Origin: a virus
Length of the DNA stretch: 64,000 bases
Virus record (IMG/VR): IMGVR_UViG_3300013308_000002
Location: 1-64,000 of that record
Reading direction: 5' to 3' (one strand)
In this document: in pieces, positions 1 to 64,000 of the stretch
How positions within the stretch are numbered: position 1 is the first letter of the stretch
Layout of the letters: every line of letters begins with the position of its first letter
Translations under genes and position numbers: made by a program
Notes under the pieces: model-generated
What the model was told of the DNA's origin: nothing
The model's input: the letters and a program-made list of their open reading frames with translations, nothing else
The model's database searches: none

Positions 1-95
1 TAGCGCCACCATACTCATCCGGGTATACTCGACCTCATCGACTACCAGCGGCCATTCAACGCCGACCATCAAACATAGCACGGACACAGATCACC

Positions 96-611
96 ATGAG
101 CGAAGAGTTTGACGAAAAGGAAATGCTAGCCACTCCACGAGACTTTGTGGACGAAAACTTTGCGTTGAATAATCAACCCATCTTCAACCAATATATTGCG
201 ATGAGAGTTCAAGGGTATGCTGGTGGCCGAGTCTTCCGCATTCTCTTTGGCGAGAAGTACGTTGGCGACAACTTGATGCAGGCGCGCATCTATGCTTTGG
301 AAAACAACCCGTACTACCGGCGCGAATTCCCGAAGGCTTTGGACAAGATCAAAATAGACGAACTCTGGAATCCCAAAGTTGCCGTCCATGAACTAATCTC
401 ACTCGTGCGCGATAACTTCGCCAAAGATAGTGCGCGGCTGTCTGCGATGAAAGAGCTCAATGTGATTACCAAGATCACCATCATTGACGAGTCTGGCAAT
501 ACCAAGCCAGGTCGCAGCTTGGACGACTTCTACGCTCAGGAGGGTGTCGAAAAGCCGGAAGACGTCGCGCCGGCCGAAATTACGCTGCCGGCATCGCCGA
601 CGACGCACTAA
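96..611 (+). CDS. hypothetical protein (171 aa)
   Basis: ATG-initiated ORF. It is followed by a GC hairpin plus T-run at 730-772. It is a lone plus-strand gene among minus-strand genes. Confidence 0.45.
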   Translation: MSEEFDEKEMLATPRDFVDENFALNNQPIFNQYIAMRVQGYAGGRVFRILFGEKYVGDNLMQARIYALENNPYYRREFPKALDKIKIDELWNPKVAVHELISLVRDNFAKDSARLSAMKELNVITKITIIDESGNTKPGRSLDDFYAQEGVEKPEDVAPAEITLPASPTTH

Positions 612-729
612 TAACATCGCAGGACATTGCGCTGGGTGGGTCTAGAGGCAAAGATGGGAAAGGATGCAGCCTAGGCGGGAACGAAGCGCCTAGGCCTATT
701 ACAGAAGGAAACCAGAAAGGGATGTTACG

Positions 730-772
730 AAGGCCGAGGCGCGCCAATTCAGGTGGCCTCGGCCTTTTGCTA
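730..772 (+). terminator. rho-independent terminator candidate
   Basis: Stem GGCCGAGGC...GCCTCGGCC followed by TTTTGCT. Confidence 0.45.
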
Positions 773-883
773 TCTGTGGATTGGGAGGCCATGGAGGGCC
801 AGCGAGACGGCCACGGCTATTGCAGCCGCGAGCATGACGACGGCCACAACACCAGCCAGGATGAGCGCTGTTTCGAACTTCAT
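770..883 (-). CDS. small hydrophobic peptide (about 37 aa)
   Basis: C-terminal part of ORF 770..958: MKFETALILAGVVAVVMLAAAIAVAVSLALHGLPIHR, a single predicted TM helix. Confidence 0.25.
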   Translation of the reverse strand: MKFETALILAGVVAVVMLAAAIAVAVSLALHGLPIHR

Positions 884-970
884 ACGCGCACCAACAAACA
901 TCCGACGATGCAGCCGGCAAAGAACGCGCAAGCAATGGCGCAAGTGATCTGGACCCACTCAAAGTACATA

Positions 971-1171
971 TCAAACTCCCATCGCCAGCCAGACGTCCAG
1001 TCGGTTGCGCAGTCTTGCCACGTCATCTTTGGAGAGCAGGACGCTGGTCTTCATTTTCTTGGAGCTCGCGATGACCATAGCGAACAACTCACCTTTGGAT
1101 TCGTCGACGGTTGGATAGACCGCCAGCACGTCGGTAGGCGTCACTTTGCAATTGTATTCTTGACGACTCAT
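971..1171 (-). CDS. hypothetical protein (66 aa)
   Basis: Internal ATG (MSRQEYNCKV...) of ORF 971..1453. The upstream part of that ORF is Arg/Pro-rich junk. Confidence 0.35.
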   Translation of the reverse strand: MSRQEYNCKVTPTDVLAVYPTVDESKGELFAMVIASSKKMKTSVLLSKDDVARLRNRLDVWLAMGV

Positions 1172-1173
1172 AT

Positions 1174-1383
1174 TCAAACTCCCATTGCGAACATTGTGAA
1201 GGTTGCGCCGAAGACCAAGGTCCAAGCGACATGGCTCAAGGTGATACGGCGATGGAGCGGGACCGGGCGCTTGAAGTCTGTCCGGACAACGGCCTTGGTG
1301 CGACGACGGGCCATAGCGTCTGACTCGCAAGCGTAACAGGCGCACGGAGCATCCCGGCCTTCGTACTTGTTTGGATCTCTCAT
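1174..1383 (-). CDS. hypothetical small protein (69 aa, Cys-containing, hydrophobic C-terminus)
   Basis: Internal ATG with AGGA Shine-Dalgarno (SD) sequence. Adjacent to the 971..1171 gene without overlap. Confidence 0.3.
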   Translation of the reverse strand: MRDPNKYEGRDAPCACYACESDAMARRRTKAVVRTDFKRPVPLHRRITLSHVAWTLVFGATFTMFAMGV

Positions 1384-1394
1384 GTTCGTTAGTC

Positions 1395-1544
1395 CTAGTG
1401 GAACCAGATGGCGTATACGGCAAACCCGATGGAGGCCCAACCAGTCGCTGCAACGGTAGCCACAGCTGCGATCCAGACGCCCAGAGGCATTTGAACGGAC
1501 TCGGTAAGGTGGACGACTTCTGCTAGCTGGCTGAGAGCGAACAT
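1395..1544 (-). CDS. small membrane protein (49 aa)
   Basis: ATG preceded by a GAGGAA SD. Product MFALSQLAEVVHLTESVQMPLGVWIAAVATVAATGWASIGFAVYAIWFH. Not in the ORF track because it is under 60 aa. Confidence 0.35.
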   Translation of the reverse strand: MFALSQLAEVVHLTESVQMPLGVWIAAVATVAATGWASIGFAVYAIWFH

Positions 1545-1601
1545 GGTTGGTTCCTCGGGTAGCGGACGCCCTTCTCAGAGCGCCCGGCGATTTGGGTTAG
1601 C

Positions 1602-2249
1602 TTACTCTTCCGAAGGGCCTTCGGTCAAGGCGAAGAGGTACGATTGGCCGTTGAATTCGAAGATGGCCTGGCCTTCCGCCTTCACCAGCATACGGAAGCG
1701 GATGTGCTTGGCATCTGGCAGGCCCAGCTCAGCGAAGGCGGTGCGAACCGATTTGAACTCGGCCGACTTGCCGTTCACGGTAACCATCACGCCGTTGCGA
1801 GTCATGCGCTTGGCTGCGACGCCATCATCCAACCACGAAGCTGCGATGGCCTGGCCCAGAGTCAGACCGGTCTTGGAGCCCTTGGACTCTTTCTTGCCGG
1901 CAGATGCAGCCTTCATCGCAGCCAGTTCGGCCAGCGCCATTTCCTCGGTGATCTCATTCTCCGGGACGTCGGCGTTAGGCGAGACGAACGACTCAACCAC
2001 TTCGCGGCTAGCACGTGTCTTGTGGACTACGACCGGAGCTACGTCAACCGGAGCGGATTCTGGCAGGTCGTCGTTATTCAACAGCGACTCTGTCAGAAGG
2101 GTTTCCAGGATGGCCTTCACACGACGCTCGGCGGTCTTGCGATCCGCGAACTTGGCGACTGGCTTGTCAACGTTGTGAGCGTTGTAGAAGGCAACCAGTT
2201 CTTTGGTGGTCGCTTCGGTCAAGGTGTCGAGGGTGATTTGAGTAGTCAT
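1602..2249 (-). CDS. hypothetical protein, paralog family A (215 aa)
   Basis: GGAG SD. N- and C-terminal blocks are clearly similar to ORF 7709..8152 (LVAFYN/LIAFYN; NGKSAEFKSVRTAF/NGKAEEFRSVRQAF). Confidence 0.7.
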   Translation of the reverse strand: MTTQITLDTLTEATTKELVAFYNAHNVDKPVAKFADRKTAERRVKAILETLLTESLLNNDDLPESAPVDVAPVVVHKTRASREVVESFVSPNADVPENEITEEMALAELAAMKAASAGKKESKGSKTGLTLGQAIAASWLDDGVAAKRMTRNGVMVTVNGKSAEFKSVRTAFAELGLPDAKHIRFRMLVKAEGQAIFEFNGQSYLFALTEGPSEE

Positions 2250-2261
2250 TCTATGTCGCTC

Positions 2262-2345
2262 CGTTCATTCTGGTTGGAAGAGGCCGTTTCCTCTTCCTTG
2301 ACGCCCATTATACGCTCATTAGAATGAGCGTCAACATTTATTTCG
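2262..2345 (-). promoter_or_regulatory. early promoter family member P0 (TTGACG-16-TATAAT) plus leader hairpin
   Basis: Minus strand reads AAATAGTTGCAAATAGTTCG..TTGACG CTCATTCTAATGAGCG TATAAT. There is a palindrome in the spacer and a GGAAGAGG/CCTCTTCC hairpin in the leader. Confidence 0.5.
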
Positions 2346-2357
2346 AACTATTTGCAA

Positions 2358-2525
2358 CTATTTCTGGGACAGTCGCATTTCCAATCGCGAGCGCGCATCT
2401 ACGGCCAGCGCCGATGAGCAGCGGTTGCACGTCACCTGGTGTCGGTAGATTGTTTGGCGACCGGTAGTCGCGCCGCACTTCATGGAGCCATCTGGCATCG
2501 CGTAGTGGACCGATGTGCGACTCAT
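2358..2525 (-). CDS. small Cys-rich (zinc-ribbon-like) protein (55 aa)
   Basis: The ATG overlaps the stop of the upstream gene (ATGA coupling). Contains KCG...TCNRC. Confidence 0.35.
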   Translation of the reverse strand: MSRTSVHYAMPDGSMKCGATTGRQTIYRHQVTCNRCSSALAVDARSRLEMRLSQK

Positions 2526-2830
2526 GGTTGGTCAACACGAGCTTTATGCGCGGCCATCGCGGCCTGAAGGCGAACGTCCGCAGCATCCCAAACAGCCTGG
2601 GCCGTCTCGGCGGTGATCGGTGCGAGCGGAGCCATGATTTCTTCTTTGGTAGAGCCAGGCGCCATCTGGCGGTTGAAGATCTGGGTGCGCGCTTCGTTGT
2701 AGCCGCGAGCAATCCAAGCGCCTTTGGGCGACTTACCAGCATCCGACTTGCCTTCGTTGTGGAGCGAAGCTTTGAGGTTGAAACCCTCCGCGACTTGCTT
2801 GGTTTGAAGTTTGGTCAGTTGGTAAGTCAT
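2522..2830 (-). CDS. hypothetical protein (102 aa)
   Basis: AGGAAG SD. Preceded by promoter P1. Confidence 0.65.
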   Translation of the reverse strand: MTYQLTKLQTKQVAEGFNLKASLHNEGKSDAGKSPKGAWIARGYNEARTQIFNRQMAPGSTKEEIMAPLAPITAETAQAVWDAADVRLQAAMAAHKARVDQP

Positions 2831-2831
2831 T

Positions 2832-2900
2832 TCGGCGCTTCCTAGTGTTGTTTCGTTTCGATAGAGTGATTATGACGCATTCAGATGAACACGTCAACAC
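2832..2900 (-). promoter_or_regulatory. early promoter family member P1 (TTGACG-17-CATAAT) with conserved leader ATCGAAACGAAAC
   Basis: Read on the minus strand upstream of the 2522..2830 gene. Confidence 0.55.
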
Positions 2901-2905
2901 TTATC

Positions 2906-3280
2906 TCAGCATTGCTGAGGATTATTCAAGAGGAAATCGGCCTTGGCGCTAGCGAACACGGTGATGGCGCTTTTGCGAATCTCGGTAGCGCGACGCTGCT
3001 CGTCGCGAGTGAGGTCGTTATAGCCGCTGGCTTGAAGGTACAACTCTTTGGCGTTGCGAGCAAATGCCATCTGCGCAGCCTCATACTCGACATCGATCAC
3101 TACGAAAGTCGAGGTGGTTCCGCGACTGCTGTGGTCTGCACAAACGAACTCAGCCTGGGCCAGAGTCATCGGCTCTACTGGGTAGGTGGTCCAGCTGCCG
3201 GTCGGATCGATCTTGCGGAATTTGCGACCGTCGTAGGTCATTTCGACGGTGAACTTGGTGCGAGTGGTGATTGCGTTCAT
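2906..3280 (-). CDS. hypothetical protein (124 aa)
   Basis: The second ATG has a GAGGAA SD. The first ATG of the ORF lies inside the conserved leader motif. Confidence 0.6.
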   Translation of the reverse strand: MNAITTRTKFTVEMTYDGRKFRKIDPTGSWTTYPVEPMTLAQAEFVCADHSSRGTTSTFVVIDVEYEAAQMAFARNAKELYLQASGYNDLTRDEQRRATEIRKSAITVFASAKADFLLNNPQQC

Positions 3281-3299
3281 TTCCGTATTCCTCAAATTT

Positions 3300-3380
3300 C
3301 GTTTCATTCATTTCGATAGGCTGATTATGCACCAGAAATGAGAACACGTAAACACCTTTCTCAAAGTATTTACGTGTTTG
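3300..3380 (-). promoter_or_regulatory. early promoter P2 with hairpin (ACACGTAAA-N16-TTTACGTGT) over the -35
   Basis: -35 TTTACG, -10 CATAAT. The stem-loop directly follows the stop of the small peptide gene. Confidence 0.5.
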
Positions 3381-3400
3381 GTGAGACGGCCGACGAACGG

Positions 3401-3499
3401 TCATTTGAAGCGGTCGATGAAGTCCCAGATCAGCCAGGCCAAGCAAACCAGGAAGATGACGACCACGAAGACCATCCCAATCAACGGCAGATAGTCCAC
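3401..3499 (-). CDS. small membrane peptide, paralog of 4329..4430 (about 32 aa)
   Basis: VDYLPLIGMVFVVVIFLVCLAWLIWDFIDRFK aligns with MILEIISYWPIIGIGLFAAGCVGLLLDLIKSFK. A GTG start would give 32 aa; the ATG alternative gives 24 aa. Confidence 0.4.
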   Translation of the reverse strand: MDYLPLIGMVFVVVIFLVCLAWLIWDFIDRFK

Positions 3500-3500
3500 G

Positions 3501-3707
3501 TCACACCTCCTTATGCGCGGCTGCGATGATCCGGGCCAACTCTTCGTAGCCTTCGCCAGCGCCAATAGCCTCACGCGCCCGGAGCGCCAACGTCTCGCAA
3601 CCGGACGCCTCATGGAGAGGGATCATCAGAGCCACGATGGCCTTCAACTCAACGATCTTGGCCTCCAGCTTCTTGACGTGGTTTCGAGTCAACTCGACAT
3701 TGTTCAT
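3501..3707 (-). CDS. hypothetical protein (68 aa)
   Basis: Internal ATG with SD. Alpha-helical sequence. Confidence 0.55.
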   Translation of the reverse strand: MNNVELTRNHVKKLEAKIVELKAIVALMIPLHEASGCETLALRAREAIGAGEGYEELARIIAAAHKEV

Positions 3708-3708
3708 G

Positions 3709-3933
3709 TCAGATAGCCTCATCTTGGATGACGGAAAGGAACATCATGATGGCCTTCGCCTTGTCGCCAGATGCACCCTGGGTGAAGGAGTTGCGCGCTA
3801 CGATGAACGTCCCGGAGCCGGTCAACTCGTAAAGGTACACGATGATTGGGCGTTCCTGGCCTTGGATGGACACGGCGACCTCGCCGATGACCTTGGCCTC
3901 TTCGCCTTTGAGATTCACAATATCGCCTTTCAT
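3709..3933 (-). CDS. hypothetical protein (74 aa)
   Basis: ORF with protein-like composition. Confidence 0.6.
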   Translation of the reverse strand: MKGDIVNLKGEEAKVIGEVAVSIQGQERPIIVYLYELTGSGTFIVARNSFTQGASGDKAKAIMMFLSVIQDEAI

Positions 3934-3959
3934 GGTTTGGTACTCCAGGTTGGGTTGGA

Positions 3960-4217
3960 TTATTCAGCAAGCGCCTTTCGGACCTTCAAGGCGATCGCGT
4001 CGACATCGGCGCTGTTCTCAAAACCGAATCCCATCTTGCCATCGGCGTAGATTTGGACTATGGACATTTTGAAGCGAGCGGACAGTTGCAGGGTGACGCC
4101 CTTGCCGAAGTCAATGGCCGCGTCCTGGACTGGCGAGCGCTCCGAAGAGGCGACTACTTTCAAGCCTTTGGATTCGAACTTGGTGACGAGCGCTTGGAGT
4201 TTAGTTTGCTTGGCCAT
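3960..4217 (-). CDS. hypothetical protein (85 aa)
   Basis: AGGAAG SD. Preceded by promoter P3. Confidence 0.6.
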   Translation of the reverse strand: MAKQTKLQALVTKFESKGLKVVASSERSPVQDAAIDFGKGVTLQLSARFKMSIVQIYADGKMGFGFENSADVDAIALKVRKALAE

Positions 4218-4224
4218 TTCGTTC

Positions 4225-4310
4225 TTCCTATCTGATGTTTCGATAGGCTGATTCTACGTCACGATGTGAAACGCGTCAACACCTTTCTCAAAGTAGTTGA
4301 CGCGTTTGGT
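4225..4310 (-). promoter_or_regulatory. early promoter P3 (TTGACG-17-TAGAAT) with hairpin AACGCGTCAAC-N15-GTTGACGCGTT
   Basis: Same architecture and same loop sequence as P2, but the stem sequence differs while remaining fully paired. Confidence 0.55.
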
Positions 4311-4328
4311 GAGACGACCGACGAACGG

Positions 4329-4430
4329 TCATTTGAACGACTTGATTAGGTCCAGTAGCAGACCGACGCACCCGGCCGCGAATAGGCCGATTCCGATGAT
4401 GGGCCAGTATGATATGATTTCTAGAATCAT
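4329..4430 (-). CDS. small membrane peptide (33 aa), paralog of 3401..3499
   Basis: ATGA overlap with the upstream stop. Its stop lies inside the conserved repeat. Confidence 0.45.
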   Translation of the reverse strand: MILEIISYWPIIGIGLFAAGCVGLLLDLIKSFK

Positions 4431-4654
4431 CGCGCAGCACACTTAATGAGCCACTCAATCCTGGCCGCTGCATCCCGGTGCCATTGCGCTCGCTTGGCGT
4501 AATGTTCGCTAGTACGTTTGTCGGCGCTCACTGCCTTGAACGAAGGCCCGTCCGTCTCCACGGCTCGTTTGGCATATGCCTCACAGGCCTCAGCACCTTT
4601 GGTATGGTGCGCGATCAGATCGAACGCCGATACTCCTTTGGCCTCTTCGATCAT
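4427..4654 (-). CDS. hypothetical protein (75 aa)
   Basis: Internal ATG MIEEAKG. Confidence 0.5.
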   Translation of the reverse strand: MIEEAKGVSAFDLIAHHTKGAEACEAYAKRAVETDGPSFKAVSADKRTSEHYAKRAQWHRDAAARIEWLIKCAAR

Positions 4655-4929
4655 CACGCCACCTTCCCAGGAGCAAACTGCCCGCACACCCTGGCGCGTT
4701 TCGCGGCCGTCTTGATAGCCGTCTCCTGGCGCTGCCTACACGAACATTCGTAGCATTGAAGCGCCCGACCTCGCGCAGCATTACGCAGGTAGTCTCGCGA
4801 CTTTATGTCTGTGCGACCGCAAGCGCAGCGAACCTGGAACGTCCGCTGGTCCGCACTTTGGCTTATTACCTTTGATCCGTTCTTGGCGAACCCTAGGTAA
4901 TTGACCGTCATTTTATTTGCCATCGTCAA
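4654..4929 (-). CDS. Cys-rich zinc-finger-like small protein
   Basis: CxC...CxxC pattern. Its stop overlaps the next start by 1 nt. Confidence 0.4.
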   Translation of the reverse strand: MTMANKMTVNYLGFAKNGSKVISQSADQRTFQVRCACGRTDIKSRDYLRNAARGRALQCYECSCRQRQETAIKTAAKRARVCGQFAPGKVA

Positions 4930-5563
4930 GATCCTTCATCATAAGCTCGTTTGGCGACATGAAAAGCTCGCGAACGGAAGCGACATTATCGATTGCTTTT
5001 GAGAATGGGACCGCAACCGGAATGCCGATGTACCGCTTGCTGATCCCCTCCTGCGCACGCACCAGCCTGGCGTAGTACTCCGACTCGGCGCGACGTAGCT
5101 CCAGCTCCAGCTCGTTGGCGGAAAGCTCAGGACCGGTGTTAGAGGCCGTCGGATCGAACGCTACGGTGATGCCGTCCATTCCTTCTATCGGCGAGTCGCC
5201 GGTGATATCGATTGATTGTATTTGGAGGCCGGAGATAAAGCCGAAGGCCGATGACGATCCAAGCTCAATCGCACGGAATGGCGAAATTTGAAGAGGTCGC
5301 GTAACGCAACGGCAGTTCAGAGACTGAAGGGACGGATCGAATGAGCCGCCACGAGCCTTGTCGATTTTCTTGCGTTTCTGGGTTACCAGAATGCTGCCTG
5401 CGCGCTTGCAACGCAACTTATCACTCTTCCCATCGGCGCGATTGATCGCATCCTGGATGATGCGCGGCACTCTATAGTTGCTGGAGCCGACTCGGTTGGC
5501 AGAGCGATTCCGGTGCATGGACCAGAACATATACCACGTTTCGCGAAGGTTCATTCCGTCCAC
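4913..5563 (-). CDS. hypothetical protein (216 aa)
   Basis: Long ORF with protein-like composition. Confidence 0.6.
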   Translation of the reverse strand: MDGMNLRETWYMFWSMHRNRSANRVGSSNYRVPRIIQDAINRADGKSDKLRCKRAGSILVTQKRKKIDKARGGSFDPSLQSLNCRCVTRPLQISPFRAIELGSSSAFGFISGLQIQSIDITGDSPIEGMDGITVAFDPTASNTGPELSANELELELRRAESEYYARLVRAQEGISKRYIGIPVAVPFSKAIDNVASVRELFMSPNELMMKDLDDGK

Positions 5564-5823
5564 CCATACCCTTTGGTTTCTTCATAGGACTTGCGCCACG
5601 AAGCGCGCCACCAGGCCCAGTTGATGGAGTGAAGTTTATACGGGTTGTCGTCAATCTTCAAGCCCAAAACTACGCAATCGTGACGACCTTGGCGCTTGGC
5701 ATTCGCCTGATCCAGAACTCGCGGCTGTTCACGGGCCAGAATCGGAGTGCCATCCTCGGCAAAGCCTTCAATTCGCTTTCCGTCGATTTCCATCCAGCAG
5801 CCTTCGGAGTTGATCTGGTTCAT
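5551..5823 (-). CDS. hypothetical protein (90 aa)
   Basis: ORF overlapping its neighbours by 4-13 nt. Confidence 0.55.
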   Translation of the reverse strand: MNQINSEGCWMEIDGKRIEGFAEDGTPILAREQPRVLDQANAKRQGRHDCVVLGLKIDDNPYKLHSINWAWWRASWRKSYEETKGYGWTE

Positions 5824-6161
5824 TTCGTGGCTCCAATGGTGACCGCATCGCCAAGCGTATCGCGTTCACGAACGGCCTTCACTTCGCCGCCGAAGACGTG
5901 CCAGACGAACGCACCGCCAGAAGTCTGGAAGGTTCCGATGTAGTTGTGCTCGCCAACGCCAGCCGTGTCCGGAATCTGATGGCCCGTTCCGACTACGTGG
6001 AACCCGTAATCCACCAGCGGCTGTGAGGTATCGATGAGCGCCCAGACCGATATGTTCTGGTTTGGCCCTTGGGTCTGGACGTCCAGGAATACGGCGCCTT
6101 TCGGAATCTTGATCACCGGATTATGCCCGACGTTCACGGCGTATTTGTAAATGGTTTTCAC
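5820..6161 (-). CDS. hypothetical protein, MKTIYKY tandem paralog 1 (113 aa)
   Basis: Clear similarity to the 6331..6630 gene (MKTIYKY..IPKG..FLDVQ.QGPN..WAL.DT..PLV). Confidence 0.65.
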   Translation of the reverse strand: MKTIYKYAVNVGHNPVIKIPKGAVFLDVQTQGPNQNISVWALIDTSQPLVDYGFHVVGTGHQIPDTAGVGEHNYIGTFQTSGGAFVWHVFGGEVKAVRERDTLGDAVTIGATK

Positions 6162-6334
6162 GATTTCACCTCATCCAAAGGAAGGTCAGCGAGTTGCTTC
6201 ATCAACCGAACATCGACGAAGACGGCGTTAGGCGATTTGTCACGGCAAACTTCGTTTGGCATGCCGCTGCGCTCGATGGCCGCTTTGAAGTTGGCGATAA
6301 TGGCCGCAGCTGCTTCAAGCTGTTTGGTTTTCAT
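6158..6334 (-). CDS. hypothetical small protein (58 aa)
   Basis: Internal ATG MKTKQLEAAAA. Sits between the two tandem paralogs. Confidence 0.5.
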   Translation of the reverse strand: MKTKQLEAAAAIIANFKAAIERSGMPNEVCRDKSPNAVFVDVRLMKQLADLPLDEVKS

Positions 6335-6630
6335 AGTGCCACCTCGATTTCCGGAGCGACATCGCCAACAAACACGTGCCAAACGAACAGACCACCTTCA
6401 GTTTGGAATGTACCAACGAACTGGTCACGGTAGATATCCGGAGACGTCACCTCATGGCCAGTGCCATAAACGCGGAACGTGACCTCAACCAAAGGACAGT
6501 TGGTATCGACCAACGCCCAGGCCACCACGTTTGGCCCTTGGATCTGGACGTCCAGAAACTTGAAACCTTTAGGTATCTGAAAAGGCGCGTTGCTGCGTGC
6601 GCCGACTTGGTACTTGTAGATGGTTTTCAT
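6331..6630 (-). CDS. hypothetical protein, MKTIYKY tandem paralog 2 (99 aa)
   Basis: Paralog of 5820..6161; start taken at an internal ATG. Confidence 0.65.
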   Translation of the reverse strand: MKTIYKYQVGARSNAPFQIPKGFKFLDVQIQGPNVVAWALVDTNCPLVEVTFRVYGTGHEVTSPDIYRDQFVGTFQTEGGLFVWHVFVGDVAPEIEVAL

Positions 6631-7067
6631 ATGACAGAGTCCTGTTCTTTGACGCGCAAAGCAAACTTGGCATCTGGGTATTTGCGGATGGTGATTTTGG
6701 TAAGCCATCGAAGGTCAGATGACTCGATTACGTCGTAGATTGCGCCACGCTCGGAGTCCCATTTGCCGCCAGCGACATCCGGACCGAAGTGGATCAGGTG
6801 ATGGATCTCAGCGCGATACCACCGGCGCGCCTGGAGTCCGTCCAGGCTGAGCATTTCGTTATAGAGCCACGTCACTTCAAACTCTGGAAACTCAAGAGGT
6901 CCAAACGGGATGACGTCATCCGGCGCTTTCGGAGCCACGACAGGCGCGGCCATCAACTTGGCGCAACCAGGGCAATCCACCGCGAGGAAAGCAATGGTGG
7001 CGTAGCCTTCGAACAGACCGCACAACGTGGCCTTCCCTGGTTGCTCGGATGGGGCGTGCTTTAACAT
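6627..7067 (-). CDS. hypothetical protein (146 aa)
   Basis: Internal ATG with GGAGG SD. The upstream part of the 256-aa ORF is Arg-rich junk. Confidence 0.6.
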   Translation of the reverse strand: MLKHAPSEQPGKATLCGLFEGYATIAFLAVDCPGCAKLMAAPVVAPKAPDDVIPFGPLEFPEFEVTWLYNEMLSLDGLQARRWYRAEIHHLIHFGPDVAGGKWDSERGAIYDVIESSDLRWLTKITIRKYPDAKFALRVKEQDSVI

Positions 7068-7069
7068 GA

Positions 7070-7321
7070 TTACTTTACCTCCGAGTTGATGTCGAAAGGA
7101 AGAACGATGGACAGAGGCAAGGTCTTTTTGATGTAGCGCTTCAAGTCTTTCAACTCGATGGACTCTGCCACGTCGTACATATCTTCGCTGATTACCACGC
7201 CGTCTTTCGAGGTAATACGATAGGTCAGAGCGCGGAAGCACTTGATCACTTTGCCAGGTTGCAGAGAGCTTTTGCGAGTGGCGTTTTCGATGGTTGTTTG
7301 GAATACGGTCACGGTGTTCAT
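7070..7321 (-). CDS. hypothetical protein (83 aa)
   Basis: Preceded by promoter P4. Confidence 0.6.
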   Translation of the reverse strand: MNTVTVFQTTIENATRKSSLQPGKVIKCFRALTYRITSKDGVVISEDMYDVAESIELKDLKRYIKKTLPLSIVLPFDINSEVK

Positions 7322-7324
7322 CTG

Positions 7325-7395
7325 TCATTCTCCAGAACGTTTCGTTTCGATGAGCCAATTCTATACCGGACTTAGCTGGCCGTCTACAACTATTC
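7325..7395 (-). promoter_or_regulatory. early promoter P4 (AATAGTTGTAGACGG-N-TATAGAAT) with leader GGCTCATCGAAACGAAACG
   Basis: Read on the minus strand. Confidence 0.55.
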
Positions 7396-7642
7396 ACAAA
7401 TCAATAGACACTACTGCCGCGATGAATAACGCCCGTGCAGCCTGGAGGTCGGTGGTCGAGTTGGTCGAGTTCTCAAACAGCTGGATGAACCCGTTGCGAA
7501 CGACGATGTACGCTACGACAGAGAATGCTGCGCTTTGGAGAAGCGTCACCATGTCAGGCTCGTCGCGCTTTCCGGCAATCTCGCACTCGGCCTTGATGAT
7601 GAACGTTGCGCCTTTGATCTTTACTATTTCGTTGACGGCCAT
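7394..7642 (-). CDS. hypothetical protein (82 aa)
   Basis: Internal ATG with GGAGAGG SD. Confidence 0.5.
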   Translation of the reverse strand: MAVNEIVKIKGATFIIKAECEIAGKRDEPDMVTLLQSAAFSVVAYIVVRNGFIQLFENSTNSTTDLQAARALFIAAVVSIDL

Positions 7643-7708
7643 GATGCCTCTCCAGATGTGAAGAAGCCCGGTGGACCAATACTCACCGGGCTTCGATTGG
7701 TCCAACTA

Positions 7709-8152
7709 TTAGTGCGACGACTGGCCGTCGTTGTGCTCGCTGATGAAGAATTTATATTCTACGTCTTGGAACTCGAATTTTGCTTTGCCCCAGAGCTTCA
7801 GCGCTCCACGGAACTTGATATGTTGCTGCAGCGGCAACTCCAGAGCGACGAAAGCTTGGCGGACTGACCGGAACTCTTCGGCCTTGCCGTTCCAGACCAC
7901 CATAACATTGTCTCGGGTGGCGCGGGCCTCGGCAACCAACGGATCTTTCCAAGTCTCGGCAACGGCCTTGGAGCGCACGATAGACTGGGTGACCTTTCCG
8001 TGGGTGATTTCGCCAAGGAGGGTGACGATGGTATCCTCAGCTACGGCTCGAGACTTGAAGCGTTTGATTGGGTCTTCCTTGTGATACTTGTTATAGAACG
8101 CAATCAGGTCTTTAGTTTCCATGCTTTTGACTTGCGCGAGAACCTTATTCAT
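7709..8152 (-). CDS. hypothetical protein, paralog family A (147 aa)
   Basis: Paralog of 1602..2249. Confidence 0.7.
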   Translation of the reverse strand: MNKVLAQVKSMETKDLIAFYNKYHKEDPIKRFKSRAVAEDTIVTLLGEITHGKVTQSIVRSKAVAETWKDPLVAEARATRDNVMVVWNGKAEEFRSVRQAFVALELPLQQHIKFRGALKLWGKAKFEFQDVEYKFFISEHNDGQSSH

Positions 8153-8225
8153 GATCTTCTACCTTCATTCTAGGGTTAGGTAAGCAGCGTTCTTGTCTGC
8201 TTACCTATAGAATAGTATTGGATAA

Positions 8226-8495
8226 TCAAATAAGCAAACTGCTATGGTGAGAAGTCGACGGACGGCAGTTTTCTTTAATGACTCTGCCTATTCTCAACAT
8301 CGGCAAATCCGGAGATCCTGACCAGGTTAGCGGAACGCCCGTATTGAGCTCTTTCAACTCCAGCTTGGCGAACTCGGCGCCGTCAAAGTTTACGAACACC
8401 GACTGCACGACTACTTCGACCGACTCCCCTTCGCGGCTCAACTCGATGATGTCCTGAACGTTGAGCCGACGTGCGATAACCAATTGCGCTTCCAT
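8226..8495 (-). CDS. hypothetical protein (89 aa)
   Basis: Preceded by promoter P6. Confidence 0.5.
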   Translation of the reverse strand: MEAQLVIARRLNVQDIIELSREGESVEVVVQSVFVNFDGAEFAKLELKELNTGVPLTWSGSPDLPMLRIGRVIKENCRPSTSHHSSLLI

Positions 8496-8560
8496 CCTTT
8501 GATCCCCATTCTAGTTATTTCGTTTGGCGATTATCGCCGGTTTCTTTTAGATTAGCAACG
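8496..8560 (-). promoter_or_regulatory. early promoter P6 (TTGCTA-17-GATAAT) with palindrome GGCGATAATCGCC over the -10
   Basis: Leader contains CAAACGAAA. Confidence 0.45.
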
Positions 8561-8582
8561 AATATACGTGTTATTCTGCTGA

Positions 8583-8621
8583 TATTTAAAAGAAAGCCCG
8601 AGGGATTAGGCTCGGGCTTTG
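8583..8621 (-). terminator. rho-independent terminator after the SPFH operon
   Basis: Stem AGCCCGAG/CTCGGGCT followed by TTTCTTTTAAA on the minus strand. Confidence 0.6.
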
Positions 8622-8647
8622 GTTCAAGCGGTGTTCGTAGGGCCTGC

Positions 8648-9493
8648 CTACTTGACGCTAACGAACGGAGTCGCAGAGCCAGGAATCATGGTCGTAGGCA
8701 GCTTGCCGTCCCAAGTTTCTACCTTGCGCAACTCCAGGTAGAGAGGGTTGGTTGCCATGGCCTGACCGACCAACGCGATTGCTTGGGCCTGTCCCTCTGC
8801 TCTGCTGATGGCCGCGTCTTTATCGCCTTTGGCTTGTTCGCGGACTTTATCGGCCTTCGCCGTTTCCTGGGCGACCTCGTTGACGAAGCGCGCCGTGGTC
8901 TGGTTGGCTTCGATCTTGGCGTTCAAAGCGGTGACTACCTTCTCCGGCAAACCGATCTTGCCATTCAGATAGATGTTCGTCACCACGAGTCCTTTCTTGG
9001 AGAACTCGTCACGCACCCTGGCCTCGACTTCCTTGAAGAACTGCTCTTTACCTTCACCATAAATCTTTTCGGCGGATAGCTTCGAAGATGCGTTATTCAA
9101 GGCAGTCTTCACGACTTGCGGCACGTTCGTACGAAGGATTTCGTCCATCGACTTGCGATAGGTCTGGAATAGTTCCGGAGCAGCACCATGCGCGGCCTTG
9201 ATCGTGATGCCGAGGTCCACGGTGATTTCCATGCCGTCCATATCCTGGAAGGCAATGACACCGAGGTTTTCATTCTGATCGAACGTCGGGAACTTATACA
9301 GTTCCTGGGATGGCGTGAGGAACTTCCAGCCGCTGCCTTCTTCGACCGGTTGGACGCCGGTGTCGGAGCCCATCATGTTGACGACAACGCCGGTGTATCC
9401 CATCGGGACGCGTTCGGCGCTGGTAAACAGACCGATGGCGATGATGAGGACTACGAAGAAGCCGATAAGCCGGCCGAGGGTGAGGTTAATCAT
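8648..9493 (-). CDS. SPFH/band-7 (prohibitin/HflK-like) domain membrane protein
   Basis: N-terminal TM segment, then a typical SPFH core followed by an Ala/Glu/Gln-rich coiled-coil tail (AEGQAQAIALVGQA). Confidence 0.85.
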   Translation of the reverse strand: MINLTLGRLIGFFVVLIIAIGLFTSAERVPMGYTGVVVNMMGSDTGVQPVEEGSGWKFLTPSQELYKFPTFDQNENLGVIAFQDMDGMEITVDLGITIKAAHGAAPELFQTYRKSMDEILRTNVPQVVKTALNNASSKLSAEKIYGEGKEQFFKEVEARVRDEFSKKGLVVTNIYLNGKIGLPEKVVTALNAKIEANQTTARFVNEVAQETAKADKVREQAKGDKDAAISRAEGQAQAIALVGQAMATNPLYLELRKVETWDGKLPTTMIPGSATPFVSVK

Positions 9494-9683
9494 TGTTACG
9501 ATCCTTCTTTGGGTTGGTGTTGAGAGTTTTGAACAGGCCTGCGATGGACAGGAACCAAACGAGTGTTACGGCCAGACCCATCGCGACTGCGACGTCATCC
9601 GGCTTATTCAGGAACGATGGAACGATGAATCGGATGGTGGTGGTAGAGAGGAATAGGACCAAAAGCCACATGAGAAGTTTCAC
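9486..9683 (-). CDS. small 2-TM membrane protein, translationally coupled to the SPFH gene
   Basis: Hydrophobic 65 aa. Overlaps the SPFH start by 8 nt and the upstream gene by 4 nt. Confidence 0.55.
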   Translation of the reverse strand: MKLLMWLLVLFLSTTTIRFIVPSFLNKPDDVAVAMGLAVTLVWFLSIAGLFKTLNTNPKKDRNND

Positions 9684-10156
9684 GCTTGCGACTCCAGATA
9701 GAGGTTGAATCGGTCGCTGCCAACGATACCCAGACTCTCCGGCGTGCCTTCGTTACGAACACCGCAAGCAGGGCAAAACCGATAGAGCTTGGTCCAGTTA
9801 CGTGGATCAGGATGAGGGCCTTGTTCGCGAACGACGATTTCAGCCATCGGCGCGGCCTGATCCTGATTCGTGCGCAACCAGCCGCGCCCGATTACGTGAT
9901 TGCACTCTACGTCGCAACCTAACACCGCGTCAGCGAGTTCCGCTCCCAACTTAACCGCCAGGACGGCTCCGGACGACGCTCCAGCAGCGGTGGCTACGCT
10001 CAACAGGAGGTCTACGGCCTTCTTGTGCCAGCCGATCTTGTTGGTGCAATGGTCGGCGCGGTCCTGCTTATCAGGAGTGGTCGACTTCGCCAGGATCTTG
10101 GTGTACTTGCCGATGTCGCGTTCATGCTGATTTACGAGTTCGTTGATATCCATCAT
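9680..10156 (-). CDS. hypothetical protein (158 aa, CxxC-containing)
   Basis: Translationally coupled within the SPFH operon. Confidence 0.6.
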   Translation of the reverse strand: MMDINELVNQHERDIGKYTKILAKSTTPDKQDRADHCTNKIGWHKKAVDLLLSVATAAGASSGAVLAVKLGAELADAVLGCDVECNHVIGRGWLRTNQDQAAPMAEIVVREQGPHPDPRNWTKLYRFCPACGVRNEGTPESLGIVGSDRFNLYLESQA

Positions 10157-10467
10157 TCGCCATCCAGAGTCATTACGACTTTGACATATTCGATTCGGTC
10201 AGATTTATCCGCCACGAACACGCGGCCGGTCTGCAGGTTGATGATCCAGACGGCTTCGTTGAGGGCCTTTTTGACACCTTCGGAGATTTCTGGCAGCATG
10301 TTCTTGATGGCCTGGTAACCAGACGTTTCAACGCGCATGCAGATGGCGCCGTCACGACGGAAAGTGACGCCAAGGCTGGTTTCGTCCAGCGTCGGTCGGT
10401 TATCTTTGCCAGCGCCAATCTTGAAAGTGATAGCGGACGGTTTGGCGTACACTCTGATCTTATCCAT
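10153..10467 (-). CDS. hypothetical protein (104 aa)
   Basis: Coupled ORF. Confidence 0.6.
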   Translation of the reverse strand: MDKIRVYAKPSAITFKIGAGKDNRPTLDETSLGVTFRRDGAICMRVETSGYQAIKNMLPEISEGVKKALNEAVWIINLQTGRVFVADKSDRIEYVKVVMTLDGE

Positions 10468-10470
10468 TAC

Positions 10471-10716
10471 TTACGCCTCGATGAAGAAAAGTTGAGTTGG
10501 AACGGGCGTTTGGCCGTCCACTACGATTGCAGCCTCGTATCGCCATTTGATCGAGCTGCCGTTCACCAGCCACAACTCGCCATTTGGATCCACGTTAAAG
10601 ACCTGGCCGCGCTTGAACTTGCCACCGGTGTTCGGGCAGAAGTAAGGCGCCAGAAGCGATACGCGAGCGCGGTCGCCAGCCTCACGAGCCGACGACATCA
10701 GTTGATCCCAGGTCAT
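10471..10716 (-). CDS. hypothetical protein (81 aa)
   Basis: ORF with protein-like composition. Confidence 0.55.
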   Translation of the reverse strand: MTWDQLMSSAREAGDRARVSLLAPYFCPNTGGKFKRGQVFNVDPNGELWLVNGSSIKWRYEAAIVVDGQTPVPTQLFFIEA

Positions 10717-10952
10717 TTGAAGCCTTCCGGCAGATCGATTACTTTGGTGAAGTAGCCCTTGCGAGCTTGCTGATCGATGATGCCGCCCATGCTCTTCTTA
10801 TCGAACACGCACGACTCATTGAACTTGAGGATTCGCGCCTCATCCTTACAGTCGCCACCTTCCAGAAGGCAGAAGCCAGGACCGGCGATGTGGGCGACGT
10901 AGCGAGGGCCTTGGATATTCGCGGCCCGTACTTCAATTACTTTAAACGACAT
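10713..10952 (-). CDS. hypothetical protein (79 aa)
   Basis: Overlaps the downstream gene by 4 nt. Confidence 0.55.
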   Translation of the reverse strand: MSFKVIEVRAANIQGPRYVAHIAGPGFCLLEGGDCKDEARILKFNESCVFDKKSMGGIIDQQARKGYFTKVIDLPEGFK

Positions 10953-11035
10953 TTCAGTGAACCTTTCACTATCTATCAGGAAAGGTGATTCTACTTGAGG
11001 TCAGAATCACCGTCTACAACTATTTAGGCAAAGGT
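10953..11035 (-). promoter_or_regulatory. early promoter P7 (AAATAGTTGTAGACGG-17-TAGAAT) with palindrome GGTGATTCT..AGAATCACC spanning the -10
   Basis: Read on the minus strand. Confidence 0.5.
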
Positions 11036-11269
11036 GTAATCGCCAGTCAGATACCAACGGCCGTTAGAGAGCAAGCGGGCTGCTTGGTTAGCGTAACCGC
11101 CAGAGACGAACGTGGCCAGGCCGGTGTTCGTGTTGACGTTGGTTAGGCCGAACACGGAAAGGTGCGATACGCCAGCGATTTTTCGAGTCATAGTCTCAAG
11201 ACCTTTGAGTTGGTCCAGAGTGATCCTGAAACGCTTGGTATTCATGAGGCTTACGAATCGAGCTTCCAT
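11024..11269 (-). CDS. hypothetical protein (81 aa)
   Basis: The last minus-strand gene before the divergent region. Confidence 0.55.
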   Translation of the reverse strand: MEARFVSLMNTKRFRITLDQLKGLETMTRKIAGVSHLSVFGLTNVNTNTGLATFVSGGYANQAARLLSNGRWYLTGDYTFA

Positions 11270-11360
11270 TCCGATGTCTCTTTCTTGGTTGGTGTGACGA
11301 TATCTTAAGGAAGTCTCAAACCGATGGCAACTTTTATTTCACATTTCTGAATATTTCCGC

Positions 11361-11627
11361 TTGGAGAACTTCCGCCATCGACCGTGGTCGTACCTCTATA
11401 CACCTAGCACGCACGCGGAGCTTGACATGGCTAAGCTTGAAGGGATAAAGGACGATGGTCGCCTATATAGAGTCGTGCGCCACGACAGCTCTTATATTGA
11501 CTTTGTTTGCGTAATACCGGTTGCGCCAGGGGCAAAGCCGGAGAGGTTTAGAGGCGACCCAAGGGATTATGAAAGCCCGATTGATTTCGTATCACAGGCG
11601 ATGCCTATGGATGTGCAGGCGCTGTAG
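11361..11627 (+). CDS. hypothetical protein; position is compatible with a small terminase subunit
   Basis: Non-ATG (TTG) start in the track; an internal ATG (MAKLEG) is also possible. Immediately upstream of TerL. Confidence 0.4.
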   Translation: MENFRHRPWSYLYTPSTHAELDMAKLEGIKDDGRLYRVVRHDSSYIDFVCVIPVAPGAKPERFRGDPRDYESPIDFVSQAMPMDVQAL

Positions 11628-11671
11628 ATCTGACGGTAGCGCTCCATATATACTCCGACCATACTTAATGT

Positions 11672-13072
11672 TTGGCCGGAGTAACTCCAATTTACACTCT
11701 CAACCCAGCACTACGATCCTTCTGGCGGACCAGGAGCCGCTACAAGGCCTTGTACGGCGGTCGGGCATCTTCCAAGTCGCACGACGCTGCAGGCATGGCA
11801 GTATATCTCGCGGCCAACTACACGCTGAAGTTCCTTTGCGCTCGACAATTCCAAAACCGTATTGATGAATCAGTTTATACGCTGATCAAAAACAAAATCG
11901 AAAATAGCCACTTCAAAGACGAGTTCTATCTAACTAAGAACTCTATCAAGCATAAAATCACCGGCTCTGAATTCCTCTTCTACGGTATCGCCCGCAACTT
12001 GTCTGAGATCAAATCCACCGAGGGCGTCGATATCCTCTGGATGGAAGAGGCACACTATCTGCAGGAAGAGCAGTGGGAAGTTATCGAGCCTACCATCCGG
12101 AAAGAGGGTAGTCAGATTTGGTTGATCTGGAACCCGGATGAGATCACCGACTTCATCTATCAGAACTTCGTGGTTAATCCTCCGGAGGACTGTCTGGCCA
12201 AGATGATTAACTGGGAAGAGAATCCATACCTTTCCGATACCATGCTCAAAGTCATCCACGACGCGTATAAGCGCGATCCGGAGAAGGCACAGCACATCTA
12301 TGGCGGAGTTCCGAAGACTGGCGGCGACAAGTCGGTGATCAACCTCAAGTTCATCATGGCCGCTGTCGATGCTCACAAGGTCCTGGGTTGGGAGCCGTCC
12401 GGAACTAAGCGCGTCGGATTTGACGTAGCTGACGACGGCGAAGATGCCAACGCGACCACGTACATGCACGGCAACGTCATTATGGAGATTGACGAGTGGG
12501 ACGGCCTGGAAGACAAAATTCTTGAGTCATCCAAGAAGGTTTACAACTACTGCCGGGATAAAGGCGCCGTCTGCACCTATGACTCCATCGGAGTTGGCGC
12601 GCACGTTGGTTCTAAGTTCTCTGAGATCAACGACGTCCAGGAAAATGGATACGTCCTATCCTATGATCCGTTCAACGCAGGCGGTGGTGTACGGGACCCA
12701 GACGAAGCCTACATGGTTCTGCCGCACGTAATCATCACCAACAAAGAGCAGTTCGCTAACATCAAAGCGCAGATGTGGATGGAAGTCTCGACTCGATTCC
12801 AGAAGACATTCGAAGCAGTTACGATGGGAATTAAGCACCCGCATGACGAACTAATCTCCATCAACAAAGATACTCTCACGCCGAAGCAACTAACTCAGTT
12901 GATGTTTGAACTTTCTGCTCCACGGAAGGACTTGGACGGCAACGGCAAGTTCAAGGTCGAGTCCAAAAAGGACATGCGCGAAAAGCGTAAGATCAAGTCG
13001 CCAAACGTCGCCGACTCCGTGATCATGGCGGCCATCTTGCCTAAGCGCGCCCCGGCCGGCTTCTTCGATTGA
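11672..13072 (+). CDS. terL: terminase large subunit
   Basis: Walker-A-like YGGRASSKSHDAAG. Length and nuclease-half features are typical of a PBSX/Terminase_6-type TerL. Followed by a terminator. Confidence 0.9.
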   Translation: MAGVTPIYTLNPALRSFWRTRSRYKALYGGRASSKSHDAAGMAVYLAANYTLKFLCARQFQNRIDESVYTLIKNKIENSHFKDEFYLTKNSIKHKITGSEFLFYGIARNLSEIKSTEGVDILWMEEAHYLQEEQWEVIEPTIRKEGSQIWLIWNPDEITDFIYQNFVVNPPEDCLAKMINWEENPYLSDTMLKVIHDAYKRDPEKAQHIYGGVPKTGGDKSVINLKFIMAAVDAHKVLGWEPSGTKRVGFDVADDGEDANATTYMHGNVIMEIDEWDGLEDKILESSKKVYNYCRDKGAVCTYDSIGVGAHVGSKFSEINDVQENGYVLSYDPFNAGGGVRDPDEAYMVLPHVIITNKEQFANIKAQMWMEVSTRFQKTFEAVTMGIKHPHDELISINKDTLTPKQLTQLMFELSAPRKDLDGNGKFKVESKKDMREKRKIKSPNVADSVIMAAILPKRAPAGFFD

Positions 13073-13082
13073 CGAACAAAGA

Positions 13083-13110
13083 AAAGCCCCAATCAAGGGG
13101 CTTTCAAGTC
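13083..13110 (+). terminator. rho-independent terminator after terL
   Basis: Stem AGCCCC-AATCAA-GGGGCT followed by a T-containing tail. Confidence 0.6.
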
Positions 13111-13304
13111 TCTCTGGCGGCATCTTATACGGCCAGACTACGTTCGCAGGCTCCAATGGCAGGTTGCATTGCAGAGTGCTGGGCTTGGACAGGCCCGAAC
13201 GCAAGTTGCTGGACACCAGCGTCAATGTGTAGGCTATCGGCTTAATCCCCATTGCAGGGCGCTCACGAACGCGCTAGCCTGGCTATTATATCGCAAATAG
13301 CACC

Positions 13305-13336
13305 CAATAAAAAGCCCTCGACATGGAGGTCTTTTT
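13305..13336. terminator. bidirectional terminator-like hairpin flanked by an A-run and a T-run
   Basis: Sequence AAAAAGCCCTCGACATGGAGGTCTTTTTATT; the stem is imperfect. Confidence 0.35.
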
Positions 13337-13352
13337 ATTCACCTGCCGAGGT

Positions 13353-13712
13353 CTAGATTTTGTCTTGGAATTCCTTCGGCATTACCTCTGCAGAATCCAA
13401 GGCTTGGACGCGTTGGATCTCAGCATTCAAGATGTCGGCGCGGACGATGTAGGCGTTGTTTGGATCTTTCAAATCCGCAGACCAACCAGCGTCGGCTTGG
13501 AGGCCGAGGTCGGAAATTGCCTTGTCCCAGAGCACGGCAGCTTCGGAATCGAGCGCCATGGTAGCGTTGGTGCCGTGAGCGATGGCCGCTTCAATGGCCG
13601 CATTCAGCGTTTTCGCGATGGCCTCTTTCTTCTTGTTGAGAAGGGCCAGATTGAACGCTGTCTTTGGGTCAAGCTTGGCGGAGGTCGGAAGTTTGGAAAC
13701 GTCGATGTGCAT
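13353..13712 (-). CDS. hypothetical protein (119 aa)
   Basis: Internal ATG with AAAGGAA SD. Confidence 0.55.
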   Translation of the reverse strand: MHIDVSKLPTSAKLDPKTAFNLALLNKKKEAIAKTLNAAIEAAIAHGTNATMALDSEAAVLWDKAISDLGLQADAGWSADLKDPNNAYIVRADILNAEIQRVQALDSAEVMPKEFQDKI

Positions 13713-13726
13713 GGTATTCCTTTCGG

Positions 13727-14125
13727 TTAAGTTCTGATCCAAAGGATCAATAGGACGACGAACGCGCCAAGGCCGAGTGCTTTAGGCCAAGACAGCGAGT
13801 AAAAATTCTCTTCCGGGGCCTTACGCTCCGGAGCCCAGACGATTTCGCTGGTCACGTAGGCAGTACGGTCCACGTACTCGGTCGCTAGCGCCTGGGCGTT
13901 GGCTTCGATTGGAGGCGGGATTCTTGACCAGCCTGGACGCGCTGGGTGGATCTGGATCGATGGCGGCGAATAGCCATCAGAAGCCTCCGCGCCGCGCCCG
14001 TAAATTGCGGAAATCGCGATGACGGCCAAAAGACCAATACCAGAAATCCATCGAGTTCGAACGTGCTCGCGCTTAGAACTCCGTAGGCCCGAAGGCGTAT
14101 CCACGAATTTACGTCTGTTTCGCAT
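13727..14125 (-). CDS. membrane protein (132 aa, 2 TM)
   Basis: Hydrophobic segments LLAVIAISAIY and LGLGAFVVLLILWI. Confidence 0.55.
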   Translation of the reverse strand: MRNRRKFVDTPSGLRSSKREHVRTRWISGIGLLAVIAISAIYGRGAEASDGYSPPSIQIHPARPGWSRIPPPIEANAQALATEYVDRTAYVTSEIVWAPERKAPEENFYSLSWPKALGLGAFVVLLILWIRT

Positions 14126-14865
14126 TATTCACTCTCCACGGATTTGGTGATTTCAACGGAACGACCGGCCTTTTGACCTGCCATATATGCAGCTTGGTCT
14201 TCACGGCTTTTCGGCGCGGCCACCGGCTTGACTTTATATCCTGGGTCGCCGAACTTTTCCGTCACAGCGATAGACTTCATCAGCACCAAAGAAGTTCCTG
14301 TAGCAGAGCTGGTCAAGCGGTCGCGCTCAACGGTCATCGCCGCGAGACGATCCGAAATTTCCAGGATGGCAGCCATCTTGAACTTTCCGCCGACACCAAC
14401 CGGGTATTTTGCATATCCTTTATCGGCCAAATACTCTTTGCAAAGACGGTCTACCGCCTCCAGCAAAGTCGTATACATTTGAATCGAAAGCGCCACATCA
14501 GATGCGTAGCCACGGAAGTTTACGCGCTTCCCGGCCTTCTTACGGTCCGCGTCGGTCTTTTTGAAGTCAACCGTCCCGTAGTCGTAGAAAGATTGGGTGT
14601 CGTTATATTTCGCGACGGAACAACTAAACACAGAAAGGTGTTGAGGGATGGCAGAGAAGAATCGCCCGGTAGGCGTCGACTCAAAATCTTCGTCATAGCT
14701 ATCGTTGATGTCGAGCGAGTCAAGCTGGTACTTATCCATCAGCTTGCGGGCGCGACTGGCCGCGATGGCCGCCTCGTTAGGCGAAGAGGAATCCGCGGCC
14801 ATACGCAAGAGCTTAGCGATGCGATCTTTGATCTTGATCAGGTCGGTGAAGTCTTCGGTGCTCAT
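14125..14865 (-). CDS. DUF2786-like N-terminal domain protein
   Basis: Motif AKLLRMAADSSSPNEAAIAASRARKLMDKY matches the DUF2786-type helix pair. Start at MSTEDF with SD. Confidence 0.55.
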   Translation of the reverse strand: MSTEDFTDLIKIKDRIAKLLRMAADSSSPNEAAIAASRARKLMDKYQLDSLDINDSYDEDFESTPTGRFFSAIPQHLSVFSCSVAKYNDTQSFYDYGTVDFKKTDADRKKAGKRVNFRGYASDVALSIQMYTTLLEAVDRLCKEYLADKGYAKYPVGVGGKFKMAAILEISDRLAAMTVERDRLTSSATGTSLVLMKSIAVTEKFGDPGYKVKPVAAPKSREDQAAYMAGQKAGRSVEITKSVESE

Positions 14866-14869
14866 TCTG

Positions 14870-14945
14870 TGTACCTTTCTGGTCGTTTCGTTTGGATGGC
14901 CTATACTAGCGCCATCCAATTTGGAAGTCTACAGCTATTTACGCT
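14870..14945 (-). promoter_or_regulatory. early promoter P8 (AAATAGCTGTAGACT-17-TAGTAT) with palindrome GGATGGC..GCCATCC around the -10
   Basis: Leader contains CCAAACGAAACG. Confidence 0.5.
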
Positions 14946-15316
14946 TTCTGGATGAAGATCGCCAGACCGGTCCCGGCATATTGGAGGCTGAGAATACCAT
15001 CGGCGTGCTGGCGCATATGGACGAGCTCCATGGTATGTCTGGTGTTGAAGGAAGCGAGCGGTTCGAAGGCATTCAACTCTTCATAGATGAGCGCGTGACT
15101 AGACGCGTCGTCCAGGTATTCTGGATCAAGCACCCGGATCTTTCCGCTGTTATTCTTCGCGCCCATCGCCTTAACGATGTAGACCGATGGCGAGGTGAAT
15201 TTATCGCCGATCTGGAGTGGACGGAGGAACAAAAGACTATGCTCGGTGAATAGCGTACGGAGTTGGATGACTTCTACTTCTTCGTGTTCCATGAGTTTAG
15301 CGTTAATAACGGTCAT
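14939..15316 (-). CDS. hypothetical protein (125 aa)
   Basis: Preceded by promoter P9. Confidence 0.55.
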   Translation of the reverse strand: MTVINAKLMEHEEVEVIQLRTLFTEHSLLFLRPLQIGDKFTSPSVYIVKAMGAKNNSGKIRVLDPEYLDDASSHALIYEELNAFEPLASFNTRHTMELVHMRQHADGILSLQYAGTGLAIFIQKA

Positions 15317-15319
15317 TTC

Positions 15320-15395
15320 ATTCTTCCTTTCTGGCTTTGGTTAAGATGGGATAATATTAATCCCATCTGATTTGGAAGTCTACAACTATCTCACC
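15320..15395 (-). promoter_or_regulatory. early promoter P9 (GATAGTTGTAGACT-17-TAATAT) with palindrome GATGGGAT..ATCCCATC around the -10
   Basis: Read on the minus strand. Confidence 0.5.
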
Positions 15396-16316
15396 CTATC
15401 CGCCGAAAAAGTTCTCGAAACAGATAGGACCAATGGACCGCTCGATGGAGAGCTTGTTCGTTAACTCCCGTCCGCAGCACGAACACTCCCCGGTGCGCTT
15501 GCCGTAGGCAACTGCTGCTGCATCAGGAGTAGAACAGGCCTCTACGATGTCCGCTTCCAGCTCGTCGGATACGCCACACCCACGGTAGAACGTACCGTCG
15601 GTAATTTTGCCAAAGTATTCATCACCGTTGGAACTTTTGACGTAAAGAGAGCCGGCATTTGCGCCATGAACGGCTGCGAAGTAAATCACAATGGACGCGT
15701 CGCCTGCCAGGAGCCGCATTTTTGGATTCCGCAGTCCGTTCTTTTTGGCCTTGGTCAACGCCTTAAGGACCGCGCTGATATCGACCTTTCCCGCCAACTG
15801 GGCGTGCTCTTCACGTACGGCAGCGGCCACTTTCTTATCTGCCAACTTCTCGATGCACTTGTAAGCTGCAGCCAGTTGCCCTGGCGTTAGCGAGCCATAT
15901 TTGCGCAGAGCTTCGCGCAACGAAAGAGAGAATGAGAAGTCCTTACCGGCGCCATTCCACCACGCGGCAACTTGTGGATGTTCGGATTCGAACACTGCCA
16001 GTTTCTGGTCCGCTTTCGCCTCCTTACGCACAGATGCCTTCTCGCGAGCCAACGCACGTTCTGCCGCTGGTTTCTTGAAGAAGAGAATGCCCTTCCCTTT
16101 GCACTTCAGACATTGCTGGTGACCCAGGGAGGATGGAGTGCAATACCGACCGGAGCCGGCGCACTTCGGGCAACGTTCCTCTACCATCACACCTTTAGGC
16201 TTGGTGCTAGTGAGCTTTGACGCGTCTTCCATCGTTGCTGGAGTGCCGGCCACGACAGGTTCGCTGTCGAAATCGTCGCCGAGGTCGTCGAATCCGGAAA
16301 AGGCTGGTGCGTTCAT
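15396..16316 (-). CDS. zinc-ribbon protein (N-terminal CPKC..CLKC; C-terminal GECSCCGR...GPIC motif)
   Basis: GAGAGG SD. Two Cys clusters. Confidence 0.6.
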   Translation of the reverse strand: MNAPAFSGFDDLGDDFDSEPVVAGTPATMEDASKLTSTKPKGVMVEERCPKCAGSGRYCTPSSLGHQQCLKCKGKGILFFKKPAAERALAREKASVRKEAKADQKLAVFESEHPQVAAWWNGAGKDFSFSLSLREALRKYGSLTPGQLAAAYKCIEKLADKKVAAAVREEHAQLAGKVDISAVLKALTKAKKNGLRNPKMRLLAGDASIVIYFAAVHGANAGSLYVKSSNGDEYFGKITDGTFYRGCGVSDELEADIVEACSTPDAAAVAYGKRTGECSCCGRELTNKLSIERSIGPICFENFFGG

Positions 16317-16397
16317 TTGGTAATCCTCTCAGTGGTGGGATATCTCTTCAGATGAGTTGATATTACTGGAGGCGGAAATGGAAGGCAACAATTTATT

Positions 16398-16583
16398 TCA
16401 GAAGGGAAAATCTTCAGCCGGAAGGCCGACCATATCCTCAATCGGTCCGTCTTTGTACGTGCCGTCGGCGTTAAACTTGCAACGGCCACTACTCATCCGG
16501 TGAGGGAAGTGGTAGCAGCCGTTTTTGCAAGTCACCTGCTTGCGCTTAGGTGGTCCCTTGCGGACGAACCTGGCCTTGTTCAC
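16398..16583 (-). CDS. hypothetical small protein (61 aa)
   Basis: ORF with Cys/His residues. Confidence 0.4.
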   Translation of the reverse strand: MNKARFVRKGPPKRKQVTCKNGCYHFPHRMSSGRCKFNADGTYKDGPIEDMVGLPAEDFPF

Positions 16584-17269
16584 GCGGAACGCTTAGCCCC
16601 ATCGCAAGGCGATTCCATATTTGGGTTGAACCGTCCCAGGATGTAATCTGGACGGCGGTTGTCTGGTTGCGGACACGCGGCGATGAGCCTCCAGCCAACG
16701 CTCAAGGAGTCCTGAAGCTTATCGGTGCAGGAGTCTTCCAGAAGCAACGTCTCATTATACGACGCGAGCGCCTGGCCTGGCATGTGGACGTCGCACTTCT
16801 GGTTGTAGATGGTCGATCCACCGTCGGTCGCTGGGAACTCGACAGACTCCAGACGCTTCATTACACGCTCCATACGCTCGATAATCCCAGGAAGGGTTTC
16901 GGAAGAAACGACTGCGCCGGACTTGACCGTGATGGTGTCGTCAACTTCCATGATTTCCAGAAGTTGATCGCCGGTGCACGCAAATGTCGGGTTAAGAAAG
17001 CGAGCTGCGCGCTTATATTCGTTTGCTTCGTCGGCGCTCACCTCAACGGCCTGAAGGGTGATTCCGATTCGATCCAACAGAGCAACGCGCTTTTGGACCA
17101 GCTCGCGCCAGCGTTCGATATGGGACTCGTCATCCTCGATTTTCATGTTAGGCGAGCGAGCCGGAGCCGGGGTTTCTTCAGTCGCGGCAGCTTCGATCAG
17201 TCGCGCCTTGATGCGCTCGCCAATGTAATAGTCGCCGATGGTCTTCATAGTTACCAGAAAAATCTTCAT
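16580..17269 (-). CDS. hypothetical protein (229 aa)
   Basis: AAGGAG SD. Confidence 0.6.
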   Translation of the reverse strand: MKIFLVTMKTIGDYYIGERIKARLIEAAATEETPAPARSPNMKIEDDESHIERWRELVQKRVALLDRIGITLQAVEVSADEANEYKRAARFLNPTFACTGDQLLEIMEVDDTITVKSGAVVSSETLPGIIERMERVMKRLESVEFPATDGGSTIYNQKCDVHMPGQALASYNETLLLEDSCTDKLQDSLSVGWRLIAACPQPDNRRPDYILGRFNPNMESPCDGAKRSA

Positions 17270-17449
17270 TCTTGCCTTTCTCCTTTGATCTAGTATTTAA
17301 TTCTGAGGCCGTTTTCGCCTGGATGTGGCATAATTATTGAGGCCGGACGTTGGTTATGCTCTGGCGCGCAATATCGCGCCACCTTTACTGGGCCAGAAAT
17401 GATAGCCGCGATGAGCGCGGATACAACCGCCAGCCAGATGGCATTTTGG

Positions 17450-17824
17450 TTACTCAAGGCAACTCCAGACAACGGCCACTTCCTTATCGATGGCCGAGAA
17501 AATGCCGAACGTTTGACCGGTGCCTTTTGACATGATAGCGCCTTCTTTATTGGTGCTGCGACGAACACCAAACTTGTTCGGTTTCTTTTCGAGAACGCCG
17601 GACACCATGACAAGCTCGAAATCCTCCTTCACGACGGCAAAGACATTTCCATAGTCGATGATGGTGGCGCGCCCGTGCTCGGAGTATTCGCCAATCTCAT
17701 TGGTGTCAAAGTTTACGGATGCCGTCGCTTCCTTGCAACCGTAAACTTTCGCGGCGACCAAGCCGGCCTGAGCGACCATAGGAATGAGCAAAGAAGCGGT
17801 CAATAACAAGATGCGAGTTTTCAA
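17450..17824 (-). CDS. secreted protein with signal peptide (124 aa)
   Basis: TTG start. Product begins MKTRILLLTASLLIPMVAQA. Confidence 0.55.
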   Translation of the reverse strand: MKTRILLLTASLLIPMVAQAGLVAAKVYGCKEATASVNFDTNEIGEYSEHGRATIIDYGNVFAVVKEDFELVMVSGVLEKKPNKFGVRRSTNKEGAIMSKGTGQTFGIFSAIDKEVAVVWSCLE

Positions 17825-17839
17825 ATCAATCCACCGGAG

Positions 17840-18037
17840 TTAGAAATCAAGTTGTTTTTCGTCGGAGCGGCTGACTTCGATGCACTCAACGCGCTTATAG
17901 CTGGAAGAAACCATCTGCCGATCCCACTCGCAATCCGACTTGGATGCGTAAATCTTTTCGGAGATTGGCTCTGCGTGGCAATTATATTCGCCGTAGCAGA
18001 TGATTTGGGCTAGCACATAACCTAGAAAAGCGTTCAT
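17840..18037 (-). CDS. Cys-rich small protein (65 aa)
   Basis: Has its own promoter P10. Confidence 0.45.
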   Translation of the reverse strand: MNAFLGYVLAQIICYGEYNCHAEPISEKIYASKSDCEWDRQMVSSSYKRVECIEVSRSDEKQLDF

Positions 18038-18039
18038 TA

Positions 18040-18100
18040 CGTCACCGTTTCGTTGTTTGTGAGGTGATATTAGGCCAACTCAAACGCACGGTCAAGCTGT
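18040..18100 (-). promoter_or_regulatory. early promoter P10 (TTGACC-17-TAATAT), leader CAAACAACGAAACGG
   Basis: Read on the minus strand. Confidence 0.45.
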
Positions 18101-18436
18101 TTCTGAATAAATCCCTAAAATTTCTTGCGTCATCATCCAGACATACGGCGCTGCGTTGGTTTCGTTGGAGATTCGATACAGGCCTTCGCGCACGATGTTG
18201 ACGTAGCCGCTGCCTTTGTCCGTGCCATCGTCGTACACCACTCGGTCGCCGATGGCGTAGACGTCCTTCTTTACCAGTCGCGGCGACACGTCAGCCTTCA
18301 CGGACACCAGCCACGGCTCAACGACCGTCCCAGGTGGCGCGCCATTTGCGAGTTCGTTGGCGTCAGAGTCCAGATCGAACACGCCAATTATCACTCCGCC
18401 AGAAATGACGATATGCACTATGTTGCCAACTTCGCT
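18092..18436 (-). CDS. hypothetical protein (114 aa)
   Basis: Internal ATG MSEVGN with GAGGAA SD. Confidence 0.55.
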   Translation of the reverse strand, partial: SEVGNIVHIVISGGVIIGVFDLDSDANELANGAPPGTVVEPWLVSVKADVSPRLVKKDVYAIGDRVVYDDGTDKGSGYVNIVREGLYRISNETNAAPYVWMMTQEILGIYSETA

Positions 18437-18592
18437 CATGGTTAGTTCCTCAATAGAAGTTGCGATGATATACCTATCATAAGTTATAGGCAAATAAGTT
18501 AGTTGCATTAACACTATATAATGGCCGATTGCCGTGCAAGTACAACAACACTATACTACATATATCCAGGCCAATTGTTGCGAACTATAAAC

Positions 18593-20860
18593 ATGAAACT
18601 ATTCCAATGGAACTTGTGGGGAAAGAAACCAGAAGTTGAAGATGCCAAAGACGTCCAGACTTTTGCTAAGTCCCATGACCCTTTGGATCCACTAGCCAAA
18701 GCCCATTCAGGCGGCAGCGGTTGGAAAGATGAGCCTACAAACCCATTCGCAGTAACTATCGACCAATATCCGGTATACAACTCCGGCGCGATGGACTCGG
18801 CAGACTCCGGCAATAGCGTAAAGGCAGCGTCGCAGGGTGCACAGGGCTCTTACGCCGTCCCGCCCTCCGTCCAGGAGTGGTACAACTCGCAAGGGTTCAT
18901 CGGATACCAGGCTTGCGCCCTAATCGCCCAGCATTGGCTCGTGGACAAGGCGTGCTCCCAGTCCGGCGAAGACTCCGTGCGTAACGGATGGGAAATCAAG
19001 ACCGACGGCAATGCTTTGAGCGATGAAGAGCTCAGCAAGATCAAAACCCAAGACATCAAGTTCAAGATCAAAGAGAACTTGGTTGAGTTCAACCGATTCA
19101 AGAATATATTCGGCATCCGCGTTGCCATCTTCGAAGTCGAAAGCGACGACCCAAAGTATTACGAGAAGCCATTCAACATCGATGGCGTCACCGAGGGCTC
19201 GTATAAGGGCATGTCTCAGGTCGATCCTTATTGGATGACGCCAATGATGACTTCTGCCTGTACTCAAAACCCGGCAGACAAGCACTTTTACGATCCGGAA
19301 TATTGGGTCATCAGCGGCAAGAAGTATCACCGCAGCCACCTCTGCATCGCTCGTGGGCCGGCTCCGGCAGACATCTTGAAGCCGACGTACATCTTCGGCG
19401 GTATTCCGTTGACGCAGCGCATCTATGAGCGCGTGTATGCCGCTGAGCGTATTGCGAACGAAGCGCCTCTACTTGCGCTCAGCAAACGAACGACGGCCAT
19501 CCACGTCGACGTCGCAAAGGCGATGGCAAACGAAACTTCGTTTGTCGAGAAGTTGCTTTTCTGGGTCAAGTATCGCGACAACCACGCGGTGAAAGTTCTT
19601 GGCAAAGATGAGTCCATGGAGCAGTTCGACACTAACCTGTCAGACTTTGACTCCCTCATCATGAACCAATACCAACTTGTCGCGGCCATCGCCAAAACAC
19701 CGGCCACCAAGATCCTCGGGACTTCGCCTAAAGGGTTCAATGCAACAGGAGAGTTTGAGACAGTCTCTTATCACGAAGAGTTGGAGTCTCTTCATGAGCA
19801 CACTTTCGATCCGATGTTGGAGCGCCATTACTTGCTGACTATGAAGTCGATGGGTCACGAAGTCCAAGTGTCCATCGTTTGGAATCCGGTCGATTCGATC
19901 TCGACTCAAGTCCGCGCAGAACTTAACGCGAAGAAAGCTGCCGCGCATGAAATCTATGTAAATGTAGGCGCGGTATCGCCAGACGAAGTTCGCCAAACCC
20001 TTCGTGATGATTCTACTTCTGGCTATAATCGCCTTTCGGATGAAGAGGCCAACAAAGAGCCAGGTGCGTCGCCAGAGAACTTGGCGGAGTTTGAGAAGGC
20101 CGGAGCCGAAGAAAACCGGACGGCAGCAGCGCAAATCAGCGCTGGATTAACACCACGGCCTGTGACCCACGGCAACCATCCAGCGCCAACCGCTATCACG
20201 CCTCAACCAACGGTCGCGAAACCGGCACCTAGTGTTACAGAGGGCGTATCTGGGCCTTCGATCCAGACCGGAGTCGTCGAAGGACTCAAGGCGTTGATCG
20301 CCAGCTTGAACGAAATGTCAGACAAGCTTCTGCCTAATGGCGTGGACCTGCCAACGCACAACTCGCCTGGAGTCAAACGGACCGTCCAGCCTGGGATTGT
20401 AGGCGACGAGCCAACCACCGTGGGCGCGGGAGCCTTGGTGCCTGCTTCAGACCCAGATAACCTTCCGCGCATCAAAATGCACGATATGGTAGCGGTCATC
20501 GAGAACCATCGCGGCTCTATTCGCCAAGGAAAGAACGGCGATTGGCAGATCAAGATGGCGCACCACTACGGGTTCATCAAAGGGACGGACGGTGCAGACG
20601 GCGACGAGGTTGACTGCTTCATCGGGCCTGACTTGGAATCCAGAAAGGTCTTCGTAGTCAACCAGAAAAAGCAGGATGGGACTTTTGACGAGCACAAAGT
20701 GATGCTCGGATTCCACGGACCTATCGAAGCAAAAGATGCTTACCACGCATCGTACAAAGACGGCTGGACCGGCTTCGGATCTATGCATCCGATGGATGTT
20801 GACGACTTCAAAGCATGGTTGACCTCTGGCGATTGCAACCAGCCTCTGGGTAACATCTGA
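18593..20860 (+). CDS. portal protein with C-terminal family-I inorganic-pyrophosphatase-like domain
   Basis: Lies between terL and the head morphogenesis gene. It is about 756 aa from the ATG at 18593. The C-terminal roughly 130 aa carry YGFI..DGADGDEVDCF, which matches the PPase signature D-[SGDN]-D-[PE]-[LIVMF]-D-[LIVMGAC], plus SYKD. Confidence 0.65.
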   Translation: MKLFQWNLWGKKPEVEDAKDVQTFAKSHDPLDPLAKAHSGGSGWKDEPTNPFAVTIDQYPVYNSGAMDSADSGNSVKAASQGAQGSYAVPPSVQEWYNSQGFIGYQACALIAQHWLVDKACSQSGEDSVRNGWEIKTDGNALSDEELSKIKTQDIKFKIKENLVEFNRFKNIFGIRVAIFEVESDDPKYYEKPFNIDGVTEGSYKGMSQVDPYWMTPMMTSACTQNPADKHFYDPEYWVISGKKYHRSHLCIARGPAPADILKPTYIFGGIPLTQRIYERVYAAERIANEAPLLALSKRTTAIHVDVAKAMANETSFVEKLLFWVKYRDNHAVKVLGKDESMEQFDTNLSDFDSLIMNQYQLVAAIAKTPATKILGTSPKGFNATGEFETVSYHEELESLHEHTFDPMLERHYLLTMKSMGHEVQVSIVWNPVDSISTQVRAELNAKKAAAHEIYVNVGAVSPDEVRQTLRDDSTSGYNRLSDEEANKEPGASPENLAEFEKAGAEENRTAAAQISAGLTPRPVTHGNHPAPTAITPQPTVAKPAPSVTEGVSGPSIQTGVVEGLKALIASLNEMSDKLLPNGVDLPTHNSPGVKRTVQPGIVGDEPTTVGAGALVPASDPDNLPRIKMHDMVAVIENHRGSIRQGKNGDWQIKMAHHYGFIKGTDGADGDEVDCFIGPDLESRKVFVVNQKKQDGTFDEHKVMLGFHGPIEAKDAYHASYKDGWTGFGSMHPMDVDDFKAWLTSGDCNQPLGNI

Positions 20861-21699
20861 TGGCCTTCGTGGCGTCCAAAAAACGTGAACGGCGGGCGCC
20901 AGAGCCGGTGGGAAGGGGCTCGCCTATCATCCCATCGGCAGCGCTAGAGTCTTGGTATAGAAAGCAACTGAATGGCATGGTTGCTTCTATGATCAAAGAG
21001 TATAAGGAGACAATAACAGGCGAGATTAAATCGGAGCAGGGCCAAAGGTTCTATGCCACCGACGCGATATTTGCTGACGCATTCTCTGGAGTCCTCAAAA
21101 GCCTTCAACAAAGATGGGGGCGAATCTTTGAAGGTTTCGCGGCCAAGTTGGCGCCGGAGTATGTAGAGAAGGTCGACGGACAGGCCACATCCGCAACTTT
21201 GAACAGCCTTAGTGTTGCAGGCGTTAAAGCGCCAATAGCAACTTACAACGCAGGCGTCGCGAATACTTTGAAGGCCTCTGTAGAGTACAACCACACTTTG
21301 ATAACCGGACTCGCGGCTGACATCCACGAACAAGTCCACTCTGCAGTCATGCTTTCGCTCACCTCTCCTAATCCAGAAGAGCAGGGCACCAACGGAATTA
21401 AAGCGGCGCTTAAAAAGGCCGGAATCGACTCTGAAAAGCGAGTCGATTTAATCGTCAGGGATCAGACAAGCAAAATATACAGCGCTCTAAGTGACGAGCG
21501 CATGGAACAGAACGGATGCACAGAGTTTGAATGGGCCCACTCTTCGGCCGGGAAAGTGCCGCGCCATACTCACGTTGAGAAGGATGGTCAAATATTCAAG
21601 TTGAATGACCCTAGACTATGGGAGGGCCCAAAGGGGGACCAAGGACCGCCTGGATGGGCGATTAATTGCCGTTGCAGAAAGATCCCGATCTTCAGATAG
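20860..21699 (+). CDS. head morphogenesis protein (SPP1 gp7 / Mu F-like)
   Basis: C-terminal HTHVEKDGQIFKLNDP...PGWAINCRCRKIP is typical of the Phage_Mu_F family. Confidence 0.8.
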   Translation: MAFVASKKRERRAPEPVGRGSPIIPSAALESWYRKQLNGMVASMIKEYKETITGEIKSEQGQRFYATDAIFADAFSGVLKSLQQRWGRIFEGFAAKLAPEYVEKVDGQATSATLNSLSVAGVKAPIATYNAGVANTLKASVEYNHTLITGLAADIHEQVHSAVMLSLTSPNPEEQGTNGIKAALKKAGIDSEKRVDLIVRDQTSKIYSALSDERMEQNGCTEFEWAHSSAGKVPRHTHVEKDGQIFKLNDPRLWEGPKGDQGPPGWAINCRCRKIPIFR

Positions 21700-21719
21700 A
21701 CCACGTGTTGATTGCCGCT

Positions 21720-21908
21720 ATGGAATCAACGAATGCCAAACTAAGTCGAGAAAATCAAATGTACGCAACCGCCAAAAAGTTGCAATTCAGCAATGTCTTT
21801 GAAGGTTTCCTGAAGAAATATGATAGACCGGGATTCTTCAGCATTAGATGGGCCGCAGTTGACGTCGTAGTTATCGCCGCAAGTTTGATCGTCGTTTATG
21901 CAAAGTAA
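21720..21908 (+). CDS. small C-terminally membrane-anchored protein
   Basis: Internal ATG; C-terminus WAAVDVVVIAASLIVVYAK. Confidence 0.35.
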   Translation: MESTNAKLSRENQMYATAKKLQFSNVFEGFLKKYDRPGFFSIRWAAVDVVVIAASLIVVYAK

Positions 21909-21926
21909 CATGGTTTCGGTGTAATT

Positions 21927-22245
21927 TACTTTCCTCCAACCGGCCGCAAGTTGGTTGGAGGAAAGTTGGAGGAAAGTAAGAGCTGCGGATTACGTGGGCT
22001 CTACACTACTTTCCTACTTTCCCAATAAAAATTGCGTTTTTCAAGAGCTATAAGGAAACGTATATATCAATGTACTACTACTGCTTACTCTATATCCTCT
22101 TAAAATTTAAAATAATTAAGGAAAGTAGGAAAGTAGAGTACAAGAACGAGTCAAGCCAGCGGCCTGCTTGACTATTACACCTGTCTGAACTTTCCAAATA
22201 ACTTTCCACGCGGCAATAACATCAGGAAAGTAGGAAAGTACTGTT
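21927..22245. repeat. array of at least 11 GGAAAGT / ACTTTCC heptamers as alternating-orientation doublets, plus a 14-bp-arm palindrome and an AT-rich core
   Basis: ACTTTCCTCCAACC-N11-GGTTGGAGGAAAGT at 21928-21966. Doublets at about 21956-21977, 22007-22023, 22118-22140, 22188-22210 and 22223-22243. AT-rich stretch at 22025-22120. Confidence 0.8.
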
Positions 22246-22382
22246 AATCTCAATGTATGGCCATACTCTGACGTACAGTCACGGCGACACCGAAAGAGTT
22301 TCTGCGACCATTCGAATTAGTTGCCCCTTGTGTAACAGTCGAATATACTCTCCAGCAACTAAGCCAACCGCGAATATGTACG

Positions 22383-23774
22383 ATGCCTACCGCACGCGAA
22401 ATCGATGACAACGGGTTCTTACTTATCAAGGCATGTCCCATCACGTCATTCGGTATCTTTGATTACTCTGCCGGCCAACTTGGCTTGCCGGGTGATCCTA
22501 ATCGCATTGTTAAAGTATTCCGGCCTGAGTCCGCAGTAAATGATCCAGCGGCAATCGAGTCGTTTAAAAACGTCCCGTTGATTAATGATCACGAAATGTT
22601 GTCAGGCTTTCAAGGCGACAAAGATAGTGCTGCTCCGGAAGACTATGGTGTTTCGGGTATCCTTACTTCAAACGTCTATTATGCCAAGCCATGGATGCTT
22701 GGTGATTTGAAAGTGTTCTCTCGTGAGATGCAGGCTCTGCTAAGCAAAGGCAAAAAGGATTTGTCGCTTGGTTACTCCTGTGACTTCGAAGAGAAGCCCG
22801 GTGTTTGGCAAGGCCAAGCTTACGAGATTGTCCAAACCAACATGCGCGGCAACCACATCGCTCTGGTTGATGAAGGTCGCGTGCCGGGCGCAAGGGTATT
22901 GGATGGTTTATGTTTCGACCATCTCAGTTTTGACTTCAAACCATCCGATAAGGAAAACACCATGCCAAAGTCCCGCAAGACTATGGACAAGGCAGCGCGT
23001 GATAGCGCCGTCGAAGAACTGAAAACGCTCGTGCCTGCGTTGGCCAAAGCTCTTGAAGGCTTTCTGGCTGAAGAAGGCGCGGAACCTGAACATCAGGAAG
23101 GCGCAGCACCGGCCGTCGCTGCAAGCGCCGCTCCAGCGGCCGAGAATACCGACTCGCCGGCCGAACCAGCCGCTGCCGCTGCTCCTGCTCCTGAAGCCGG
23201 CGCGGAGCCTGTCGTAACACCACAGGCTGGCAACGAAGCTGGCGGTGATATCCAGGCCCTGATCGCTGCCGCGAAGACCGCCCTGGCCAACCTGGAGGCC
23301 GCAGCATGTCCACCGGGTGCAACCAATGAAGAACTCGCAGCCGACCAAACCGAAGGCTTGCAAGAGCAATCCGCAAACAACGGTGGCGCGGTCGGTACTG
23401 ACGCAGAAGGCCAAGAGCCGGGTAAAATCAACGATAACGAGGGCGGTGAAATGGAAGGCAACCCAGGCAATAAAGCGTCGGATGCTGCGGTTGGTCGTTT
23501 CTACGCTGATCTTGCTGCTAAGACTGGCCTCTACGACCGGCTGTCTAAAGTTGTTGGCGCCTTTTCTCACGGCGGTATGGACGCACGCCAAGTTGCTGTT
23601 TATGGCGTGAAGAAGCTCGGCCTCAAATGCGCTGACGGCATGGAACACGTCGCCGTTGATGCGTACCTCGGCGCTGTCGAAGCTGCCGCAAAACGCACCA
23701 GCACCCAAGTTAGTGCCAAGGCCGCAGACGCTGCCGTTGGTTGCCCAGAAATCGATGCGTACATCAAAGGTTAA
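22383..23774 (+). CDS. scaffolding-like protein (N-terminal DUF2213-like domain, Ala/Pro/Glu-rich low-complexity middle)
   Basis: Immediately upstream of the capsid gene. Contains a long AAPAVAASAAPAAE... low-complexity region. Confidence 0.5.
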   Translation: MPTAREIDDNGFLLIKACPITSFGIFDYSAGQLGLPGDPNRIVKVFRPESAVNDPAAIESFKNVPLINDHEMLSGFQGDKDSAAPEDYGVSGILTSNVYYAKPWMLGDLKVFSREMQALLSKGKKDLSLGYSCDFEEKPGVWQGQAYEIVQTNMRGNHIALVDEGRVPGARVLDGLCFDHLSFDFKPSDKENTMPKSRKTMDKAARDSAVEELKTLVPALAKALEGFLAEEGAEPEHQEGAAPAVAASAAPAAENTDSPAEPAAAAAPAPEAGAEPVVTPQAGNEAGGDIQALIAAAKTALANLEAAACPPGATNEELAADQTEGLQEQSANNGGAVGTDAEGQEPGKINDNEGGEMEGNPGNKASDAAVGRFYADLAAKTGLYDRLSKVVGAFSHGGMDARQVAVYGVKKLGLKCADGMEHVAVDAYLGAVEAAAKRTSTQVSAKAADAAVGCPEIDAYIKG

Positions 23775-23779
23775 TAATC

Positions 23780-24403
23780 ATGACTTTCCAACGCTCCGTC
23801 GCCCGTAACTTTCCGGTCGGTTTCCCAGGTGAAATCGTTCGTGATGGCCCAACCCGCGCCATCGCCGCTCGTGTCGCCACCAGCTCCAAAGCAGGCACCC
23901 CGCGCTTCGTAGGCAACCGCGTCGGCCACGTGTTCGGCTACGTCGGTGAAGTGCCGGTATCTGGCAAAACCCAGGCCGCTCTGGTATCCACCGTCGAAGT
24001 CGGCGGCGCCAACTACGCCGGCATCTTCATCCATCCGAAACACCACGTGCTGCAAGGCACTATCGCTGGCGGTCCGCTCGCAGCATCGCTGGATGTTCCG
24101 GACGCTACCGAAATCGAAGTAGCCAACATGGTTACCGGTCTGGTAGTCCAGATCTACAACCACACCAAGGCAGTCAAGACCATCGTTGCTGGCGACGATC
24201 TGTACTACGTCTCCACCGCGACGACCGACCTTGAAGACGATCTGATCCTGCCTTTGGGCGCTATCATTTCCGTCGCCAAAGGTGGCGCTGCCCCGGCCGG
24301 CTTCACCAAGATCAACGGTCAAGTAATGAACTCCATCTCACTGGTTGCCTCTGCTGTCGGCGCCGTTGTAGCTGGTCTGACCATCATCCAGACCGTTCAA
24401 TAA
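23780..24403 (+). CDS. putative capsid-associated structural protein
   Basis: ATG with AAAGG SD. Lies between the scaffold and major capsid genes. Confidence 0.5.
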   Translation: MTFQRSVARNFPVGFPGEIVRDGPTRAIAARVATSSKAGTPRFVGNRVGHVFGYVGEVPVSGKTQAALVSTVEVGGANYAGIFIHPKHHVLQGTIAGGPLAASLDVPDATEIEVANMVTGLVVQIYNHTKAVKTIVAGDDLYYVSTATTDLEDDLILPLGAIISVAKGGAAPAGFTKINGQVMNSISLVASAVGAVVAGLTIIQTVQ

Positions 24404-24415
24404 GGACTCTGAAAA

Positions 24416-25552
24416 ATGAGCAAGCAAACCAAAACTCTTTCACGGATGTCGGCTCGTAAGGTCCGTCCTCTGGAAATCACCAGCGTTACCGACGCGGCTG
24501 TCAGCGCCCTGGCGAAACTCGGCGTCGTGTTCGATCACGCCACCGTGAACACCCAGTTGCGCGCTCTGGCTGATGCAGGCGCCTTCCGTTCCGGCGTGGC
24601 GAATGACTCCGCGTTCACCGCGCCGGTCACCTCGGCATCCATCCCGACTCCGATCCAGTTCCTGCAAACTTGGCTTCCGGGCTTCGTAAAGGTTCTGACA
24701 GCAGCTCGCAAGATTGACGACATCATCGGCATCAACACCGTTGGTTCGTGGGAAGACCAGGAAATTGTACAAGGTATCGTTGAGCCTGCTGGCGTAGCGA
24801 CCGAGTACGGCGATTTCACCAACATCCCGTTGGCAAGCTGGAACACCAACTTCGAACGCCGCACCATCGTGCGCGCCGAACTTGGCATGGCCGTTGGTCT
24901 GCTGGAAGAAGGTCGCTCTGCGGCCATGCGTCTGAGCTCCGCCGACACCAAGCGCCAACAAGCCGCTGTCGGTCTGGAAATCTTCCGAAACGCAGTCGGC
25001 TTCTACGGCTGGAACTCGGCCGCTGGCAACCGTACGTTCGGTTTCTTGAACGATCCGCAACTGCCAGCGTTCACCACCGCGCCGTCCGGTGGCTGGGCTG
25101 CCTCCGACTTCAAAGGCATCACCGGCGATATCCGTTTCGCGGTCGTCGCTCTGCGCACCCAATCGCAAGACCAGATTGACCCTGAAAAGGTCGACCTGAC
25201 TCTGGCCCTGCCGACCTCGAAAGTCGACTTCCTGTCCGTCACTACCGACTTCGGCATCAGCGTTCGCGACTGGATCACCCAGACCTATCCGAAAATGCGT
25301 ATCGTTTCGGCGCCAGAACTTTCGGGCGCCGACGGCACTTCCGACGTGATGTACCTCTTCGCCGAGGACATCGATTCGTCCATTGACGGTTCGTCTGATA
25401 GTGGCGAGACTTTCGCCCAATTGGTACAGACGAAGTTCCTGACCCTGGGTGTTGAAAAACGCGCCAAGTCGTATGTGGAAGACTACGCTAACGGCACCGC
25501 CGGTACTCTTTGCAAACGTCCATGGGCCGTGGTTCGCTTTACCGCTATCTAA
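24416..25552 (+). CDS. major capsid protein (candidate)
   Basis: 378 aa. Follows the scaffold gene and is followed by the strongest terminator in the window. Confidence 0.65.
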
Positions 25553-25574
25553 TCCAAGCGGTCTGTACTACAAT

Positions 25575-25603
25575 AAAGGGCGGGCACAACCGCCCTTTAT
25601 TTC
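25575..25603 (+). terminator. rho-independent terminator after the capsid gene
   Basis: Stem GGGCGG-GCACAA-CCGCCC followed by TTTATTT. Confidence 0.7.
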
Positions 25604-25660
25604 ACCCGATGTGATTAGGCTGTAGGGGCTTAATTGCACTAATAACTAGGACTACGAACT

Positions 25661-26095
25661 ATGAGCGTTTACATTCTTTCAACTATGACGGCTGGCGTCA
25701 ACTATTCATTCTATAAGAACATTGGTGACTTGCCGGTCTTGCAGCACAAAATTCTCGTGCAGGGTGGCGCCGGTTTGGCTTCGCTCCGTAGTGGTTTCGG
25801 CGAACAAGGCGAAACTGCAGACGGCCGTCCTTTGTGGACCGCCGATGGCGTTATCACGCCAATCTCCGATGAGAACTGGGAGTTGCTTAAGGCGCACCCG
25901 GTCTTCATCAAACACCAACAAAAAGGTTTGGTGAAAGAACTCAACAAAGACCTTCGCGGCAACCACCGAGAAGTTCAGAAGCACGCAGCCGGTATGGAAG
26001 TTGACGGGTTCCGTCCGTTGACCAAAGACACCATCGCGAAGAACCTGAAAGTAACCACCGCCTCGGTTCGTTCTGAAGACGAATTCCGCGTGTAA
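25661..26095 (+). CDS. structural protein (head-tail joining region)
   Basis: Gene order. Confidence 0.5.
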   Translation: MSVYILSTMTAGVNYSFYKNIGDLPVLQHKILVQGGAGLASLRSGFGEQGETADGRPLWTADGVITPISDENWELLKAHPVFIKHQQKGLVKELNKDLRGNHREVQKHAAGMEVDGFRPLTKDTIAKNLKVTTASVRSEDEFRV

Positions 26096-26106
26096 GGAGC
26101 AACACC

Positions 26107-26568
26107 ATGGCCGTGTTCGATGCAACTCTATTTCGGGCCCAATTCCCCGCGTTCAAAGATGCAACGAAATATCCGGACGCCCAAATTGAGATGTATTGGG
26201 ACATGGCCTCACTATTTATTGCTGCTGATGAATGTCCATACCGGACTCTCAGCGGCAAGCATCTTGCGACCGCACTGAACATGTTGACTGCGCACCTTAT
26301 GTTCTTGGCAGGTCAGACGGCAGGGCCATCCGGCGGTAGCTCAGGTGGCGCCGCGTCAGGAGGGTTCACGACCTCGGCGACCGTAGGCGAAGTTTCCGTG
26401 GCTAAGCTGGCCCCTCCTGCCACAGACGGTTGGCAGTGGTGGTTGGCTGGGTCGACCTATGGCCAGATGCTCTGGGCCCTTCTAGACATGTTGTCCGTGG
26501 GCGGTATATCCATTGGCGGACTCCCAGAGCGTGACGCCTTCCGCAAAAATGCCGGGGTGTTCTGGTGA
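26107..26568 (+). CDS. structural protein (connector/adaptor candidate)
   Basis: Gene order. Confidence 0.5.
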   Translation: MAVFDATLFRAQFPAFKDATKYPDAQIEMYWDMASLFIAADECPYRTLSGKHLATALNMLTAHLMFLAGQTAGPSGGSSGGAASGGFTTSATVGEVSVAKLAPPATDGWQWWLAGSTYGQMLWALLDMLSVGGISIGGLPERDAFRKNAGVFW

Positions 26569-26960
26569 GCGTTCCTGGCATAAACCTGCTATCCATCGCG
26601 TTCGAACTTATCGGAACGCAGAACATCAAGTACAGAAAGGCGATGGGACGCACCCAGAACTCTCAGTTTCAATGGATTCCTAATTTTAGCGAGTTCTTTG
26701 ATCTTGAAGTTTCCGTACAGCGAGTGCCGCGCCGTCAATACGTCCAGTACAACCTTGAGTTCCAACGCCAATACGTATCGGTGTTCGCATCGTACGATAT
26801 GATCGATTTGGAGCGTGATACGTCTGGCGATCAGTTCATTTATAATGGCCGCCTGTATAACTTGGAGTCGCAAGGAACCTGGTTCGCCCAAGATGGCTGG
26901 GCCGTCTGCATGGCAGTAGACATTGGACCGGCGCCGCCAGTCCCTCCAGTTACGCCTTGA
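26565..26960 (+). CDS. structural protein
   Basis: Overlapping start and stop with the preceding gene. Confidence 0.5.
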   Translation: MSVPGINLLSIAFELIGTQNIKYRKAMGRTQNSQFQWIPNFSEFFDLEVSVQRVPRRQYVQYNLEFQRQYVSVFASYDMIDLERDTSGDQFIYNGRLYNLESQGTWFAQDGWAVCMAVDIGPAPPVPPVTP

Positions 26961-26968
26961 GGTGCTAG

Positions 26969-27511
26969 ATGCTTGATTCAGAACTTATCATTATCATGGG
27001 CGATACAATCAAAAGCGCCATAGATTCGTCAGGGTTTGGTTCCGTCAACCTAGTCCAAAAGGCTCAGCCAACTCAAGAAGGCGTGCCGACTGGACCGACT
27101 GTCTTTTTCGAGAAACTCTTCCACCTTGGCTATGGCTGGCCGATGACTAAGTACGTTCAAGATCCAGCAACTTTGAGCTTCACCGAAGTCGTCACCCAGC
27201 TAACAGAAACGACTATTCAAATCAGCTCGTTGTCGCGGCAAGATCCAACCTCTTCCAGCGTAATTACCGCCTCGGATTTGGTAAACCACATCAACTTGTT
27301 CTTCGCCATGCCGTCCCAAATTGCCAAGTTACTATCTCAAGGCATTAGTATTCTGAAAGTGAAAGAAGTTCGCAATCCATACTTCGAAAATGATTCCCAC
27401 ATATTTGAAGCGCACCCAAGTTTCGATTTAGTATTTACTCACAACGCAACTATCTCCGTCGGAATTCCCGGCATCATCAACGCCATCCCAGACATTCACG
27501 TGGTCGCCTAA
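26969..27511 (+). CDS. structural protein
   Basis: Gene order. Confidence 0.5.
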   Translation: MLDSELIIIMGDTIKSAIDSSGFGSVNLVQKAQPTQEGVPTGPTVFFEKLFHLGYGWPMTKYVQDPATLSFTEVVTQLTETTIQISSLSRQDPTSSSVITASDLVNHINLFFAMPSQIAKLLSQGISILKVKEVRNPYFENDSHIFEAHPSFDLVFTHNATISVGIPGIINAIPDIHVVA

Positions 27512-28083
27512 TGATTTCTGGCTCTGCTATGATCAACCGGCATATCGAAGCACTCAAAGCCCTGAAGGGGAAGAGTGTCGAGGCCGGTTGGTTTGAGTCG
27601 GCGCAGTATCCATCCGAAGAGGGCAAGCCAGCGAGGTCAGTCGCGGCCAATGCCCGGTTCCAAGAATTTGGCGGGACTATCGACCATCCAGGCGGAACAA
27701 AGTATATTACCGATGCAGCGACATCCGAACGAATGTTGGGAACTCGCTTCGTCAAGAACAGCTTTCAGGGCGAGCACAAAGTAACTCAAGCGCACCAGAT
27801 AGTGGTTCCTGCTAGACCGTTCATGCGACTTGCTTGGTCGACGTTTAATGCAAATCGTGGCCCTATTCAAAAGAGGATTGCCGCTGCTTTAATTAGCGGA
27901 AAGATTACTCCTGATCAAGCTCTAGGGCAAATCGGATTAGAGCTTGAGGCTTGCATTGTAAAGAGCATAAGAAATGGTAATTGGGCGCCCAACGCCAGAT
28001 CAACTGTTTCGGCAAAGGGATTTGACAAACCGCTTATTGAAACGTCATTCATGTGGCAGTCGGTAAGCAGCAAAGTTTTCTAA
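27511..28083 (+). CDS. structural protein (head completion / tail terminator candidate)
   Basis: Gene order. Confidence 0.5.
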   Translation: MISGSAMINRHIEALKALKGKSVEAGWFESAQYPSEEGKPARSVAANARFQEFGGTIDHPGGTKYITDAATSERMLGTRFVKNSFQGEHKVTQAHQIVVPARPFMRLAWSTFNANRGPIQKRIAAALISGKITPDQALGQIGLELEACIVKSIRNGNWAPNARSTVSAKGFDKPLIETSFMWQSVSSKVF

Positions 28084-28098
28084 CTAGGAGTCACAAAC

Positions 28099-29610
28099 GT
28101 GATTAGTCAAAATCGTTATATCAGGATTGTGTCTGGCGTTGGCGCGGGGACTAGTGTCGCAGAACGCAAGCTCATCTTGCGCTTGATTACCAAGAACGCA
28201 GTCCTTCCGCCTGGCATCGTCGTCGAGTTCTCCAGTGCGGATGCAGTCGGCGCCTACTTCGGATTCCAATCGGAAGAGTACAAGCGGGCTGCCGCTTACT
28301 TCAAGTTCATCAGCAAAAACATCACCTCGCCTCGTACTTTGAGCATCGCTCGTTGGGTTGATGTTGCAATCGCGCCGATGATCGTTGGCGATGCATTTGC
28401 CAAAGTCCTTTCGAGCTTCGCAGGCGTCAGCACCGGCACCATGACCGTTAACGTCGGCGCCGTCGTAGTGCCTGTTACCGCCGTTAACCTTAGCGCGGCC
28501 GTTGACCTTACTGACGTCGCGTCCAAGATCCAAACGGCACTCCGCGCCACCGCGAACGCCCAGCTGGCGACTTGCACCGTTACGTTCAACACCAACACCA
28601 ATCAGTTCGTCCTGACCGGCTCGACCACCGGTTCAGGCTCGTTGTCGGTAACGGCCACTGAGCTCGCAACCGACATGTCCCAGATCCTGGGCTGGGCGAC
28701 TGGCGGCACCACTCTGGTAGCCGGTCAAGCGGCTGATACCCCGGCCGTTGCCGTCGCCAAGACCGCAGGCATCAGCAACAACTTCGGTTCGTTCGTCCAC
28801 ATGGCTTCGTTGACCAACGACCAAATCAAGGAAGTTGCCGAGTGGAACGCAACTCAAAACAACACGTACTTGTATAGTGTTCCGACCGTACTTACCAACC
28901 TGGCAACTTTGTTCGGGTTGATCAAAGGGTTTTCCGGCGTCGGCATCACCGTTCTTTCGTCAACCGCGCCGAACGACTACGCCGAGCAATCGCCGTGCGA
29001 AATCCTGGCCGCGACGAACTTCAATGATTTCAACTCCGTCAACAACTACATGTTCTACCAGTTCGCTGGCCGCAACATCGTAGTCAGCGACGATCCGACC
29101 GCCAACACCGCAGACAAGAGCCGAGGCAACTACATCGGCGTCACGCAGATGTCCGGTCAACAACTCGCGTTCTATCAGCGCGGCATTCTCTGCGGCGGTC
29201 CTCAAGACGCAACTGACATGAATACTTACGCCAACGAAATGTGGCTGAAGTCGGCGCTGTCCGGTCGCATCATGTCGTTGTTCCTGGCAGTAGGCTCCGT
29301 GCCGGCAAACCCATCCGGCGCGTCGTCCATCTTGGCGGTGATTCAGCCGATCCTGTCCTTGGCAGGCGATAACGGGACGTTCTCTGCCGGCAAGGTGATT
29401 GATGAGGTACAACAACAGTACATCACCCAAGTCACCAATGACAAGAACGCTTGGCGCCAAGTGCAAACCATCGGCTACTGGTTGGATATTACTTTCTCCA
29501 GCTACGTCAATGAAAATACCCTCCTGACAGAGTGGCAGGCAACTTACAAGTTGATCTATTCCAAGGGCGATTCGATCCGCTTCGTCAGCGGCTCTAACAT
29601 CATGATCTAA
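28099..29610 (+). CDS. tail sheath protein (candidate)
   Basis: 503 aa. Immediately upstream of the tube-like genes. Confidence 0.55.
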   Translation: MISQNRYIRIVSGVGAGTSVAERKLILRLITKNAVLPPGIVVEFSSADAVGAYFGFQSEEYKRAAAYFKFISKNITSPRTLSIARWVDVAIAPMIVGDAFAKVLSSFAGVSTGTMTVNVGAVVVPVTAVNLSAAVDLTDVASKIQTALRATANAQLATCTVTFNTNTNQFVLTGSTTGSGSLSVTATELATDMSQILGWATGGTTLVAGQAADTPAVAVAKTAGISNNFGSFVHMASLTNDQIKEVAEWNATQNNTYLYSVPTVLTNLATLFGLIKGFSGVGITVLSSTAPNDYAEQSPCEILAATNFNDFNSVNNYMFYQFAGRNIVVSDDPTANTADKSRGNYIGVTQMSGQQLAFYQRGILCGGPQDATDMNTYANEMWLKSALSGRIMSLFLAVGSVPANPSGASSILAVIQPILSLAGDNGTFSAGKVIDEVQQQYITQVTNDKNAWRQVQTIGYWLDITFSSYVNENTLLTEWQATYKLIYSKGDSIRFVSGSNIMI

Positions 29611-29616
29611 CCCGAT

Positions 29617-29661
29617 ACAAGCGCGATTGGCATTTGGCTTATCGCGCTTGTTCGGTTATAA
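29617..29661 (+). promoter_or_regulatory. hairpin (11-bp perfect arms ACAAGCGCGAT/ATCGCGCTTGT) with embedded TTGGCT-17-TATAAT promoter
   Basis: Located between the sheath and tube genes. Confidence 0.45.
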
Positions 29662-29685
29662 TCGGGACAATCAGGAGTACAAACC

Positions 29686-30144
29686 ATGACCATCATCGTT
29701 TCGGCGTTTGGCCTTAGCGCGCACATTATCGCAAGTAAGACCTTTCCGAACGGGTTCATTTTGACCGAGTTTGCTGATGACGCAGATCCGCTCGACAGCC
29801 CGGACTTCCAAGCAGCCGATACCGCCAGTGGCCTCAACGGCGACATGTTGGTTTGGTCCAAAGCAGGCGGCATTGAGATTGCGGTTAACGTAATCCCAAC
29901 CAGCCCTGGCGACGACAATTTGGATGCTCTTCTGGACGCCAACCGCAATGGCAAAAACAAGTCCAGCGCTCAGGACGCCATTGGCATCGTCTTCACCTAC
30001 CCAACCGGCCAGCGCGTTATCTGCGCCGATGGCGTGATCCTGTCCGGGCCTATGTTGCCGCAAGTGGCCGGCTCCGGTCGTCTGAAGACTCGCCTGTATC
30101 GCTTCAAATTCGAAAAAGTCACAAAGTCTAAAGTGACTGCGTAA
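29686..30144 (+). CDS. tail tube protein (candidate), paralog of 31143..31640
   Basis: Motifs FPNGFILTEFADDADP and VFTYPTGQRVICADGVILSGP are shared with the second copy. Confidence 0.55.
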   Translation: MTIIVSAFGLSAHIIASKTFPNGFILTEFADDADPLDSPDFQAADTASGLNGDMLVWSKAGGIEIAVNVIPTSPGDDNLDALLDANRNGKNKSSAQDAIGIVFTYPTGQRVICADGVILSGPMLPQVAGSGRLKTRLYRFKFEKVTKSKVTA

Positions 30145-30461
30145 TGGTTAAAATTCCGCTGACATCGACGCCTAATCAATCGCTATCATTCAACTTGGAT
30201 GGTGCCTATTGGAAGCTTCACATCTTCCAAGCGGTCAACCTCATGTATCTGGATATTTCCAGAAACGGCGAAAGTGTTATGATGGGCTCTCGGTGCCTCG
30301 GCGGAATTCCACTTATGCCTTATAAGTACATGCACTTGCCGAACTTCGGCAATTTTATTTTTGACTCTGATGCAGACTGGACTTTGTTCGGTGACTCCTG
30401 CAATCTTTATTATTTATCCGTTGACGAATACGCTGAGTATTCTGCTCTGTCGGGGTTGTAA
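30144..30461 (+). CDS. tail protein
   Basis: Gene order. Confidence 0.45.
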   Translation: MVKIPLTSTPNQSLSFNLDGAYWKLHIFQAVNLMYLDISRNGESVMMGSRCLGGIPLMPYKYMHLPNFGNFIFDSDADWTLFGDSCNLYYLSVDEYAEYSALSGL

Positions 30462-30462
30462 C

Positions 30463-30816
30463 ATGTCAACTACCAGCATAAAAACTGACGAGAACAACGA
30501 CATACTACTAGACCTGGGCGGCAACTTGATACTAGTTACCGACCTGGAAGCTTGTACTCAAGATGTACGTGCACAAACTCTAATGCGGACTGGCGAGGAC
30601 ATTTACAACGTCAAGTCAGGCGTTGGATACTTCGAATACATATTCACCCCGCAACAAAACCACGACGAAGCTAGGCGCTCATTGGTGAATGCAATTTTGT
30701 CTTCGCCGGACGTAACTAGCATCGACCGTTTGAACATTGACATTCAGGGCGACGTATTCAACTACGAAGCTCGGATACTTACCCTTCACGGACCTATGAC
30801 GGTGAAATCAAAATGA
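30463..30816 (+). CDS. tail protein
   Basis: Internal ATG directly after the upstream stop. Confidence 0.45.
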   Translation: MSTTSIKTDENNDILLDLGGNLILVTDLEACTQDVRAQTLMRTGEDIYNVKSGVGYFEYIFTPQQNHDEARRSLVNAILSSPDVTSIDRLNIDIQGDVFNYEARILTLHGPMTVKSK

Positions 30817-31133
30817 ACGGCACTATCCTGATTCAAAGCGCATTTGGCGTACTCTCATCCTCGGTGGACCCTGCCAAGATTTACAGCGAGCCGCTGCCAT
30901 CCTTCAACCCTCTGCCTGAAGAATTCCCGTCCAACCCTCTGGGCGACTCCGACCTCCGCGACCACTTCGCTGGCGCGCCGGACCACGCTGACGGCAAGAT
31001 CGACATTCCGAACATCGACGCGCCAACTGGCACGGGCGACGCCCCTGGCTCCGACGTAGCGTCTGACGCTGCAGTGTCCGCTGAGGCAGAAGCGCCAGTC
31101 GCGGCTAAAACCACCGCAAAATCCGCCAAGTAA
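30813..31133 (+). CDS. tail protein (Ala/Pro/Asp-rich C-terminus)
   Basis: Gene order. Confidence 0.45.
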   Translation: MNGTILIQSAFGVLSSSVDPAKIYSEPLPSFNPLPEEFPSNPLGDSDLRDHFAGAPDHADGKIDIPNIDAPTGTGDAPGSDVASDAAVSAEAEAPVAAKTTAKSAK

Positions 31134-31142
31134 GGGCCCACA

Positions 31143-31640
31143 ATGATCGACGTCAGCGGATTTGGGACAGGCATTGTAGTCCTTTCGCTTCAATCGTTTC
31201 CGTTTGGCTTCCAGCTGAAGCAATTCGCTGACGACGTCGATCCAATCTCTGCCAAAGAGGTTGACGCAATTGGCTTTGAAATGCTTTACGATGGCGACCT
31301 ATTCGCATTCGACAAAGCAGCCCCTATCGAAGTCTCTGTAGGCGTTATTGCAGGATCTGAGGATGATATCAACCTTAAGATCCTGCTGCAGAGCAAGAAG
31401 GGCAGCGCATCCATCCTGCCGCTGCCAGACATCACCTCCATGGTGATAACGTATCCTGACGGAGGTAGGGTGATCCTATCCAAAGGGACCATCCTGCGTG
31501 GCCCCCTTGTCGATACGGTCCTCGCCACCGGCCGAAAGAAAGGCAACACATACACATTCGTTTTCGCGGCCTTCACCGGCGCGCAATCCGCCAAGCAGTT
31601 CGTCGGCGGCCTATTCCAGAGCGCTGCGGAGCTCATATAA
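31143..31640 (+). CDS. tail tube-like protein, paralog of 29686..30144
   Basis: Motifs FPFGFQLKQFADDVDP and VITYPDGGRVILSKGTILRGP. Confidence 0.55.
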   Translation: MIDVSGFGTGIVVLSLQSFPFGFQLKQFADDVDPISAKEVDAIGFEMLYDGDLFAFDKAAPIEVSVGVIAGSEDDINLKILLQSKKGSASILPLPDITSMVITYPDGGRVILSKGTILRGPLVDTVLATGRKKGNTYTFVFAAFTGAQSAKQFVGGLFQSAAELI

Positions 31641-32176
31641 TGGCAGGCAATATTATATCTGCCATGCTGGCGAAAGCCGCATTCAGAATTCGTAATCAAG
31701 CACTCGGTCTGGACTCGGCAACGACCTTGAAGATAACCAGGTGCGTCATAAGGCTCAGCGCAGAACCGCAACGCCACATGCTGGAGGACGGATCGACTTA
31801 TATAGATACTCGAATCATCAAGCCAATACGAATCCACGTTGATGCAATCGCTCCTGATGTAGACTCTTTGATTCAGATCAATGCGGTGGCGAATGACCGG
31901 AAATCTCTTTTCCAGATATCGTCTCGCGGCCTGGTAATCCCGGACATGATGATCGATGCAGAGTTGATGAATCAAAACGGAGAGAACATTTCATCAACCG
32001 TCATGAAGCTATCGTTCAAACAGATCATCATCGAGAAAGGCAGCCAAATATTCCTGGCTCATTCGGCCGATGCAAGTCTGCTGGAGCGTGGCCAAACATT
32101 AATGAGTGATACTGCCGATACCGTTTCTGGCCTTTACGACAAGGCCTCAAGTGCCATTGACAAGGTTATACAATAA
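31640..32176 (+). CDS. tail assembly protein (candidate)
   Basis: Gene order. Confidence 0.45.
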   Translation: MAGNIISAMLAKAAFRIRNQALGLDSATTLKITRCVIRLSAEPQRHMLEDGSTYIDTRIIKPIRIHVDAIAPDVDSLIQINAVANDRKSLFQISSRGLVIPDMMIDAELMNQNGENISSTVMKLSFKQIIIEKGSQIFLAHSADASLLERGQTLMSDTADTVSGLYDKASSAIDKVIQ

Positions 32177-32796
32177 TGGCTAGCTCAATTCTCGGCGCAA
32201 TCTTTGGTACCAATCCGTTCACCATAACGAACGATGATGACTTTCTTCCTGTGAACTACGCCAAGGAACTTCAAATCATCGGCGTTGAGTTCCTAGTTAG
32301 CTCTGCCGTGACGGATCACCCAATCTCTATTGGGGCCAACTTGCAAGCTCCTGACACCAACTTCGTAAACTTGTTTGATATCGACATCGAGAATGGAAAG
32401 ATAATCCAGCCGACCAAGATTCGAATTAAGTGCATGTGCAGCGACCTGACGGCCGTCGAAAGATGGATGCTTTATTTCATAGACACAAGGTTGACTTTCA
32501 CCATAACATCTAAGTCCATCATAGCCGATAACATGATTATGACGGATCTGACTATCACCCAAAGTACAAATTCAATTTCCGCCTCAGAACTATTGTTTGA
32601 ATGGGAGCAGGCCGGTCTGAAGAAAATCGACAAGTTCGAACCTACAGACGCAACCAACGAATCGACGTATGGCGTCAGAATTCAAAAGCCAGAAAGTACC
32701 ATAGGCGACAGCCTTAGCTTTATCGGCGACGAGTTGACTTCAGCAGCCAAATCCCTTTACAATAAAGTCCAAGGTATCATTTCGAGCATCCTATGA
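32176..32796 (+). CDS. tail assembly protein (candidate)
   Basis: Gene order. Confidence 0.45.
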   Translation: MASSILGAIFGTNPFTITNDDDFLPVNYAKELQIIGVEFLVSSAVTDHPISIGANLQAPDTNFVNLFDIDIENGKIIQPTKIRIKCMCSDLTAVERWMLYFIDTRLTFTITSKSIIADNMIMTDLTITQSTNSISASELLFEWEQAGLKKIDKFEPTDATNESTYGVRIQKPESTIGDSLSFIGDELTSAAKSLYNKVQGIISSIL

Positions 32797-33215
32797 TTGA
32801 AATAGTAAGCACTTCCGGCCAACTAAAGTACGTTGTCGTGAGACACTTCGGGGCTCTTGAGGGCTGGGAGATTCAACGCCGGTTCATTGAGTTCGCGGCA
32901 AGTCGCGACGCCAAGTTTCGCCGCGACTTTACGATGGAGATTCTGTCGTATGCTACGGTGGTGTTTGCTGACCGTGAACTTCCACTTTCTACTGATGCGT
33001 TGATTGACAACCACCTTGAAAGTTGGGAGAATATTCAACGCGTGTTTGAAGGGGTTCTCACCCACAACGGCATTGATCCGAAAACGCACGCCGACAATCC
33101 TCAGTTCTGGTCTAATGCAGGGGCAGAAATGGCAATTTCGTTTATTGCTGAATGCACCAAGTTGATGGGTCCTGCTTTCGAAGTTGTTGCCAAGTCCGGC
33201 GCCGCGCCTGAATAA
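32793..33215 (+). CDS. tail assembly chaperone (candidate)
   Basis: Directly upstream of the tape-measure gene. Confidence 0.45.
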   Translation: MIEIVSTSGQLKYVVVRHFGALEGWEIQRRFIEFAASRDAKFRRDFTMEILSYATVVFADRELPLSTDALIDNHLESWENIQRVFEGVLTHNGIDPKTHADNPQFWSNAGAEMAISFIAECTKLMGPAFEVVAKSGAAPE

Positions 33216-33229
33216 GAGCATTTAATCTC

Positions 33230-35461
33230 ATGTCGGAAATGGACAAATTCGTTCTACAGTATACCGTAGAAATGAAAGACGCAATCACCAGGTTGGAGCA
33301 ACTAAACCAACGGGTTGACATCGTCACCAAGCAAACCAGCAAAGCCGGCAAAGAGTTTACCGAGTTCTCAAAAGGCGCGACCGACGAAATAGGAAAGTTG
33401 ATTCCTGGAGTCGATAAAGTCTCTGGCGCGGTCCGGCTAATGTCCGCAGAGTTCGCATTGGCAGGCGCGGCCGTTGCCGTGCTCGCTATCGGCGTCAAAT
33501 CCGTCGTCGACCTCCGCGAGCAATACGGCACACAGCGCGTAGCCGGTATGTCAACAGGCGTCTCTGCCACTCGCATGGAAGAGTACCAACGGAAGTTCGC
33601 CAAGCACTCCAACGGCAACGTCGACCGGGCCCAAGCCTCGACTGAGATCCAGAAGCTATCCGAGAAGCTCCAGGCCGCGTATGCCGACCCAACGCGTATG
33701 GGAACGGAGGCGCGCACCTTCCGCCTGCTAGGCGTTAACGTAGGCGAGCGAGGCAAGGACAAGACGCCTTTCAACGAGTCTCTGACGACGCTGGCCGATA
33801 AGTTCAGCAAGATGAAGCCGGAGCAAGTACAGGGCATCGCAAAAGCAATCGGTATGAACGAGGACTTTGCGCTAACCCTGCAGCGCCTAGGCCCTTCGGT
33901 CGGCAAGATCACAGAGTTGACCGTTGACGAAATCAACAAGCGCCAAACCGCCGAAGAGTCATTGAAGAAATTCAACACAGAAATGAATAACTTCAACACC
34001 AAGATGAACGAGTTGGAAGTGACTTTGGGTCAGAGATTGATCCCAGGATTTACCGCACTAATCGACATCATCAACAAAACTATTCACGCATTACCAACCG
34101 TCAAGGGCAAAGTTCAATCGGCAGGCCTTAAGCACGGCGTGGACATCGAAGGAAGTTTGGACAAGTTTTCAAAATCAAAGATCGGAGAGGCATTGCTGCG
34201 GACTAGTTTCGGAGGAAATGTTTTTCAAGGAAGTAACAAGCTTGGCAACTGGCTTGGCAAGAAGTTCTACGGAGAGGCCCCAAAGAGCAAACCGGTCAAG
34301 CGCACCCCGCAGCAAGTCGCGGCCGTCACCAAAGCAACTGAAGACGCCAAGTCAGCGCCGGCAACCAAGGTGCTTTCCAAGTCCATTGATGCCATGGTCG
34401 ATACGCTTGACCAGACCAACCGGGACGCAACCAATAATGCCGCGAATATGCAACAAGCAATCAACATGTTCGCTGGCGCCGTGTCTACGTTCTCTAATGC
34501 GATTGACGAGAAGCAAGCCTGGGCGGCTTGGGCCGGCGAGGTTGGTCGCGCTGGCGGGCTGGCCCTACCTGGTGAGTCAGGAGGCTTACTGCCACAGGCC
34601 AATGTCCCAGGGCTGCCCGGAACCAACAAGGCGCTTGGCTACAACCCAGAAACTCAATATGACAAGTTTTACGAGCGAGAATCCAAACGGTCCAATGTCC
34701 CTGTAGATCTTCTGAAGGCCGTTACTCGTGAAGAAAGCCAATTCAACCCGAATGCCGTAAGCGGAGTTGGCGCACAAGGGCTTATGCAGGTAATGCCGGC
34801 CAACAAGAAGGGGACCGGGACGACCGACCTTTTTGACCCAGAGCAGAACATCAAGGCAGGCGCTCAGATCCTTGGCGAGAACCTTAAGCGGGCCGGCGGC
34901 GACGTCAGGACCGCTTTGCTGATGTACCACGGCGGCCTTGACCGAACTAACTGGGGGCCGAAAACTCTTTCATACCCAAACAAAGTTCTGGGCGAGAATA
35001 CTCAAGGCAAGGGCGAAACTCGCAACAAGATACAACTAGCGACAGTCCAGCAAAACGTCGCGTCGCGCCTCGGAGTTCCCATTAAGCAACTTCAACAGGG
35101 TGGCGTTAGCAAAGGCGATGTTGAATGGACCACTTCGCAACTTAAGGCTGGTGTTGAAAACCAAATCTTCAACATCAACAAAGAGCTGATGACCGTTGGA
35201 TTGCCGCAACAAACTCGCTCCAAGCTACTTACCGATTTGCGCGAGCAACAAAGCGGTCTGAACATGCTGAATAAATACTCTCCAGAGGTGGACGCCAAGT
35301 CCATGGCAGGAGGCCGTAGCATCACCATCGGCGAACGCGCAATCGTCATCAACGTCGCGGCAGCTAAAGATCCAAGTACGACGGCGCAGATTATCGAAGG
35401 CCACCTGCAGAACAACTTGGGTGATATCGTCAATGGCGCGGTTGATGGAGTTAAATACTGA
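33230..35461 (+). CDS. tape-measure protein with lytic transglycosylase (SLT) domain
   Basis: 743 aa with coiled-coil repeats; SLT motif ESQFNPNAVSGVGAQGLMQVMP. Confidence 0.85.
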   Translation: MSEMDKFVLQYTVEMKDAITRLEQLNQRVDIVTKQTSKAGKEFTEFSKGATDEIGKLIPGVDKVSGAVRLMSAEFALAGAAVAVLAIGVKSVVDLREQYGTQRVAGMSTGVSATRMEEYQRKFAKHSNGNVDRAQASTEIQKLSEKLQAAYADPTRMGTEARTFRLLGVNVGERGKDKTPFNESLTTLADKFSKMKPEQVQGIAKAIGMNEDFALTLQRLGPSVGKITELTVDEINKRQTAEESLKKFNTEMNNFNTKMNELEVTLGQRLIPGFTALIDIINKTIHALPTVKGKVQSAGLKHGVDIEGSLDKFSKSKIGEALLRTSFGGNVFQGSNKLGNWLGKKFYGEAPKSKPVKRTPQQVAAVTKATEDAKSAPATKVLSKSIDAMVDTLDQTNRDATNNAANMQQAINMFAGAVSTFSNAIDEKQAWAAWAGEVGRAGGLALPGESGGLLPQANVPGLPGTNKALGYNPETQYDKFYERESKRSNVPVDLLKAVTREESQFNPNAVSGVGAQGLMQVMPANKKGTGTTDLFDPEQNIKAGAQILGENLKRAGGDVRTALLMYHGGLDRTNWGPKTLSYPNKVLGENTQGKGETRNKIQLATVQQNVASRLGVPIKQLQQGGVSKGDVEWTTSQLKAGVENQIFNINKELMTVGLPQQTRSKLLTDLREQQSGLNMLNKYSPEVDAKSMAGGRSITIGERAIVINVAAAKDPSTTAQIIEGHLQNNLGDIVNGAVDGVKY

Positions 35462-36345
35462 TGCCACTTAACAGGCGGTTACTAAAAGTCACCTTGGCGA
35501 TGCCAGGTGGCGACGTCATCATTGACGAAAGTCTCCAGTTGAAAGTTCGTATTCACAAGGCCGCGCTGTCAACGCAAAACAGGGCGGCCATCGAAGTAAC
35601 CAACTTGAATACGCAACTTCGCGAGCAACTTCTGTCACAGTTCACCGCATGGAACAAGCGCCAAGTAGAGTCCGGACGCACCGCCCAGAACTGGCTTGAT
35701 GTCAAGATCGAGGCCGGGTATTATATTGGTTTGGATAAAAAGAATACACAGTCATCGGTCATATTCGTCGGGCAAGTCGCTTTAGTTGAGCCGACCTCTC
35801 CACCACCGAACATCGGCGTTCGTCTCACTTGTTACTCGCGTCAGATCGATAAGACGACTTTCATCACCGAAAGGGCGCCGTACAAAACGACATTCAAGAA
35901 GTACGTTGAGTGGGCTGCCGGTCAGATGGGCTTCGGAACATCGTTCATTTGCGACACGTCATACAACGACGTCGAGATTTTGAACCCGGCAAGGTCCATC
36001 CACACGGTAGCCGGCCTTCTGCCAGACATCCAAAGTTACTACCGGCCGGACGTCGCGGCGTTCGTCGATGACAACGTGTTGATAGTCAAAGACCGATCAG
36101 CAGTAATTAACAAGGACCAAGTATCGTTGCTGGATAGATTCATCGGAATCCCAGGCTGGACTGAATGGGGCGTAGAGTTCACCGTGATGTTCGATCCTAC
36201 AGTTAGGTTGGCGCAGGCGGTCTTCTTGATGTCAAAGATGAACCGAAGCTTGAATGGTGCCTATGTCATGATGGAAATCGAATACGACCTAACGAGTCGC
36301 GACAAAGCGTTTTATTTGAAAGGAGGCGGCAGCCCGCCGGCCTAA
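35461..36345 (+). CDS. baseplate/tail hub protein (candidate)
   Basis: Gene order. Confidence 0.45.
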   Translation: MPLNRRLLKVTLAMPGGDVIIDESLQLKVRIHKAALSTQNRAAIEVTNLNTQLREQLLSQFTAWNKRQVESGRTAQNWLDVKIEAGYYIGLDKKNTQSSVIFVGQVALVEPTSPPPNIGVRLTCYSRQIDKTTFITERAPYKTTFKKYVEWAAGQMGFGTSFICDTSYNDVEILNPARSIHTVAGLLPDIQSYYRPDVAAFVDDNVLIVKDRSAVINKDQVSLLDRFIGIPGWTEWGVEFTVMFDPTVRLAQAVFLMSKMNRSLNGAYVMMEIEYDLTSRDKAFYLKGGGSPPA

Positions 36346-36855
36346 ATGTCCAGAAAGTCAAGAGAGTTTTCAATGTTTGGCGTCGACTATAGGACGACTC
36401 AATTCTCAGCAAGTTCCGGTCTGGAAGTAATGGAGGAACTAAAAGAGATTCACCCATGCTTGATGCTTGCGCACACCGAAGTAAGCACCGATGATGGCTG
36501 GTTGCAACTTAGTTCAGGCCGCAATATAGATTTGCACGTGAAAGATGTGATCGGTATCATACCTCCGTCCAGAGTACTTTATGCTTTGACCGGGTTGGTT
36601 AATGAATTCAGCTTCGGGTTCTTAGATGGTTGGACAGGCATTCGCGTTCCTCCGCGCTTCTTGGCCGGTTTCAAATCTGTAAGTAGCGCGAACTCCCAGC
36701 CGTTAATATCCCAACTGGTCCAAGACGGAGTTGCTGACCTTCGTAGTCTTCAAGAATATTATTCCCTTGAGGATGCATTCAGGATGTTTGATATTGTAAT
36801 GGCAAAAGGCGTGAACGAAGCGCTAGCAAACGAGGCCGCATCCAAGGCCAAGTAA
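36346..36855 (+). CDS. baseplate protein (candidate)
   Basis: Gene order. Confidence 0.45.
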   Translation: MSRKSREFSMFGVDYRTTQFSASSGLEVMEELKEIHPCLMLAHTEVSTDDGWLQLSSGRNIDLHVKDVIGIIPPSRVLYALTGLVNEFSFGFLDGWTGIRVPPRFLAGFKSVSSANSQPLISQLVQDGVADLRSLQEYYSLEDAFRMFDIVMAKGVNEALANEAASKAK

Positions 36856-36921
36856 GCCTTTACTTGATAAACATCGCGCCGCTATAATAGTGCGATACAC
36901 TTAGCGACGCGGTACTCTCGC

Positions 36922-37641
36922 ATGGAAAAATTATATCCACTAACGGCAGCTGTCTCTTCTGATAAGAAGCGAATGCTGTCGGCCATGGATTTGATGATTC
37001 GCGGCAATGCACTTCGCACTGATGGCCTAATACCGGCAGAGGTCATGCAGTTTGATCGCGAGACTAACGTGGCGACTGTACGTCCGTTAATCATGTGGGT
37101 TGACGTTCAAGATCAGTCCATCCCTCGTGTCGAATTTGCTGAAATAAACGTACTGTCCCTAGGGGCTGGCGGATTTCACATAAGCTTTCCCCTCAAGCAA
37201 GGAGATATCGGTTGGATCATGGCCTCAGACCGTGACCTTTCTCAATTCAAGGCGACTTTGAAAGAGGCCAAGCCAAATTCCGGACGTTGCCAAAAATTTG
37301 AAGATGGCTGGTTCATACCTGATGTATTCCGTAACTATGCCATCAGCGCGGAAGATGCAGGCGCGATGGTTATTCAATCGACTGATTCTGCAACTCGCAT
37401 TTCCATTCGCGGCGATAACATCAAAATCACCTCCCCGGTCAAAGTCACCGTTGACACTCCGCTTACGGAGTTTACTGGTGACGTAAAGATCGATAAAAAA
37501 CTTCAAGTGGTCGATACGGTTACGATGAACAAAGATGCTGTCATCGCAATTGACGCGACGATTGCCGGAATCAGCGTTAAAGGCCACGGTCACACTTCTT
37601 CTGCACCAGGCACCAGAACTTCAGGCGGGATGCTTACATGA
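36922..37641 (+). CDS. baseplate spike / gpV-like protein (candidate)
   Basis: Gene order and beta-rich sequence. Confidence 0.45.
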   Translation: MEKLYPLTAAVSSDKKRMLSAMDLMIRGNALRTDGLIPAEVMQFDRETNVATVRPLIMWVDVQDQSIPRVEFAEINVLSLGAGGFHISFPLKQGDIGWIMASDRDLSQFKATLKEAKPNSGRCQKFEDGWFIPDVFRNYAISAEDAGAMVIQSTDSATRISIRGDNIKITSPVKVTVDTPLTEFTGDVKIDKKLQVVDTVTMNKDAVIAIDATIAGISVKGHGHTSSAPGTRTSGGMLT

Positions 37642-38897
37642 CAGCAAAATACGTTTACATCACCGACACCGGCATCCTGAATGCCGACACCTTGGACGTA
37701 AAGACCGACGTGGAAGAGGAATGGAAAGGCGCTCTTGGCCAGAACCTGAACGTCGCCGCGAGTACGGCACAAGGGACTCTGATTGCCAATGAAACATTGG
37801 CACGCACCGGTGTTATGAAGAACAATGCCGAGTTAGCTAACGTAATTAACCCGAACTATGCGTACGGTCCGTTCTTGGATGCCACTTGCGCCTTTCTCGG
37901 CATTGAGCGCGGGAAGGACCAATCTACAGTAGCGACTGGCGTCAAAATTCTCGGAAACTCACAGACTGCCATTCAGAAAGGTTCACGAGTACAGACGCCA
38001 AATGGCGACATATTCCAGTTGACGGATGACGTCATCATCCCGATTGGCGGCGTCATAATGACGTCGCTCAAGTCAGAACAATTCGGTGATGTAGCGTTGC
38101 CGATTGGCTCGCTAAAAATCATTGATGGATCGATTGGCTGGGGCTCGATTCTAGTCGAGGTCGGCACGTCAGTATTCCCTGGGTTTCGCGCCCTTCAAGA
38201 TCCGAGTCTAAAAAACTCGCGAAACAACCAACTCGCCATCCAAGGGCGCGGCAGCTCCGAGGCCATCAAATCCTTGGTCAGTGCCGTGCCCAACGTAACA
38301 TCGGTTAGCGTGGTTGAGAACAATACCGGCGCTGCCGGCGTGGTCAACGGCGTAACGTTCACCCTGCCAAATGCCGTGTGGGTCTGCGTGGCCGGAAACC
38401 CAAACCCGGCAGACCTTGCCGCTGCACTCTATCAGGCTCACCAGTCCAGCTGTCCTTGGGATTTTGGCGATGTCGGGCAAGGTGTGAAGGTGGATTCGCC
38501 GTTAGGAACTGCCGTCAACGATCCGTCCACTGGGCTTCCGTACCGGGTCAAGTCCACGACGCCAATCAAATACGACACCTATGTCAAGGCCAACGTCAGC
38601 CAAGGCTCTAGCGCGACATCGCCGGTAGAAGCAGTTCAAAACGCAATCATTCAATATGCATCCGGCAAAACCGCAGGAGAGCAAGGATTTGTAGTTGGTG
38701 CGAGCATTTCCGCATTTGAGCTCGGCGGCGCGGTGTCACGAAGCCTGCCAGGCCTTTACATCAAGAGCGTGTCAGTTGCCGTGGTGTTGGCCGGGGCAGC
38801 CGCGCCCGCGCCCGGAGCCTACTCGACAGAGGCCATTCTGAAGCCGTTTGAGCAAGCCCAAATTTCCATCGGTAACATCCAGGTGAACTTGGTATGA
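37638..38897 (+). CDS. baseplate J-like protein (candidate)
   Basis: 419 aa. Start overlaps the stop of the preceding gene. Confidence 0.5.
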   Translation: MTAKYVYITDTGILNADTLDVKTDVEEEWKGALGQNLNVAASTAQGTLIANETLARTGVMKNNAELANVINPNYAYGPFLDATCAFLGIERGKDQSTVATGVKILGNSQTAIQKGSRVQTPNGDIFQLTDDVIIPIGGVIMTSLKSEQFGDVALPIGSLKIIDGSIGWGSILVEVGTSVFPGFRALQDPSLKNSRNNQLAIQGRGSSEAIKSLVSAVPNVTSVSVVENNTGAAGVVNGVTFTLPNAVWVCVAGNPNPADLAAALYQAHQSSCPWDFGDVGQGVKVDSPLGTAVNDPSTGLPYRVKSTTPIKYDTYVKANVSQGSSATSPVEAVQNAIIQYASGKTAGEQGFVVGASISAFELGGAVSRSLPGLYIKSVSVAVVLAGAAAPAPGAYSTEAILKPFEQAQISIGNIQVNLV

Positions 38898-39571
38898 TGA
38901 CGCCATTCAACGGTAATCAGGAGCAGGCTTTAAAGTGGCTTCAGAGCCAAGCGCCTGGCATACAACAGCTAGTTAAATCCAAGGCCGCTTGGTACGATCA
39001 ATTCCAGAGGCAATTTTGGGATGATTGGAAAGTAAACGTATTTGACATTCGCACAGCCAACTCTTTTGGCTTGATGATTTGGTGCATAATCTTAGGAGTT
39101 CCGGCGGGCGGTTTTGGTCTTTATCCAACTTCGCAGGCTTGGGCTTACGGGCCAAACAGACAGAACTTCGTATATAGCGGCGCCGACCCAAGCATCCCAG
39201 TTGGAAATCGATCAACTGGCGGCAACTTCTTCGGAGGTGGAAGCTCAGAGATCCTGGACATTAATGAGATCCGTAATACTTTGCGACTTCGATATGTCGC
39301 AATTGTGAACAACGGAAGCGTAGCGTTCATCAACAAGATGTTGCGTTACATATTCAATGACGATGAGCCCTGGGACTTTCCTGGAGGTCGCTACTTTTAC
39401 TTGGCGGATTGTACTTGCGAGCATGGCACGGCATTGCCAGCATTCCAGATGGAATATCGAATTGGGCCTGCAATGAACTTATCGCCGCAACTTGTAAACC
39501 TATACAATGATCCTAAGATGGGTATTGTGCCTTCATCTGCAGGAAGTAAAGTGACTGTCATCCAGGAGTGA
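38894..39571 (+). CDS. baseplate wedge / tail protein (candidate)
   Basis: Gene order. Confidence 0.45.
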   Translation: MMTPFNGNQEQALKWLQSQAPGIQQLVKSKAAWYDQFQRQFWDDWKVNVFDIRTANSFGLMIWCIILGVPAGGFGLYPTSQAWAYGPNRQNFVYSGADPSIPVGNRSTGGNFFGGGSSEILDINEIRNTLRLRYVAIVNNGSVAFINKMLRYIFNDDEPWDFPGGRYFYLADCTCEHGTALPAFQMEYRIGPAMNLSPQLVNLYNDPKMGIVPSSAGSKVTVIQE

Positions 39572-39575
39572 ATGA

Positions 39576-41360
39576 ATGATTACCCCAGATTTGATTATCA
39601 AGCCTTTCGCCGATAGTGCATCAGGCCCGAACATCCAAACCCCTCCGCAGACATCTCCGACGGGGTTTGTCAACTTCACGGATGGATATACCAGCTCGTA
39701 CGAAATTGCCTTGGCATCCGGCAACCCTCAAGCAAAGGCGGTTGAGCGCCCTGTCCAGAACTATCTGTTCAATGCCCTGTCCAAGAATGCCAATGCGTGG
39801 CAAGCCCAAGGGATTCCGCCGTGGTACTCCGGTATGATTGGCGGGTACATCAAAAACGCCCAAGTCCTTCGTGTGAACGGAGCCAACACGTTCATCTATC
39901 GATCACTTGCTGACGGTAACGTCGCAGACCCAGTAGGCAACCCGACGTTGTGGGAGTATGTACCTACTGCTGCCGAGGCCCTTAAGAACGTCCCTATGCC
40001 ATCCGGCGGGCCTGGCGGGCCAACTGCCGCAGTCATATCCTTGCCAATCGACTTCAATTTGATTCTTAGCGGAACTTTTGAAGTCAAGACGGCTGCGATT
40101 CTTGCTGCATCTGCAAATTCACCGGACTCTCCTTATGGGGTGAATTTCGGCCAGGGCATGCTGGAGGCAATCACCTGGGATACCGGCGCCGGGAACATGA
40201 CCGTCCAGCGATTCACCGATGCATCAGGCGCTACGTCAGTCCGGTCCGGGTTGAATGGCACATTCACGGTTTGGTTGTATAGCGCGTCGTATGTCGATAT
40301 TCAAAGTGCAGAGTCCATTTCCGCCAACATGGCAGGCGGGCCAATTACGTATACGGCCACGCTATCTCCTAATCCTGGTGCTTTGTTCATGGGAATGGAA
40401 GTTCGTTTGCTGGTAAACGCAACCAGCGGCCTGAACCCAACGCTGAACTTGAATGGCCTTGGCGCCAAGCCAATCGTGGGCGGCGCGAACCTTGGGTTGA
40501 AAGCCGGGGAGTTGACGGCAGGCCGAATGGTCTCTTTAATCTACTCGTTGACGAGTGGCGGCCGCTGGTGCGTATCTGGGCAATCCGCAGGCCCTATCCA
40601 AATCGATGCAGCAACAGCATTGAACCACTCGGCCCAAGTGGACCAAGTGCAGCACGACTCGTACAACTACGCGCCGGACACCAACTCTGGCTCCGCAGCT
40701 AACCAATATGGGGCCGTATACGTCCCGGCGGTCGCGACGATAACGCCTGGCTTGACACTTCGATTCTCTGCGCAGACAACCAACACGGCCGCAGCGACCT
40801 TCGGGCCGAATGGCATTGCAGTAAAGCAGATCCTTGACTTGAACCACGCGCCACTTCTGCCTGGCGCCATCATTGCAGGCGGCGTTTGCCAGGTCATATT
40901 CTCGGTTCCGTTGGATGCGTGGATTTTGCAATACTCAACAGGCGTTGCTGCCGTTGCGCAAGCCACCGAAACCAAGTTGGGATTGGCAGAACTTGCGACT
41001 CAAGCCGAAACTGACGCAGGCGTCGATGACCTTCGTATCGTCACGCCGAAAAAGCTTCGGTGGGGCGTTCGATTCTCGGCAGGGATAAATGGATACTTGG
41101 CGCTGCCATCGTGGATGGGTGGATTCATTCTGCAATGGGGGACCACGCCGAATATATCTGCCGGCGGTAACTTACAGGTTGGTATGAATACTCCATTCCT
41201 CGTAAGTAGTCTTTGTGCCGTTTGCATGGCGCAGTATTCAAGCTCACCGAACTCTGGATATATGATTTCCATCTACGGGCGAACGCTTACATACATGCTT
41301 TTCTATAACTCTAACACTGCCGTGGCCAACTCTGCCACTTGGTTCGCGATAGGCGTCTGA
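39576..41360 (+). CDS. tail fibre protein
   Basis: 594 aa. Gly/Ala/Ser/Thr-rich beta repeats. Last structural gene before lysis. Confidence 0.6.
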   Translation: MITPDLIIKPFADSASGPNIQTPPQTSPTGFVNFTDGYTSSYEIALASGNPQAKAVERPVQNYLFNALSKNANAWQAQGIPPWYSGMIGGYIKNAQVLRVNGANTFIYRSLADGNVADPVGNPTLWEYVPTAAEALKNVPMPSGGPGGPTAAVISLPIDFNLILSGTFEVKTAAILAASANSPDSPYGVNFGQGMLEAITWDTGAGNMTVQRFTDASGATSVRSGLNGTFTVWLYSASYVDIQSAESISANMAGGPITYTATLSPNPGALFMGMEVRLLVNATSGLNPTLNLNGLGAKPIVGGANLGLKAGELTAGRMVSLIYSLTSGGRWCVSGQSAGPIQIDAATALNHSAQVDQVQHDSYNYAPDTNSGSAANQYGAVYVPAVATITPGLTLRFSAQTTNTAAATFGPNGIAVKQILDLNHAPLLPGAIIAGGVCQVIFSVPLDAWILQYSTGVAAVAQATETKLGLAELATQAETDAGVDDLRIVTPKKLRWGVRFSAGINGYLALPSWMGGFILQWGTTPNISAGGNLQVGMNTPFLVSSLCAVCMAQYSSSPNSGYMISIYGRTLTYMLFYNSNTAVANSATWFAIGV

Positions 41361-41362
41361 GA

Positions 41363-42022
41363 ATGAAAATTACCAAAGAAGTTTTGATTTTGGGGTCCGG
41401 TTGCTCTCCTTTGGCAGCAACCAAGTGGCTAATGCCAATCCAAGCGGCCATGGACCAATTCGCCATCAACCGTCCAAGTCGTATCGCGGCCTTCCTTGCG
41501 AACGTCGGCGTTGAGTCTGGCGGTTTGACGGCTACCGTCGAGAACTTGAATTATAGCGCTGAGACCATGGCAAAGGTGTGGCCTGGGCGTTACGCGACGA
41601 ATCCCAAGGCAAAGTATGCCGACCGTCTTCCAAACGCCCTAGCGATGTCTCTCAACCGCAAGCCGGAGTTGATCGCCAACGAGACGTACTGCGACCGCAA
41701 CGGCAACGGACCGAAGGAAAGTGGCGACGGCTGGAAGTACATCGGTCGCGGCCTTATCCAGATAACCGGGCGCTCTAAATACTCGGCGTTCTCAAAGGCA
41801 GTCGGGATTGACGTCATAAGCTCGCCTGAGAGAGTGGAAGAGTTGGCCTTGGCCGCGCAGTCGGCTGCGTGGTTCTTCTCGTCAAATGGCTGCAATGAAA
41901 TGGCAGACCGCAACGAGATTAGCCGGATTATCCAGACCATTAACGGTGCACTTCCTGGCGAGGCCAATCACGGAACTCTCCGTATCACTCGATACAACTC
42001 GACCAGACGAGCCCTAATCTAG
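41363..42022 (+). CDS. endolysin, glycoside hydrolase family 19
   Basis: Motifs FLANVGVESGG ... YIGRGLIQITGRSKY. Confidence 0.8.
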   Translation: MKITKEVLILGSGCSPLAATKWLMPIQAAMDQFAINRPSRIAAFLANVGVESGGLTATVENLNYSAETMAKVWPGRYATNPKAKYADRLPNALAMSLNRKPELIANETYCDRNGNGPKESGDGWKYIGRGLIQITGRSKYSAFSKAVGIDVISSPERVEELALAAQSAAWFFSSNGCNEMADRNEISRIIQTINGALPGEANHGTLRITRYNSTRRALI

Positions 42023-42036
42023 TCAAACCGCAGACA

Positions 42037-42069
42037 ATAAAAAGCCCTCTTGATTGAGGGCTTTTTATT
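42037..42069. terminator. bidirectional rho-independent terminator
   Basis: AATAAAAAGCCCTCTTGATTGAGGGCTTTTTATTA. Perfect stem with an A-run and a T-run. Confidence 0.75.
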
Positions 42070-42343
42070 ACTTCGCTTCCGGGAATTCAACTTTGTTGTC
42101 TGTTTCAACTTTTGTCGTGTTACTTCCAGGCTCAAACTTCAACGTCGGGAACTCACGCGGGGTATAAACGAACGGATCAACAACTTCAGGCTCAGCAGGC
42201 CCTTCCATTGCGGTGTAACTGCCAACCGAAGCAATTACGCCGATCAGAACTGCCCGCAACAACTTGTCCTTCACCGACTCGCCAATGACTCTGACGAGTA
42301 AAGCAAGAAGTTCATCCAGCAACTTCTTATCAGTCCGACTCAT
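42068..42343 (-). CDS. membrane protein (holin/spanin candidate)
   Basis: Internal ATG with GGAGG SD. TM segment LLRAVLIGVIASVGSY. Convergent with the endolysin gene. Confidence 0.4.
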   Translation of the reverse strand: MSRTDKKLLDELLALLVRVIGESVKDKLLRAVLIGVIASVGSYTAMEGPAEPEVVDPFVYTPREFPTLKFEPGSNTTKVETDNKVEFPEAK

Positions 42344-42484
42344 CGGACCTCCACGCGGCCGTCTAAAGCTCATATGTCACCTATATTTATAATCTGGATA
42401 TCCTGGTTGGTTAATGGAAGTTTGCGGCTAGTAGCCCATCGCTATTATAGCCGGCTTAGACAGCCGCGTCCCACATAAATTCCG

Positions 42485-42516
42485 TACAAAGTAAAGGCCC
42501 GTGGATGGGCCTTTAA
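42485..42516 (-). terminator. rho-independent terminator
   Basis: Stem GGCCC-ATCCAC-GGGCC followed by TTTACTTTGT on the minus strand. Confidence 0.55.
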
Positions 42517-42530
42517 CGTACACCGTACAG

Positions 42531-42803
42531 CTACTTTCGGATTGGACTGTCGAGCGGTTGCCCGTGCGAATCCACGATGGCATGTTCGTTTCCTGGGACG
42601 TCCGGAGTCGCGGCTAGCAATCCGACCGCCACAGCCCACCAGTACCAAGCCATGTTCAGAACCAGCCTATCACCGTAGCCTTCGTGGTCCCGCAGAGCCC
42701 GAATACGAGCAGGAGACGTCCCAAGCCGTGCCGCGAACGAAGCCTCAAAGCGTAGGCGTTCATCCTCGATCAAATCAGCACGACTCGGAGCGCCGAACAT
42801 CAC
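42531..42803 (-). CDS. hypothetical protein (90 aa)
   Basis: Contains a hydrophobic segment. Confidence 0.45.
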   Translation of the reverse strand: MMFGAPSRADLIEDERLRFEASFAARLGTSPARIRALRDHEGYGDRLVLNMAWYWWAVAVGLLAATPDVPGNEHAIVDSHGQPLDSPIRK

Positions 42804-42882
42804 CCGAAAATCAACCAGAGGACAAAGCCAACGAAAATCATAGTGGCGACTTTATGCAAAAGCTTCGCGGTATTCTCGTCCA

Positions 42883-43815
42883 TCATTCACCTTCCGTTTT
42901 ATCAAAGCGCGTACGAGCATAGCGCGGCTCGCGCAACAGACCGTTTGTGGACTCGCCCAGGGCGTGCACTTCGATGATGGAGCCAACACCGCCGTCCGCT
43001 TGGGTAGGATTTGCCCAGATTGCCTTGCGTTGTTTATCGGTCAACTTGCCGCCACCTACCAGCTGAGGCTTGCCGTTATAGGTGCACTCGTACGCGCCGA
43101 GCATGCCAACAAACTTGCCTTTGCCTTCTACCAGCCCTTCAACCTTTAGGTCGACGCTGAGGATGTCTTTGTCCTTCAGGATGGTGCCGCAAGAGCCAGC
43201 GCCTGCCGTCCAGAAGCCGGTTCGGGATTTACGCATGAAGCCGTCGATGGCAAATATCTCGCCATGTTCATCCTGGCGCTCAGCCACGTAGGCGACGCAC
43301 TCGGCCTTGGTACGGGCAGCGAAGGCCTTATCAAATAGATGGCCATAGCCGAACGTCTTAAGGGCGAATACGGTATCGGCAACGCGTTGGGCGCGAACGT
43401 CATAGGTCGAATAATTCACGCCTTTCATGAATGCCTCAAGAGGTACGTGGTCGAAAACGATGGCCTTGAGGGTATACGGCTCACCTTCTTTATGGCCACG
43501 GCGGAAGTCGCCATTCATGACGCTGTGGATGGAGGTCGGATTCCAACCTTCCACAAACAGAACGAAGTTGTCTGCGGCAACGGCTTCCATCGCACGAAGT
43601 TGACGATCCATCGCGCCTGCAATCGGCTCGCCCTGGCGCGAGAACCCGTAAGCCTTACCAGCGGCCTTTACCAGAATGCCATGGCAACCGTCATACTTTA
43701 CTTCCCAGACGTCATCGAGACGTTCGGCAACTGCCGCTGTGACAGAAGCCGAAAGATTGCGCGGCTCGATTGCTTTGTGAACTAGATTTTTGCGAACTGG
43801 AAGCGAAAAAGACAT
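42883..43815 (-). CDS. ATP-dependent DNA ligase
   Basis: Motif I KYDGCHG (KxDG). Size is typical of T7-type ligases. Confidence 0.75.
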   Translation of the reverse strand: MSFSLPVRKNLVHKAIEPRNLSASVTAAVAERLDDVWEVKYDGCHGILVKAAGKAYGFSRQGEPIAGAMDRQLRAMEAVAADNFVLFVEGWNPTSIHSVMNGDFRRGHKEGEPYTLKAIVFDHVPLEAFMKGVNYSTYDVRAQRVADTVFALKTFGYGHLFDKAFAARTKAECVAYVAERQDEHGEIFAIDGFMRKSRTGFWTAGAGSCGTILKDKDILSVDLKVEGLVEGKGKFVGMLGAYECTYNGKPQLVGGGKLTDKQRKAIWANPTQADGGVGSIIEVHALGESTNGLLREPRYARTRFDKTEGE

Positions 43816-43881
43816 TCTGACATCCCTTATTTCTGGGTAAAGAAAAGCCCGAACGAATCGGGCTAGTCGGTAAGGTTGATA

Positions 43882-44463
43882 TTACTCGCTCTTTTGAGCG
43901 CCGTCTACCAGAATTTGACGCTCGACATCCAAATTGCGATTATTGGCGTTGAATGCCGTGAAGCCATTCGGGAATCGCGCTTTGAGTTTGTCGATGTTGA
44001 CCGTTTGCACGTCTTCGAACGTCTTGCCGGCTACGCGGAGCACCGCAGCGTCATACCACAAGCCGTCGCCGACTTCTTCCAGGATGTTAGGCAGATCCAG
44101 CTCGGTGCCGTTATCGAGGGCGTTGAGGATAGCTTCCAACTTCTCACCGGCTTCGGTTGCGCCGCCGATGAGGCCGTGGATCAGACGTCGACCGTCAACC
44201 ATCTTCATGCCAGGAGGCGTCAGGGTGAAGTCGATGTTTTCTATGGTAGGACCAGAGCCAGGTTCGATTTCGCGGCCGTAGAAAAGGGCCTTTTTGATCC
44301 GGTCCAACTCTTCCAGAGCACGAACTGCTTTGTGCAGGACCAGGATGAAATGGGACTTCGCGATGTTCGCGCCGTGCCATTGGTCGGACATCGTGACGTT
44401 GGCGAGTTCGATGTAGGTTGGCGCGGCGCGACCTTCGGTTACTTCCGGGTTCAAATCAGACAC
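43882..44463 (-). CDS. MazG-like nucleoside triphosphate pyrophosphohydrolase
   Basis: Motif LEEVGDGLWY is of the EExGDxLW type. Confidence 0.5.
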   Translation of the reverse strand: MSDLNPEVTEGRAAPTYIELANVTMSDQWHGANIAKSHFILVLHKAVRALEELDRIKKALFYGREIEPGSGPTIENIDFTLTPPGMKMVDGRRLIHGLIGGATEAGEKLEAILNALDNGTELDLPNILEEVGDGLWYDAAVLRVAGKTFEDVQTVNIDKLKARFPNGFTAFNANNRNLDVERQILVDGAQKSE

Positions 44464-44514
44464 GGTTAATTCCTTGGAAAGAGGCCCGTAGGCCTCAGTT
44501 AACGGGATGGTTGA

Positions 44515-45417
44515 TTAGAAGCCTTCAGCGTCCTGCGGCTTGCTGCCGTCGCCACCGGATTGGTCGCCCTGGGCGCTCGCAGCATCGGCCTTCGCGTAAT
44601 CGGCCTTGACTTCGCCACCGACAACTTGCGTGAAGAACTCTTTGGCTTCTTTGTAGAGGTCCGCTGTTTGAACGGTGCCAGTCAGTTCGAAGTCGACGCC
44701 AGACCACGAGCCGCTGTCGTTCGAACGGCCGGACGACGTAACCTTGACGATGTTCGCGAAGGTTGGCGGCGTGCGCATGCCTTGCGGAGTTTTGACCTTT
44801 TTCTGCTGGAGAGCGGTCATCAACTTTTTGGACGACTTGATCTGGGATGAAGCCAGAGACAAGATGGCGCGGCCATACTCGCCAGTTTCGCGGTCCAGAA
44901 CGATCACGAAGTGCGAACGGGTGTCAGAGTAGTAATCGTTTTTCTTCTCGACAATCGAGCCATCTTCGTTCGGGACGTAGGCCTTCCCTTCCAGGACTTT
45001 GACCTTGTTTTCGTCTTCGCTCAGAGTCATGAACTCTTCAACGGTGAATTCGCCCTTGTAGCCGCCATCTCCTTCACGACCGCCCCACAGAATGAACGAG
45101 CGTTTGTAAGCGCACGGGATGATGTCCAGACCTGACTTGCCGTCAAAGAGCTTGCCGGTCACGGTGTTGTAGAACATGCCGGCTTTCGCGCCTTGGATGT
45201 ACTCGGCATGGTCTTCGTCGACCTTTGGAGACATCTTTTGGAGCAGTTGCAGGAACGGAATTGCAAAGGAGTCTTTATCAGCACCTTCAAAGCCCGAACC
45301 AAAGTCGCCCATATCCATGAAGCCCATATCCACTTCAGTGGACACGCCGGTGTTGGTGGCGCCTACAACCAGCTCTTTGGATTCTTCAGCGACGGCATCT
45401 TTAGCTTTGGTAGTCAT
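44515..45417 (-). CDS. hypothetical protein; possible ssDNA-binding protein
   Basis: Acidic, Gly-rich C-terminal tail ending in ...DAEGF with a terminal Phe, as in T7 gp2.5-type SSBs. Located in the replication module. Confidence 0.4.
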   Translation of the reverse strand: MTTKAKDAVAEESKELVVGATNTGVSTEVDMGFMDMGDFGSGFEGADKDSFAIPFLQLLQKMSPKVDEDHAEYIQGAKAGMFYNTVTGKLFDGKSGLDIIPCAYKRSFILWGGREGDGGYKGEFTVEEFMTLSEDENKVKVLEGKAYVPNEDGSIVEKKNDYYSDTRSHFVIVLDRETGEYGRAILSLASSQIKSSKKLMTALQQKKVKTPQGMRTPPTFANIVKVTSSGRSNDSGSWSGVDFELTGTVQTADLYKEAKEFFTQVVGGEVKADYAKADAASAQGDQSGGDGSKPQDAEGF

Positions 45418-45492
45418 GTTCTATTCTCTCTGTTAAGTTCAGTTGTTCTTCAACTGTGGGAGGATGATAAAGCGTTGATTATGAAAAGTAAA

Positions 45493-46194
45493 CTACTTTT
45501 TCTTGGGTTTTTTCGCTTTTGGTGTGGCGATTTTAGCTTCTTTGAATTCGAACACGCTGAAGCTTTCCGGAAGTGACTCGCCAGCGGCCAGACGCTCCTT
45601 AACGAATGACGTAAGTGTCATCGGGTGTACGTTGCGATCCAACGATCCCATGAAACCGGCATCTTGCAACGCCTTTTGGGCCTTCTTGGCATCTTCCATT
45701 TCGCCCTTGCCGAACTCGGCCAGAACTTTGGTTTTGATGATGCCGTCATACTCGTGCTCTTCAAGCCACTTGAATGCTTCAGGACGGTTAACTTCGCTGA
45801 TGGAAGCGTTGACCTTATCCAAAATGGATACGACCGCGCCGGACTCCATTTTGACTTCGGCCATGCCGAGTTCGGACATGATTTCAGGGAGTTGCACGCG
45901 TACGATCTTTTTGCGCGCCTCTTCCTTTTCTGCCAGCTCAACCGACAGCGTGTCGATTTCACCAGAAAGCGTCTCTGCCGACTTCACCAGCGCGGCTACA
46001 CGCTCCATCGTCGTAAGGGCGATGCCTTCGGAAAGATCCTCCAGGCCGTCCCAGTAATCGATCCCGGAACCATCGCCGAGGTGGCCTGTAACATCGCCGG
46101 CCTGGCTTTCGTCGGAGCTAGGCCCAGGGATAGCCGCGACGTTAATCGGCGCCTCTACCAAGTTACCATCCGCACCTACAACAACCTTACTCAT
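45493..46194 (-). CDS. hypothetical protein (233 aa, C-terminal KKPKKK)
   Basis: ORF with protein-like composition. Confidence 0.55.
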   Translation of the reverse strand: MSKVVVGADGNLVEAPINVAAIPGPSSDESQAGDVTGHLGDGSGIDYWDGLEDLSEGIALTTMERVAALVKSAETLSGEIDTLSVELAEKEEARKKIVRVQLPEIMSELGMAEVKMESGAVVSILDKVNASISEVNRPEAFKWLEEHEYDGIIKTKVLAEFGKGEMEDAKKAQKALQDAGFMGSLDRNVHPMTLTSFVKERLAAGESLPESFSVFEFKEAKIATPKAKKPKKK

Positions 46195-46532
46195 ACACGA
46201 ACCTCAAGTTGGATATAATCGCCCATCCGACGGTCCCACTTCAACATCTTGACGACGTCACGAGTCTTGAAGAGGATACCGGCGCAAATGGCAATAACGG
46301 TAGGGTCACCAACGGCCAACAAAAAGTCGTCATCGGTGAAGTTTGCCAAAGCTTGTTTGGCCTTTTTGGTGACAGAATCGGCCAACAACAACATTTCGAA
46401 TTCGTCAACTACTTCTTTGAGCTGGCCGAGTTTCGCGGCTTGGCTTAAGTCAATTGCAGGCTTAAGCTTTCCTGTCTGGCGGTCTAGACGCCGGACGATG
46501 TGCGGAATATATACGTTTGGCATGTTAGTCAC
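46191..46532 (-). CDS. hypothetical protein (113 aa)
   Basis: Overlaps the downstream gene by 4 nt. Confidence 0.5.
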   Translation of the reverse strand: MTNMPNVYIPHIVRRLDRQTGKLKPAIDLSQAAKLGQLKEVVDEFEMLLLADSVTKKAKQALANFTDDDFLLAVGDPTVIAICAGILFKTRDVVKMLKWDRRMGDYIQLEVRV

Positions 46533-46587
46533 GACCTCCTGGTTAGTGAGGTGATTATGCCGTAGCCCGAAGACTACGGCAAGTCTT

Positions 46588-48087
46588 TTATCGACGGTCG
46601 ATTACGATATCAGCAACTTTTGACTTCATCATGTTTGAACGATGAATGTCCTCGTCAATAGTATCGATGCCGATTAGGTCATAATATGTTACTGTGTTTA
46701 CAGTCCCAATACGGTGGTTCCGGTCCTCCGACTGCATTCGGTGCTCGTTATCGTTGCCGCAAGTATAGTAAATGCCGGTTTCCGCCTTGGTGAGTGTGAT
46801 ACCAATCCCAGCTGCGGCTGCGTGACCGATGAAGAACTGAATACGACCGGCCTGGAACTCATCGATGATGGTTTCACGCGTTTCGCCCGGTTTCGTCTTG
46901 CCATAGTAGAGCGCCGAAGTAAGACCGAGGCTATCGATGTGAGCCTTGATATCCAAAAGCTCCTGCTCGTAAATGGCCCAGACAATTACTTGCGCGTCCT
47001 GATCGATGCCGAGGATGGATTCAACAAGTCCCTTGAAAGCGGACATTCTAGGGTTGTCCTCCGGCGGGAGCATAACAGGCTCGCCGTAGATGTTGATGAA
47101 TCCGGATGTTACTTGCTTGAGCTTTGTCCGTGCCGCGATGGCTTCAAAAGAGACATCCTCCAGACTCCCTTCATTATCGAGGACGTAGCTGTAATCCTCT
47201 TTAATCTGGTCATAAATCTTACGCTGATTCGGAGCAAGTTCGAACTCCACGACCTTGTAAACCTTCGGCGGCAAGTCCAAGCATTCATCTTTACGAACTC
47301 GGTAAGAGTGCGGAGCGATCAAGTCCGCCAGACGGTCCAAGTTCTTCCACATCGGAATCCCCTGCTCATCTTTGGCAACTACTTGCGGAATGCCTTTAAC
47401 TTTCCCGCCCAACTTCCGCATAATAGCAATCATCTGCGGTGAGTCGGCCGTAAGCAAAACAGCATACTGCGAGTTGAAGGCGCGGAACGACTTAGTTCCC
47501 AATAGTCCTTCTTTGAGGAAGTGGTATTGCATAAACAAGTCGGTAGGTGCCTTGGTAATCGGCGTACCAGTCAAGATGCGGCGGGCAGTCGCGAGTTGAC
47601 CGAGTTTACAGACCTTCTGGGAGCGCTTGGCCTCCGGGTTCTTAATCCTAGTTGACTCATCGACGACCGCCATGCACTTGAAGGCCAGCAGGAAGCGCTC
47701 CAGCGCCTCATAGCCATTTGCCGAGTTCAACGCTTCGATATTGATGGCGAATACTCGCAGCGGAGCCTTACCAGCTTCGTAGTGAGTGCGGTACATGCGC
47801 TCGATATCGGCTTTGGCCTTCTTGGTGGTCGGAGTGCCGCGCCAGTAGTAAGTCAACGACTCGACTTCCAGGTGGGTTGGGATCTCACGACGGACCCAGT
47901 TAGAGTGAACTCCGTTCGGAGCGATAACAACAAGCGCTTCAATCTTCTTGGCAATATAGCAGCGCTCAGTATCTGCCAGCGTCAGCCAAGTTTTGCCGGT
48001 GCCCTGCTCCATAAGAAAGGCGAAGTTTCGTTTGCCATCGCAACGCTGCAAACCGACTTCTTGGTGGGCCATAGCTTTAGTTTTCAT
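46588..48087 (-). CDS. SNF2-family DNA helicase
   Basis: Motif I EQGTGKTW and motif II VVDESTRIKN. Confidence 0.85.
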   Translation of the reverse strand: MKTKAMAHQEVGLQRCDGKRNFAFLMEQGTGKTWLTLADTERCYIAKKIEALVVIAPNGVHSNWVRREIPTHLEVESLTYYWRGTPTTKKAKADIERMYRTHYEAGKAPLRVFAINIEALNSANGYEALERFLLAFKCMAVVDESTRIKNPEAKRSQKVCKLGQLATARRILTGTPITKAPTDLFMQYHFLKEGLLGTKSFRAFNSQYAVLLTADSPQMIAIMRKLGGKVKGIPQVVAKDEQGIPMWKNLDRLADLIAPHSYRVRKDECLDLPPKVYKVVEFELAPNQRKIYDQIKEDYSYVLDNEGSLEDVSFEAIAARTKLKQVTSGFINIYGEPVMLPPEDNPRMSAFKGLVESILGIDQDAQVIVWAIYEQELLDIKAHIDSLGLTSALYYGKTKPGETRETIIDEFQAGRIQFFIGHAAAAGIGITLTKAETGIYYTCGNDNEHRMQSEDRNHRIGTVNTVTYYDLIGIDTIDEDIHRSNMMKSKVADIVIDRR

Positions 48088-48518
48088 TAGAGCGCCTTGA
48101 GATATTCGATGATGTTCTCTTTGCCGAAAGCAACCAAAACCCTCTTGGATATAAGATCGTGAGGATAAAGGAGTTGGTCTTTTGTGTAGTCTTCCAAGTC
48201 AATGAACGGCTTGAGCAAGAAGTATACCGGACCGACTCTCAGCAGAACAAATGCATATCCATTCCACCCAGTTCGATGCGCGGCCATAAACGCAAGTTGG
48301 CCCTTTTCAAACTTGCCTTTGAGCGGGCAAGTTGTCGCTCGCTTAGGCCATTCAACTAAGGCCTTAAGTTCCAGCCAGAATACTACGCCGCTGCGATTGG
48401 TTCCGAGGACGTCCGGCATACCCTGGCCAAGTTGGTTTTCGATACGCTCCAACTTCAGACCGCCTACGCACGAATTCTTGAAAGAATCGTAGGCGAGTTG
48501 TTCTTTGAACTTTGCCAT
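48087..48518 (-). CDS. VRR-NUC domain nuclease
   Basis: PD-(D/E)xK-like GMPDVLG...FWLELK. Confidence 0.7.
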   Translation of the reverse strand: MAKFKEQLAYDSFKNSCVGGLKLERIENQLGQGMPDVLGTNRSGVVFWLELKALVEWPKRATTCPLKGKFEKGQLAFMAAHRTGWNGYAFVLLRVGPVYFLLKPFIDLEDYTKDQLLYPHDLISKRVLVAFGKENIIEYLKAL

Positions 48519-48520
48519 AA

Positions 48521-48724
48521 TTACCCCAGATATTCAGTCACGTCTTGCGCCAAAGGAAGTAGCTTAATCAATTCTTTGATTTGGTGCTCGGTTCCGGCTT
48601 CGATGATAAGAGACTTCCCCATATCCGTGACGGTTATTTTAGAGGAAGTTGCCGAAGACTTCATGCGCGTCAACTCTTCAAATTCTGCCAATGTAAGTCT
48701 GGTCTTCAAGATTGCAAGTTTCAT
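48521..48724 (-). CDS. hypothetical protein (67 aa)
   Basis: Small ORF between VRR-NUC and dnaE. Confidence 0.5.
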   Translation of the reverse strand: MKLAILKTRLTLAEFEELTRMKSSATSSKITVTDMGKSLIIEAGTEHQIKELIKLLPLAQDVTEYLG

Positions 48725-48726
48725 AA

Positions 48727-51687
48727 TTACCCCATATTGCTCTGGAATTTATCGATGTTGGCTTGTCGCTCCAACTCGGCTTTTGCGTCGGCTTCGTCTT
48801 TGGCAATCTTTGCCAGTGCCACTTGAGGATCAACTTCATCGACATCAATACGCTTGATGTTCTTGACGATATACATGCCTATATCCCGCAACTTCCAGCC
48901 CTTGACCAAGAACCACGAACCGTTTGGCGCGCCTTCCGCAATCGCCTTCCCCATCTTCGGGAAGTTCTCCGGACGGATACGGAAGCGCATAGGAGAGTCG
49001 CAAGAGTCATCGACCATCATCAAGTCGACGAACTGTGTCAACCCCTTCTTGACTTTACCGCCACGCTTCTTAACCCGGATGGCTTCGTTTTCGTCGGCCA
49101 AAACCTTCTTGGTGAGCTTACAGATCATCAAGCTATCGTCGCCATCCTTGGTCTCAGCCATACCTATGATTGGGCTGCCTGAAGTTACGCCGATAAGCCG
49201 AGGGTTGTCGTAGTAATGCCCCCATTTGGTGTGAGCTTCAGCCAGGTCGCTGAATTTCTTCTCGGCCTTCTCCAACTTCGCGGCTGCCTTCTGGAATGCC
49301 TCTTCGGCCTTATCCGACTCGCCGCGCTGTTCACGGAGGGTGATGAACTTAAGCGCCGTTACCGGGCCATATCCCTTGGCATTCATGATCCCGCCGACCA
49401 ACTTGCCGTCCACAGCCTGCCAGTTCAACCCGGATCGCTCCGGATCGATTGCGGTGTACGCAACACCTTCCTTATTCAACTCGCGAAGGATAGCGATTGT
49501 CTGCTCATCATCTTTGGCCGTGCGCATACACGCGGCTGCGAAGGCCAACTTGTGGTAGTGCTTTAACCAGCAAGTCCAATAGGTCACGACCGCGTACGAC
49601 ACGGAGTGGGACTTGTTGAATCCCCAAGATCCGAACGTCACCATTTCGTTCCAAATCTTTTTGGCCTGGTCTTCCGGAACGCCCTGGGAAGTCGCGCCGG
49701 CAACGAAGTCAGCGCCCATCACGTTGAAATACTCTTCGCCCTTACGGCCAGACATCGCCTTACGAACGGCAGAGGTCTTGACCCAGTCAAACAGGCCGAT
49801 TTCCTTTACCACGGACATGATCTGTTCTTGATAGAGGAATACGCCGTAAGTGTCCTTGAGATACTTTTCAAGTTGCGGCACGTCGTAAGTGATTTCCTCG
49901 TCGCCACGAGCACGAGCGATGTACTTCTGGGCCATACCGGAAGCCAACGGACCTGGCCGCGCTAGCGCCGTCAAGTTGTCGATTTTTGAGAAGCTGTCGA
50001 CAGTAACCGAACGCGCCACGGATCGAACGGCATCACCTTCAAACTGAAAGATGCCACTTACTTTATCACTATTGATGATTTCGAATACTGCCGGATCATC
50101 AAACTTCAAACCGTAAAGTTCATCGGCAGTCACTACACCGGTGTCTTCGATAATGCCGAGGGTTCGAAGTCCCAAGGCATCGATCTTCAGCAGGTTGAGA
50201 TATTCAGAGTCAGGCTTATCGATCTGCGCAACGCCTTCCGCGTTAATGGTGCAGAAGTCGGTGATTGGCTCGTTACATACCAGGATGGCCGCTGCGTGAA
50301 CGCCGGTGTGACTAGGGTGGATTTCGAGGTCGCCCATGCAGTCCGCTGCAGCCGGGTATTTCTCTTTGAAGTTAGCGCCTGGAGTGGTCCCTTCAAACGT
50401 ATCCTGCAGGCCCTTTCCGTAACGGGCGTCACCGGATGAATACTCAATCAAGGCGTTCTTGACGGAGAAAGTCTCATGCTGCGGAATGAGGAACTTCTTA
50501 CCGACCTGGGCCATCACCGACGCGGCCTTCAACGTGTTGATGTTACCCATCTTCGATACGTGGGCGATTCCGTACTTGGCTTGCATATATTCGAACACCA
50601 TATAACGCTTGGTGTCGTTGAAGTCGATATCAATATCCGGAAGGTCGGCGCGGCTGATGTCGATAAAGCGCTGGAAAAGAAGGTCAAACGGAATTGGGTC
50701 AACCTCGGTGATATCGAGGACGTAACAGATCAACGATCCAGCCGCAGATCCACGCGCTGGACCTACCAGCATATGGCGCTTTGCGTAGGCTACCAAGTCC
50801 GCTACCACCAAGAAGTAACTGTCAAACTCCTTGGCCTGAATCTGGCTAATCTCCTCGATGAACCGCGCTTCGTATTCCTCTGTCCATTCGGCGATGTGAC
50901 CACGGTCAAGACGGCTTTGCTGGCCGATACGAGCAAGCGCCACCAGATCGCCTTCGACCTTGATGAGAGGGGCTTTGTTGAGTTGGATGCCGGCCAGCTC
51001 GTCTTCGATGACGTAGGCGTTCTTCCAGGCGCTTTCGAACTCGTCGCGAGTCATGACGTGCTTGAGCGTATCGAACATCGTCCAGCACTCTTCGATAGTC
51101 CTCACGCCCTGCGAGTCGCGAACTTCCCAGGCATAGGCGTAGTTCTTGAACTTCGCCGAAGGCATATCGTTGAAGCCGGTCAGAACCATCGGCTTGCCAG
51201 TTTCACGGTGGCGCTTAACACCAGCAGCGGCCAGCAGGAACGATGATGGGTTGATATCGATATAGTCGAATGCTTCGTCCGGTAGAACGTCCAGCGCGCC
51301 ACCTGAGAAGCGCACGCAGCCTTCTACGGTCCGGAGGTCGCCGGGCGTAAGTCCTTTGTTCTGGACGCAGCGCGAGGTGACGGTGTAGAACTTGCGAAGG
51401 TCTTTGGCCAGAATCCAAGCCTTTGGAGTGAACTTGGACGGCTCGCCATCTTCGTCAAAAGAACGAATCGGAATTTCCATACCAAACATTGTCTGGATTC
51501 CGTGTTTAGCGGCCTCCTTCTCAAACTTAACATGACCCCAAGTTCCGGAGTCGACGATGGCCGCTGATTTGGCGCCGACCTCCTTGAGCCGTTCGAACAC
51601 TTCCGGCATACGTCCATAAACGTCCCGGTAAGTAAAACCAGTACGCACGCGAAGTTGCGGGAATTCTCTCATATCAGCTGAATGCAT
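48727..51687 (-). CDS. dnaE: DNA polymerase III alpha subunit (DnaE-type, PHP domain)
   Basis: N-terminal PHP-like region; GSAAGSLICYVLDITEVDP matches the DnaE GSxAGSLV.Y.LGIT.VDP motif. 986 aa. Confidence 0.9.
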   Translation of the reverse strand: MHSADMREFPQLRVRTGFTYRDVYGRMPEVFERLKEVGAKSAAIVDSGTWGHVKFEKEAAKHGIQTMFGMEIPIRSFDEDGEPSKFTPKAWILAKDLRKFYTVTSRCVQNKGLTPGDLRTVEGCVRFSGGALDVLPDEAFDYIDINPSSFLLAAAGVKRHRETGKPMVLTGFNDMPSAKFKNYAYAWEVRDSQGVRTIEECWTMFDTLKHVMTRDEFESAWKNAYVIEDELAGIQLNKAPLIKVEGDLVALARIGQQSRLDRGHIAEWTEEYEARFIEEISQIQAKEFDSYFLVVADLVAYAKRHMLVGPARGSAAGSLICYVLDITEVDPIPFDLLFQRFIDISRADLPDIDIDFNDTKRYMVFEYMQAKYGIAHVSKMGNINTLKAASVMAQVGKKFLIPQHETFSVKNALIEYSSGDARYGKGLQDTFEGTTPGANFKEKYPAAADCMGDLEIHPSHTGVHAAAILVCNEPITDFCTINAEGVAQIDKPDSEYLNLLKIDALGLRTLGIIEDTGVVTADELYGLKFDDPAVFEIINSDKVSGIFQFEGDAVRSVARSVTVDSFSKIDNLTALARPGPLASGMAQKYIARARGDEEITYDVPQLEKYLKDTYGVFLYQEQIMSVVKEIGLFDWVKTSAVRKAMSGRKGEEYFNVMGADFVAGATSQGVPEDQAKKIWNEMVTFGSWGFNKSHSVSYAVVTYWTCWLKHYHKLAFAAACMRTAKDDEQTIAILRELNKEGVAYTAIDPERSGLNWQAVDGKLVGGIMNAKGYGPVTALKFITLREQRGESDKAEEAFQKAAAKLEKAEKKFSDLAEAHTKWGHYYDNPRLIGVTSGSPIIGMAETKDGDDSLMICKLTKKVLADENEAIRVKKRGGKVKKGLTQFVDLMMVDDSCDSPMRFRIRPENFPKMGKAIAEGAPNGSWFLVKGWKLRDIGMYIVKNIKRIDVDEVDPQVALAKIAKDEADAKAELERQANIDKFQSNMG

Positions 51688-52237
51688 CGTACACCCCCAA
51701 CTTGCCGCAAAGTTCGTGAAGTAAAGTGATGTCGTCCATGGCCCTGTGCTTCTGGACGTAAGTCCCGCAGTACAGTTCGTATAGGTCTTGGAGTCTCATC
51801 CGTCGACCGAACTGGTGCATGGTTTGCTCTACCGTACAGCACGGGATAGAAGGGAAGCCAGACGCGGCGAAATCTCTTTTCGCACGTATGAAGTCGTATT
51901 CGAGCAGCGACGAGTCGAATGACAAGTTGTGAGCGACTGCCACATCAACGCCCAACCAAAACGTTTGAAGGCCATCGATGAAGGCGCCGAACGAAGGTTT
52001 GTCATCGAGGTGCTCGTTTTTCAGACCGGTGATCTTGGTGATGATTTCTTCCAGAGCGATTCCCGGATTGCAAAGGAACTCGTGGGAATCAAGGATCTCA
52101 ACGCCATCCGTAATGATGCCGGCAAATTCGATGATTCGCGGCTGCAGACCGATACTGGCCTCTGGGTGGACGGTGAGTCCTGTCGTCTCGGTGTCGAACA
52201 CCAAGAATTTTTTACGGTAAGGAATAAAGACGGCCAT
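51674..52237 (-). CDS. DEDDh 3'-5' exonuclease (DnaQ-like proofreader)
   Basis: Exo I motif VFDTETTGL. Directly downstream of dnaE. Confidence 0.85.
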   Translation of the reverse strand: MAVFIPYRKKFLVFDTETTGLTVHPEASIGLQPRIIEFAGIITDGVEILDSHEFLCNPGIALEEIITKITGLKNEHLDDKPSFGAFIDGLQTFWLGVDVAVAHNLSFDSSLLEYDFIRAKRDFAASGFPSIPCCTVEQTMHQFGRRMRLQDLYELYCGTYVQKHRAMDDITLLHELCGKLGVYDAFS

Positions 52238-52260
52238 TGTGGCACCTTTCTCTGGTTAAT

Positions 52261-52292
52261 AAAAAAGCGCCCATTGCGAGCGCTTTCCCTTT
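52261..52292 (-). terminator. terminator-like hairpin
   Basis: AAAAAAGCGC-loop-GCGCTTTCCCTTT. Confidence 0.35.
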
Positions 52293-52304
52293 ACGATCTT
52301 ACTC

Positions 52305-52823
52305 TTACAACGGCAACCCGTCAACGCCCAAGCGCACGATGAACTTGAGGTCGACACCGATAATGTCGCGAGTATCAAAGATCACGTAGTTGTACCGGCG
52401 GGAGTCTGCGATGTACTTGTTGGTGTGACTTTGGGTGACGACTTCCTGAGCAACGGCGATGTCTCGCTCGCGGAAGAAAACGCGGTATTGAGAAAGTTCA
52501 GCGGAAGTACAGTGCATGCCGATGTGGCTGACGGAGTTTCGAGCGGACTCGTTATCCTGCATCCAGTTTGGACCGTCCGTGTAGTCGAGGACTTCCAACT
52601 CCAACGGCTTGTCAGCGTGATGGTCGCCGCCGTTGCCGGCCTGGTAGTTGAAGTGTAACTCGGCAGTGCTCTCGCCGTCCTCACCGAACACTTCACCCTT
52701 TGCAATCACACGGTCGCTTACCCATTGGTCCAGACCGAGGGCTGACAGCAACTCGATTGCGCGTGGCGTGTCCGCGACTACGACGGCGATTTGTTCGATC
52801 TGGAACTTGCGTACTTGAGACAT
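52305..52823 (-). CDS. hypothetical protein (172 aa), possibly VOC/glyoxalase-like fold
   Basis: Weak resemblance only. Confidence 0.45.
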   Translation of the reverse strand: MSQVRKFQIEQIAVVVADTPRAIELLSALGLDQWVSDRVIAKGEVFGEDGESTAELHFNYQAGNGGDHHADKPLELEVLDYTDGPNWMQDNESARNSVSHIGMHCTSAELSQYRVFFRERDIAVAQEVVTQSHTNKYIADSRRYNYVIFDTRDIIGVDLKFIVRLGVDGLPL

Positions 52824-52883
52824 GATTTACTTCCTGAATATTGAGAGCGAATTATTGACTAATTTCAGTCGGTTAGCAACAAC

Positions 52884-53552
52884 TTATTTGCCGAATGGGA
52901 TGTCTGTTCCACCCATGTATTTCCAGGCGCCGGACTCCAGGATGTGAGCGATGAACTCGCCAATTGCTGCCGGCGGCGTTTCGAGGCCGTGGACAAGCGA
53001 CTTGCTTTGATATTCCTTCGCATATTCAGCCGTCCAGCCGCGAGTTTTGATGACGTTGGCCTCGATGTCCTTGGACATTTCAGTCCCTTCCAGTTTGTTC
53101 GGTGAGATGGAGAAGACGGTGAGGCCGTGAGTCTTCGACAGCTCGTGGGACATCTGCTTGGTAATCATCAAAGCTGCTGCCTTCGACGCGTTGTAAGCCA
53201 GACTGGAGGTCATCGGCATATGCGCGGCGTTCGATACGATGTTGATGACGAAACCTTTACAGAGCGTCAACGGCGCCAGCAAGGCTTGGGTCATGTAGAC
53301 CATCGAGAAGGCGTTGACCGCCATGACGTGGGGAAGGCTGCCGGCGATATCCGGGAACCACTCGTTATGGTTGATACCGGCGCAGTTGATCAGGCCGTCC
53401 AGCTGGCTGATGTCAGAGAGCCATTCAGAAGGGTTGGCGACGTCATGACCGGCCTCGATATCGTACGTGATTACGTCGTGACCGACCGCCAGCAGAGCCG
53501 TCGCGATTGCCAAGCCCAAGCCGTGCGACGAACCAGTTACCAAAATACGCAT
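52884..53552 (-). CDS. short-chain dehydrogenase/reductase (SDR)
   Basis: TGSSHGLG Rossmann motif and YNASK catalytic motif. Confidence 0.85.
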   Translation of the reverse strand: MRILVTGSSHGLGLAIATALLAVGHDVITYDIEAGHDVANPSEWLSDISQLDGLINCAGINHNEWFPDIAGSLPHVMAVNAFSMVYMTQALLAPLTLCKGFVINIVSNAAHMPMTSSLAYNASKAAALMITKQMSHELSKTHGLTVFSISPNKLEGTEMSKDIEANVIKTRGWTAEYAKEYQSKSLVHGLETPPAAIGEFIAHILESGAWKYMGGTDIPFGK

Positions 53553-53561
53553 GATGAATCC

Positions 53562-54431
53562 TTAATTGACTTGAATGTTGTGGGTATTGACGAGGCGTTC
53601 GCACATGGCGGAGTAAATCGCATCATCATGAATGGAGTCTTCATGTTTCAGGCCGCTCTTGATGAAGCGGGTAAGCTTGACGATTTTCAACTCGAAAAGA
53701 TGCCACATATGGAAGTCTTCCGGAGTCTTCAGAGTGACGCCGTTCGGGAACATCACCGCCATTAGAGCGCCGACCAATACCGCGTTATCCTTGTACAGCG
53801 CATTACGCTCTTTGAACGTTCTACCCATATCCAGAAGTATATCGCCAGCGTCACGCTCGCGGTTGGGCGGAGTTTCAAATGTTGACTTCTGGGTCGGTCC
53901 GTCTTCGGCGAACTCGACATGGCTCATCGGCGCCGGTGGCGGGATAAGCCCACGCTCATCCAGCACCTGTGCGGCGATACCAAGCTCGCGATACATGTCA
54001 ACGATGTCTTGGCGGTCGTCGTATGCCGCGACTACTTTGACCCACGGGGCCATCAGCTTGACTGCGACCGACCTTTTGAGTGATACGGTTTCTTTGTCGC
54101 TGCCGGTAGGGCGCATATGGATGGTGAAAGGAATTTTGTCTTTCGACTTTCGAAAAAGCACCCGTTGCAGCGCTGTGATGGACTCGGCCATATAAGAGAC
54201 TGGGCGAGAAGTATTGAATACGATATTATCGCCCGCATCGTGGTGCTTGAAGATCAAGCCAAGACTTTCCGAAAACGGCAAGTCATCAAACAGCATGTCG
54301 TGATAGAGTTTGAACTCCGACTGATTTTTTGTACCTTTCGTCGGCAGAAGGTGACGTCGCTTACGGTCGTCAAACACGCAACCGTCCAGATCAAAAATTG
54401 CGATTTTGGCACATAGCGATTCGTCAGCCAT
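53562..54431 (-). CDS. HAD-superfamily phosphatase with additional C-terminal alpha-helical domain
   Basis: Motif I IAIFDLDGCVF. The start overlaps the ThyX stop (TAATG). Confidence 0.65.
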   Translation of the reverse strand: MADESLCAKIAIFDLDGCVFDDRKRRHLLPTKGTKNQSEFKLYHDMLFDDLPFSESLGLIFKHHDAGDNIVFNTSRPVSYMAESITALQRVLFRKSKDKIPFTIHMRPTGSDKETVSLKRSVAVKLMAPWVKVVAAYDDRQDIVDMYRELGIAAQVLDERGLIPPPAPMSHVEFAEDGPTQKSTFETPPNRERDAGDILLDMGRTFKERNALYKDNAVLVGALMAVMFPNGVTLKTPEDFHMWHLFELKIVKLTRFIKSGLKHEDSIHDDAIYSAMCERLVNTHNIQVN

Positions 54432-55261
54432 TACATCGATTTCCCGTTGTGAGCGATTGGGTTTGCTTCGGCTTTTGCCGATGACCAGAATACTTTGCGG
54501 AGTTCTTCTTTCTCTTTGGAAAGGTCCATCCACGAGCGGAAGAACGGGCATTGGTAGATTGGCTGGACAGGATGGATCTCGCGGACTCCCACCACCTTAC
54601 CGCCCCACCGAGGGAAAGCGCATTGGCCGGTCGATACGCACGCAACCTGCAAGAGCGAATCGGTCCAAGGGTGTTGCTCTAACACCAGCTCACGGATGAT
54701 CCGGAAGGCATCCTGGTACTCGCCCTGGGTACGGGCGCAAAGGCGGTTCTTGGCCATATCGCTGAGCGTACGGAGGTTGAACTTGGCTTGGATCTTGGTT
54801 ACCATATTCGACGGGCAAACGGCACGGGCATCCTGAAGTTCGGCACCAGCCGCTAGCAGGCCTTTGTAATGGGCGTCGGCGTCGGCCATTGCGTCCATCC
54901 AGAGCATTCCGAGTGCGGTCGGTTCGCCGTCTGGATCATCGGTCCTGATGAACGCTTCAGGCATAACCGTAGCGGACATTACGTCGATCTCAAGAGCGCG
55001 GCTAGTCTCCTGCTGATACGCGCCAGTCCGTGTACGAACCAGCTGGTGCGTGAAGTTTTTGCTTACGCCTTCGATTTCGAAGATGTAATCGACAAACTCG
55101 AAAGGCGACTTGATGGTATCAAGCATATACGCCCAATGGTCGCGTTTTTCTTCTTCCGTCATGGTAGAAGGATCTTGGCCGCGCATACGAGCGGACTTGG
55201 TGCCAAGGAGAAGTTCCAAGGCGTTTTGCGTATGGCTGATGAGTTTGATTTTCATGGTCAA
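54431..55261 (-). CDS. thyX: ThyX-like flavin-dependent thymidylate synthase homolog (RHR motif altered to RTR)
   Basis: SPFEFVDYIFEIEGVSKNFTHQLVRTRTGAYQQETSR aligns with ThyX [32 protein letters not shown]. Confidence 0.7.
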   Translation of the reverse strand: MTMKIKLISHTQNALELLLGTKSARMRGQDPSTMTEEEKRDHWAYMLDTIKSPFEFVDYIFEIEGVSKNFTHQLVRTRTGAYQQETSRALEIDVMSATVMPEAFIRTDDPDGEPTALGMLWMDAMADADAHYKGLLAAGAELQDARAVCPSNMVTKIQAKFNLRTLSDMAKNRLCARTQGEYQDAFRIIRELVLEQHPWTDSLLQVACVSTGQCAFPRWGGKVVGVREIHPVQPIYQCPFFRSWMDLSKEKEELRKVFWSSAKAEANPIAHNGKSM

Positions 55262-55476
55262 ATATTCCGGATGATCGAAAAGCTTTTCTGGATGATCGAA
55301 ACCAAATCGATCAAGTCGTCACGGTCGGCCGATACGCCGTGCGTTTGAACAAGGCATACCACTTCATCGCGGATGGCGACCTTTTCCAACTCAGCCTCAT
55401 GGGCCTCGGCAATCATGAGCGTCGGATGGACGCTCATGTCGGAGCAACGAAAGGCTGTTACGGACTCAATTGCCAT
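55258..55476 (-). CDS. hypothetical small protein
   Basis: Internal ATG of ORF 55258..55677. Confidence 0.4.
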   Translation of the reverse strand: MAIESVTAFRCSDMSVHPTLMIAEAHEAELEKVAIRDEVVCLVQTHGVSADRDDLIDLVSIIQKSFSIIRNI

Positions 55477-55477
55477 A

Positions 55478-55693
55478 CTACACCCGTTGGACGCTATCAG
55501 CATCGGTACGTGGACGGTAAATTTCGAACGACAGGGCATTTGGATAAGCTGATTCGGCCATGCGCAACGCAGCATCAAGAGACGTGCCATCGGCGAATCG
55601 CTCCACCTCAGTTTCCTGATCGATGTACGCTGACTCACCAGTCGCCGGGATGATGATACTACGTTTGAGTACCGCAAGGATAGCGATAGTCAC
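55478..55693 (-). CDS. hypothetical small protein (71 aa)
   Basis: Small ORF between 55258..55476 and 55690..55884. Confidence 0.45.
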   Translation of the reverse strand: MTIAILAVLKRSIIIPATGESAYIDQETEVERFADGTSLDAALRMAESAYPNALSFEIYRPRTDADSVQRV

Positions 55694-55884
55694 GACGGCA
55701 CATCCAAAAGCTCTTGAAGCGCGTCAACAACGTCCTCGACCGTTTCCAGGTGAGAATCCATGGCCAGCGCGGCAACTGCCACGATGCCAGCGCGGAGTTT
55801 GGCCAGGGCGATAGCATTGGCGTTTGCGCGGATTACGGTACTATCCAGAGCTTCTTGCAATTCATCTTTGGTCTTGCGGGACAT
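55690..55884 (-). CDS. hypothetical small protein (64 aa)
   Basis: A GGGCCTTCGGGCCC hairpin lies upstream. Confidence 0.45.
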   Translation of the reverse strand: MSRKTKDELQEALDSTVIRANANAIALAKLRAGIVAVAALAMDSHLETVEDVVDALQELLDVPS

Positions 55885-55932
55885 GGTTATTCTCCCAGGG
55901 AGGATGGGCCCGAAGGCCCGTGGATGGTTGGA

Positions 55933-56115
55933 TTAAATCCCAAGCTCACGTTCGGCGCGAAGCTTGATGCTGGCCCAGCGATTGGCAGCAGGCACCCAAA
56001 CACCGTCCTTTTTGGTTTCGCAGCGCCAAACGCCCTTGTCGTTGATTGCGCGGCTGTTAGCGTGCTGGTAGACCACTTGGGTGCCGTTGTTAGTGCTGTA
56101 GATTTGTGCGCTCAT
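55933..56115 (-). CDS. hypothetical small protein (60 aa)
   Basis: Preceded by promoter P11. Confidence 0.45.
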   Translation of the reverse strand: MSAQIYSTNNGTQVVYQHANSRAINDKGVWRCETKKDGVWVPAANRWASIKLRAERELGI

Positions 56116-56119
56116 CTGT

Positions 56120-56210
56120 CATTCTCCAGAGGGTTTTGCGTTTCGATGAGCCGATTCTACGCTTGGGACATTTCACCGTCAAGCACTATTTCAATGTAAA
56201 TTGAAATTAT
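56120..56210 (-). promoter_or_regulatory. early promoter P11 (AAATAGTGCTTGACGG-17-TAGAAT, leader GGCTCATCGAAACGCAAAAC) preceded by palindrome ATTTCAAT-TTAC-ATTGAAAT
   Basis: Same family as P4 and P7 although located 45 kb away. Confidence 0.5.
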
Positions 56211-57160
56211 TTCAGCGCGATGAGTCGTCGCGAATATGCCGATGCGCTGATCAGGCGGTCGATGGTCTTGATGTCGGACACTACGTCATCCAGCAAGATG
56301 TTGCGCCACGTAGCAAAGCGCCCGAGGGAAAACAAGTTATGTGCGTGGGTGAGCTCGAACATGATTGCTTCGCGGTCGGCCTTTGGCATGTCGACCATCT
56401 TGCCGAAGTTCTGGATGTTGAATGAAAAGGAAGCGATATCCAAATCTTTCACCTCCAGACCGAACGAATACAGCGCAACGTTCAAGTCGTCCAGGTTCAA
56501 ATCGGAAGAGTTCGCGCCATTACCGTCACACAGAGCTTCGATAATCAAGTTGTCGCCGGTAATGGAAGCCCGGAAAATATTCAAGTCCGGATCTGGGAAG
56601 TACACAGTTTGGTACACGTCGGAAGGCGCGGCCAACTTGTAACGACTAACTTGGATGGAAGACTTGTCGAATTTAAATGGAACGGCAAAAGTCGACTCCA
56701 TTCCGGTGGCCGCGAGGTTGACCGACATTGGCGCAGTCGAGACTATGGCGCAGTCACTTTTGATGGACGCGCCAATTTCGACGCCCCAGCTGATACGGGC
56801 TTGGTGTTTAGACACAAGCTGCTGGTAGAAGTCATCCGGCGCAATATACCGCTCGCAAGCGTCCAGGTTGGCGATAGAACGCGCTGATACGCCACCAGAG
56901 ACTTTCAGGCTGTAGAGGTTCTGGTCACGAATGGAAGCGTACGACATCACTCGGTCGTTGCTGTAGACCGCCTTCTGGACGCGGACCTTTTTGAATGGGA
57001 TGCCGGTCAGCTCGGCGACGGCGGTGGAGCGGAAGCGGAGAAGTGCGGTGTGGTTCTCTGTGGGACCTGGCATGCGGTCGATAACGCGAGCATCTTTGAA
57101 ATGACTCGCGGCCAGAAGCCCAGCGAGGCCAGCGCCGACAATAACAATATTTTGAGACAT
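56207..57160 (-). CDS. FAD/NAD(P)-binding oxidoreductase
   Basis: N-terminal dinucleotide-binding motif IVIVGAGLAGLLAA from the internal ATG MSQNIV. Confidence 0.7.
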   Translation of the reverse strand: MSQNIVIVGAGLAGLLAASHFKDARVIDRMPGPTENHTALLRFRSTAVAELTGIPFKKVRVQKAVYSNDRVMSYASIRDQNLYSLKVSGGVSARSIANLDACERYIAPDDFYQQLVSKHQARISWGVEIGASIKSDCAIVSTAPMSVNLAATGMESTFAVPFKFDKSSIQVSRYKLAAPSDVYQTVYFPDPDLNIFRASITGDNLIIEALCDGNGANSSDLNLDDLNVALYSFGLEVKDLDIASFSFNIQNFGKMVDMPKADREAIMFELTHAHNLFSLGRFATWRNILLDDVVSDIKTIDRLISASAYSRRLIALK

Positions 57161-57219
57161 GATACACCTATATATCAAGTTATCGGCAGAATTGCCGTTC
57201 ACACTAAACTGGAGGCGAA

Positions 57220-57246
57220 GAAAAGCCCCAACTAAGGGGCTTTTCA
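57220..57246 (-). terminator. rho-independent (bidirectional) terminator
   Basis: GAAAAGCCCCAACTAAGGGGCTTTTCAG. Confidence 0.65.
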
Positions 57247-57263
57247 GTTACTTCACAGGGCGC

Positions 57264-58157
57264 TTACTCGCCTTGTTCGTTGTGCTCGCCAGCTTCCGGC
57301 GATTCGTCACCAGCCGGTGCATCTGGTTGGTCGACCGGCGCTTGCTCTTCAACCGATTGGAAGTCCAGGTGGCCCATTTCTTCCAGTTTTGCCAGGTAGC
57401 TGCGGACTGGGGTGCCGTACAGCAAGCCCTTCACGCTTTCGCCGAACTCAGCGATGGAAACCGGCACGCCGACTTCGATGTTGTCGAGGATGTGCTGGTA
57501 AATCTTGCCGCGAATCGACAGGGCTTGCGGAGTCGACAGGCCTTTGCCGGTGAAGATGAAGTGGGTGGCACGAGCGCGACGGCCACCGTTCAGCTTGGTT
57601 TCGGCCTTGCGATCAGCGATGGCTTTGGCACGGGCTTCGGCTTCATCTTTGCGCGCTTGCTTGTTGGCTTCGACTTCGGCCTTGCGGGCTTCGATGCCTT
57701 CAGCACGTTCCAGTTCACGCTGGGCTTTACGGTCGGCCTTTTCCTGCAGCTTCAAAGCAGCATTGGCTTCTTTTTCGGCCGCGCCCTGGGTGGCTTTCAG
57801 CGCTTTGGCAGCTTCACGCTCAGCAGCTTTTTCAGCCTTGGCGGTTTCGCGCTCGGCAGCTTTCAGAGCGTTCTTTTCGGCGCGCTCGGCTTCTTTCTTC
57901 GCGTTTTCTTCTTCGCGGCCAGCTTCCTTCAGCGCGTTTGCTTCGTTGCGCTTGGTTTCGCGTTCAAGGTTCTTGGCTTCGCGCTCGGCTGCTTTTGCAG
58001 CGGCCTTGGTTTCGCGGTCCAGTTGCTTTTGAGCCAGTTCAGCGGCTTTCTGTTCGGCTTTTTGTTCTTTGGTCAGGTCGTTCACGGTAAAACTCCAAAT
58101 TTCGTTAAGTAAGTAATTAGATCTGGGCTTCTGCCCGGTGAAAGAAGTATGCAACAA
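57264..58157 (-). CDS. coiled-coil repeat protein (AERExAKxLK-type repeats) with C-terminal globular, possibly winged-helix domain
   Basis: About 170 aa of K/E/A/R repeats encoded by DNA-level repeats. The true start may be GTG near 58085. Confidence 0.6.
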   Translation of the reverse strand: MLHTSFTGQKPRSNYLLNEIWSFTVNDLTKEQKAEQKAAELAQKQLDRETKAAAKAAEREAKNLERETKRNEANALKEAGREEENAKKEAERAEKNALKAAERETAKAEKAAEREAAKALKATQGAAEKEANAALKLQEKADRKAQRELERAEGIEARKAEVEANKQARKDEAEARAKAIADRKAETKLNGGRRARATHFIFTGKGLSTPQALSIRGKIYQHILDNIEVGVPVSIAEFGESVKGLLYGTPVRSYLAKLEEMGHLDFQSVEEQAPVDQPDAPAGDESPEAGEHNEQGE

Positions 58158-58248
58158 TTGAATATCTAAGGCAACTAATTTTTGTGGATAACGCGAAATA
58201 TTTTTAATTCCGAGTTATCCAACTAAGCACGGAACTTTCCGTCGTACA

Positions 58249-59457
58249 CTACTTGTATCGGCGTATCGACAGATATGTAATGGCACGAGTAATGCCGGTA
58301 TACATTAGTTGGTGATACGGCACTCCACGTAGCAACTCTTCCAGAATCAAAACTAGCGGCCATTCCGAACCCTGGGACTTGTGGATGGTCAAGCAATAAC
58401 CAAAGTCCCATCCGCCAACTTTCTTAACGGCCTCTTCGCGTATGTCTTGGTATTCAGAGAAAGATGCCGGGTTGAACTTAGCATAACGCTCAACTCCATC
58501 GGTCAACGATTTGACGACAACTAACATCATGCCATTTGGATCGTCCTTATCTTGGTCGTCTTCTGGAATGGCTTCATAACGAATGACGATGCCTTGCTCG
58601 CCGTTCATCGTTTGATAGCCGTGCTGGTTGAACATGCACACGATCTTCTCGCCAACTTGCGGGAACGTACCAGAGAATCCCAGGGCCTCACGGGCGCGCT
58701 TGTTGTAGTGGTGTCTCGTTGAGTTGTACGAGCAAAGGACAACGGCGTCTTCACCGAGGAACGACAGCAACTCTTCGTCGGTGATGGTGCCGTCTTTAAC
58801 GGTTACGTCGTCATAGATTTTTGTTGGAAGGCGTTTGCCTTGGCGCACAAACATGGAGGCGCGAACGATATTGCCGGCGTTGCGCTCGATTTGGTCCAAC
58901 AGGACATCGGTAGTGCCTTCGACGAACCAAGCCTGGGCCTTGACCGGAGGGATCTGGCCGGTATCGCCTAGCGCCAGCAGAGGGATGCGGTGCTCAAGGA
59001 TTTTGTCGCGGTCATACACGCCGACCATAGATGATTCATCCATAGCAACGAGTCGCGGCCGTTCATCCAAGTCGCCCTTGGCAACAAAGATAGGCTCGCC
59101 ATCTTCGTCTTCGCCACGGACGTTATAGATGAACTGGTGAAGCGTCTTCGCGTTCTTACAGCCTTTCTGGCGGAGTCGGCTTGCGGCCTTGCCGGTCGGA
59201 GCAATAAATTGACACCAGTCCATCCCACAGCAAAGCTCGGCGATGATGCGAGCAATCGTCGTCTTGCCAGTCCCGGCATAACCGGCCAGCGAGAATACTT
59301 GGCGCCGGTGCTTACGGTCCTGCCAACCTTTGTACCAATGCACGGCCTTGTTGATGGCCGCAACTTGCTGATCGTTAATGGTCGGGAATTCGAAGCGCTC
59401 GGCCAAATACTCGGCAGTATACGTTTCGTAAGCTACTGCGTGTTCCATGTAGGGCAT
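58249..59457 (-). CDS. Dda/RecD-like superfamily 1 DNA helicase
   Basis: Walker A GYAGTGKTT; Walker B AMDESSMV. Confidence 0.85.
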   Translation of the reverse strand: MPYMEHAVAYETYTAEYLAERFEFPTINDQQVAAINKAVHWYKGWQDRKHRRQVFSLAGYAGTGKTTIARIIAELCCGMDWCQFIAPTGKAASRLRQKGCKNAKTLHQFIYNVRGEDEDGEPIFVAKGDLDERPRLVAMDESSMVGVYDRDKILEHRIPLLALGDTGQIPPVKAQAWFVEGTTDVLLDQIERNAGNIVRASMFVRQGKRLPTKIYDDVTVKDGTITDEELLSFLGEDAVVLCSYNSTRHHYNKRAREALGFSGTFPQVGEKIVCMFNQHGYQTMNGEQGIVIRYEAIPEDDQDKDDPNGMMLVVVKSLTDGVERYAKFNPASFSEYQDIREEAVKKVGGWDFGYCLTIHKSQGSEWPLVLILEELLRGVPYHQLMYTGITRAITYLSIRRYK

Positions 59458-59467
59458 GATATCGGCC

Positions 59468-59917
59468 TTAAGAAGCGAAAGTTGGTTGTTTAGGTTGAAC
59501 GACGTTTTGTCTCTTTACAAGTTTGGTGATTGTATCCAGAACTAAGCGAGTCTTGCCGTCTGGAACGGACCAGCCGGCGTCTTTGGTGTACTTCACCCCT
59601 TCATCGTCCACCCAATACAGTTTGGTGGCGCGTATTTGATGGGGCTTTCCTATTCCGCCCTTACCGAACACTATAACGCGCCCTTCGTGGGTGAGTCGTA
59701 GGTCGTTACTCGGAGAACTTCCCGGTGCAGTGTGTATAGTAGACAGAGCGAGGCGCGGCCAGGTCACTTCAGCAGGATAGCCAGCCTTAGTTCCATTCGT
59801 CTTGCGCCACCGGGAGCGGTCGTTGTCGATCCAATGGTGATTGCCTTCCTTTAGTAGCACGTCGACTTTGTAGCCGTCTTCGTGATAGATGGTGCCGCGA
59901 AAAATGTACTTGCCCAA
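59468..59917 (-). CDS. hypothetical protein (149 aa)
   Basis: TTG start. Downstream of the helicase. Confidence 0.45.
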   Translation of the reverse strand: MGKYIFRGTIYHEDGYKVDVLLKEGNHHWIDNDRSRWRKTNGTKAGYPAEVTWPRLALSTIHTAPGSSPSNDLRLTHEGRVIVFGKGGIGKPHQIRATKLYWVDDEGVKYTKDAGWSVPDGKTRLVLDTITKLVKRQNVVQPKQPTFAS

Positions 59918-60086
59918 AGTGTTCGCCTACTGTCTGATTTGAAGGAGGTTTGCCGATACATCAGCAACCAACTATTATAAGGTCAGCTCTGCGATAAAGG
60001 CAAACGCCTAATTAACTGCTTGCCTTCTTATCAGAATTAGAGCAGTATTAGTGGCTCAACCAACCACAAGCCGAAAGGTACATAAG

Positions 60087-60656
60087 ATGGATAACAAGCT
60101 GGACCACGTAAGTATCATGCAAGGCAAGATCGAAAGCCTTCACCATGTCTGCAAAGAGCTTCTAGGCGTCATCGGAGAGTTCCGGGCGCTACCGACGCGC
60201 TGTCTGGAAGACCGCATGTTCAAGACCGCCGACCGCTATCGGAAGCGCGTGGACGACAACGCCCCGGACTCCACCATGTTCCTGTCGATGACGCTTGGCG
60301 TCCCGGTCCAAACGCCGGTATACGTCAACTCCGGCCGTCGCCTTCTCATCATCCTCCGCAAAGCCGGGGCTCCAGAAGGTAAAGAGGCAGAGGCCCTGCG
60401 GACGTTCCTCTGGCTGCGAGATAGCCTGTCTCTGCGTCTTGACCTCCAGACCGAAGGCGTTGCAGAGCGGATCATCGTCGAGTCCTTAAAAGGTGTCCCG
60501 ATGGTTCCTGCTCCAAAGACCGGGACCGAGGGCCAGAAGGTTGTTGAACTCGCGTTCGCCCATGGCGCCATCGCCGGTCGGGCTCGCTTCTGGCTGAATA
60601 GCCTTCTGGAAGAAATCGAAACGCTCAACGCGAAAGTTCGTGGCGGTGCGGTATGA
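60087..60656 (+). CDS. hypothetical protein, tandem paralog 1
   Basis: ATG with GAAAGG SD. FAHGAIAGRARFWL in this copy corresponds to FAYGATPGRSRIWL in the next gene. Confidence 0.55.
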   Translation: MDNKLDHVSIMQGKIESLHHVCKELLGVIGEFRALPTRCLEDRMFKTADRYRKRVDDNAPDSTMFLSMTLGVPVQTPVYVNSGRRLLIILRKAGAPEGKEAEALRTFLWLRDSLSLRLDLQTEGVAERIIVESLKGVPMVPAPKTGTEGQKVVELAFAHGAIAGRARFWLNSLLEEIETLNAKVRGGAV

Positions 60657-61066
60657 CTCACAACTTCGAAACCAAACAAGCGGTCGATAACCAAGGCCGT
60701 CGAATCCTTCGTGACGTCCAAGAAATGAACTCGCCACCTGGGATGGAGGTGACGCTTCTGGCCGTGACTCTCCACAAGTTGGATAAGCTCAAGATCGAAT
60801 GGCGCCTGATGAAAGAAGGCAACCAGCGACAGTTGATCGATGACGTCATCAAAGCGATTGGTCCGCGCCAGTTCGATAACGATCCGTCGCGGCCTGGGTA
60901 TTCGTGCGTTAAGTGCCTGTTTGCTTACGGGGCTACTCCAGGACGCTCGCGCATCTGGCTGAAAGAGGCCATGCTTGAGTTGACTCAACTTAAGCGTCAA
61001 GTCGAGTTCTATAAGTGCAACCCAATGCCCGATGAAGCTGATCCGCATAGCAGGTTCGCCCGGTGA
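60653..61066 (+). CDS. hypothetical protein, tandem paralog 2
   Basis: ATGA overlap with the preceding gene; alignable with it over the full length. Confidence 0.55.
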   Translation: MTHNFETKQAVDNQGRRILRDVQEMNSPPGMEVTLLAVTLHKLDKLKIEWRLMKEGNQRQLIDDVIKAIGPRQFDNDPSRPGYSCVKCLFAYGATPGRSRIWLKEAMLELTQLKRQVEFYKCNPMPDEADPHSRFAR

Positions 61067-62139
61067 GTAAGTCGCGGCTGGAGGCGGCCGAAGAGTTCCT
61101 GGTCCAACTGAAGCATACCATTCCGGAGACGGAGCGGGTGATGGCCGGTTACGCAGATGAAGCAACGGTGCAGACTGACGAAAACGGCAAGAAGTTGAAT
61201 GCCGCGTGGTGGCCTGTGCCTTGGAATAACGGAAAGTACATTAACACAAAGGCGAACTGTTATGCCTGTATCTCGTCGTCAATTAAAACAGCGAACCCGC
61301 ACAACGGCCAGATGCGCTTCTGGCGCGGCGAATCGTCCTTTGGTCACGGGCTGGCAGTTATGGTGGATGACATCGGATTTGGAAAAGGCTCTAAAGGAGG
61401 ACTTGGCCTTGACTTCTTCGAGGCTATTCTACCGCCGACTGTCACAGTCGAAACTTCGCCTGGCAACTATCAGTTGTGGTATTTCTTCGATACGCCCGTT
61501 GATTCGCTAATCCACTTCAAGGCTCTGCTGAATAGCTTTGTGGCTAACGTGCTCAAGAAGGGCGGTGATAATACCATTAAGGATACGAGCCGTTACGGTC
61601 GGATGCCGATTGGCATTAACAACAAGAAGCATGGTCCAGACATGCAACTGAAGTACGAGACGGCAGATGGCAAGCCGTTCGAAGTTCAATTGGTCCAGGC
61701 GGATTATTCGCGGCGCTACTCTCCTGAAGATATCGCGAGCGCGTTCAAGTTCACCATTGTAGTGCCGCAAAAACAGATTATCCAGATTGATGCAGAGGAA
61801 TATAAGTACGACCAAGTTTGGCTACATATCGCCGAGTACGTCACCAACAAGGCAAAGATGGGTGAAGCGACTGGCGGTGACGTTAACATGAATATGTCCG
61901 GCAAGTTCCGGATCAAATGCCCTTGGGGTCACGAACATGCCAACGGTGATCCGTCTGGCGCGTACTTCCGTGGACCGATTCCCGGCGCTGAACATGAGTT
62001 CATATTCGGTTGTGGCCATGACGGATGCCGTAAGAAGCGCAGGACATGGGCCGTATTTATCGATGAAATAGTAATCCCTGAGATAGCAGGCCGTTTGGAA
62101 GCTATTAACCGTAAAGCAGCAGGGTTGGATCCAGCATGA
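61063..62139 (+). CDS. primase-polymerase (prim-pol / AEP-like) with C-terminal Cys/His zinc-binding region
   Basis: Motifs MVDDIGFG and ETSPGNYQLWYFF; C-terminal CPWGHEH...CGHDGC. Confidence 0.5.
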   Translation: MSKSRLEAAEEFLVQLKHTIPETERVMAGYADEATVQTDENGKKLNAAWWPVPWNNGKYINTKANCYACISSSIKTANPHNGQMRFWRGESSFGHGLAVMVDDIGFGKGSKGGLGLDFFEAILPPTVTVETSPGNYQLWYFFDTPVDSLIHFKALLNSFVANVLKKGGDNTIKDTSRYGRMPIGINNKKHGPDMQLKYETADGKPFEVQLVQADYSRRYSPEDIASAFKFTIVVPQKQIIQIDAEEYKYDQVWLHIAEYVTNKAKMGEATGGDVNMNMSGKFRIKCPWGHEHANGDPSGAYFRGPIPGAEHEFIFGCGHDGCRKKRRTWAVFIDEIVIPEIAGRLEAINRKAAGLDPA

Positions 62140-62498
62140 GATATTGGACTTTGAGCTATAAGTACCCGGACACCGGAGTTGTTCGGCACGCGGACGGGTT
62201 GAATAAGGGCGAGTGCGTGCTTCGGTTTAAATCGGAGTGCAATCTGATTATGCTTTCTACTCATCCTGAGCATGTCTTCAGGGAAATGGGAATGCGCGGC
62301 CTTTTGCCTGCATGGAGTAGTACCGAAAACCTTTACTACAGAAAGCCAAAGATGGTTTTGGACGGTCCATATTTGACCGTACCAACGATGGGTCCGGTGG
62401 CTGCTCTTACTGTCCTCGAAAAGATGCTATTCAACAAGGCGCTCCGTTTCGCAGCCAGATGGAACGAAAAGATCCTGCGCGAAGCTTTACGCTGCTGA
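62136..62498 (+). CDS. hypothetical protein (120 aa)
   Basis: Start overlaps the stop of the preceding gene. Confidence 0.5.
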   Translation: MRYWTLSYKYPDTGVVRHADGLNKGECVLRFKSECNLIMLSTHPEHVFREMGMRGLLPAWSSTENLYYRKPKMVLDGPYLTVPTMGPVAALTVLEKMLFNKALRFAARWNEKILREALRC

Positions 62499-62540
62499 TT
62501 CAAAAGGTTACAATCCGCCCATATCTCAAGGAATATTGAA

Positions 62541-62879
62541 ATGAAAATCACCCTGCTCTACGGCACCAAGATGGAGAACCACAACCTCCAAGTCGTTCGC
62601 GCCGCCGATTACCTCCGGACCAACGCCCTGATCCTGACCGACCGGACGACCGAAGCCTCTCTCAAGAGCCTGATCAAAGCAGCCCACGAAAGCGACGGCG
62701 ACCCAGAGCCTCACATCCTCCTGGTAACGAACGATCCAACCTTGACAGTCACCGTCCTGATCCACCTCGCGGCCACCTTCCCTGAGCTCTATTCGATCCG
62801 CTGGAGTGGTAACTGGGGATTCGACGCAACCCAGGCCTTCCGTGTGGTGCCTTGGCCATCCGAAAAGACCGAACAATAA
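62541..62879 (+). CDS. hypothetical protein (112 aa)
   Basis: ORF between the prim-pol gene and the P-loop primase/helicase gene. Confidence 0.5.
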   Translation: MKITLLYGTKMENHNLQVVRAADYLRTNALILTDRTTEASLKSLIKAAHESDGDPEPHILLVTNDPTLTVTVLIHLAATFPELYSIRWSGNWGFDATQAFRVVPWPSEKTEQ

Positions 62880-62986
62880 GCGACATCTATTTGCCGGATT
62901 AGTTCCGATGGGGGAGAATAGGCAGCCCCTAGCCATCCGGGGTTCAACCCTCGCATAATTCACCATGCGAATCTCTGAGAGTCTAT

Positions 62987-64000
62987 ATGACCGAGCATGA
63001 ATCACCTGGAATCGATGGGCCGGTTAGTGACGGCTCCGATTACTTTGACATCACACAGGTTGAAGATGTACCGCTAGACGAAAGCCCGATGATGAAAGCC
63101 GCTGGCGAAAAGGCTGAGAAGGCCGTTCTGAACATGGACCATAAGGCGAACCAACGCGAGTTGAACCGCGCCGAGTGCTATATTGAAACGGATCTAGTCA
63201 AGCGCGCACGCCTCCTGACGTCGATGGATGCGATCAAGTTCGTCCACTACAAGAAGGGCAATCCAAACGATCCTGAGAACGTCGGGATGCGAGCCAAGAC
63301 CGATTCGCTGATGAACCGCCACGCGGTCTATGACGCGCTATTCGACTTCGGCTCAGGCAAGGTGCCGTATCCCCACTACGACACGTTTCGGGCGCGGCTA
63401 GTCGATCACGAAGGGCAAGTATTCAGCACCAAGACGCTACGCACCCGCGAGCTGGTACGCGCCATCGACAAGGCCGGGATGGAGAACCCTTCTGACAAGG
63501 AAGTGGCCGACTCGTTGCGGTCCTGGGCTTTGGATCACCGACGCGATAGCCTGGCAGAGTTCTTTGAGGCGTCGATCCCAAAGTGGGACGGCGTTCCTCG
63601 TTTGGACACTCTCCTTCTGACGCTCTTTGAGCCAAGGGACACTCCGATCAATCGGCTATTCAGTCGGTACTTTTGGATGAGCCTCTATAAGCGAGTCACG
63701 GACGCTGGAGCCCAAGCCCCTATCATCCTTTCGCTCATTGGCGCGCAGGACTTGGGGAAGTCGTATTTCTCTGTGTTACTTTGCCGCCTGCTAACGGGTG
63801 ATGATTCCGTTGGCCCGGTGAAGTTGGACTTGGGCGCGAAGAGTTACAACACTTTCTTGCGTAGCATCACCGGTAAAAGTTTGATCGCAGTTATTGGCGA
63901 AATGACCGGCTTCAAACAAGGCGACATGAACCGCATCAAGGATTTTGTAACTAAGACCGAAGATGACCTGGACTTCAAGTTTGAAGATTCGATCATTAAA
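62987..64000 (+). CDS. VirE-like P-loop primase/helicase (partial; runs off the window)
   Basis: Open reading frame from the ATG at 62987 to the window end. Walker-A-like IGAQDLGKS. Confidence 0.55.
   Translation, partial: MTEHESPGIDGPVSDGSDYFDITQVEDVPLDESPMMKAAGEKAEKAVLNMDHKANQRELNRAECYIETDLVKRARLLTSMDAIKFVHYKKGNPNDPENVGMRAKTDSLMNRHAVYDALFDFGSGKVPYPHYDTFRARLVDHEGQVFSTKTLRTRELVRAIDKAGMENPSDKEVADSLRSWALDHRRDSLAEFFEASIPKWDGVPRLDTLLLTLFEPRDTPINRLFSRYFWMSLYKRVTDAGAQAPIILSLIGAQDLGKSYFSVLLCRLLTGDDSVGPVKLDLGAKSYNTFLRSITGKSLIAVIGEMTGFKQGDMNRIKDFVTKTEDDLDFKFEDSIIK

Follow-up and report, generated by a model that had tools for sequence, protein, structure and literature searches.

Variable stem-loops at the early promoters of a PB1-like myophage as probable counterparts of the promoter-early stem-loops of T4-type phages

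The early region of a PB1-like (Pbunavirus-related) myophage carries cassettes that combine a sigma70-like promoter with a stem-loop of variable sequence. These cassettes are probably composite promoter/stem-loop elements of the kind known as promoter-early stem-loops (PeSLs) from the T4-type phages RB49, phi1, PST/T4 and nt-1/KVP40 (Arbiol et al. 2010, PMC2839356; Comeau et al. 2014, PMC4122927). The design as such has already been described in T4-type phages and is a fairly ordinary feature. Most likely, the stem would form in the RNA of transcripts reading in from an upstream promoter, and it would most likely stop or trim the transcripts of the upstream gene. One arm would be provided by a promoter element (-35, spacer, -10 or start site), while the other arm would evolve to stay complementary. 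The stem may lie over the promoter because the intergenic space is short.

Stem-loops at the early promoters

The analyzed window comprises 64,000 nucleotides (positions 1 to 64,000 of IMG/VR record IMGVR_UViG_3300013308_000002). Its genome layout is PB1-like, and in the major capsid protein it shares 71-73% identity with Pbunavirus and Luteibacter phage Pluto. In a nucleotide search of phage genomes the structural genes alone were matched, at 73-82%, and the early region had no near match. A terminase-anchored search of IMG/VR and metagenomes yielded one close relative, L024 (87%), and none closer; the terminase proteins of the phages compared here are 63-87% identical.

The early region occupies the minus strand from approximately 700 to 18500 and consists of a chain of small ORFan genes. 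They are separated by intergenic regions of ~80-100 bp, each holding the upstream stop codon, a sigma70-type host promoter, the conserved start region CATCGAAAC... and a ribosome-binding site. Within 1-18500, 19 promoter-like sites were counted, compared with 10.7 expected. Fifteen early promoters were curated, which have -35, -10 and start motifs in common; the promoters form direct-repeat families and include a second -35 type, ATAGTTGTAGAC. When ten early proteins were scanned against Pfam, most had no match and no repressor was recognizable. A sub-threshold match of a zinc-finger early protein to antiterminator Q was not taken as evidence. Rfam covariance models gave no match in 1-18600 at gathering thresholds. 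The following stems and promoters are referred to below (z, RNA-fold z-score):

2298..2334, minus strand: nested stems over promoter TTGACG-N16-TATAAT (z = -4.2); the outer stem TTGACGCTCATT / AATGGGCGTCAA (one G·U) encloses the -10, and an alternative inner stem ACGCTCATT-ct-AATGAGCGT lies within the spacer
2873..2896, minus strand: UGACGUGUUC-AUCU-GAAUGCGUCA, a 10-bp stem in the -35/-10 spacer of promoter 2869-2897, two of its pairs being G·U (z = -3.9)
2905..2919, minus strand: CTCAGCA-a-TGCTGAG, 7 bp, closely following the upstream stop codon, with 8 nt left to the -35 of promoter 2869-2897
3343..3378, minus strand: P2 stem-loop; 10-bp perfect outer arms, in RNA a 16-bp stem AACACGUAAAUACUUU / AAGGUGUUUACGUGUU with two G·U and a GAGA tetraloop; -35 element inside the 3' arm, CUCAUUUCU directly 3' of the stem (-19.4 kcal/mol, z = -6.0)
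3324..3352, minus strand: P2 promoter, TTTACG-N17-CATAAT, followed by CAGCCTATCGAAA
4269..4307, minus strand: P3 stem-loop; 12-bp perfect outer and 5-bp inner stem, the latter with one G·U pair and a bulged U, GAGA tetraloop; -35 element TTGACG in the 3' arm (-22.1 kcal/mol, z = -6.2)
4251..4279, minus strand: P3 promoter, TTGACG-N17-TAGAAT
8177..8207, minus strand: (TA)GGTAAGCAG-N9-CTGCTTACC(TA), with the 11-bp stem TAGGTAAGCAG-N9-CTGCTTACCTA, between two genes (z = -6.0)
8526..8538, minus strand: P6 mini-palindrome GGCGATAATCGCC, GGCGAT-A-ATCGCC centered on the -10 GATAAT of promoter 8530-8558
10984..11011, minus strand: P7 stem GGTGATTCT-N10-AGAATCACC, spanning the spacer of TAGACG-N17-TAGAAT (10988-11016); the arms begin at the end of the -35, and the -10 itself lies in the 3' arm (z = -3.6)
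14892..14919, minus strand: P8 stem TTGGATGGC-gctagtatag-GCCATCCAA, i.e. (TT)GGATGGC-N10-GCCATCC(AA); -10 TAGTAT (14903-14908) in the loop, -35 TAGACT at 14926-14931 (z = -4.2)
15344..15368, minus strand: P9 stem AGATGGGAT-taatatt-ATCCCATCT, i.e. (A)GATGGGAT-N7-ATCCCATC(T); -10 TAATAT (15354-15359) in the loop, -35 TAGACT at 15377-15382 (z = -4.2)

The palindromes that an earlier note on this DNA had quoted for P2, P3, P6-P9 and 8177-8207 are all present on the minus strand, and P2, P3 and P6-P9 each overlap a sigma70-like promoter. The stems at 2298-2334, 2873-2896 and 2905-2919 are additional ones that had been missed. The description of P6-P9 and 8177-8207 as straddling the -10 applies to P6, P8 and P9. 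The P7 stem, however, is centered on the spacer, and the loop of 8177-8207, ACAAGAACG, contains no -10; there, the best conserved promoter, TTGCTT-N17-TATTCT, lies just upstream of the stem.

The promoter palindromes are real and not the product of chance. Perfect Watson-Crick stems of at least 9 bp were found in 7 of the 15 early-promoter regions, compared with 2.2% of background windows of 85 nt (binomial p = 1.5e-8), stems being ~20-fold enriched at promoters relative to the remainder of the genome. The longest perfect stem was adopted as measure because plain minimum free energies failed to separate promoter regions from genomic windows (p = 0.89), coding DNA being more G+C-rich. RNA-fold z-scores of the promoter stems ranged from -3.1 to -6.2. 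About half of the early intergenic regions encode a stem-loop; no strong stem was found at the internal promoters 7386, 16385 and 18095. P6 is the weakest case (-7.1 kcal/mol), as 6 out of 200 shuffles do equally well. In L024 this palindrome is not kept; there, ATCGCT-N11-AGCGAT surrounds the -35 instead. A canonical terminator is located upstream of P6 at 8593-8620. At another canonical terminator (13306-13339), the T tract doubles as the -35 of the next promoter.

The position of the stem relative to the promoter varies: it is found upstream (2905-2919), over the -35 (P2, P3), in the spacer (2873-2896, P7), over the -10 (P6, P8, P9, 2298-2334) or downstream (8177-8207). P8 and P9 are paralogous, with 81% identity over 36 nt, and the stem register is shifted by one base between them. 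Since the position varies and the register shifts between paralogues, it is the stem itself that is conserved and not a fixed promoter geometry.

P2, P3 and the mapped transcripts of Pseudomonas phage 14-1

P2 and P3 form a direct repeat of ~100 bp at a distance of 927 bp. Each is accompanied by two further features:

3390..3400, minus strand: conserved 11-mer CCGTTCGTCGG, adjoining the stop codon upstream of the P2 stem
4318-4328, minus strand: second copy of the 11-mer
3401..3499, minus strand: small membrane-peptide gene, 32 aa, GTG start, ending ...RFK*
4329-4430, minus strand: paralogous membrane-peptide gene, 33 aa, ending ...SFK*

Each of the two membrane-peptide genes lies upstream of a stem-loop/promoter module. 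Their stop codons, which the earlier note had placed within the hairpins, are situated ~22-23 nt upstream of them (3403-3401 and 4331-4329). The sequence TACTTTGAGAAAGGTG, regarded as an identical loop of both hairpins, turned out to be inner stem, as G·U pairs extend the stems to 16-17 bp and leave a GAGA tetraloop. Most of TACTTTGAGAAAGGTG represents the motif GAAATAA(A/G)TG-TTGAC, which is found family-wide upstream of promoters. Searching IMG/VR with this 16-nt "loop" returned 23 matches, all of which were chance matches and none of which had the flanking arms.

P2 and P3 match positions 2069-2171 of L024 at 82-84% identity, and the flanking ORFs had no tblastn match. Within the stems, two pairs are changed on both sides between P2 and P3 and one position represents an indel. 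When the L024 orthologue is included, 96% of the cells pair, compared with 35-57% in slid controls; however, with three sequences only, the pairing score is equalled by 56/500 shuffles. The covariation is real but thin, and the statistics are thin because a single close relative was found. The idea of an antisense promoter arising from the palindromic -35 of P3 was discarded, since the plus strand has no usable -10 at the right distance. The two direct repeats could support excision of a mini-circle of the PeSL type through recombination between neighboring cassettes.

The P2 stem is AU-rich (4 G-C pairs out of 16), and P2 alone passes a simple terminator scan, with 16 pairs and the tail CTCATTTCTG. 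P3 is followed by CACATCG, a poor U tract, and is not flagged. The L024 orthologue of P2 (tail TTTTCATTTCT) has a stable hairpin with a GNRA-type apex and a U-rich stretch. The sense RNA of the P2 region folds at -23.7 kcal/mol versus -15.2 kcal/mol for the antisense RNA, and the corresponding values for the L024 copy are -24.0 and -14.4 kcal/mol.

Transcription of the Pbunavirus 14-1 has been mapped by ONT-cappable-seq (Putzeys et al., PMC10914365; bioRxiv 10.1101/2023.10.13.562163, Tables S3/S4). The 3' end T004 of this phage maps to 6661, on the U tract that follows AACGGUAGUGC-GAAA-GUGCUACCGUU and 24 nt upstream of the mapped start site of P009 (6637), and ARNold predicts T004 as intrinsic (bioRxiv 10.1101/2023.10.13.562163). 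Like P2 and P3, T004/P009 has a GNRA-capped stem over the -35 region, followed by a U-rich spacer. The spacer (TTTCCATTTCTGGCG vs CTCATTTCTGGTG), the -10 and the start motif are conserved between 14-1 T004/P009 and P2/P3. In an alignment of P2, L024 and 14-1 P009, the spacer, -10 and start region of P2 are kept in both relatives and the stems differ, with GAAA or GAGA at the apex of every copy. The T004 stem is unrelated to that of P2, the -35 elements of P2 and P3 (TTTACG, TTGACG) are better than that of P009, and the 11-mer beside T004 is in reverse orientation relative to the window. The overlap of T004 and P009 is not discussed as a composite element in PMC10914365. In a further case, T011 of 14-1 ends 37 nt upstream of P034 (bioRxiv 10.1101/2023.10.13.562163).

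Because they are homologous to a mapped intrinsic terminator that overlaps a promoter, P2 and P3 appear to be terminator-promoter composites, and termination in the phage studied here is what we infer from this homology. In both, the hairpin would act as a factor-independent terminator or attenuator of the upstream unit, its 3' arm doubling as the -35. For this class, the reading at the RNA level put forward in the earlier note seems well supported. For the -10-centered stems it is less secure. A U-rich tract is absent after the stems of P6-P9 (tails AAACGAAAT, TTTCCTGAT, ACGAAACGA and TAACCAAAG, respectively, that of P7 being marginal). Three mapped start sites of 14-1, P049, P010 and P041 (bioRxiv 10.1101/2023.10.13.562163), belong to promoters that bear palindromes, P041 being a promoter of the same type as P7; 0 of 14 mapped termination sites are located there. 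Moreover, transcription unit TU055 reads through P049, whose palindrome is degraded in 14-1 and perfect in Pbunavirus of the L030 type. Since no 3' end of 14-1 maps to such stems and TU055 passes P049, we infer rather than observe a terminator or processing role for them. As they lack a U tract, the stems of P6-P9, 2298-2334 and 2873-2896 are probably not classical terminators, and may act as attenuators, pause sites or 3'-end-protecting hairpins.

Pairing and arm sequence in related phages

Comparison of orthologous intergenic regions supported the proposal that selection acts on pairing and not on the sequence of the arms. At orthologous promoters of L024 and two further relatives, L029 and L106, and in Pbunavirus paralogues, the stem is kept and the arms differ, sometimes with a one-base shift of the register. 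Compensatory changes were seen in the L024 orthologues of P7 (GGCGATTCT / AGAATCGCC) and of 8177-8207 (TTAGATAAGCAG / CTGCTTATCTAA; G:C to A:T). The P7 orthologue of L029, GACGCGATT / AATCGCGTC, is one base out of register, its pairs not being positionally homologous; it was anchored by hand on the promoter, as MAFFT misaligned L029. The orthologue of P8 in L024 reads TTCAGATG-N14-CATCTGAA, that of 2873-2896 reads TGACGCATCT-ttga-AGGTGCGTCA with differing inner pairs, and that of 2298-2334 retains TTGACGCCCA / TGGGCGTCAA. In L106, the CCGTTCGTCGG motif is followed in two copies by 13-bp arms that are unrelated to each other, and the P049 family of Pbunavirus shows an A-T to G-C exchange, of which the G·T and A·C intermediates are both present. 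The 11-mer also precedes early promoters of L024, where it is one base shorter, and of Pbunavirus.

Nucleotide similarity between window positions 2200-7700 and L024 is largely limited to the promoter modules, and many of the ORFs flanking them in this interval had no match in L024 by tblastn. This pattern suggests that the repeated cassettes may serve as conserved junctions for exchange of ORFan genes between related phages.

Alternative readings and comparison with known systems

A role confined to RNA processing or stability, in which the stems are landmarks for RNase III or RNase E or barriers to 3'-exonucleases and yield stable monocistronic pieces, seems unlikely. It would suit the -10-centered stems without U tract, and the A-rich unstructured sequence 3' of them (AAACGAAAC) may resemble an RNase E target. 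In addition, T001 of 14-1 has its 3' end four bases after a hairpin without U tract (bioRxiv 10.1101/2023.10.13.562163). However, at 9-12 bp the stems are short for RNase III, and for the -35 class the homologous T004 has the anatomy of an intrinsic terminator, hairpin plus U tract, in line with the ARNold call. Moreover, one PeSL stem-loop in a lacZ fusion cut read-through like a strong terminator, with termination equal to that of rrnB T1 (PMC2839356, PMC4122927).

The palindromes centered on the -10 or spacer might alternatively be devices at the DNA level. A cruciform in supercoiled phage DNA could expose the -10 as a single strand in the loop and thereby assist open-complex formation, or it could break the -35/-10 geometry and silence the promoter; early promoters would then respond to supercoiling or upstream transcription. 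In another version, the palindromes would be a structure-specific target of a phage early protein that times early shut-off. We consider the cruciform switch improbable, and the wider idea of a DNA-level device equally so. P8, P9 and several relatives do put the -10 exactly in the loop between perfect arms of 8-14 bp, and the lack of U tracts and of mapped 3' ends at the 14-1 counterparts would fit. Against this, many stems depend on G·T pairs, which would be mismatched in a cruciform, and G·T exceeds A·C by 14:4 within the promoter stems of the family (p = 0.034 against a composition-corrected null). This excess speaks mildly for RNA of the sense strand and against cruciforms in DNA. The evidence from strand asymmetry is modest: a strict extension wobble test gave 4:0 (p = 0.125, a small count), and a sense-versus-antisense energy test on 55 loosely predicted promoters was not significant (p = 0.15). 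Furthermore, loops of 7-16 nt and AT-poor centers disfavor extrusion, the position and register of the stems (the position ranging from 5' of the -35 to 3' of the -10) bear no fixed relation to the -10, and the GNRA-type apex of the -35 class is a feature of RNA. The cruciform alternative raised in the earlier note is thereby weakened. If a DNA-level device were true, these would be sigma70 promoters regulated by their own secondary structure.

Operators are a still fainter prospect. Here, a dimeric phage or host protein would bind, e.g., GATG-N13-15-CATC at the -10 and silence early promoters at the switch to middle transcription. GATG and CATC do occur at similar spacing in P8, P9, the L024 orthologue of P8 and the Pbunavirus P049 family, and the presence of the 11-mer ahead of many early promoters suggests some protein-binding sites in these regions. 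However, CATC is a conserved start-site motif that is also present in promoters without palindrome; as it is conserved independently of the palindrome, GATG follows from pairing alone. Complementarity also continues over 9-14 bp that are not conserved in sequence, no core common to the others is found in P7, P2/P3 or 2298-2334, and the Pfam scan of ten early proteins showed no recognizable repressor. The arms share no consensus except CATC, which argues against one sequence-specific repressor, in agreement with the earlier note.

It is likewise very improbable, marginally more so than operators, that the stems are functionless by-products of template-switch ("quasipalindrome correction") mutation or cassette recombination, with pairing unselected. 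Intrastrand template switching can make perfect arms and double changes in one step and could have done so here, and the promoter cassettes are repeated and recombinogenic. Yet stems recur at orthologous promoters with unrelated arms and shifted registers in phages whose terminases have diverged to the degree given above, they are strongly enriched at promoters, their wobble pairs are biased to the sense strand, and one homologue is a mapped terminator.

Hairpin promoters of the kind used by the N4 virion RNA polymerase, a phage enzyme, have stems of 5-7 bp, loops of 3 nt and specific conserved bases. Although the window shares with them inverted repeats at early promoters, and structure might outweigh arm sequence in both, such promoters were ruled out by the dimensions of the window stems (9-17 bp, loops of 4-16 nt) and the ordinary -35/-10 elements beneath them, which in the relative 14-1 are served by the host sigma70 enzyme.

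The reading that we favor, composite elements of the PeSL kind, fits the cassettes in many respects. PeSLs, which the earlier note had not recognized as a precedent, consist of repeated sigma70-like early promoters whose stem-loops are sorted by position into five classes, "between -35 and -10" and "overlapping the -10" among them (PMC2839356, PMC4122927). As in PeSLs, repeated sigma70-like early promoters lie in short intergenic regions between small ORFan genes, and the promoter is closely preceded by the upstream stop codon and closely followed by the ribosome-binding site. The stem-loops vary in sequence and in place: they precede the -35, cover it, lie between it and the -10, cover the -10 or follow a short way downstream. 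Their stems include G-T pairs, and between close relatives the cassettes stand out as conserved islands with non-homologous genes beside them. The phage differs in lineage, being a PB1-like myophage of 64-70 kb with 53% G+C and not T4-type; this difference concerns descent and says nothing of mechanism. Unlike in PeSLs, the stems are not polyG/polyC, a second -35 type is present, and the 11-mer precedes some of the cassettes. P2 and its L024 orthologue share with canonical intrinsic terminators the stable hairpin, the GNRA-type apex and the U-rich stretch; the AU-rich P2 stem, the poor U tract of P3 and the -10-centered stems without U tract set the cassettes apart from these.

If our reading holds, the PeSL design, a cassette of ~100 bp joining promoter and stem-loop, would reach beyond T4-type phages into the PB1-like/Pbunavirus group, to which therapeutic Pseudomonas phages belong. 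It would account for conserved intergenic motifs left unexplained in earlier PB1-like genome papers, should aid annotation of promoters and terminators in these phages, and offers compact promoter-terminator parts. The natural covarying series provides ready-made mutants for testing how -10 stems without U tract act, those of T4-type PeSLs included. Taken together, the data suggest a convergent or widespread solution for insulating many tandem early promoters and shuffling ORFan genes.

The early region and its promoter palindromes

The window covers 64 kb of a myophage with 53% G+C, whose major capsid protein is 71–73% identical to its homologues in Luteibacter phage Pluto and in Pbunavirus, i.e. 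the PB1-like phages of Pseudomonas aeruginosa. Known phages match the window nucleotides in structural genes only, and no nucleotide match among them was detectable for the early region. The latter is a block of small genes at ~700–18500 on the minus strand, which contains the studied promoters. Since the stem-loops lie in this minus-strand gene block, all reading was done on the minus strand. Terminase-anchored searches retrieved one close relative, locus L024 (87% terminase identity), and the more distant loci L106 (77%), L029 (74%), several of Pbunavirus (75%) and others (60–68%). The large terminase gene (11672–13072, plus strand) is located within the early block and is flanked by a terminator (13083–13104) and an early promoter (11302–11330), a layout common to the relatives.

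Several early genes were characterized alongside. An SPFH/Band 7 domain protein (8648–9493, minus strand, E = 9e-23) shares 74% identity with L024. The proteins encoded at 1602–2249 and 7709–8152 (minus strand) have a common N-terminal segment (TKELVAFYNAHN / TKDLIAFYNKYH), and the former also matches the L024 orthologue of the latter in tblastn; the two early genes are thus probable paralogues. A 306-aa protein (15396–16316, minus strand) combines a CXXCXGXG-type zinc finger with a C-terminal DUF6011 and might contact nucleic acid or RNA polymerase; its matches to Anti-TRAP, the DnaJ zinc domain and antiterminator Q were all sub-threshold and were not counted as evidence.

All palindromes quoted in the earlier note could be located in the window sequence, and three cases missed there were added; the last entry gives the promoters of a second type:

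2298–2334, minus strand: nested stems over a promoter (added)
2873–2896, minus strand: stem of 10 bp, two of them G·U, between −35 and −10 (added)
2905–2919, minus strand: 7-bp stem (added)
3343–3378, minus strand: P2 stem, 3' arm carrying the −35 of TTTACG-N17-CATAAT
4269–4307, minus strand: P3 stem, 3' arm carrying the −35 of TTGACG-N17-TAGAAT
8177–8207, minus strand: stem with conserved TTGCTT-N17-TATTCT just upstream
8526–8538, minus strand: P6 palindrome, −10 in the middle
10984–11011, minus strand: P7 stem, arms from the −35 end into the −10
14892–14919, minus strand: P8 stem, −10 in the middle
15344–15368, minus strand: P9 stem, −10 in the middle
First −35 base at 7386, 11016, 14931 and 15382, minus strand: promoters of a second type

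The observation of palindromes is thus genuine, while its details were partly wrong. The proposed location astride the −10 applies to P6, P8 and P9, but not to P7 or to the stem at 8177–8207, whose loop contains no −10-like hexamer. P6 is marginal (five RNA pairs, −7.1 kcal/mol). Perfect stems of 9 bp or more occur in 7 of 15 curated early-promoter regions as compared to 2.2% of 85-nt windows sequence-wide (binomial p = 1.5e-8), i.e. the association of stems with promoters far exceeds chance. RNA-fold z-scores of the stems range from −3.1 to −6.2 relative to dinucleotide shuffles. Two further stems reside in 5'-UTRs on the minus strand: GGAAGAGG-aaacgg-CCTCTTCC at 2276–2297, following the promoter at 2334, and ACCTTTC-N12-GAAAGGT at 10961–10986, which spans the ribosome-binding site following P7 and has 3 bases in common with the P7 stem. 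Neither is kept in L024.

Maintenance of pairing and the strand concerned

Comparison of orthologous intergenic regions, suggested previously as a check for compensatory changes, revealed that stems recur at orthologous promoters of the relatives with different arms. The P7 arms are GGTGATTCT/AGAATCACC in the window, GGCGATTCT/AGAATCGCC in L024 and GACGCGATT/AATCGCGTC in L029. For P8, TTGGATGGC/GCCATCCAA corresponds to TTCAGATG/CATCTGAA in L024, and for the stem at 2873–2896, UGACGUGUUC/GAAUGCGUCA to TGACGCATCT/AGGTGCGTCA. At 8177, arm TAGGTAAGCAG is replaced by TTAGATAAGCAG in L024 and the opposite arm is altered to match. Pbunavirus loci carry a −10-centred palindrome of 10–14 bp (TCGATGAGATGACT-gaggtat-AGTCATCTCATCGA), whose variants include an A-T to G-C exchange with both the G·T and the A·C intermediate present, and the −35 of two L106 cassettes is enclosed by 13-bp arms that are unrelated in sequence. 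The paralogues P8 and P9 (81% identity over 36 nt) differ by one base in stem register, and the L029 P7 stem is likewise one base out of register. The earlier proposal of selection on pairing rather than sequence is right in outline: what is maintained is the pairing, and neither a given sequence nor a fixed placement on the promoter.

The strand concerned was assessed through transition mismatches within otherwise Watson-Crick stems. G·T is tolerated only in sense-strand RNA and A·C equals G·U in antisense RNA, while a cruciform sees both as mismatches. A symmetric search with duplicates removed detected 14 G·T versus 4 A·C in promoter stems of the family (p = 0.034, composition-corrected expectation 52%). 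The sense strand also folds more stably than the antisense strand for P2 (−23.7 versus −15.2 kcal/mol) and for the L024 copy of P2/P3 (−24.0 versus −14.4 kcal/mol); across a wider set of 55 loosely predicted promoters, the energy test did not reach significance (p = 0.15). Strand evidence for sense-strand RNA is supportive, albeit not conclusive. The −35 class (P2/P3) has in its GNRA-type apex a further feature typical of RNA.

Probable terminator-promoter modules at P2 and P3 and motifs of the early promoters

P2 and P3 reside in direct repeats of ~100 bp, 927 bp apart, on either side of a four-gene cassette. Their central 16 nt, described earlier as an identical loop, prove self-complementary when G·U counts as a pair: P2 RNA then forms an uninterrupted 16-bp stem capped by GAGA, and P3 RNA one of 12 + 5 bp with a single bulged base. 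The stop codons of the membrane-peptide genes, previously placed within the hairpins, are ~22–23 nt upstream of the stems. These paralogous genes (3401–3499 and 4329–4430, minus strand) encode single-helix membrane peptides of 32–33 aa ending in (R/S)FK; each is located immediately upstream of its putative terminator-promoter module, and L024 has an unrelated gene at that place.

The orthologue L024:2069–2171 (82–84% identity) forms AAACGCGUUAAUACUU-UGAAAU-AAGUGUUGACGCGUUU followed by UUUUCAUUUCU, with U·G at the pair that is C-G in P3 and A-U in P2. In the alignment of all three, 96% of cells pair as compared to 35–57% with slid partners, and two pairs are altered on both sides, in agreement with the claimed covariation, but the shuffle control is weak with three sequences (56/500).

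In Pseudomonas phage 14-1 (Pbunavirus), ONT-cappable-seq mapped the predicted intrinsic terminator T004 (3' end 6661; supplement) and promoter P009 (start site 6637), the T004 sequence being ...AACGGTAGTGC-GAAA-GTGCTACCGTTTT|CCATTTCTGGCGTATAGTCAACCCA|TCGAAAC (bioRxiv 10.1101/2023.10.13.562163). When 14-1, Pbunavirus locus L028, L024 and window P2 were aligned, the stems were unrelated. The spacer, −10 and start motif were conserved, and every copy has a GAAA or GAGA tetranucleotide at the apex. P2 and P3 are therefore homologues of T004, a mapped terminator overlapping a mapped promoter. The earlier reading as RNA structures in read-through transcripts is right in outline, and for P2/P3 it is well supported by this homology.

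Further motifs accompany the early promoters. The 11-mer CCGTTCGTCGG (window 3390–3400 and 4318–4328, minus strand; L024:2161; L106:1566/3218/6178; L028:4267/9950; Pbunavirus L030:9345/9936) is found ~25–45 nt upstream of the −35 in many early promoters family-wide, often right after a TGA stop; reversed (CCGACGAACGG), it adjoins T004. This 11-mer may bind a protein. In the second promoter type, a conserved upstream block, (A)ATAG(T/C)TGTAGAC(G/T), replaces TTGAC and contains the preceding gene's stop codon; this type corresponds to mapped start sites in 14-1 (P041, P043). The start region C(A/T)ATCGAAAC(GAAAC) follows each early −10 (e.g. 2856–2868, 3311–3320, 4238–4247, 7340–7352), is common to L024, L029, tabernarius-like loci and Pbunavirus, and may act within the 5'-UTR on translation or stability. 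In a canonical terminator (13306–13339, minus strand; AATAAAAAG...CTTTTTATT, inner CCTC/GAGG stem), the T tract doubles as −35 region of the next promoter (TATAAT ~13285), as also found in L024 (11619–11650) and L029 (9460–9490).

The −10-centred stems and promoter-early stem-loops

The start site of the 14-1 promoter family is the T of TCGAAAC, and therefore no more than the final few bases of a −10-centred stem are included in the promoter's own transcript. Neither the −10-centred nor the spacer-centred stems are followed by a U tract. Of the 14 mapped 3' ends of 14-1, none coincides with P010, P041 or P049, the promoters that bear palindromes (bioRxiv 10.1101/2023.10.13.562163), and one 14-1 transcription unit reads through P049, although the copy of the palindrome there has three imperfections. 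Stems of these two classes may therefore serve in attenuation, pausing or 3'-end protection, or as marks for processing; action at the DNA level is less likely. Elsewhere in 14-1, T011 represents a second 3' end upstream of a start site, 37 nt before P034, and the T001 3' end is four bases past a hairpin without a U tract (bioRxiv 10.1101/2023.10.13.562163).

It is unlikely that the palindromes are operators for one repressor, as the earlier note had also judged: the conserved start-site motif accounts for the common GATG/CATC, complementarity extends through non-conserved sequence, and a Pfam scan of ten early proteins found none that is repressor-like. A purely mutational origin explains neither why stems are enriched at promoters nor why they reappear, with unrelated arms, at orthologous ones.

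Composite elements of this kind are known from T4-type phages as promoter-early stem-loops (PeSLs): sigma70-like early promoters that recur in hyperplastic ORFan regions and each bear a variable-sequence stem-loop (Arbiol et al., PMC2839356; Comeau et al., PMC4122927). Their stems, which include G-T pairs, fall into five classes (upstream of −35, over −35, between −35 and −10, over −10, just downstream of −10), most commonly between the boxes or over −10; one stem-loop matched rrnB T1 in lowering lacZ read-through, and the cassettes were argued to mediate gene shuffling (PMC2839356, PMC4122927). The window stems match this anatomy class by class. Comparison of window 2200–7700 with L024 shows the evolutionary hallmark of PeSLs, nucleotide similarity being largely confined to promoter modules; many flanking ORFs are without protein-level match. 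The window feature thus belongs to the composite promoter/stem-loop cassettes of the known PeSL kind. We found no description of PeSL-like elements in PB1-like phages in the literature, and an earlier PB1-like genome paper reported AT-rich boxes and unexplained conserved intergenic motifs only. New are the occurrence of PeSL-type cassettes throughout the PB1-like group and a naturally covarying series for the still unexplained −10-centred class.

Follow-up and report, generated by a model that had tools for sequence, protein, structure and literature searches.

In the window (the whole stretch of viral DNA analysed, 64,000 nucleotides long), the rightward genes for the large terminase (terL) and the portal protein are separated by 5.4 kb, occupied by ten ORFs all read from the minus strand (Table 1). 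Whether this block is cargo gained by one phage, or belongs to the inherited plan of its family, is the question raised by the locus. The first-pass annotation had described about 5.3 kb of opposite-strand genes, bracketed by terminators and divergent AT-rich promoters, and the description is sound: on the terL side there are terminators, and on the portal side a divergent promoter region rich in A and T. This 5.4-kb interval, however, very probably represents the portal-proximal half of a leftward early-gene region typical of the whole PB1-like (Lindbergviridae-type) family. Rather than the block being an island between terL and portal, terL would be a lone rightward gene inside the leftward early region. 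The region also holds an undescribed structured RNA and one swapped-in orphan gene.

Table 1. Features of the terL-portal interval. For the three block ORFs with trimmed starts (o264, o140 and o129) the full extent is given with the evidence.
Feature	Position	Strand	Evidence
terL, large terminase gene	11672..13072	+	PF04466, 1e-33
Hairpin terminator shared by terL and the RNA gene	13082..13105	.	nine-pair stem, then T-run
Structured non-coding RNA candidate, six helices	13109..13263	-	covariance model R1
TATAAT, -10-like hexamer upstream of RNA candidate	13285..13290	-	read from sequence
Terminator-like hairpin and T-run, end of o264-o132-o129 unit	13308..13337 (approx.)	-	read from sequence
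o129	13353..13712	-	ORF list; extends to TTG 13742 (13353-13742)
o132, small two-TM protein, N-terminal KFVDTP motif	13727..14125	-	translation
o264, DUF2786 protein	14125..14865	-	DUF2786, sub-threshold DUF7168 match; ORF list 14125-14919
Promoter and stem-loop unit upstream of o264: TAA stop, AAATAGCTG, TAGACT-N17-TAGTAT, 9-bp stem enclosing -10	14883..14940	-
o125, ORFan cassette gene	14939..15316	-	sole singleton in interval matrix
Promoter and stem-loop unit upstream of o125: AGATAGTTG, TAGACT-N17-TAATAT, 9-bp stem AGATGGGAT/ATCCCATCT around -10	15340..15391	-
o306, N-terminal CxxCxGxG and C-terminal DUF6011 zinc ribbons	15396..16316	-	homology to PP141_gp12
Promoter upstream of o306, sigma-70-like: AAATTGTTG, TTGCCT-N17-TAATAT	16350..16394	-	motif search, promoter alignment
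o61, Cys/His-rich mini-protein	16398..16583	-	phrog_5016
o229	16580..17269	-	phrog_8380, phrog_4796
Promoter upstream of o229, sigma-70-like: TTGTAT-N16-TATCAT, CCGCG/CGCGG stem in spacer	17399..17426	-	read from sequence
o124, predicted secreted protein, N-terminal signal-peptide-like sequence	17450..17824	-	translation
o65, Cys-rich mini-protein	17840..18037	-	ORF list
Promoter upstream of o65, sigma-70-like: TTGACC-N17-TAATAT	18067..18095	-	consensus match
o140, first gene of block	18092..18439	-	phrog_5124, 2e-16; ORF list 18092-18514
AT-rich divergent promoter region	18440..18592	.	36% GC versus genome 53%; sigma-70-like sites on both strands
P(o140)	18465-18493	-	sigma-70-like
P(portal)	18529-18557	+	sigma-70-like
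Portal gene with C-terminal InPase-like domain	18593..20860	+	PF06381 7e-85, PF18823 1e-41

The layout was compared in Pbunavirus (Pa193, 14-1), Tabernariusvirus, Myosmarvirus, Kylevirus, Burkholderia phage WTB and about 15 uncultured relatives. The order terL, opposite-strand block, portal is kept in every PB1-like relative examined, named carriers being Pa193, tabernarius, WR01, WTB, Kyle and 14-1, and uncultured ones L006, L011, L086 and others; the window terL is 75% identical to that of Pa193, and 87% to that of L006. Wherever terL identity is 60% or more, the two genes lie 0.7-7 kb apart; the gap is only ~130-290 bp in distant relatives, where terL identity is 51% or less. The idea that the junction is normally tight is thus correct for the latter, but not for the PB1-like family. 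Homologues of nine of the ten block ORFs reside in the same interval, in conserved order, in at least three other lineages, and the DUF2786 gene was found in 12 of the 16 lineages of the interval matrix. In BcepF1-like and other relatives the interval is reduced to one to three ORFs, hence the term ancestral fits the layout and the DUF2786- and o140-type genes, not necessarily all ten. The range of gap sizes in the family supports the notion that the block is a zone of gene turnover.

That a moron or accessory island was recently wedged into an originally tight junction of this phage is, in the light of these data, very improbable. The adjacency of terL and portal in distant relatives, the opposite orientation of a block endowed with its own promoters and terminators, and the variation of gene content among genera are what one would expect of an island; yet the block is present in all PB1-like lineages examined, its ORFs are largely shared in synteny, and its promoter family and leader recur genome-wide and in 14-1. 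Base composition shows no deviation either, GC being 0.529 in the block and 0.530 in the genome, and GC3 of single block ORFs (0.58-0.68) falling inside the terL/portal range. As an account of the whole block, accessory cargo is not supported; on a small scale it survives in o125, a promoter-flanked ORFan cassette.

Among the block products, o306 is the only one with a characterised relative. The protein is 43% identical across its full length to PP141_gp12 (E 3e-78), matches phrog_4046 at 2e-99, and has invariant cysteines at positions 49, 52, 69, 72, 278, 281 and 299. Its designation as a double zinc-ribbon protein is borne out by the DUF6011 and CxxCxGxG motifs. The AF2 model has a pLDDT of 90; no solved structure, and no fold relative in the PDB, was found. 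[quoted passage not shown] By homology, o306 would do the same, shutting down or redirecting host transcription, and host manipulation, one of the roles surmised for the block, plausibly fits at least this gene. Homologues of gp12 are absent from L006, L011, Myosmarvirus and Kyle, and a gp12-type function is therefore not universal.

No other gene of the interval is as widely conserved as o264, and the DUF2786 match supports the initial identification of its product; the DUF7168 score (24.6 bits) is below the 25.5-bit cut-off. Translation from ATG 14865 gives a 246-aa protein identical to database protein P0001. In many relatives the DUF2786 gene is followed by an o132-like ORF, and FVDTP-type ORFs are found there in L023 and L016; o132 itself weakly matches Pa193_026 and phrog_4999. 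The conserved DUF2786 protein and then the small FVDTP protein, putatively membrane-bound, would be among the products of the region. At the portal end o140, starting at ATG 18439 (115 aa, as in L006), is conserved in position, its homologues adjoining the portal gene in Pa193, L006, L011, L026 and Kyle; the portal ORF is open from 18521 to 20860 on the plus strand, and probably starts at ATG 18593. Homologues of o129, which probably starts at ATG 13712 to judge from the sequence, lie in the same interval of L006, L011 and L086. The same three genomes carry homologues of o61 (74% identity in L006), found in Pbunavirus as well, and of o124 (59% in L006), whereas those of o65 are in L006 (86%), L011, tabernarius and Myosmarvirus WR01 (L003). 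In Pa193 and tabernarius, tblastn detected the C-terminal domain of o229 also in early genes beyond terL. Of the features noticed at first, the protein with two TM segments, the signal peptide (MKTRILLLTASLLIPMVAQA) and the mini-proteins rich in Cys are all visible by eye in the translations. Several of these small secreted, membrane or Cys-rich products presumably serve host takeover.

Block promoters and terminators are predictions based on consensus matches plus conservation. The motif AAATAGTTG, with one mismatch at most, occurs at 24 sites versus 10.3 +/- 3.3 in shuffled sequences, and 0 of 100 shuffles reach 24. Within the block, intergenic gaps contain the sites 14932, 15383 and 16386, among others, and the early block upstream has sites at 2355, 7387 and 11017, which substantiates the view that both use the same promoter family. 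The fuller form AAATAGTTG-TAGAC(G/T)-N17-TA(N)3T is consistent with the promoter alignment. The CATCGAAACGAA leader is present also upstream of 14-1 gp12, and a sigma-70 promoter is annotated in 14-1 at the equivalent place upstream of the portal gene. With ONT-cappable-seq, 26 promoters of sigma-70-like type were mapped in 14-1, where transcription units are short, 0.8-1.2 kb (PMC10914365). Transcription of the block would rely on the host's sigma-70 RNA polymerase and yield six or more short units, starting at P(o140), P(o65), P(o229), P(o306), P(o125) and P(o264), from promoters of the form AAATAG..T(A/T)GAC-N17-TAnnnT. Early timing is suggested by promoter type and by what has been written on 14-1; no time-resolved Pbunavirus data were found.

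The units upstream of o264 and o125 are paralogous and have a 15-nt core, TGTAGACTTCCAAAT, in common. Of 14 candidate minus-strand promoters, 4 contain a perfect stem of 8 bp or more, versus 1.1% of random 47-nt windows, and several promoters of the family are stemless. The stem is maintained by compensatory changes among orthologous promoters of the window, L006, L086 and L011. Between the two units lies o125, for which 1.84 billion representatives yielded a single relative. This slot hosts an o125-type ORF in the window and in L088, where it is likewise set between two stem-loop promoters, an unrelated 114-aa ORF in L006, preceded by a promoter homologous to the o125 one, and nothing in L086. 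The comparison supports the idea that o125 behaves as a promoter-flanked ORFan cassette. Gene turnover in the block may proceed through cassettes bounded by such promoter-plus-stem-loop units, o125 being one case, plausibly by recombination between flanking units.

At the terL end the block holds a putative separate small gene for a structured RNA, located between two terminators; covariation demonstrates the RNA structure. The score of covariance model R1 is 131 bits in the window, and there are 11 further hits, ten at 106-165 bits and one, in L086, at 35 bits. In the alignment 98.7% of cells are paired, and compensatory changes affect 18 of 29 pairs versus 2-6 in slid controls; the motifs UUGACGCUGGUGUCCAGCAA and CCGUAUAAGAUGCCG are invariant. 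No matching family was found in Rfam. The distal terminator looks bidirectional, and is conserved in position in L006, L086 and L011; the hairpin on the other side has counterparts in L006 and L086, and the -10-like hexamer is conserved in L006. The core element is ~155 nt long, and the transcript would measure ~200 nt. Alternatively, the element could be a DNA-level site (for packaging, replication or protein binding) or a cis-acting leader. It adjoins terL, the related copies of SF3, Touem01, L114 and L143 immediately precede head-morphogenesis genes or others, and the L143 copy, devoid of a terminator, continues into a ribosome-binding site. We regard this as unlikely, since G-U pairs and compensatory changes are consistent with one strand only, most copies are followed on that strand by an intrinsic terminator, and copies occur in unrelated genomic contexts. 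In the window, moreover, the sequence downstream is antisense to terL, and a leader role is here excluded.

Anti-defence genes are typically found in early, promoter-dense regions with high turnover and ORFans. The block has such traits, o125 is an ORFan cassette, and content varies between genera; small proteins such as o129, o229, o124, o65, o140 and o125 could accordingly inhibit bacterial immunity. That this is the chief function of the block is conceivable, though doubtful. Profile searches, suggested at the outset, matched no block ORF to defence or anti-defence families in PADLOC, Pfam, PHROGs or NCBIfam, the relative of o306 points to RNA polymerase rather than immunity, and the DUF2786 gene and o140 are kept too widely for strain-specific counter-defence. 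Virion or assembly proteins, to which the location between packaging and head genes is the sole clue, are exceedingly improbable. The genes are on the opposite strand under early-type promoters, and match no structural category in Pfam or PHROG. Comparison with relatives, also proposed at first, places the block at the same position elsewhere, but the homologues annotated there are hypothetical, non-structural proteins.

In temperate phages, classical morons belong to late operons, and their composition usually deviates. Like lambdoid morons, o125 is equipped with a promoter of its own and is missing in relatives; the block as a whole, in contrast, is vertically inherited and ordinary in composition. 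Another parallel is offered by the PeSLs (promoter-early stem-loops) of T4-type phages (Arbiol et al. 2010, PMC2839356; Comeau et al. 2014, PMC4122927). In both, an A/T-rich stretch contains the upstream gene's stop codon, and next comes a sigma-70-like early promoter whose stem-loop either sits between -35 and -10 or covers -10; units are repeated through the early region, flanking an ORFan absent or replaced in close relatives. The phage families are unrelated; in the window the -35 consensus is TAGAC, polyG/polyC stems are missing, and only some promoters are stemmed. The stem-loops are devoid of U-tracts, and a terminator role, one of the defining traits of PeSLs, is putative. PeSLs of PB1-like phages are not reported in the literature searched. 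As to 14-1 gp12, o306 is homologous over the full length, of like size (306 versus 310 aa), and has the same Cys motifs and genomic position, but RpoA binding is reported for the former and predicted for the latter. The gp04-gp17 region of Pbunavirus (PB1/14-1/Pa193) differs in that nucleotide identity, ~72-76% in terL and portal, is not detectable in the block, which includes 13-14 ORFs rather than 10. A methyltransferase and several other Pbunavirus ORFs are missing from the window; o129, o229, o124, o125 and the RNA element are missing from Pbunavirus at this site. The two loci nonetheless share the plan, with terL (+), a minus-strand block (6.5-7 kb in Pbunavirus), a divergent promoter and portal (+), homologous genes in the same order (the DUF2786 gene, gp12 with DUF6011, the portal-adjacent o140-type gene, and o61- and o132-like ORFs), and sigma-70-like promoters with AAATAG / CATCGAAACG features.

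The phage represents a new, divergent PB1-like lineage. In megablast, 72-77% nucleotide identity is attained in terL and the portal gene alone, the matches being Pbunavirus Pa193, Tabernariusvirus tabernarius, Myosmarvirus phages and Erwinia phage TropicalSun. Ten ORFs, all on the minus strand, separate the two genes (from terL to portal: o129, o132, o264, o125, o306, o61, o229, o124, o65 and o140). The first-pass annotation had correctly perceived this opposite-strand block, which comes with two terminator hairpins and a divergent promoter region, but its view of the whole as an inserted island must be abandoned: the layout is family-wide, nine of the ten ORFs are found in other lineages, and composition is ordinary. 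The notion of accessory cargo holds for one slot of ~0.45 kb, occupied by o125, and not for the 5.4-kb block.

When tblastn was used to place the two genes and the ten ORFs in a sample of 80 viral contigs with terL, all relatives whose terL is at least 60% identical turned out to carry a gap of 0.7-7 kb hosting one or more opposite-strand ORFs. Adjacency of the two genes, which the annotation regarded as the normal state, is seen only where terL identity is 51% or less, the interval being there 130-290 bp. As in PB1-like phages (Lindbergviridae), terL and portal lie on the same strand, opposite-strand genes stand in between, and a divergent promoter marks the portal end. Nine of the ten ORFs are common to at least three lineages, and the order o140 ... 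o61 ... o306 ... o264-o132 agrees with that of Pa193. The GC content of the block matches that of the genome (0.529 vs 0.530), and the GC3 of its ORFs (0.58-0.68) brackets the values of terL and portal. Presence in relatives and composition both speak against a moron or recent island comprising the whole block. Conserved layout, shared ordered genes and matching GC and GC3 rather indicate that the layout is ancestral to the family, and that most of the content has been inherited within the phage's sub-clade. terL is better described as a lone rightward gene within a leftward early region.

Features of the terL-portal interval and of related sites
Feature	Genome	Position (nt)	Strand	Detail
terL	window	11672-13072	+	matches Terminase_3
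Portal ORF	window	18521-20860	+	Phage_portal_3 protein, InPase-like domain at C-terminus
terL-portal interval	Pa193			13 minus-strand genes, gap 6.5 kb
terL-portal interval	14-1			14 genes, gap ~7 kb
terL-portal interval	tabernarius			5 genes, gap 2.2 kb
terL-portal interval	Serratia WR01			7 genes, gap 3.4 kb
terL-portal interval	Burkholderia WTB			4 genes
terL-portal interval	Pantoea Kyle			5 genes
Terminator hairpins, terL end	window	13082-13105, ~13308-13337		
RNA element	window	13109-13263	-	
RNA element	L006	11423-11577		
RNA element	L130	4717-4869		
RNA element	L138, L139, L143, L114, L320, L291, L316, L269			
CGTATAAGAKGCC hairpin stem	window			TCTGGC/GCCAGA
CGTATAAGAKGCC hairpin stem	L006			TCCACC/GGTGGA
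CGTATAAGAKGCC hairpin stem	L086			CCCAGC/GCTGGG
CGTATAAGAKGCC hairpin stem	others			GGTAGC/GCTACC
CGTATAAGAKGCC hairpin stem	L011			CCGAC/GTCGG, other side of terL
AAATAGTTG promoter units, block	window	14931, 15382	-	
AAATAGTTG promoter units, upstream early block	window	11016, 7386	-	
Related promoters	window	16385, 17426, 18095, 18493		TTGxxx-N16/17-TAnnnT
Leader CATCGAAACGAA(A)	window	7386, 4279, 56182, 14931	-	directly 3' of -10, as at many early promoters
Leader CATCGAAACGAA(A)	14-1 (L087)			upstream of gp12
Promoter stems, 9 bp	window	15344-15368, 14892-14919, 10984-11011		
Promoter stem, 8 bp	window	2312-2331		
Promoter stem, 5 bp	window			promoter of o229
Inverted-repeat promoters	window	2334, 11016, 14931, 15382, 17426	-	
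Inverted-repeat promoter	L006	9396		
Inverted-repeat promoters	L086	11048, 6787		
Inverted-repeat promoter	L011	8751		
Orthologous promoter stem arms	window			GGTGATTCT / AGAATCACC
Orthologous promoter stem arms	L006			GGCGATTCT / AGAATCGCC
Orthologous promoter stem arms	L086			GCTATTAT / ATAATAGC
Orthologous promoter stem arms	L011			GCGATT / AATCGC

Single genes are unevenly distributed among the 16 lineages of the presence matrix. o264 has been identified in 12 of them, o306 in six, and o61, o132, o140 and o65 in five each. o124, o229 and o129 are each found in four, the window and the contigs of the uncultured relatives L086, L006 and L011; o125 is the sole gene of the interval with a relative in none. 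Homologues of the C-terminal domain of o229 (16580-17269, minus strand) lie across terL in Pa193 (L001, 4625-4936) and tabernarius (L002, 7066-7320), which fits terL being embedded in the early region, and implies that the two halves of this region exchange genes. The block is best seen as the ordinary, predicted early region of the PB1-like family, early transcription by host RNA polymerase being predicted from sigma-70-like consensus matches and conservation; a search of the Pbunavirus literature found no time-resolved expression data. PB1-like phages are used in therapy. A block that looks foreign is a standard component of this large family, and flagging it as an insertion is wrong.

Where the longest ORF is taken, four starts (at TTG, GTG or an upstream ATG) reach too far, into promoter regions (ORFs 14125-14919, 18092-18514, 18521-20860 and 13353-13742). 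With its likely start at ATG 14865, o264 encodes 246 aa and is 100% identical to a database protein (P0001) encoded on a metagenomic contig of 69.8 kb; the longer, TTG-started ORF takes in the -10 of the o264 promoter. o140 likely starts at ATG 18439 (115 aa, as its L006 homologue), and the true start of o129 is likely 13712. The portal gene probably starts at ATG 18593, 36 nt downstream of a TTGCCG-N17-TATACT promoter (18529-18557), and 14-1 has an annotated sigma-70 promoter at the equivalent site. Two ORFs were dismissed, 17290-17613, overlapping the conserved o124 and a promoter region, and 12890-13252, crossing the RNA element and the 3' end of terL. The InPase-like domain of the portal protein spans residues ~650-767 (PF18823, 1e-41), and the fusion is called in L086 as well. 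Elsewhere, 8648-9493 (minus) in the upstream early block codes for a protein of the SPFH/Band-7 family (PF01145, 9e-23). A gap of ~680 bp (21700-22380), lacking ORFs of at least 100 aa, separates the Mu-F-like and DUF2213 head-maturation protease genes; it hosts a hairpin with a perfect 14-bp stem (21928-21966), GC is 45% at 22001-23000, and 14-1 has a comparable gap ahead of its protease gene.

The proteins of the block had been described as DUF2786-like, double zinc-ribbon, two-TM, secreted and Cys-rich, and these descriptions stand. o264 matches DUF2786 and, below threshold, DUF7168 (24.6 vs a 25.5-bit cut-off); o306 combines DUF6011 (PF19474, 7.5e-12) with a DnaJ/anti-TRAP-like CxxCxGxG ribbon; the translations include one two-TM protein, one signal-peptide-like N-terminus and two Cys-rich mini-proteins. 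Apart from these domains, Pfam, PHROGs, NCBIfam and PADLOC scans of the ten ORFs returned only PHROGs of unknown function, or no match. The suggestion that anti-defence genes could be lodged here found no counterpart in the same four profile sets, PADLOC giving 0 matches, and Pfam, PHROGs and NCBIfam no annotated anti-defence family. PDB sequence searches with o264 and o306 gave no match below E 0.1. No gene of the interval is more conserved than o264, which has homologues in unrelated phages too. Structural neighbours of the o264 model (pLDDT 87) were not informative, and no functional report was found in the DUF2786 literature. In several lineages the gene after o264 encodes a small membrane protein whose N-terminus bears an FVDTP motif, which suggests that the two form a gene pair.

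o306 is a homologue of PP141_gp12 (ORF12, 310 aa, DUF6011), located in the terL-portal block of 14-1. The two proteins align end to end (43% identity, E 3e-78), both zinc-ribbon Cys clusters included, and seven cysteines are invariant across the family. The AF2 model of o306 (pLDDT 90) has no fold relative in the PDB. To our knowledge, gp12 is the sole characterised early protein of the PB1-like family. 14-1 Gp12 (310 aa) is listed as targeting RpoA and acting on transcription (PMC6466130), is described as an inhibitor of host transcription via the alpha subunit (PMC6748951), and is thought to redirect RNA polymerase toward phage-specific promoters (PMC10914365, PMC7576135). RpoA binding, and inhibition or redirection of transcription, are known for 14-1 gp12 only, and o306 may be credited with them as its homologue. 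A homologue of a gp12-type RNA polymerase alpha binder is so placed in a new divergent lineage, and close relatives manage without one: none was found in L006 and L011, where the function must be dispensable or replaced. In L086 (terL 77% identical), a 122-aa gene (5439-5807) lying on the portal/terL strand adjoins the gp12 homologue inside the block.

About 200 bp between the two terminators at the terL end contain no credible ORF, yet are 88-90% identical in the window and L006; the adjoining o129 proteins are only 42% identical. A hairpin with loop CGTATAAGAKGCC preserves a stem of 5-6 bp in spite of total sequence replacement, and a second invariant stretch, GACGCTGGWGTCCAGCAA, retrieved further copies. 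The element, with a core of ~150 nt, comprises six helices, and two of its sequence motifs are invariant. Under a covariance model derived from seven sequences, the window copy scores 131 bits and ten others score 106-165 bits; the score of L086 is 35 bits. In a 12-sequence alignment 98.7% of cells are paired, and 18 of 29 pairs carry compensatory double changes, vs 26-48% paired cells and 2-6 such pairs in slid controls; none of 500 shuffles matched the covariation. Because it was fitted to the model, this alignment is biased toward the structure; an unfitted MAFFT/RNAalifold analysis had already revealed double changes in 17 of 31 pairs. G-U pairs and downstream T-runs assign the RNA to the minus strand. 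Most copies have a -10-like hexamer or a terminator upstream, and most an intrinsic terminator downstream. In L011 only the terminal hairpin is recognisable (9293-9318, minus; loop CGTATAAGAGGCC), across terL. L011, L086 and L114 have a conserved 3' extension in common (GCGGCAGATGGCTTAAT...GCGGCCACC...TGTAAATGGAGTC), which suggests a longer RNA variant. A resemblance of the last hairpin to the type I-F CRISPR repeat (CCGUAUA) is too superficial to be claimed.

The RNA has strong covariation support, is common to unrelated phages, and is missing from Rfam: neither the window nor five related loci matched Rfam 15 at gathering score, and only noise appeared up to an E of 10. A tRNA scan of the window was negative too. 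The phages carrying it offer unrelated genomic contexts. blastn with the window's RNA found no cultured phage; the commoner variant as query found copies in unannotated gaps of Touem01 (Pseudomonas syringae) and SF3 (recorded host Streptomyces flavovirens). Matches of the 15-mer CCGTATAAGAKGCCG in viral contigs were mostly due to chance, and only those with complementary flanks were kept. An 18-mer occurs at 94 loci of bacterial genomes, all at 25 bits or less with the model; these too were judged chance matches, and they do not point to the RNA being a copy of a host gene. In the window the element would most likely work as a stand-alone regulatory or decoy RNA, a role favoured by the sequence downstream being antisense to terL. 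Possibly, the element is a mobile cis-acting leader in other genomes; the L143 copy continues into a ribosome-binding site and an ORF of 65 aa, and the Touem01 and SF3 copies are both found upstream of head-morphogenesis genes.

The portal end of the block (18440-18592) has 36% GC vs 53% of the genome, and hosts sigma-70-like sites on both strands. A promoter family common to the block and the upstream early block, as the first-pass annotation had recognised, is indeed present. The motif AAATAGTTG, with at most one mismatch, occurs at 24 sites (expected 10.3 +/- 3.3), a number reached in 0 of 100 shuffles, and belongs to a more extended unit, (stop codon) AAATAGTTG-TAGAC(G/T)-N17-TA(G/T)(A/T)AT. 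Counting units and related sites, at least six promoters are predicted within the 5.4-kb block, a density in agreement with the 26 mapped sigma-70-like promoters and short transcription units (0.8-1.2 kb) of Pbunavirus 14-1 (PMC10914365). The conserved leader CATCGAAACGAA follows several -10 elements in the window, and also that of the 14-1 gp12 promoter.

Several promoters of the family feature perfect inverted repeats, either between -35 and -10 or around -10. Stems of at least 8 bp are found in 4 of 14 candidate minus-strand promoters vs 1.1% of random 47-nt windows, and in the orthologous promoter of four phages compensatory changes keep the stem with differing sequence. Upstream stop codon within an A/T-rich stretch, sigma-70-like early promoter and stem-loop, the composite structure of promoter-early stem-loops (PeSLs), recur at 14883-14940, 15340-15391, 11016 and 2334. 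o125, for which 1.84 billion representative proteins yield a single relative, is flanked by two such paralogous units having TGTAGACTTCCAAAT in common, and close relatives differ in the content of this slot. In L086 no gene separates the o306 and o264 homologues, the slot being empty and one unit alone standing between them; in L006 homologues of both flanking units enclose an unrelated 114-aa ORF; in the genome L088, the o125 homologue immediately precedes the DUF2786 gene and is enclosed by two units, both having the stem TTCAGATGG/CCATCTGAA. o125 is by this evidence a PeSL-like ORFan cassette gene, its recombination being putative. Besides a gp12 homologue, the block hosts a structured RNA not described before and a single ORFan cassette of PeSL-like type.

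As far as we know, PeSL-type cassette exchange has been described so far only in T4-type phages, and no PeSL report was found in the literature on PB1-like phages. Promoter-plus-stem-loop cassette shuffling probably operates in the latter as well, and is a concrete route to recently exchanged ORFans such as o125, candidate host-range or counter-defence genes. Taken jointly, the data could denote a family of structured phage RNAs, so far undescribed and horizontally mobile, regulatory or decoy in infection, along with PeSL-like cassette exchange diversifying PB1-like early regions, a scenario to which we give even chances. What deserves pursuit is the RNA family, together with the cassette mechanism; the rest is mainly a correction of the island reading.

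In T4-type PeSLs the stop codon of the upstream gene lies in an A/T-rich stretch, and is followed by a sigma-70-like promoter with a stem-loop mostly between -35 and -10 or over -10; PeSLs flank ORFans and mediate modular shuffling (PMC2839356; PMC4122927). The host phage is PB1-like, not a T4-type myovirus, and the units are for this reason called PeSL-like. Their stems lack U-tracts downstream, and the terminator role and mini-circle recombination of PeSLs could be extended to them by analogy only. In their architecture, with a stop codon in an A/T-rich stretch, a sigma-70-like promoter and a stem-loop, the units of the window resemble the PeSLs of T4-type phages (PMC2839356).

What the first reader, a model, noticed from the sequence alone, without database searches (positions are those of the whole stretch)
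21909..22382. Dense alternating-orientation GGAAAGT iteron array with AT-rich core inside the head gene module
A 470-bp non-coding, AT-rich island interrupts the tightly packed head genes. It contains a 14-bp-arm perfect palindrome (ACTTTCCTCCAACC-N11-GGTTGGAGGAAAGT). It also contains at least five doublets of the heptamer GGAAAGT that strictly alternate in orientation: forward-forward, reverse-reverse, and so on. These flank a roughly 95-bp A/T-rich stretch. This architecture resembles iteron-type replication origins (iterons plus a DNA-unwinding element) or a multi-site binding array for a late transcription activator or a packaging protein. It sits immediately upstream of the scaffold and capsid genes, so it could couple late transcription, replication initiation or pac recognition.
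Basis: seen in the sequence. Interest (0 to 1): 0.7.

Follow-up and report, generated by a model that had tools for sequence, protein, structure and literature searches.

The report
Second iteron-type origin-like site in phage
The repeat-studded AT-rich gap in front of the head protease gene is real and looks like a loading site for the phage's own replication helicase; a sister copy elsewhere in the genome coincides with the DNA end in related phages.

Summary
Window 21928-22239 carries 11 exact GGAAAGT heptamers in alternating orientation around a 97-bp core that is 75% AT.

The window is a distant PB1-like (Pbunavirus-like) myovirus. I rebuilt its 69.7-kb genome. The heptamer clusters at only two places: this gap ("A") and a paralogous gap ("B") that ends about 100 bp before window position 1, upstream of terS.

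Relatives keep the same architecture at both places but use lineage-specific units, and A and B of one genome always share the unit. Orthologous A elements share the backbone but not the units. A and B of this phage share the units but almost nothing else.

The phage encodes a RepB-type primase and a VapE helicase. The predicted structure of the helicase best matches the SaPI1 Rep initiator (PDB 7PDS). Its C-terminal winged-helix domain is hypervariable between close relatives whose units differ. SaPI origins are built the same way: iterons in opposite orientations on both sides of an AT-rich centre.

Best reading: A is a second, dispensable iteron-type origin-like helicase-loading site. One caveat is that the core of B holds the physical genome end in phages Kyle, MTx and Ab27, so a terminase/pac role for the arrays is a live rival. 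GC skew supports neither A nor B as an origin.

The parts
21909..22382 (.). Whole non-coding gap ('element A') between the small membrane-protein ORF (stop at 21908) and the head protease/scaffold gene
   Evidence: A gap of 390-830 nt sits at the same position in Pbunavirus, Myosmarvirus, Kylevirus and many IMG/VR relatives.
21928..21977 (.). Left iteron set 1: one reverse unit (21928-21934) and two forward units (21960-21966, 21971-21977). It includes the perfect 14-bp palindrome arms 21928-21941 / 21953-21966.
22008..22022 (-). Reverse iteron doublet ACTTTCCTACTTTCC that abuts the left edge of the AT-rich core
   Evidence: An identical 16-mer occurs in the phage's own element B.
22023..22119 (.). 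AT-rich core (75.3% AT), the candidate DNA-unwinding region. It contains backbone motifs conserved in relatives: AAATTGCGTTTTTC at 22029-22042 and TATATCCTCTTAAAA at 22091-22105.
   Evidence: The 15-mer at 22091-22105 is identical in the VapE-downstream element of a Burkholderia chromosomal island (L089).
22120..22134 (+). Forward iteron doublet GGAAAGTAGGAAAGT that abuts the right edge of the core
   Evidence: In the paralogous element B of phage 14-1, the equivalent doublet fills the spacer of the mapped promoter P040.
22150..22172 (.). GC-rich hairpin GTCAAGC-N9-GCTTGAC. It is a backbone element conserved with the closest relative (22159-22180, 95%).
22189..22239 (.). Right iteron set 2: a reverse doublet (22189, 22201; 12-bp period), the CGCGGCAA motif (22209-22216), and a forward doublet (22225, 22233)
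22321..22349 (+). Sigma70-like promoter TTGCCC-17-TATACT for the protease-scaffold-capsid genes. It is separate from the array.
   Evidence: It is orthologous to the experimentally mapped TSS P014 (13257+) of phage 14-1. The stretch 22312-22382 is 93% identical to the closest relative.
22383..23774 (+). Head maturation protease/scaffold gene (DUF2213), immediately downstream
61063..62139 (+). RepB-type (AEP) primase gene, the 'pri' partner
   Evidence: Pfam PF16793, E 1.1e-38
62987..64000 (+). N-terminal 338 codons of the 570-aa VapE/SaPI-Rep-like initiator-helicase, the proposed iteron-binding protein. Its winged-helix C-terminal domain lies outside the window.
1..95 (+). Tail of the C/A-rich right flank of paralogous element B. 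The B iterons (12 GGAAAGT) lie about 150-660 bp upstream of window position 1 on the source contig.
96..611 (+). Small terminase (TerS) gene directly downstream of element B
   Evidence: PDB 7UXE (E217 TerS), E 5e-48

Best explanation
Element A is an iteron-type, origin-like assembly site for the phage's own initiator-helicase. Two or more 7-bp iterons point in opposite directions on each side of a 97-bp AT-rich unwinding region.

The proposed mechanism follows SaPI Rep and, more loosely, P4 alpha. The winged-helix C-terminal domain of the VapE/Rep-like helicase binds the GGAAAGT units. One hexamer loads on each side of the core. The core melts, and the RepB-type primase primes synthesis.

A is the second of two paralogous copies. 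The other copy (B) lies between the helicase gene and terS. A is dispensable in some lineages, so it probably acts as an auxiliary origin or as a cis-acting partner of B, like P4 crr.

Shown here:
- the architecture;
- the two-locus distribution of the unit;
- covariation of the unit between A and B within each genome;
- homology of the helicase to SaPI Rep;
- hypervariability of its C-terminal domain.

Inferred, not shown:
- that this domain binds the units;
- that replication starts here.
For: (1) The layout matches the published SaPI origin rule. Qiao 2022 (PMC9371898) describes 6-12 short iterons, an AT-rich centre, at least two iterons on each side pointing in opposite directions, and a position just downstream of rep. 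Element B follows the VapE gene directly in 14-1, MTx, MATE2 and many IMG/VR contigs.

(2) The 570-aa helicase has a VapE ATPase domain (PF05272, E 1e-24) and hits SaPI1 Rep1 (7PDS) by sequence (E 6e-9). Its AF2 model (pLDDT 88, pTM 0.81) has 7PDS as its best PDB fold match: E 2.8e-16, TM 0.62, about 480-500 aligned columns against a 454-residue target. The C-terminal domain has winged-helix topology: H444-456, E470-474, H475-486, H492-501, E505-509, E512-518.

(3) Against the closest relative, whose units differ, helicase residues 61-420 are 70-93% identical. Residues 421-570 are only 33-53% identical. The same modular pattern appears across the family (core 78-86% versus C-terminal domain 29-55%). 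It also appears in the Kyle-like trio, whose three members have three different units.

(4) The unit is specific to each genome and shared by A and B. The hexamer-sharing matrix has 4-8 on the diagonal and 0-2 off it. Contig 3300042156_117 carries ATCCGAT in both A and B.

(5) Orthologous A elements keep the backbone at 93-100% identity but not the iterons. The phage's own A and B share the iteron blocks and only one short (11-nt) core stretch besides.

(6) A RepB-type primase gene lies next to the helicase gene, giving a pri-rep pair as in SaPIs. The helicase ends in an acidic tail with a terminal Phe.
Against: No binding or replication data exist for this phage group.

Cumulative G-C skew on the rebuilt genome has its minimum at 51.8 kb and no extremum at A or B. 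The published Pbunavirus skew minima also lie in the replication-gene region (PMC12390725).

The core of the paralogous element B is where the physical genome end maps in Kyle, MTx and Ab27. This fits a terminase site at least as well as an origin.

The VapE-B-TerS order is kept even in chromosomal islands, so TerS is as tightly linked to the element as the helicase is.

A is missing in about 8 of 21 relatives, including the closest cultured one, Xylella phage MATE2. It therefore cannot be an essential origin.

Hypervariable C-terminal domains can have other causes. The covariation of the C-terminal domain with the unit is also confounded by phylogeny.
Confidence: 0.5

Rival explanations
1. 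The arrays are recognition sites for the terminase small subunit, making this a pac-like nucleoprotein site comparable to P1 pac or SPP1 pacL-pacC-pacR. On this reading B is the real packaging start. A is a paralogous copy that binds TerS without being cut. It might act as a synapsis partner, as proposed for the T4 gene 16/19 pac sequences, or as a decoy or regulator of head-gene expression.
For: The physical left end of the genome lies inside the AT-rich core of B, between the opposed arrays, in three independent lineages:
- In Serratia phage MTx, the record annotates a PhageTerm direct terminal repeat at 1-3566, and position 1 lies in the core.
- Pantoea phage Kyle carries both repeat copies, and the boundary falls in the core at a small palindrome.
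- Pbunavirus Ab27 was opened at a fixed read terminus, and its position 1 lies in the B core.

B sits directly upstream of terS in this phage and most relatives. The VapE-B-TerS module persists in Burkholderia islands. Short repeats flanking a central cleavage region are the known design of P1 and SPP1 pac sites (own knowledge).
Against: No terminus has been reported at A. Ab27 shows a single fixed terminus, and no sampled record starts at A.

E217 TerS, a homologue, showed no appreciable DNA binding in vitro (PMC9611059).

TerS diverges uniformly in the Kyle-like trio, with no specificity-domain signature. Against the closest relative it shows only a modest N-terminal dip, whereas the helicase C-terminal domain is strikingly modular.

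A second pac copy in the head module has no obvious use in a phage with exact direct terminal repeats.
Confidence: 0.22
2. The array is an operator or enhancer cluster for a phage-encoded transcription factor. The factor switches expression of late genes (protease-scaffold-capsid at A, terS at B), in the manner of the phi29 p4 multi-site switch.
For: Both A and B lie upstream of sigma70-type promoters of morphogenesis and packaging genes. These are 14-1 P014 and P041, and window 22321-22349.

In 14-1 element B, the forward doublet GTAATTTGGTAATTTGG occupies the spacer of the mapped promoter P040. Any protein bound there must therefore affect transcription.

The JG024 authors predicted a sigma70 promoter in the A core and noted AT-rich boxes of unknown function.
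Against: No candidate regulator with matching variability was identified. ONT-cappable-seq found no TSS inside the 14-1 A array. Eleven to thirteen sites flanking a roughly 100-bp AT-rich core is far more than promoter control needs. The same element follows VapE in integrative islands that have no head genes. This role is not exclusive of the origin reading.
Confidence: 0.15
3. The region encodes a structured non-coding RNA, and the inverted repeats are its stems.
For: The RNA fold of 21915-22250 has z = -6.3 against shuffles. The arms stay complementary across lineages although their sequences differ.
Against: There is no Rfam hit in the window. No TSS lies upstream of or within the 14-1 A array, and no terminator was mapped there. 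Unit spacing differs between supposed partner arms (8 versus 12 bp), and extra unpaired copies exist. In 14-1 element B, the mapped TSS lies between the arms, so they cannot sit on one transcript. The low folding energy follows trivially from inverted binding sites.
Confidence: 0.03
4. A is a decaying, non-functional duplicate of element B, or a MITE-like insertion bounded by the 21-nt inverted repeat.
For: A is absent from about 8 of 21 relatives. The 21-nt inverted repeats around a 97-bp AT-rich segment look superficially like a MITE.
Against: The units in A are perfect (11 of 11 exact). They track the units of B in every genome examined, although A and B otherwise share almost no sequence. 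That pattern requires continuing selection. A has kept the same position and architecture from Pbunavirus to Kylevirus. No other copies occur in the genome or in the collections searched.
Confidence: 0.07

Closest known systems
SaPI replication origins with their Rep self-loading helicases (Staphylococcus aureus pathogenicity islands; Ubeda 2007/2012 as cited in Qiao 2022, PMC9371898)
   Same: - Short iterons lie on both sides of a central AT-rich region, with at least two per side pointing in opposite directions.
- The origin lies immediately 3' of the initiator-helicase gene (this applies to element B).
- The initiator is an SF3/VapE-type hexameric helicase with a C-terminal winged-helix domain that sets iteron specificity.
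- A separate primase gene lies next to it.
- The phage helicase model matches SaPI1 Rep1 (7PDS) best of all PDB entries.
   Different: - The units are 7 bp rather than 5-6 bp.
- There are 11-13 units arranged as several alternating doublets, not two simple sets.
- There are two copies per genome, one of them (A) about 22 kb from the helicase gene, inside the head module.
- The host replicon is a virulent roughly 70-kb myovirus of Gram-negative bacteria, not a satellite.
- The core of copy B coincides with the virion DNA end in relatives.
- Binding is untested.
Satellite phage P4 ori plus crr, bound by the alpha primase-helicase (own knowledge)
   Same: Two separated clusters of the same iteron are recognised by the C-terminal winged-helix domain of a primase-helicase. 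The second cluster acts in cis at a distance.
   Different: P4 alpha fuses the primase and helicase, whereas here the RepB primase is a separate gene. P4 crr lies 4.5 kb from ori and is essential. Here the copies are about 22 kb apart and A is dispensable in some lineages. No sequence similarity was tested.
pac sites of phage P1 (hexamer clusters flanking a central cleavage zone) and SPP1 (pacL-pacC-pacR) (own knowledge)
   Same: Clusters of short repeats lie on both sides of a central region of about 90-100 bp. The site sits next to terS. For element B, the DNA end maps inside the central region.
   Different: Those phages have a single site each. The P1 hexamers are palindromic Dam sites. 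No end maps to element A. The homologous E217 TerS showed no DNA binding in vitro.

Membership tests
Iteron-type origin of the SaPI/Rep class | Multiple short iterons on both sides of a central AT-rich region, at least two per side in opposite orientation | tested here: met
   A reverse doublet at 22008/22016 and a forward doublet at 22120/22128 flank the 97-bp core, which is 75% AT. Further alternating sets lie outside them. The rule is quoted from PMC9371898.
Iteron-type origin of the SaPI/Rep class | A cognate SF3/VapE-type initiator-helicase with a C-terminal winged-helix domain is encoded by the same replicon | tested here: met
   PF05272, E 1e-24. 7PDS by sequence, E 6e-9. AF2 model with pLDDT 88; Foldseek to 7PDS gives E 2.8e-16 and TM 0.62; the C-terminal domain has H-S-H-H-S-S winged-helix topology.
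Iteron-type origin of the SaPI/Rep class | [quoted passage not shown] | tested here: not met
   Element A lies in the head module, about 22 kb from B and about 29 kb from the helicase gene on the circular map. Only the paralogue B takes that position, in 14-1, MTx, MATE2, L056, L073 and L082. In this phage even B is separated from the helicase gene by 13 small genes.
Iteron-type origin of the SaPI/Rep class | Iteron sequence co-varies with the initiator's specificity domain | tested here: inconclusive
   The C-terminal domain is hypervariable wherever units differ. A clade with similar C-terminal domains shares AGTTG-type units. However, all comparisons are confounded by phylogeny, and TerS also differs.
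Iteron-type origin of the SaPI/Rep class | The initiator binds the iterons and replication initiates there | not testable with these tools
   This needs EMSA or footprinting and origin mapping. GC skew gives no support (minimum at 51.8 kb).
Terminase recognition/cleavage (pac) site | A virion DNA end maps within the element | tested here: not met
   This fails for A: no record or paper places an end there. It is met for the paralogue B in Kyle, MTx and Ab27.
Terminase recognition/cleavage (pac) site | TerS binds the repeats specifically | not testable with these tools
   The only published datum is that E217 TerS showed no appreciable DNA binding in vitro (PMC9611059).
Curated structured RNA families (Rfam) | Match to a covariance model at the gathering score | tested here: not met
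   No hits in the whole window. No tRNA or tmRNA genes.

The most novel reading that the evidence does not exclude
PB1-like myoviruses, a group that includes the therapeutic Pbunavirus phages, and related chromosomal islands may share a single VapE-iteron-TerS module. In that module the same iteron-flanked AT-rich core would serve both as the helicase-loading origin and as the place where the terminase makes the genome end. Local initiation at B would then duplicate the direct terminal repeat, or license packaging. Element A would be a distal copy that couples replication or packaging complexes to the head-gene operon.
Probability: 0.15. Interest if true: 0.8.

Novelty: new member of a known kind. 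Interest (0 to 1): 0.55.

Why it matters
The papers I could search describe no replication origin or pac site for the PB1-like/Pbunavirus group, which is widely used in phage therapy. They mention only AT-rich boxes and motifs of unknown function, plus conflicting reports on the genome ends.

This analysis gives two precisely bounded candidate cis elements per genome, a named candidate binding domain, and a simple rule: lineage-specific heptamers shared by both loci. All three can be tested directly.

If the reading is confirmed, it would help in several ways:
- engineering and rebooting these phages;
- explaining incompatibility or interference between co-infecting relatives and satellites that carry the same module;
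- testing whether replication initiation and terminus formation are physically coupled.

Tried and rejected
- Direct DNA similarity of the gap to 50,697 phage records found only chance matches.
- The Rfam and tRNA scans were empty.
- A relaxed doublet search found no further arrays in the window.
- The apparent gaps at 54.5 kb and 63 kb turned out to be coding.
- Exact-DNA scans of metagenome contigs and genome contigs for the source contig found nothing. An exact-protein look-up of TerS did find it.
- A TerS-alignment scan of IMG/VR reached only 7 loci.
- A profile search of the helicase C-terminal domain against PDB sequences gave only chance ribosomal hits. The fold was then established by structure prediction.
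- I tried to find a pair with the same TerS but different units. The Kyle-like trio was uninformative because TerS also differs. The Wifcevirus-like locus L094 did not reach B or terS.
- GC skew was computed on the full genome and was uninformative for A and B.
- The E217 terminase paper (PMC10026623) is not held.
- One literature search with generic terms returned nothing relevant.
- I rejected the idea that the upstream 80-aa ORF (21666-21908) is the binding protein. It has no family hit and ends in a hydrophobic, membrane-like tail.

Full report
**1. The observation**

The gap 21909-22382 lies between a small ORF that ends in a hydrophobic tail (21666-21908) and the head protease/scaffold gene (22383-23774). 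The portal gene (18521-20860) and a Mu-F-like minor head gene (20860-21699) lie upstream. The cement and major capsid genes lie downstream.

GGAAAGT occurs 11 times between 21928 and 22239, in this order:
- one reverse unit;
- a forward pair;
- a reverse pair;
- a 97-bp core;
- a forward pair;
- a reverse pair;
- a forward pair.

The 14-bp perfect palindrome and a 21-nt inverted repeat around the core are both present. The window holds 24 copies against 8.35 expected, and no shuffle out of 100 reaches 24. The core is 75.3% AT against 47.1% for the genome.

**2. What the window is**

The head genes are about 69% identical in DNA to Pbunavirus (PB1-like) myoviruses. Serratia, Xanthomonas, Pantoea, Escherichia and Burkholderia relatives are more distant. 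The closest cultured relative by protease sequence is Xylella phage MATE2 at 73% aa identity. The closest uncultured one is an IMG/VR contig at 78%.

An exact look-up of the TerS protein found the source phage on two assemblies: ENA ERZ27252518 (69,838 bp) and Logan SRR7975607. Both are identical to the window over 6 kb. Joining them to the window gave a 69,697-bp genome.

**3. A second copy**

Phage 14-1 has a 551-bp gap at the same place (12771-13321). It also has a second, 963-bp gap between the primase-helicase gene gp75 and gp76. The sequence of that second gap is a paralogue of the first.

gp76 and window 96-611 encode TerS, matching E217 TerS (PDB 7UXE) at E 5e-48. In the present phage this second element, which I call B, ends about 100 bp before window position 1. 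It carries 12 exact GGAAAGT units in the same alternating pattern around an AT-rich core.

Genome-wide, 23 of the 37 copies lie in A or B. The other 14 are scattered singles.

**4. Lineage-specific units**

The architecture recurs at the A position in Pbunavirus (GGTAATT/GGAAATT), Myosmarvirus (GAAAAGT) and Kylevirus (GGTTATT). It also recurs in IMG/VR contigs with ATCGGAT, CTTGCGG, ATAGTTG, GGTAAGT and CCGGTAAAGT/CTTCCCGG.

Within a genome, A and B share the unit. The hexamer-sharing matrix has 4-8 on the diagonal and 0-2 off it. On contig 3300042156_117, ATCCGAT is the unit both in A (L006) and after the helicase gene (L056).

The most telling comparison is:
- Window A and its orthologue in the closest relative keep the backbone: 22312-22382 at 93%, 22159-22180 at 95%, 22090-22108 at 95% and 22029-22042 at 100%. 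Their iteron blocks do not align.
- Window A and the phage's own B match in the iteron blocks (15-20 nt, 100%) and otherwise in only one 11-nt core stretch.

Orthologues share the backbone and paralogues share the units. This is the signature of sites read by a trans-acting protein whose specificity drifts.

**5. The candidate protein**

Window 61063-62139 encodes a RepB-type primase (PF16793, E 1e-38). The gene that starts at 62987 encodes a 570-aa VapE-type ATPase (PF05272). Its only PDB sequence hit is 7PDS, the Rep1 helicase of SaPI1 (E 6e-9).

An AF2 model built on 61 homologues (pLDDT 88.3, pTM 0.81) has 7PDS as by far its best structural match. The Foldseek values are E 2.8e-16, target TM 0.62 and about 480-500 aligned columns against a 454-residue chain. 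Poxvirus D5/E5, ASFV PrimPol and NrS-1 helicases follow.

The C-terminal part of the model has winged-helix topology: H444-456, strand 470-474, H475-486, H492-501 and hairpin 505-518.

Qiao et al. 2022 (PMC9371898) state that SaPI Reps recognise penta- or hexanucleotide iterons through a C-terminal winged-helix domain. They also state that six to twelve iterons lie just downstream of rep, with an AT-rich region at the centre. At least two iterons on each side point in opposite directions, and one hexamer is thought to load on each side. That description fits A and B.

**6. Hypervariable C-terminal domain**

Against the closest relative, helicase residues 61-420 are 70-93% identical per 30-residue bin. 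Residues 421-570 fall to 33-53%.

Across 61 homologues, many pairs have cores 78-86% identical but C-terminal domains only 29-55% identical. In other pairs the two values are equal, so the domain behaves as a swappable module.

In three Kyle-like phages with three different units, the core is 78-83% identical and the C-terminal domain 30-40%. TerS is 58-74% identical, with no localised drop. A clade with similar C-terminal domains uses AGTTG-type units.

This is what an iteron-specificity domain should look like. The test is confounded by phylogeny, however, and I rate it as suggestive only.

**7. The complication: genome ends in B**

- The record of Serratia phage MTx annotates a PhageTerm direct terminal repeat at 1-3566. 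Position 1 falls in the AT-rich core of B, with reverse units to the left (at the record's end) and forward units to the right.
- Pantoea phage Kyle carries both repeat copies (terS at 357 and at 69922). The 3,603-bp repeat starts in the B core at a small palindrome.
- Essoh et al. [quoted passage not shown] Ab27 position 1 lies in the B core.

B is therefore where the DNA end is made in three lineages. B also has features that A lacks:
- a G/T-rich left flank and a C/A-rich right flank;
- in the enteric phages, CCACCAGC in the right flank. On the bottom strand this is the Chi sequence GCTGGTGG, oriented (by my own knowledge of RecBCD) to protect the left end.

The order VapE, B-like element, TerS homologue is kept in a Burkholderia chromosomal island (int-alpA-VapE) and in another element. 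The island's core shares an exact 15-mer with the window's A core at 22091-22105. TerS is thus as tightly linked to the element as the helicase is.

**8. Transcription**

ONT-cappable-seq of 14-1 (Putzeys 2024; supplement of the bioRxiv version) maps one TSS in the A gap. This is P014, 65 nt before the protease ATG. Its orthologue in the window is TTGCCC-17-TATACT at 22321-22349.

No TSS or terminator was mapped inside the A array. In B, the TSS P040 lies just right of the forward doublet, which fills the promoter spacer. That transcript and the P041 transcript both cover terS.

The late promoter is therefore a separate element. Occupancy of the arrays would nonetheless affect transcription, at least in B.

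**9. Other tests**

- Cumulative G-C skew is flat to 24 kb, reaches its minimum at 51.8 kb, and shows no extremum at A or B. This gives no support to an origin at A, although skew is a weak guide in phages.
- A is absent (gap of 49-268 nt, no array) in about 8 of 21 relatives, including MATE2, which keeps a B-like element after its helicase gene. A is therefore dispensable.
- The RNA fold z-score of -6.3 is a trivial result of the inverted sites. The spacing differences, the extra copies and the TSS position in 14-1 B all argue against a single structured RNA.

**10. Verdict**

A is a real, conserved, selected cis element: a paralogue of the helicase/terS intergenic element, read by a protein of lineage-specific specificity.

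| Reading | Confidence |
|---|---|
| SaPI/P4-type iteron origin-like site where the VapE/Rep-like helicase loads; A acts as an auxiliary copy | about 0.5 |
| Terminase recognition array | about 0.2 |
| Transcriptional operator cluster, not exclusive of the others | about 0.15 |

The kind is known. Its presence in duplicate in PB1-like phages, and the coincidence of the sister copy with the genome end, have not been described in the literature I could search.

Noticed in passing
window 1-95 and source contig upstream of it (L045 5166-6000; L046 360-1193): The window starts about 100 bp after a second GGAAAGT array (element B, 12 copies). B has a G/T-rich left flank and a strongly C/A-rich, G-poor right flank, which looks like a rut site. 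Window 1-95 is the end of that right flank, just before terS.
   Followed up: yes
L038 150-250 (Serratia phage MTx) and L041 3810-3875 (Pantoea phage Kyle): The right flank of element B, just inside the genome's left end, contains CCACCAGC once in MTx and twice in Kyle. This is the E. coli Chi sequence GCTGGTGG on the bottom strand, oriented as expected to protect the left end from RecBCD (orientation judged from my own knowledge).
   Followed up: partly
window 22209-22216; also 15963, 22845, 25955, 27234, 32894, 37000, 55768: CGCGGCA(A) is the k-mer most widely shared among the A and B gaps of different lineages. It tends to be forward to the right of the core and reversed (TGCCGCG) to the left. 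All eight CGCGGCAA copies in the window lie on the + strand. Its function is unknown, and a coding-bias effect is not excluded.
   Followed up: partly
L045 1-907 and all helicase homologues: Most of the complete VapE/Rep-like helicases in the set end in an acidic stretch, and nearly all terminate in Phe (GGGF, GEDF, DEGF, GEAF). This resembles the polymerase-binding C-terminal tails of T7 gp4, T7 gp2.5 and bacterial SSB (own knowledge).
   Followed up: no
L089 (Burkholderia sp. chromosome, GCA_036631535.1) 1531-7504; L090: A chromosomal island carries integrase, AlpA, a VapE helicase, a 1.08-kb iteron element (TAGGTA units, CGCGGCA repeats) and a TerS homologue (36% identity). This appears to be a satellite-like element with the same replication/packaging module as the phage.
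   Followed up: partly
window 23783-23814: Two more GGAAAGT units, both on the - strand and 25 bp apart, lie at the junction of the protease gene and the next gene. This is the only other local pair in the genome.
   Followed up: no
window 2830-2880 and 3290-3350: A repeated motif (TTTCG..TTTCGATAG(A/G)(G/C)TGATTATG) lies in two short intergenic spacers between leftward genes. The copies are probably early promoters read on the - strand.
   Followed up: no
L040 3440-3603 (phage Kyle, right boundary of the 3,603-bp terminal repeat): The other boundary of the terminal repeat is preceded by a different cluster of short repeats in both orientations (AATGATTA, ATGGTTAG, TAATTGTTA). This region is annotated as a small gene.
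   Followed up: no
Phage 14-1 promoter table (bioRxiv 10.1101/2023.10.13.562163, Table S3): Many 14-1 'sigma70' early promoters carry TGCTTTAC(T/C)T at the -35 position. This resembles the T4 MotA box TGCTTTA (own knowledge). The paper does not discuss it.
   Followed up: no
L043 7321-7732 (Xylella phage MATE2): In MATE2 the equivalent gap is filled with three tiny annotated ORFs, one of them a 43-aa 'putative DNA methyltransferase'. The annotation was transferred by nucleotide similarity, so these are probably artefacts. This phage has no A array.
   Followed up: partly
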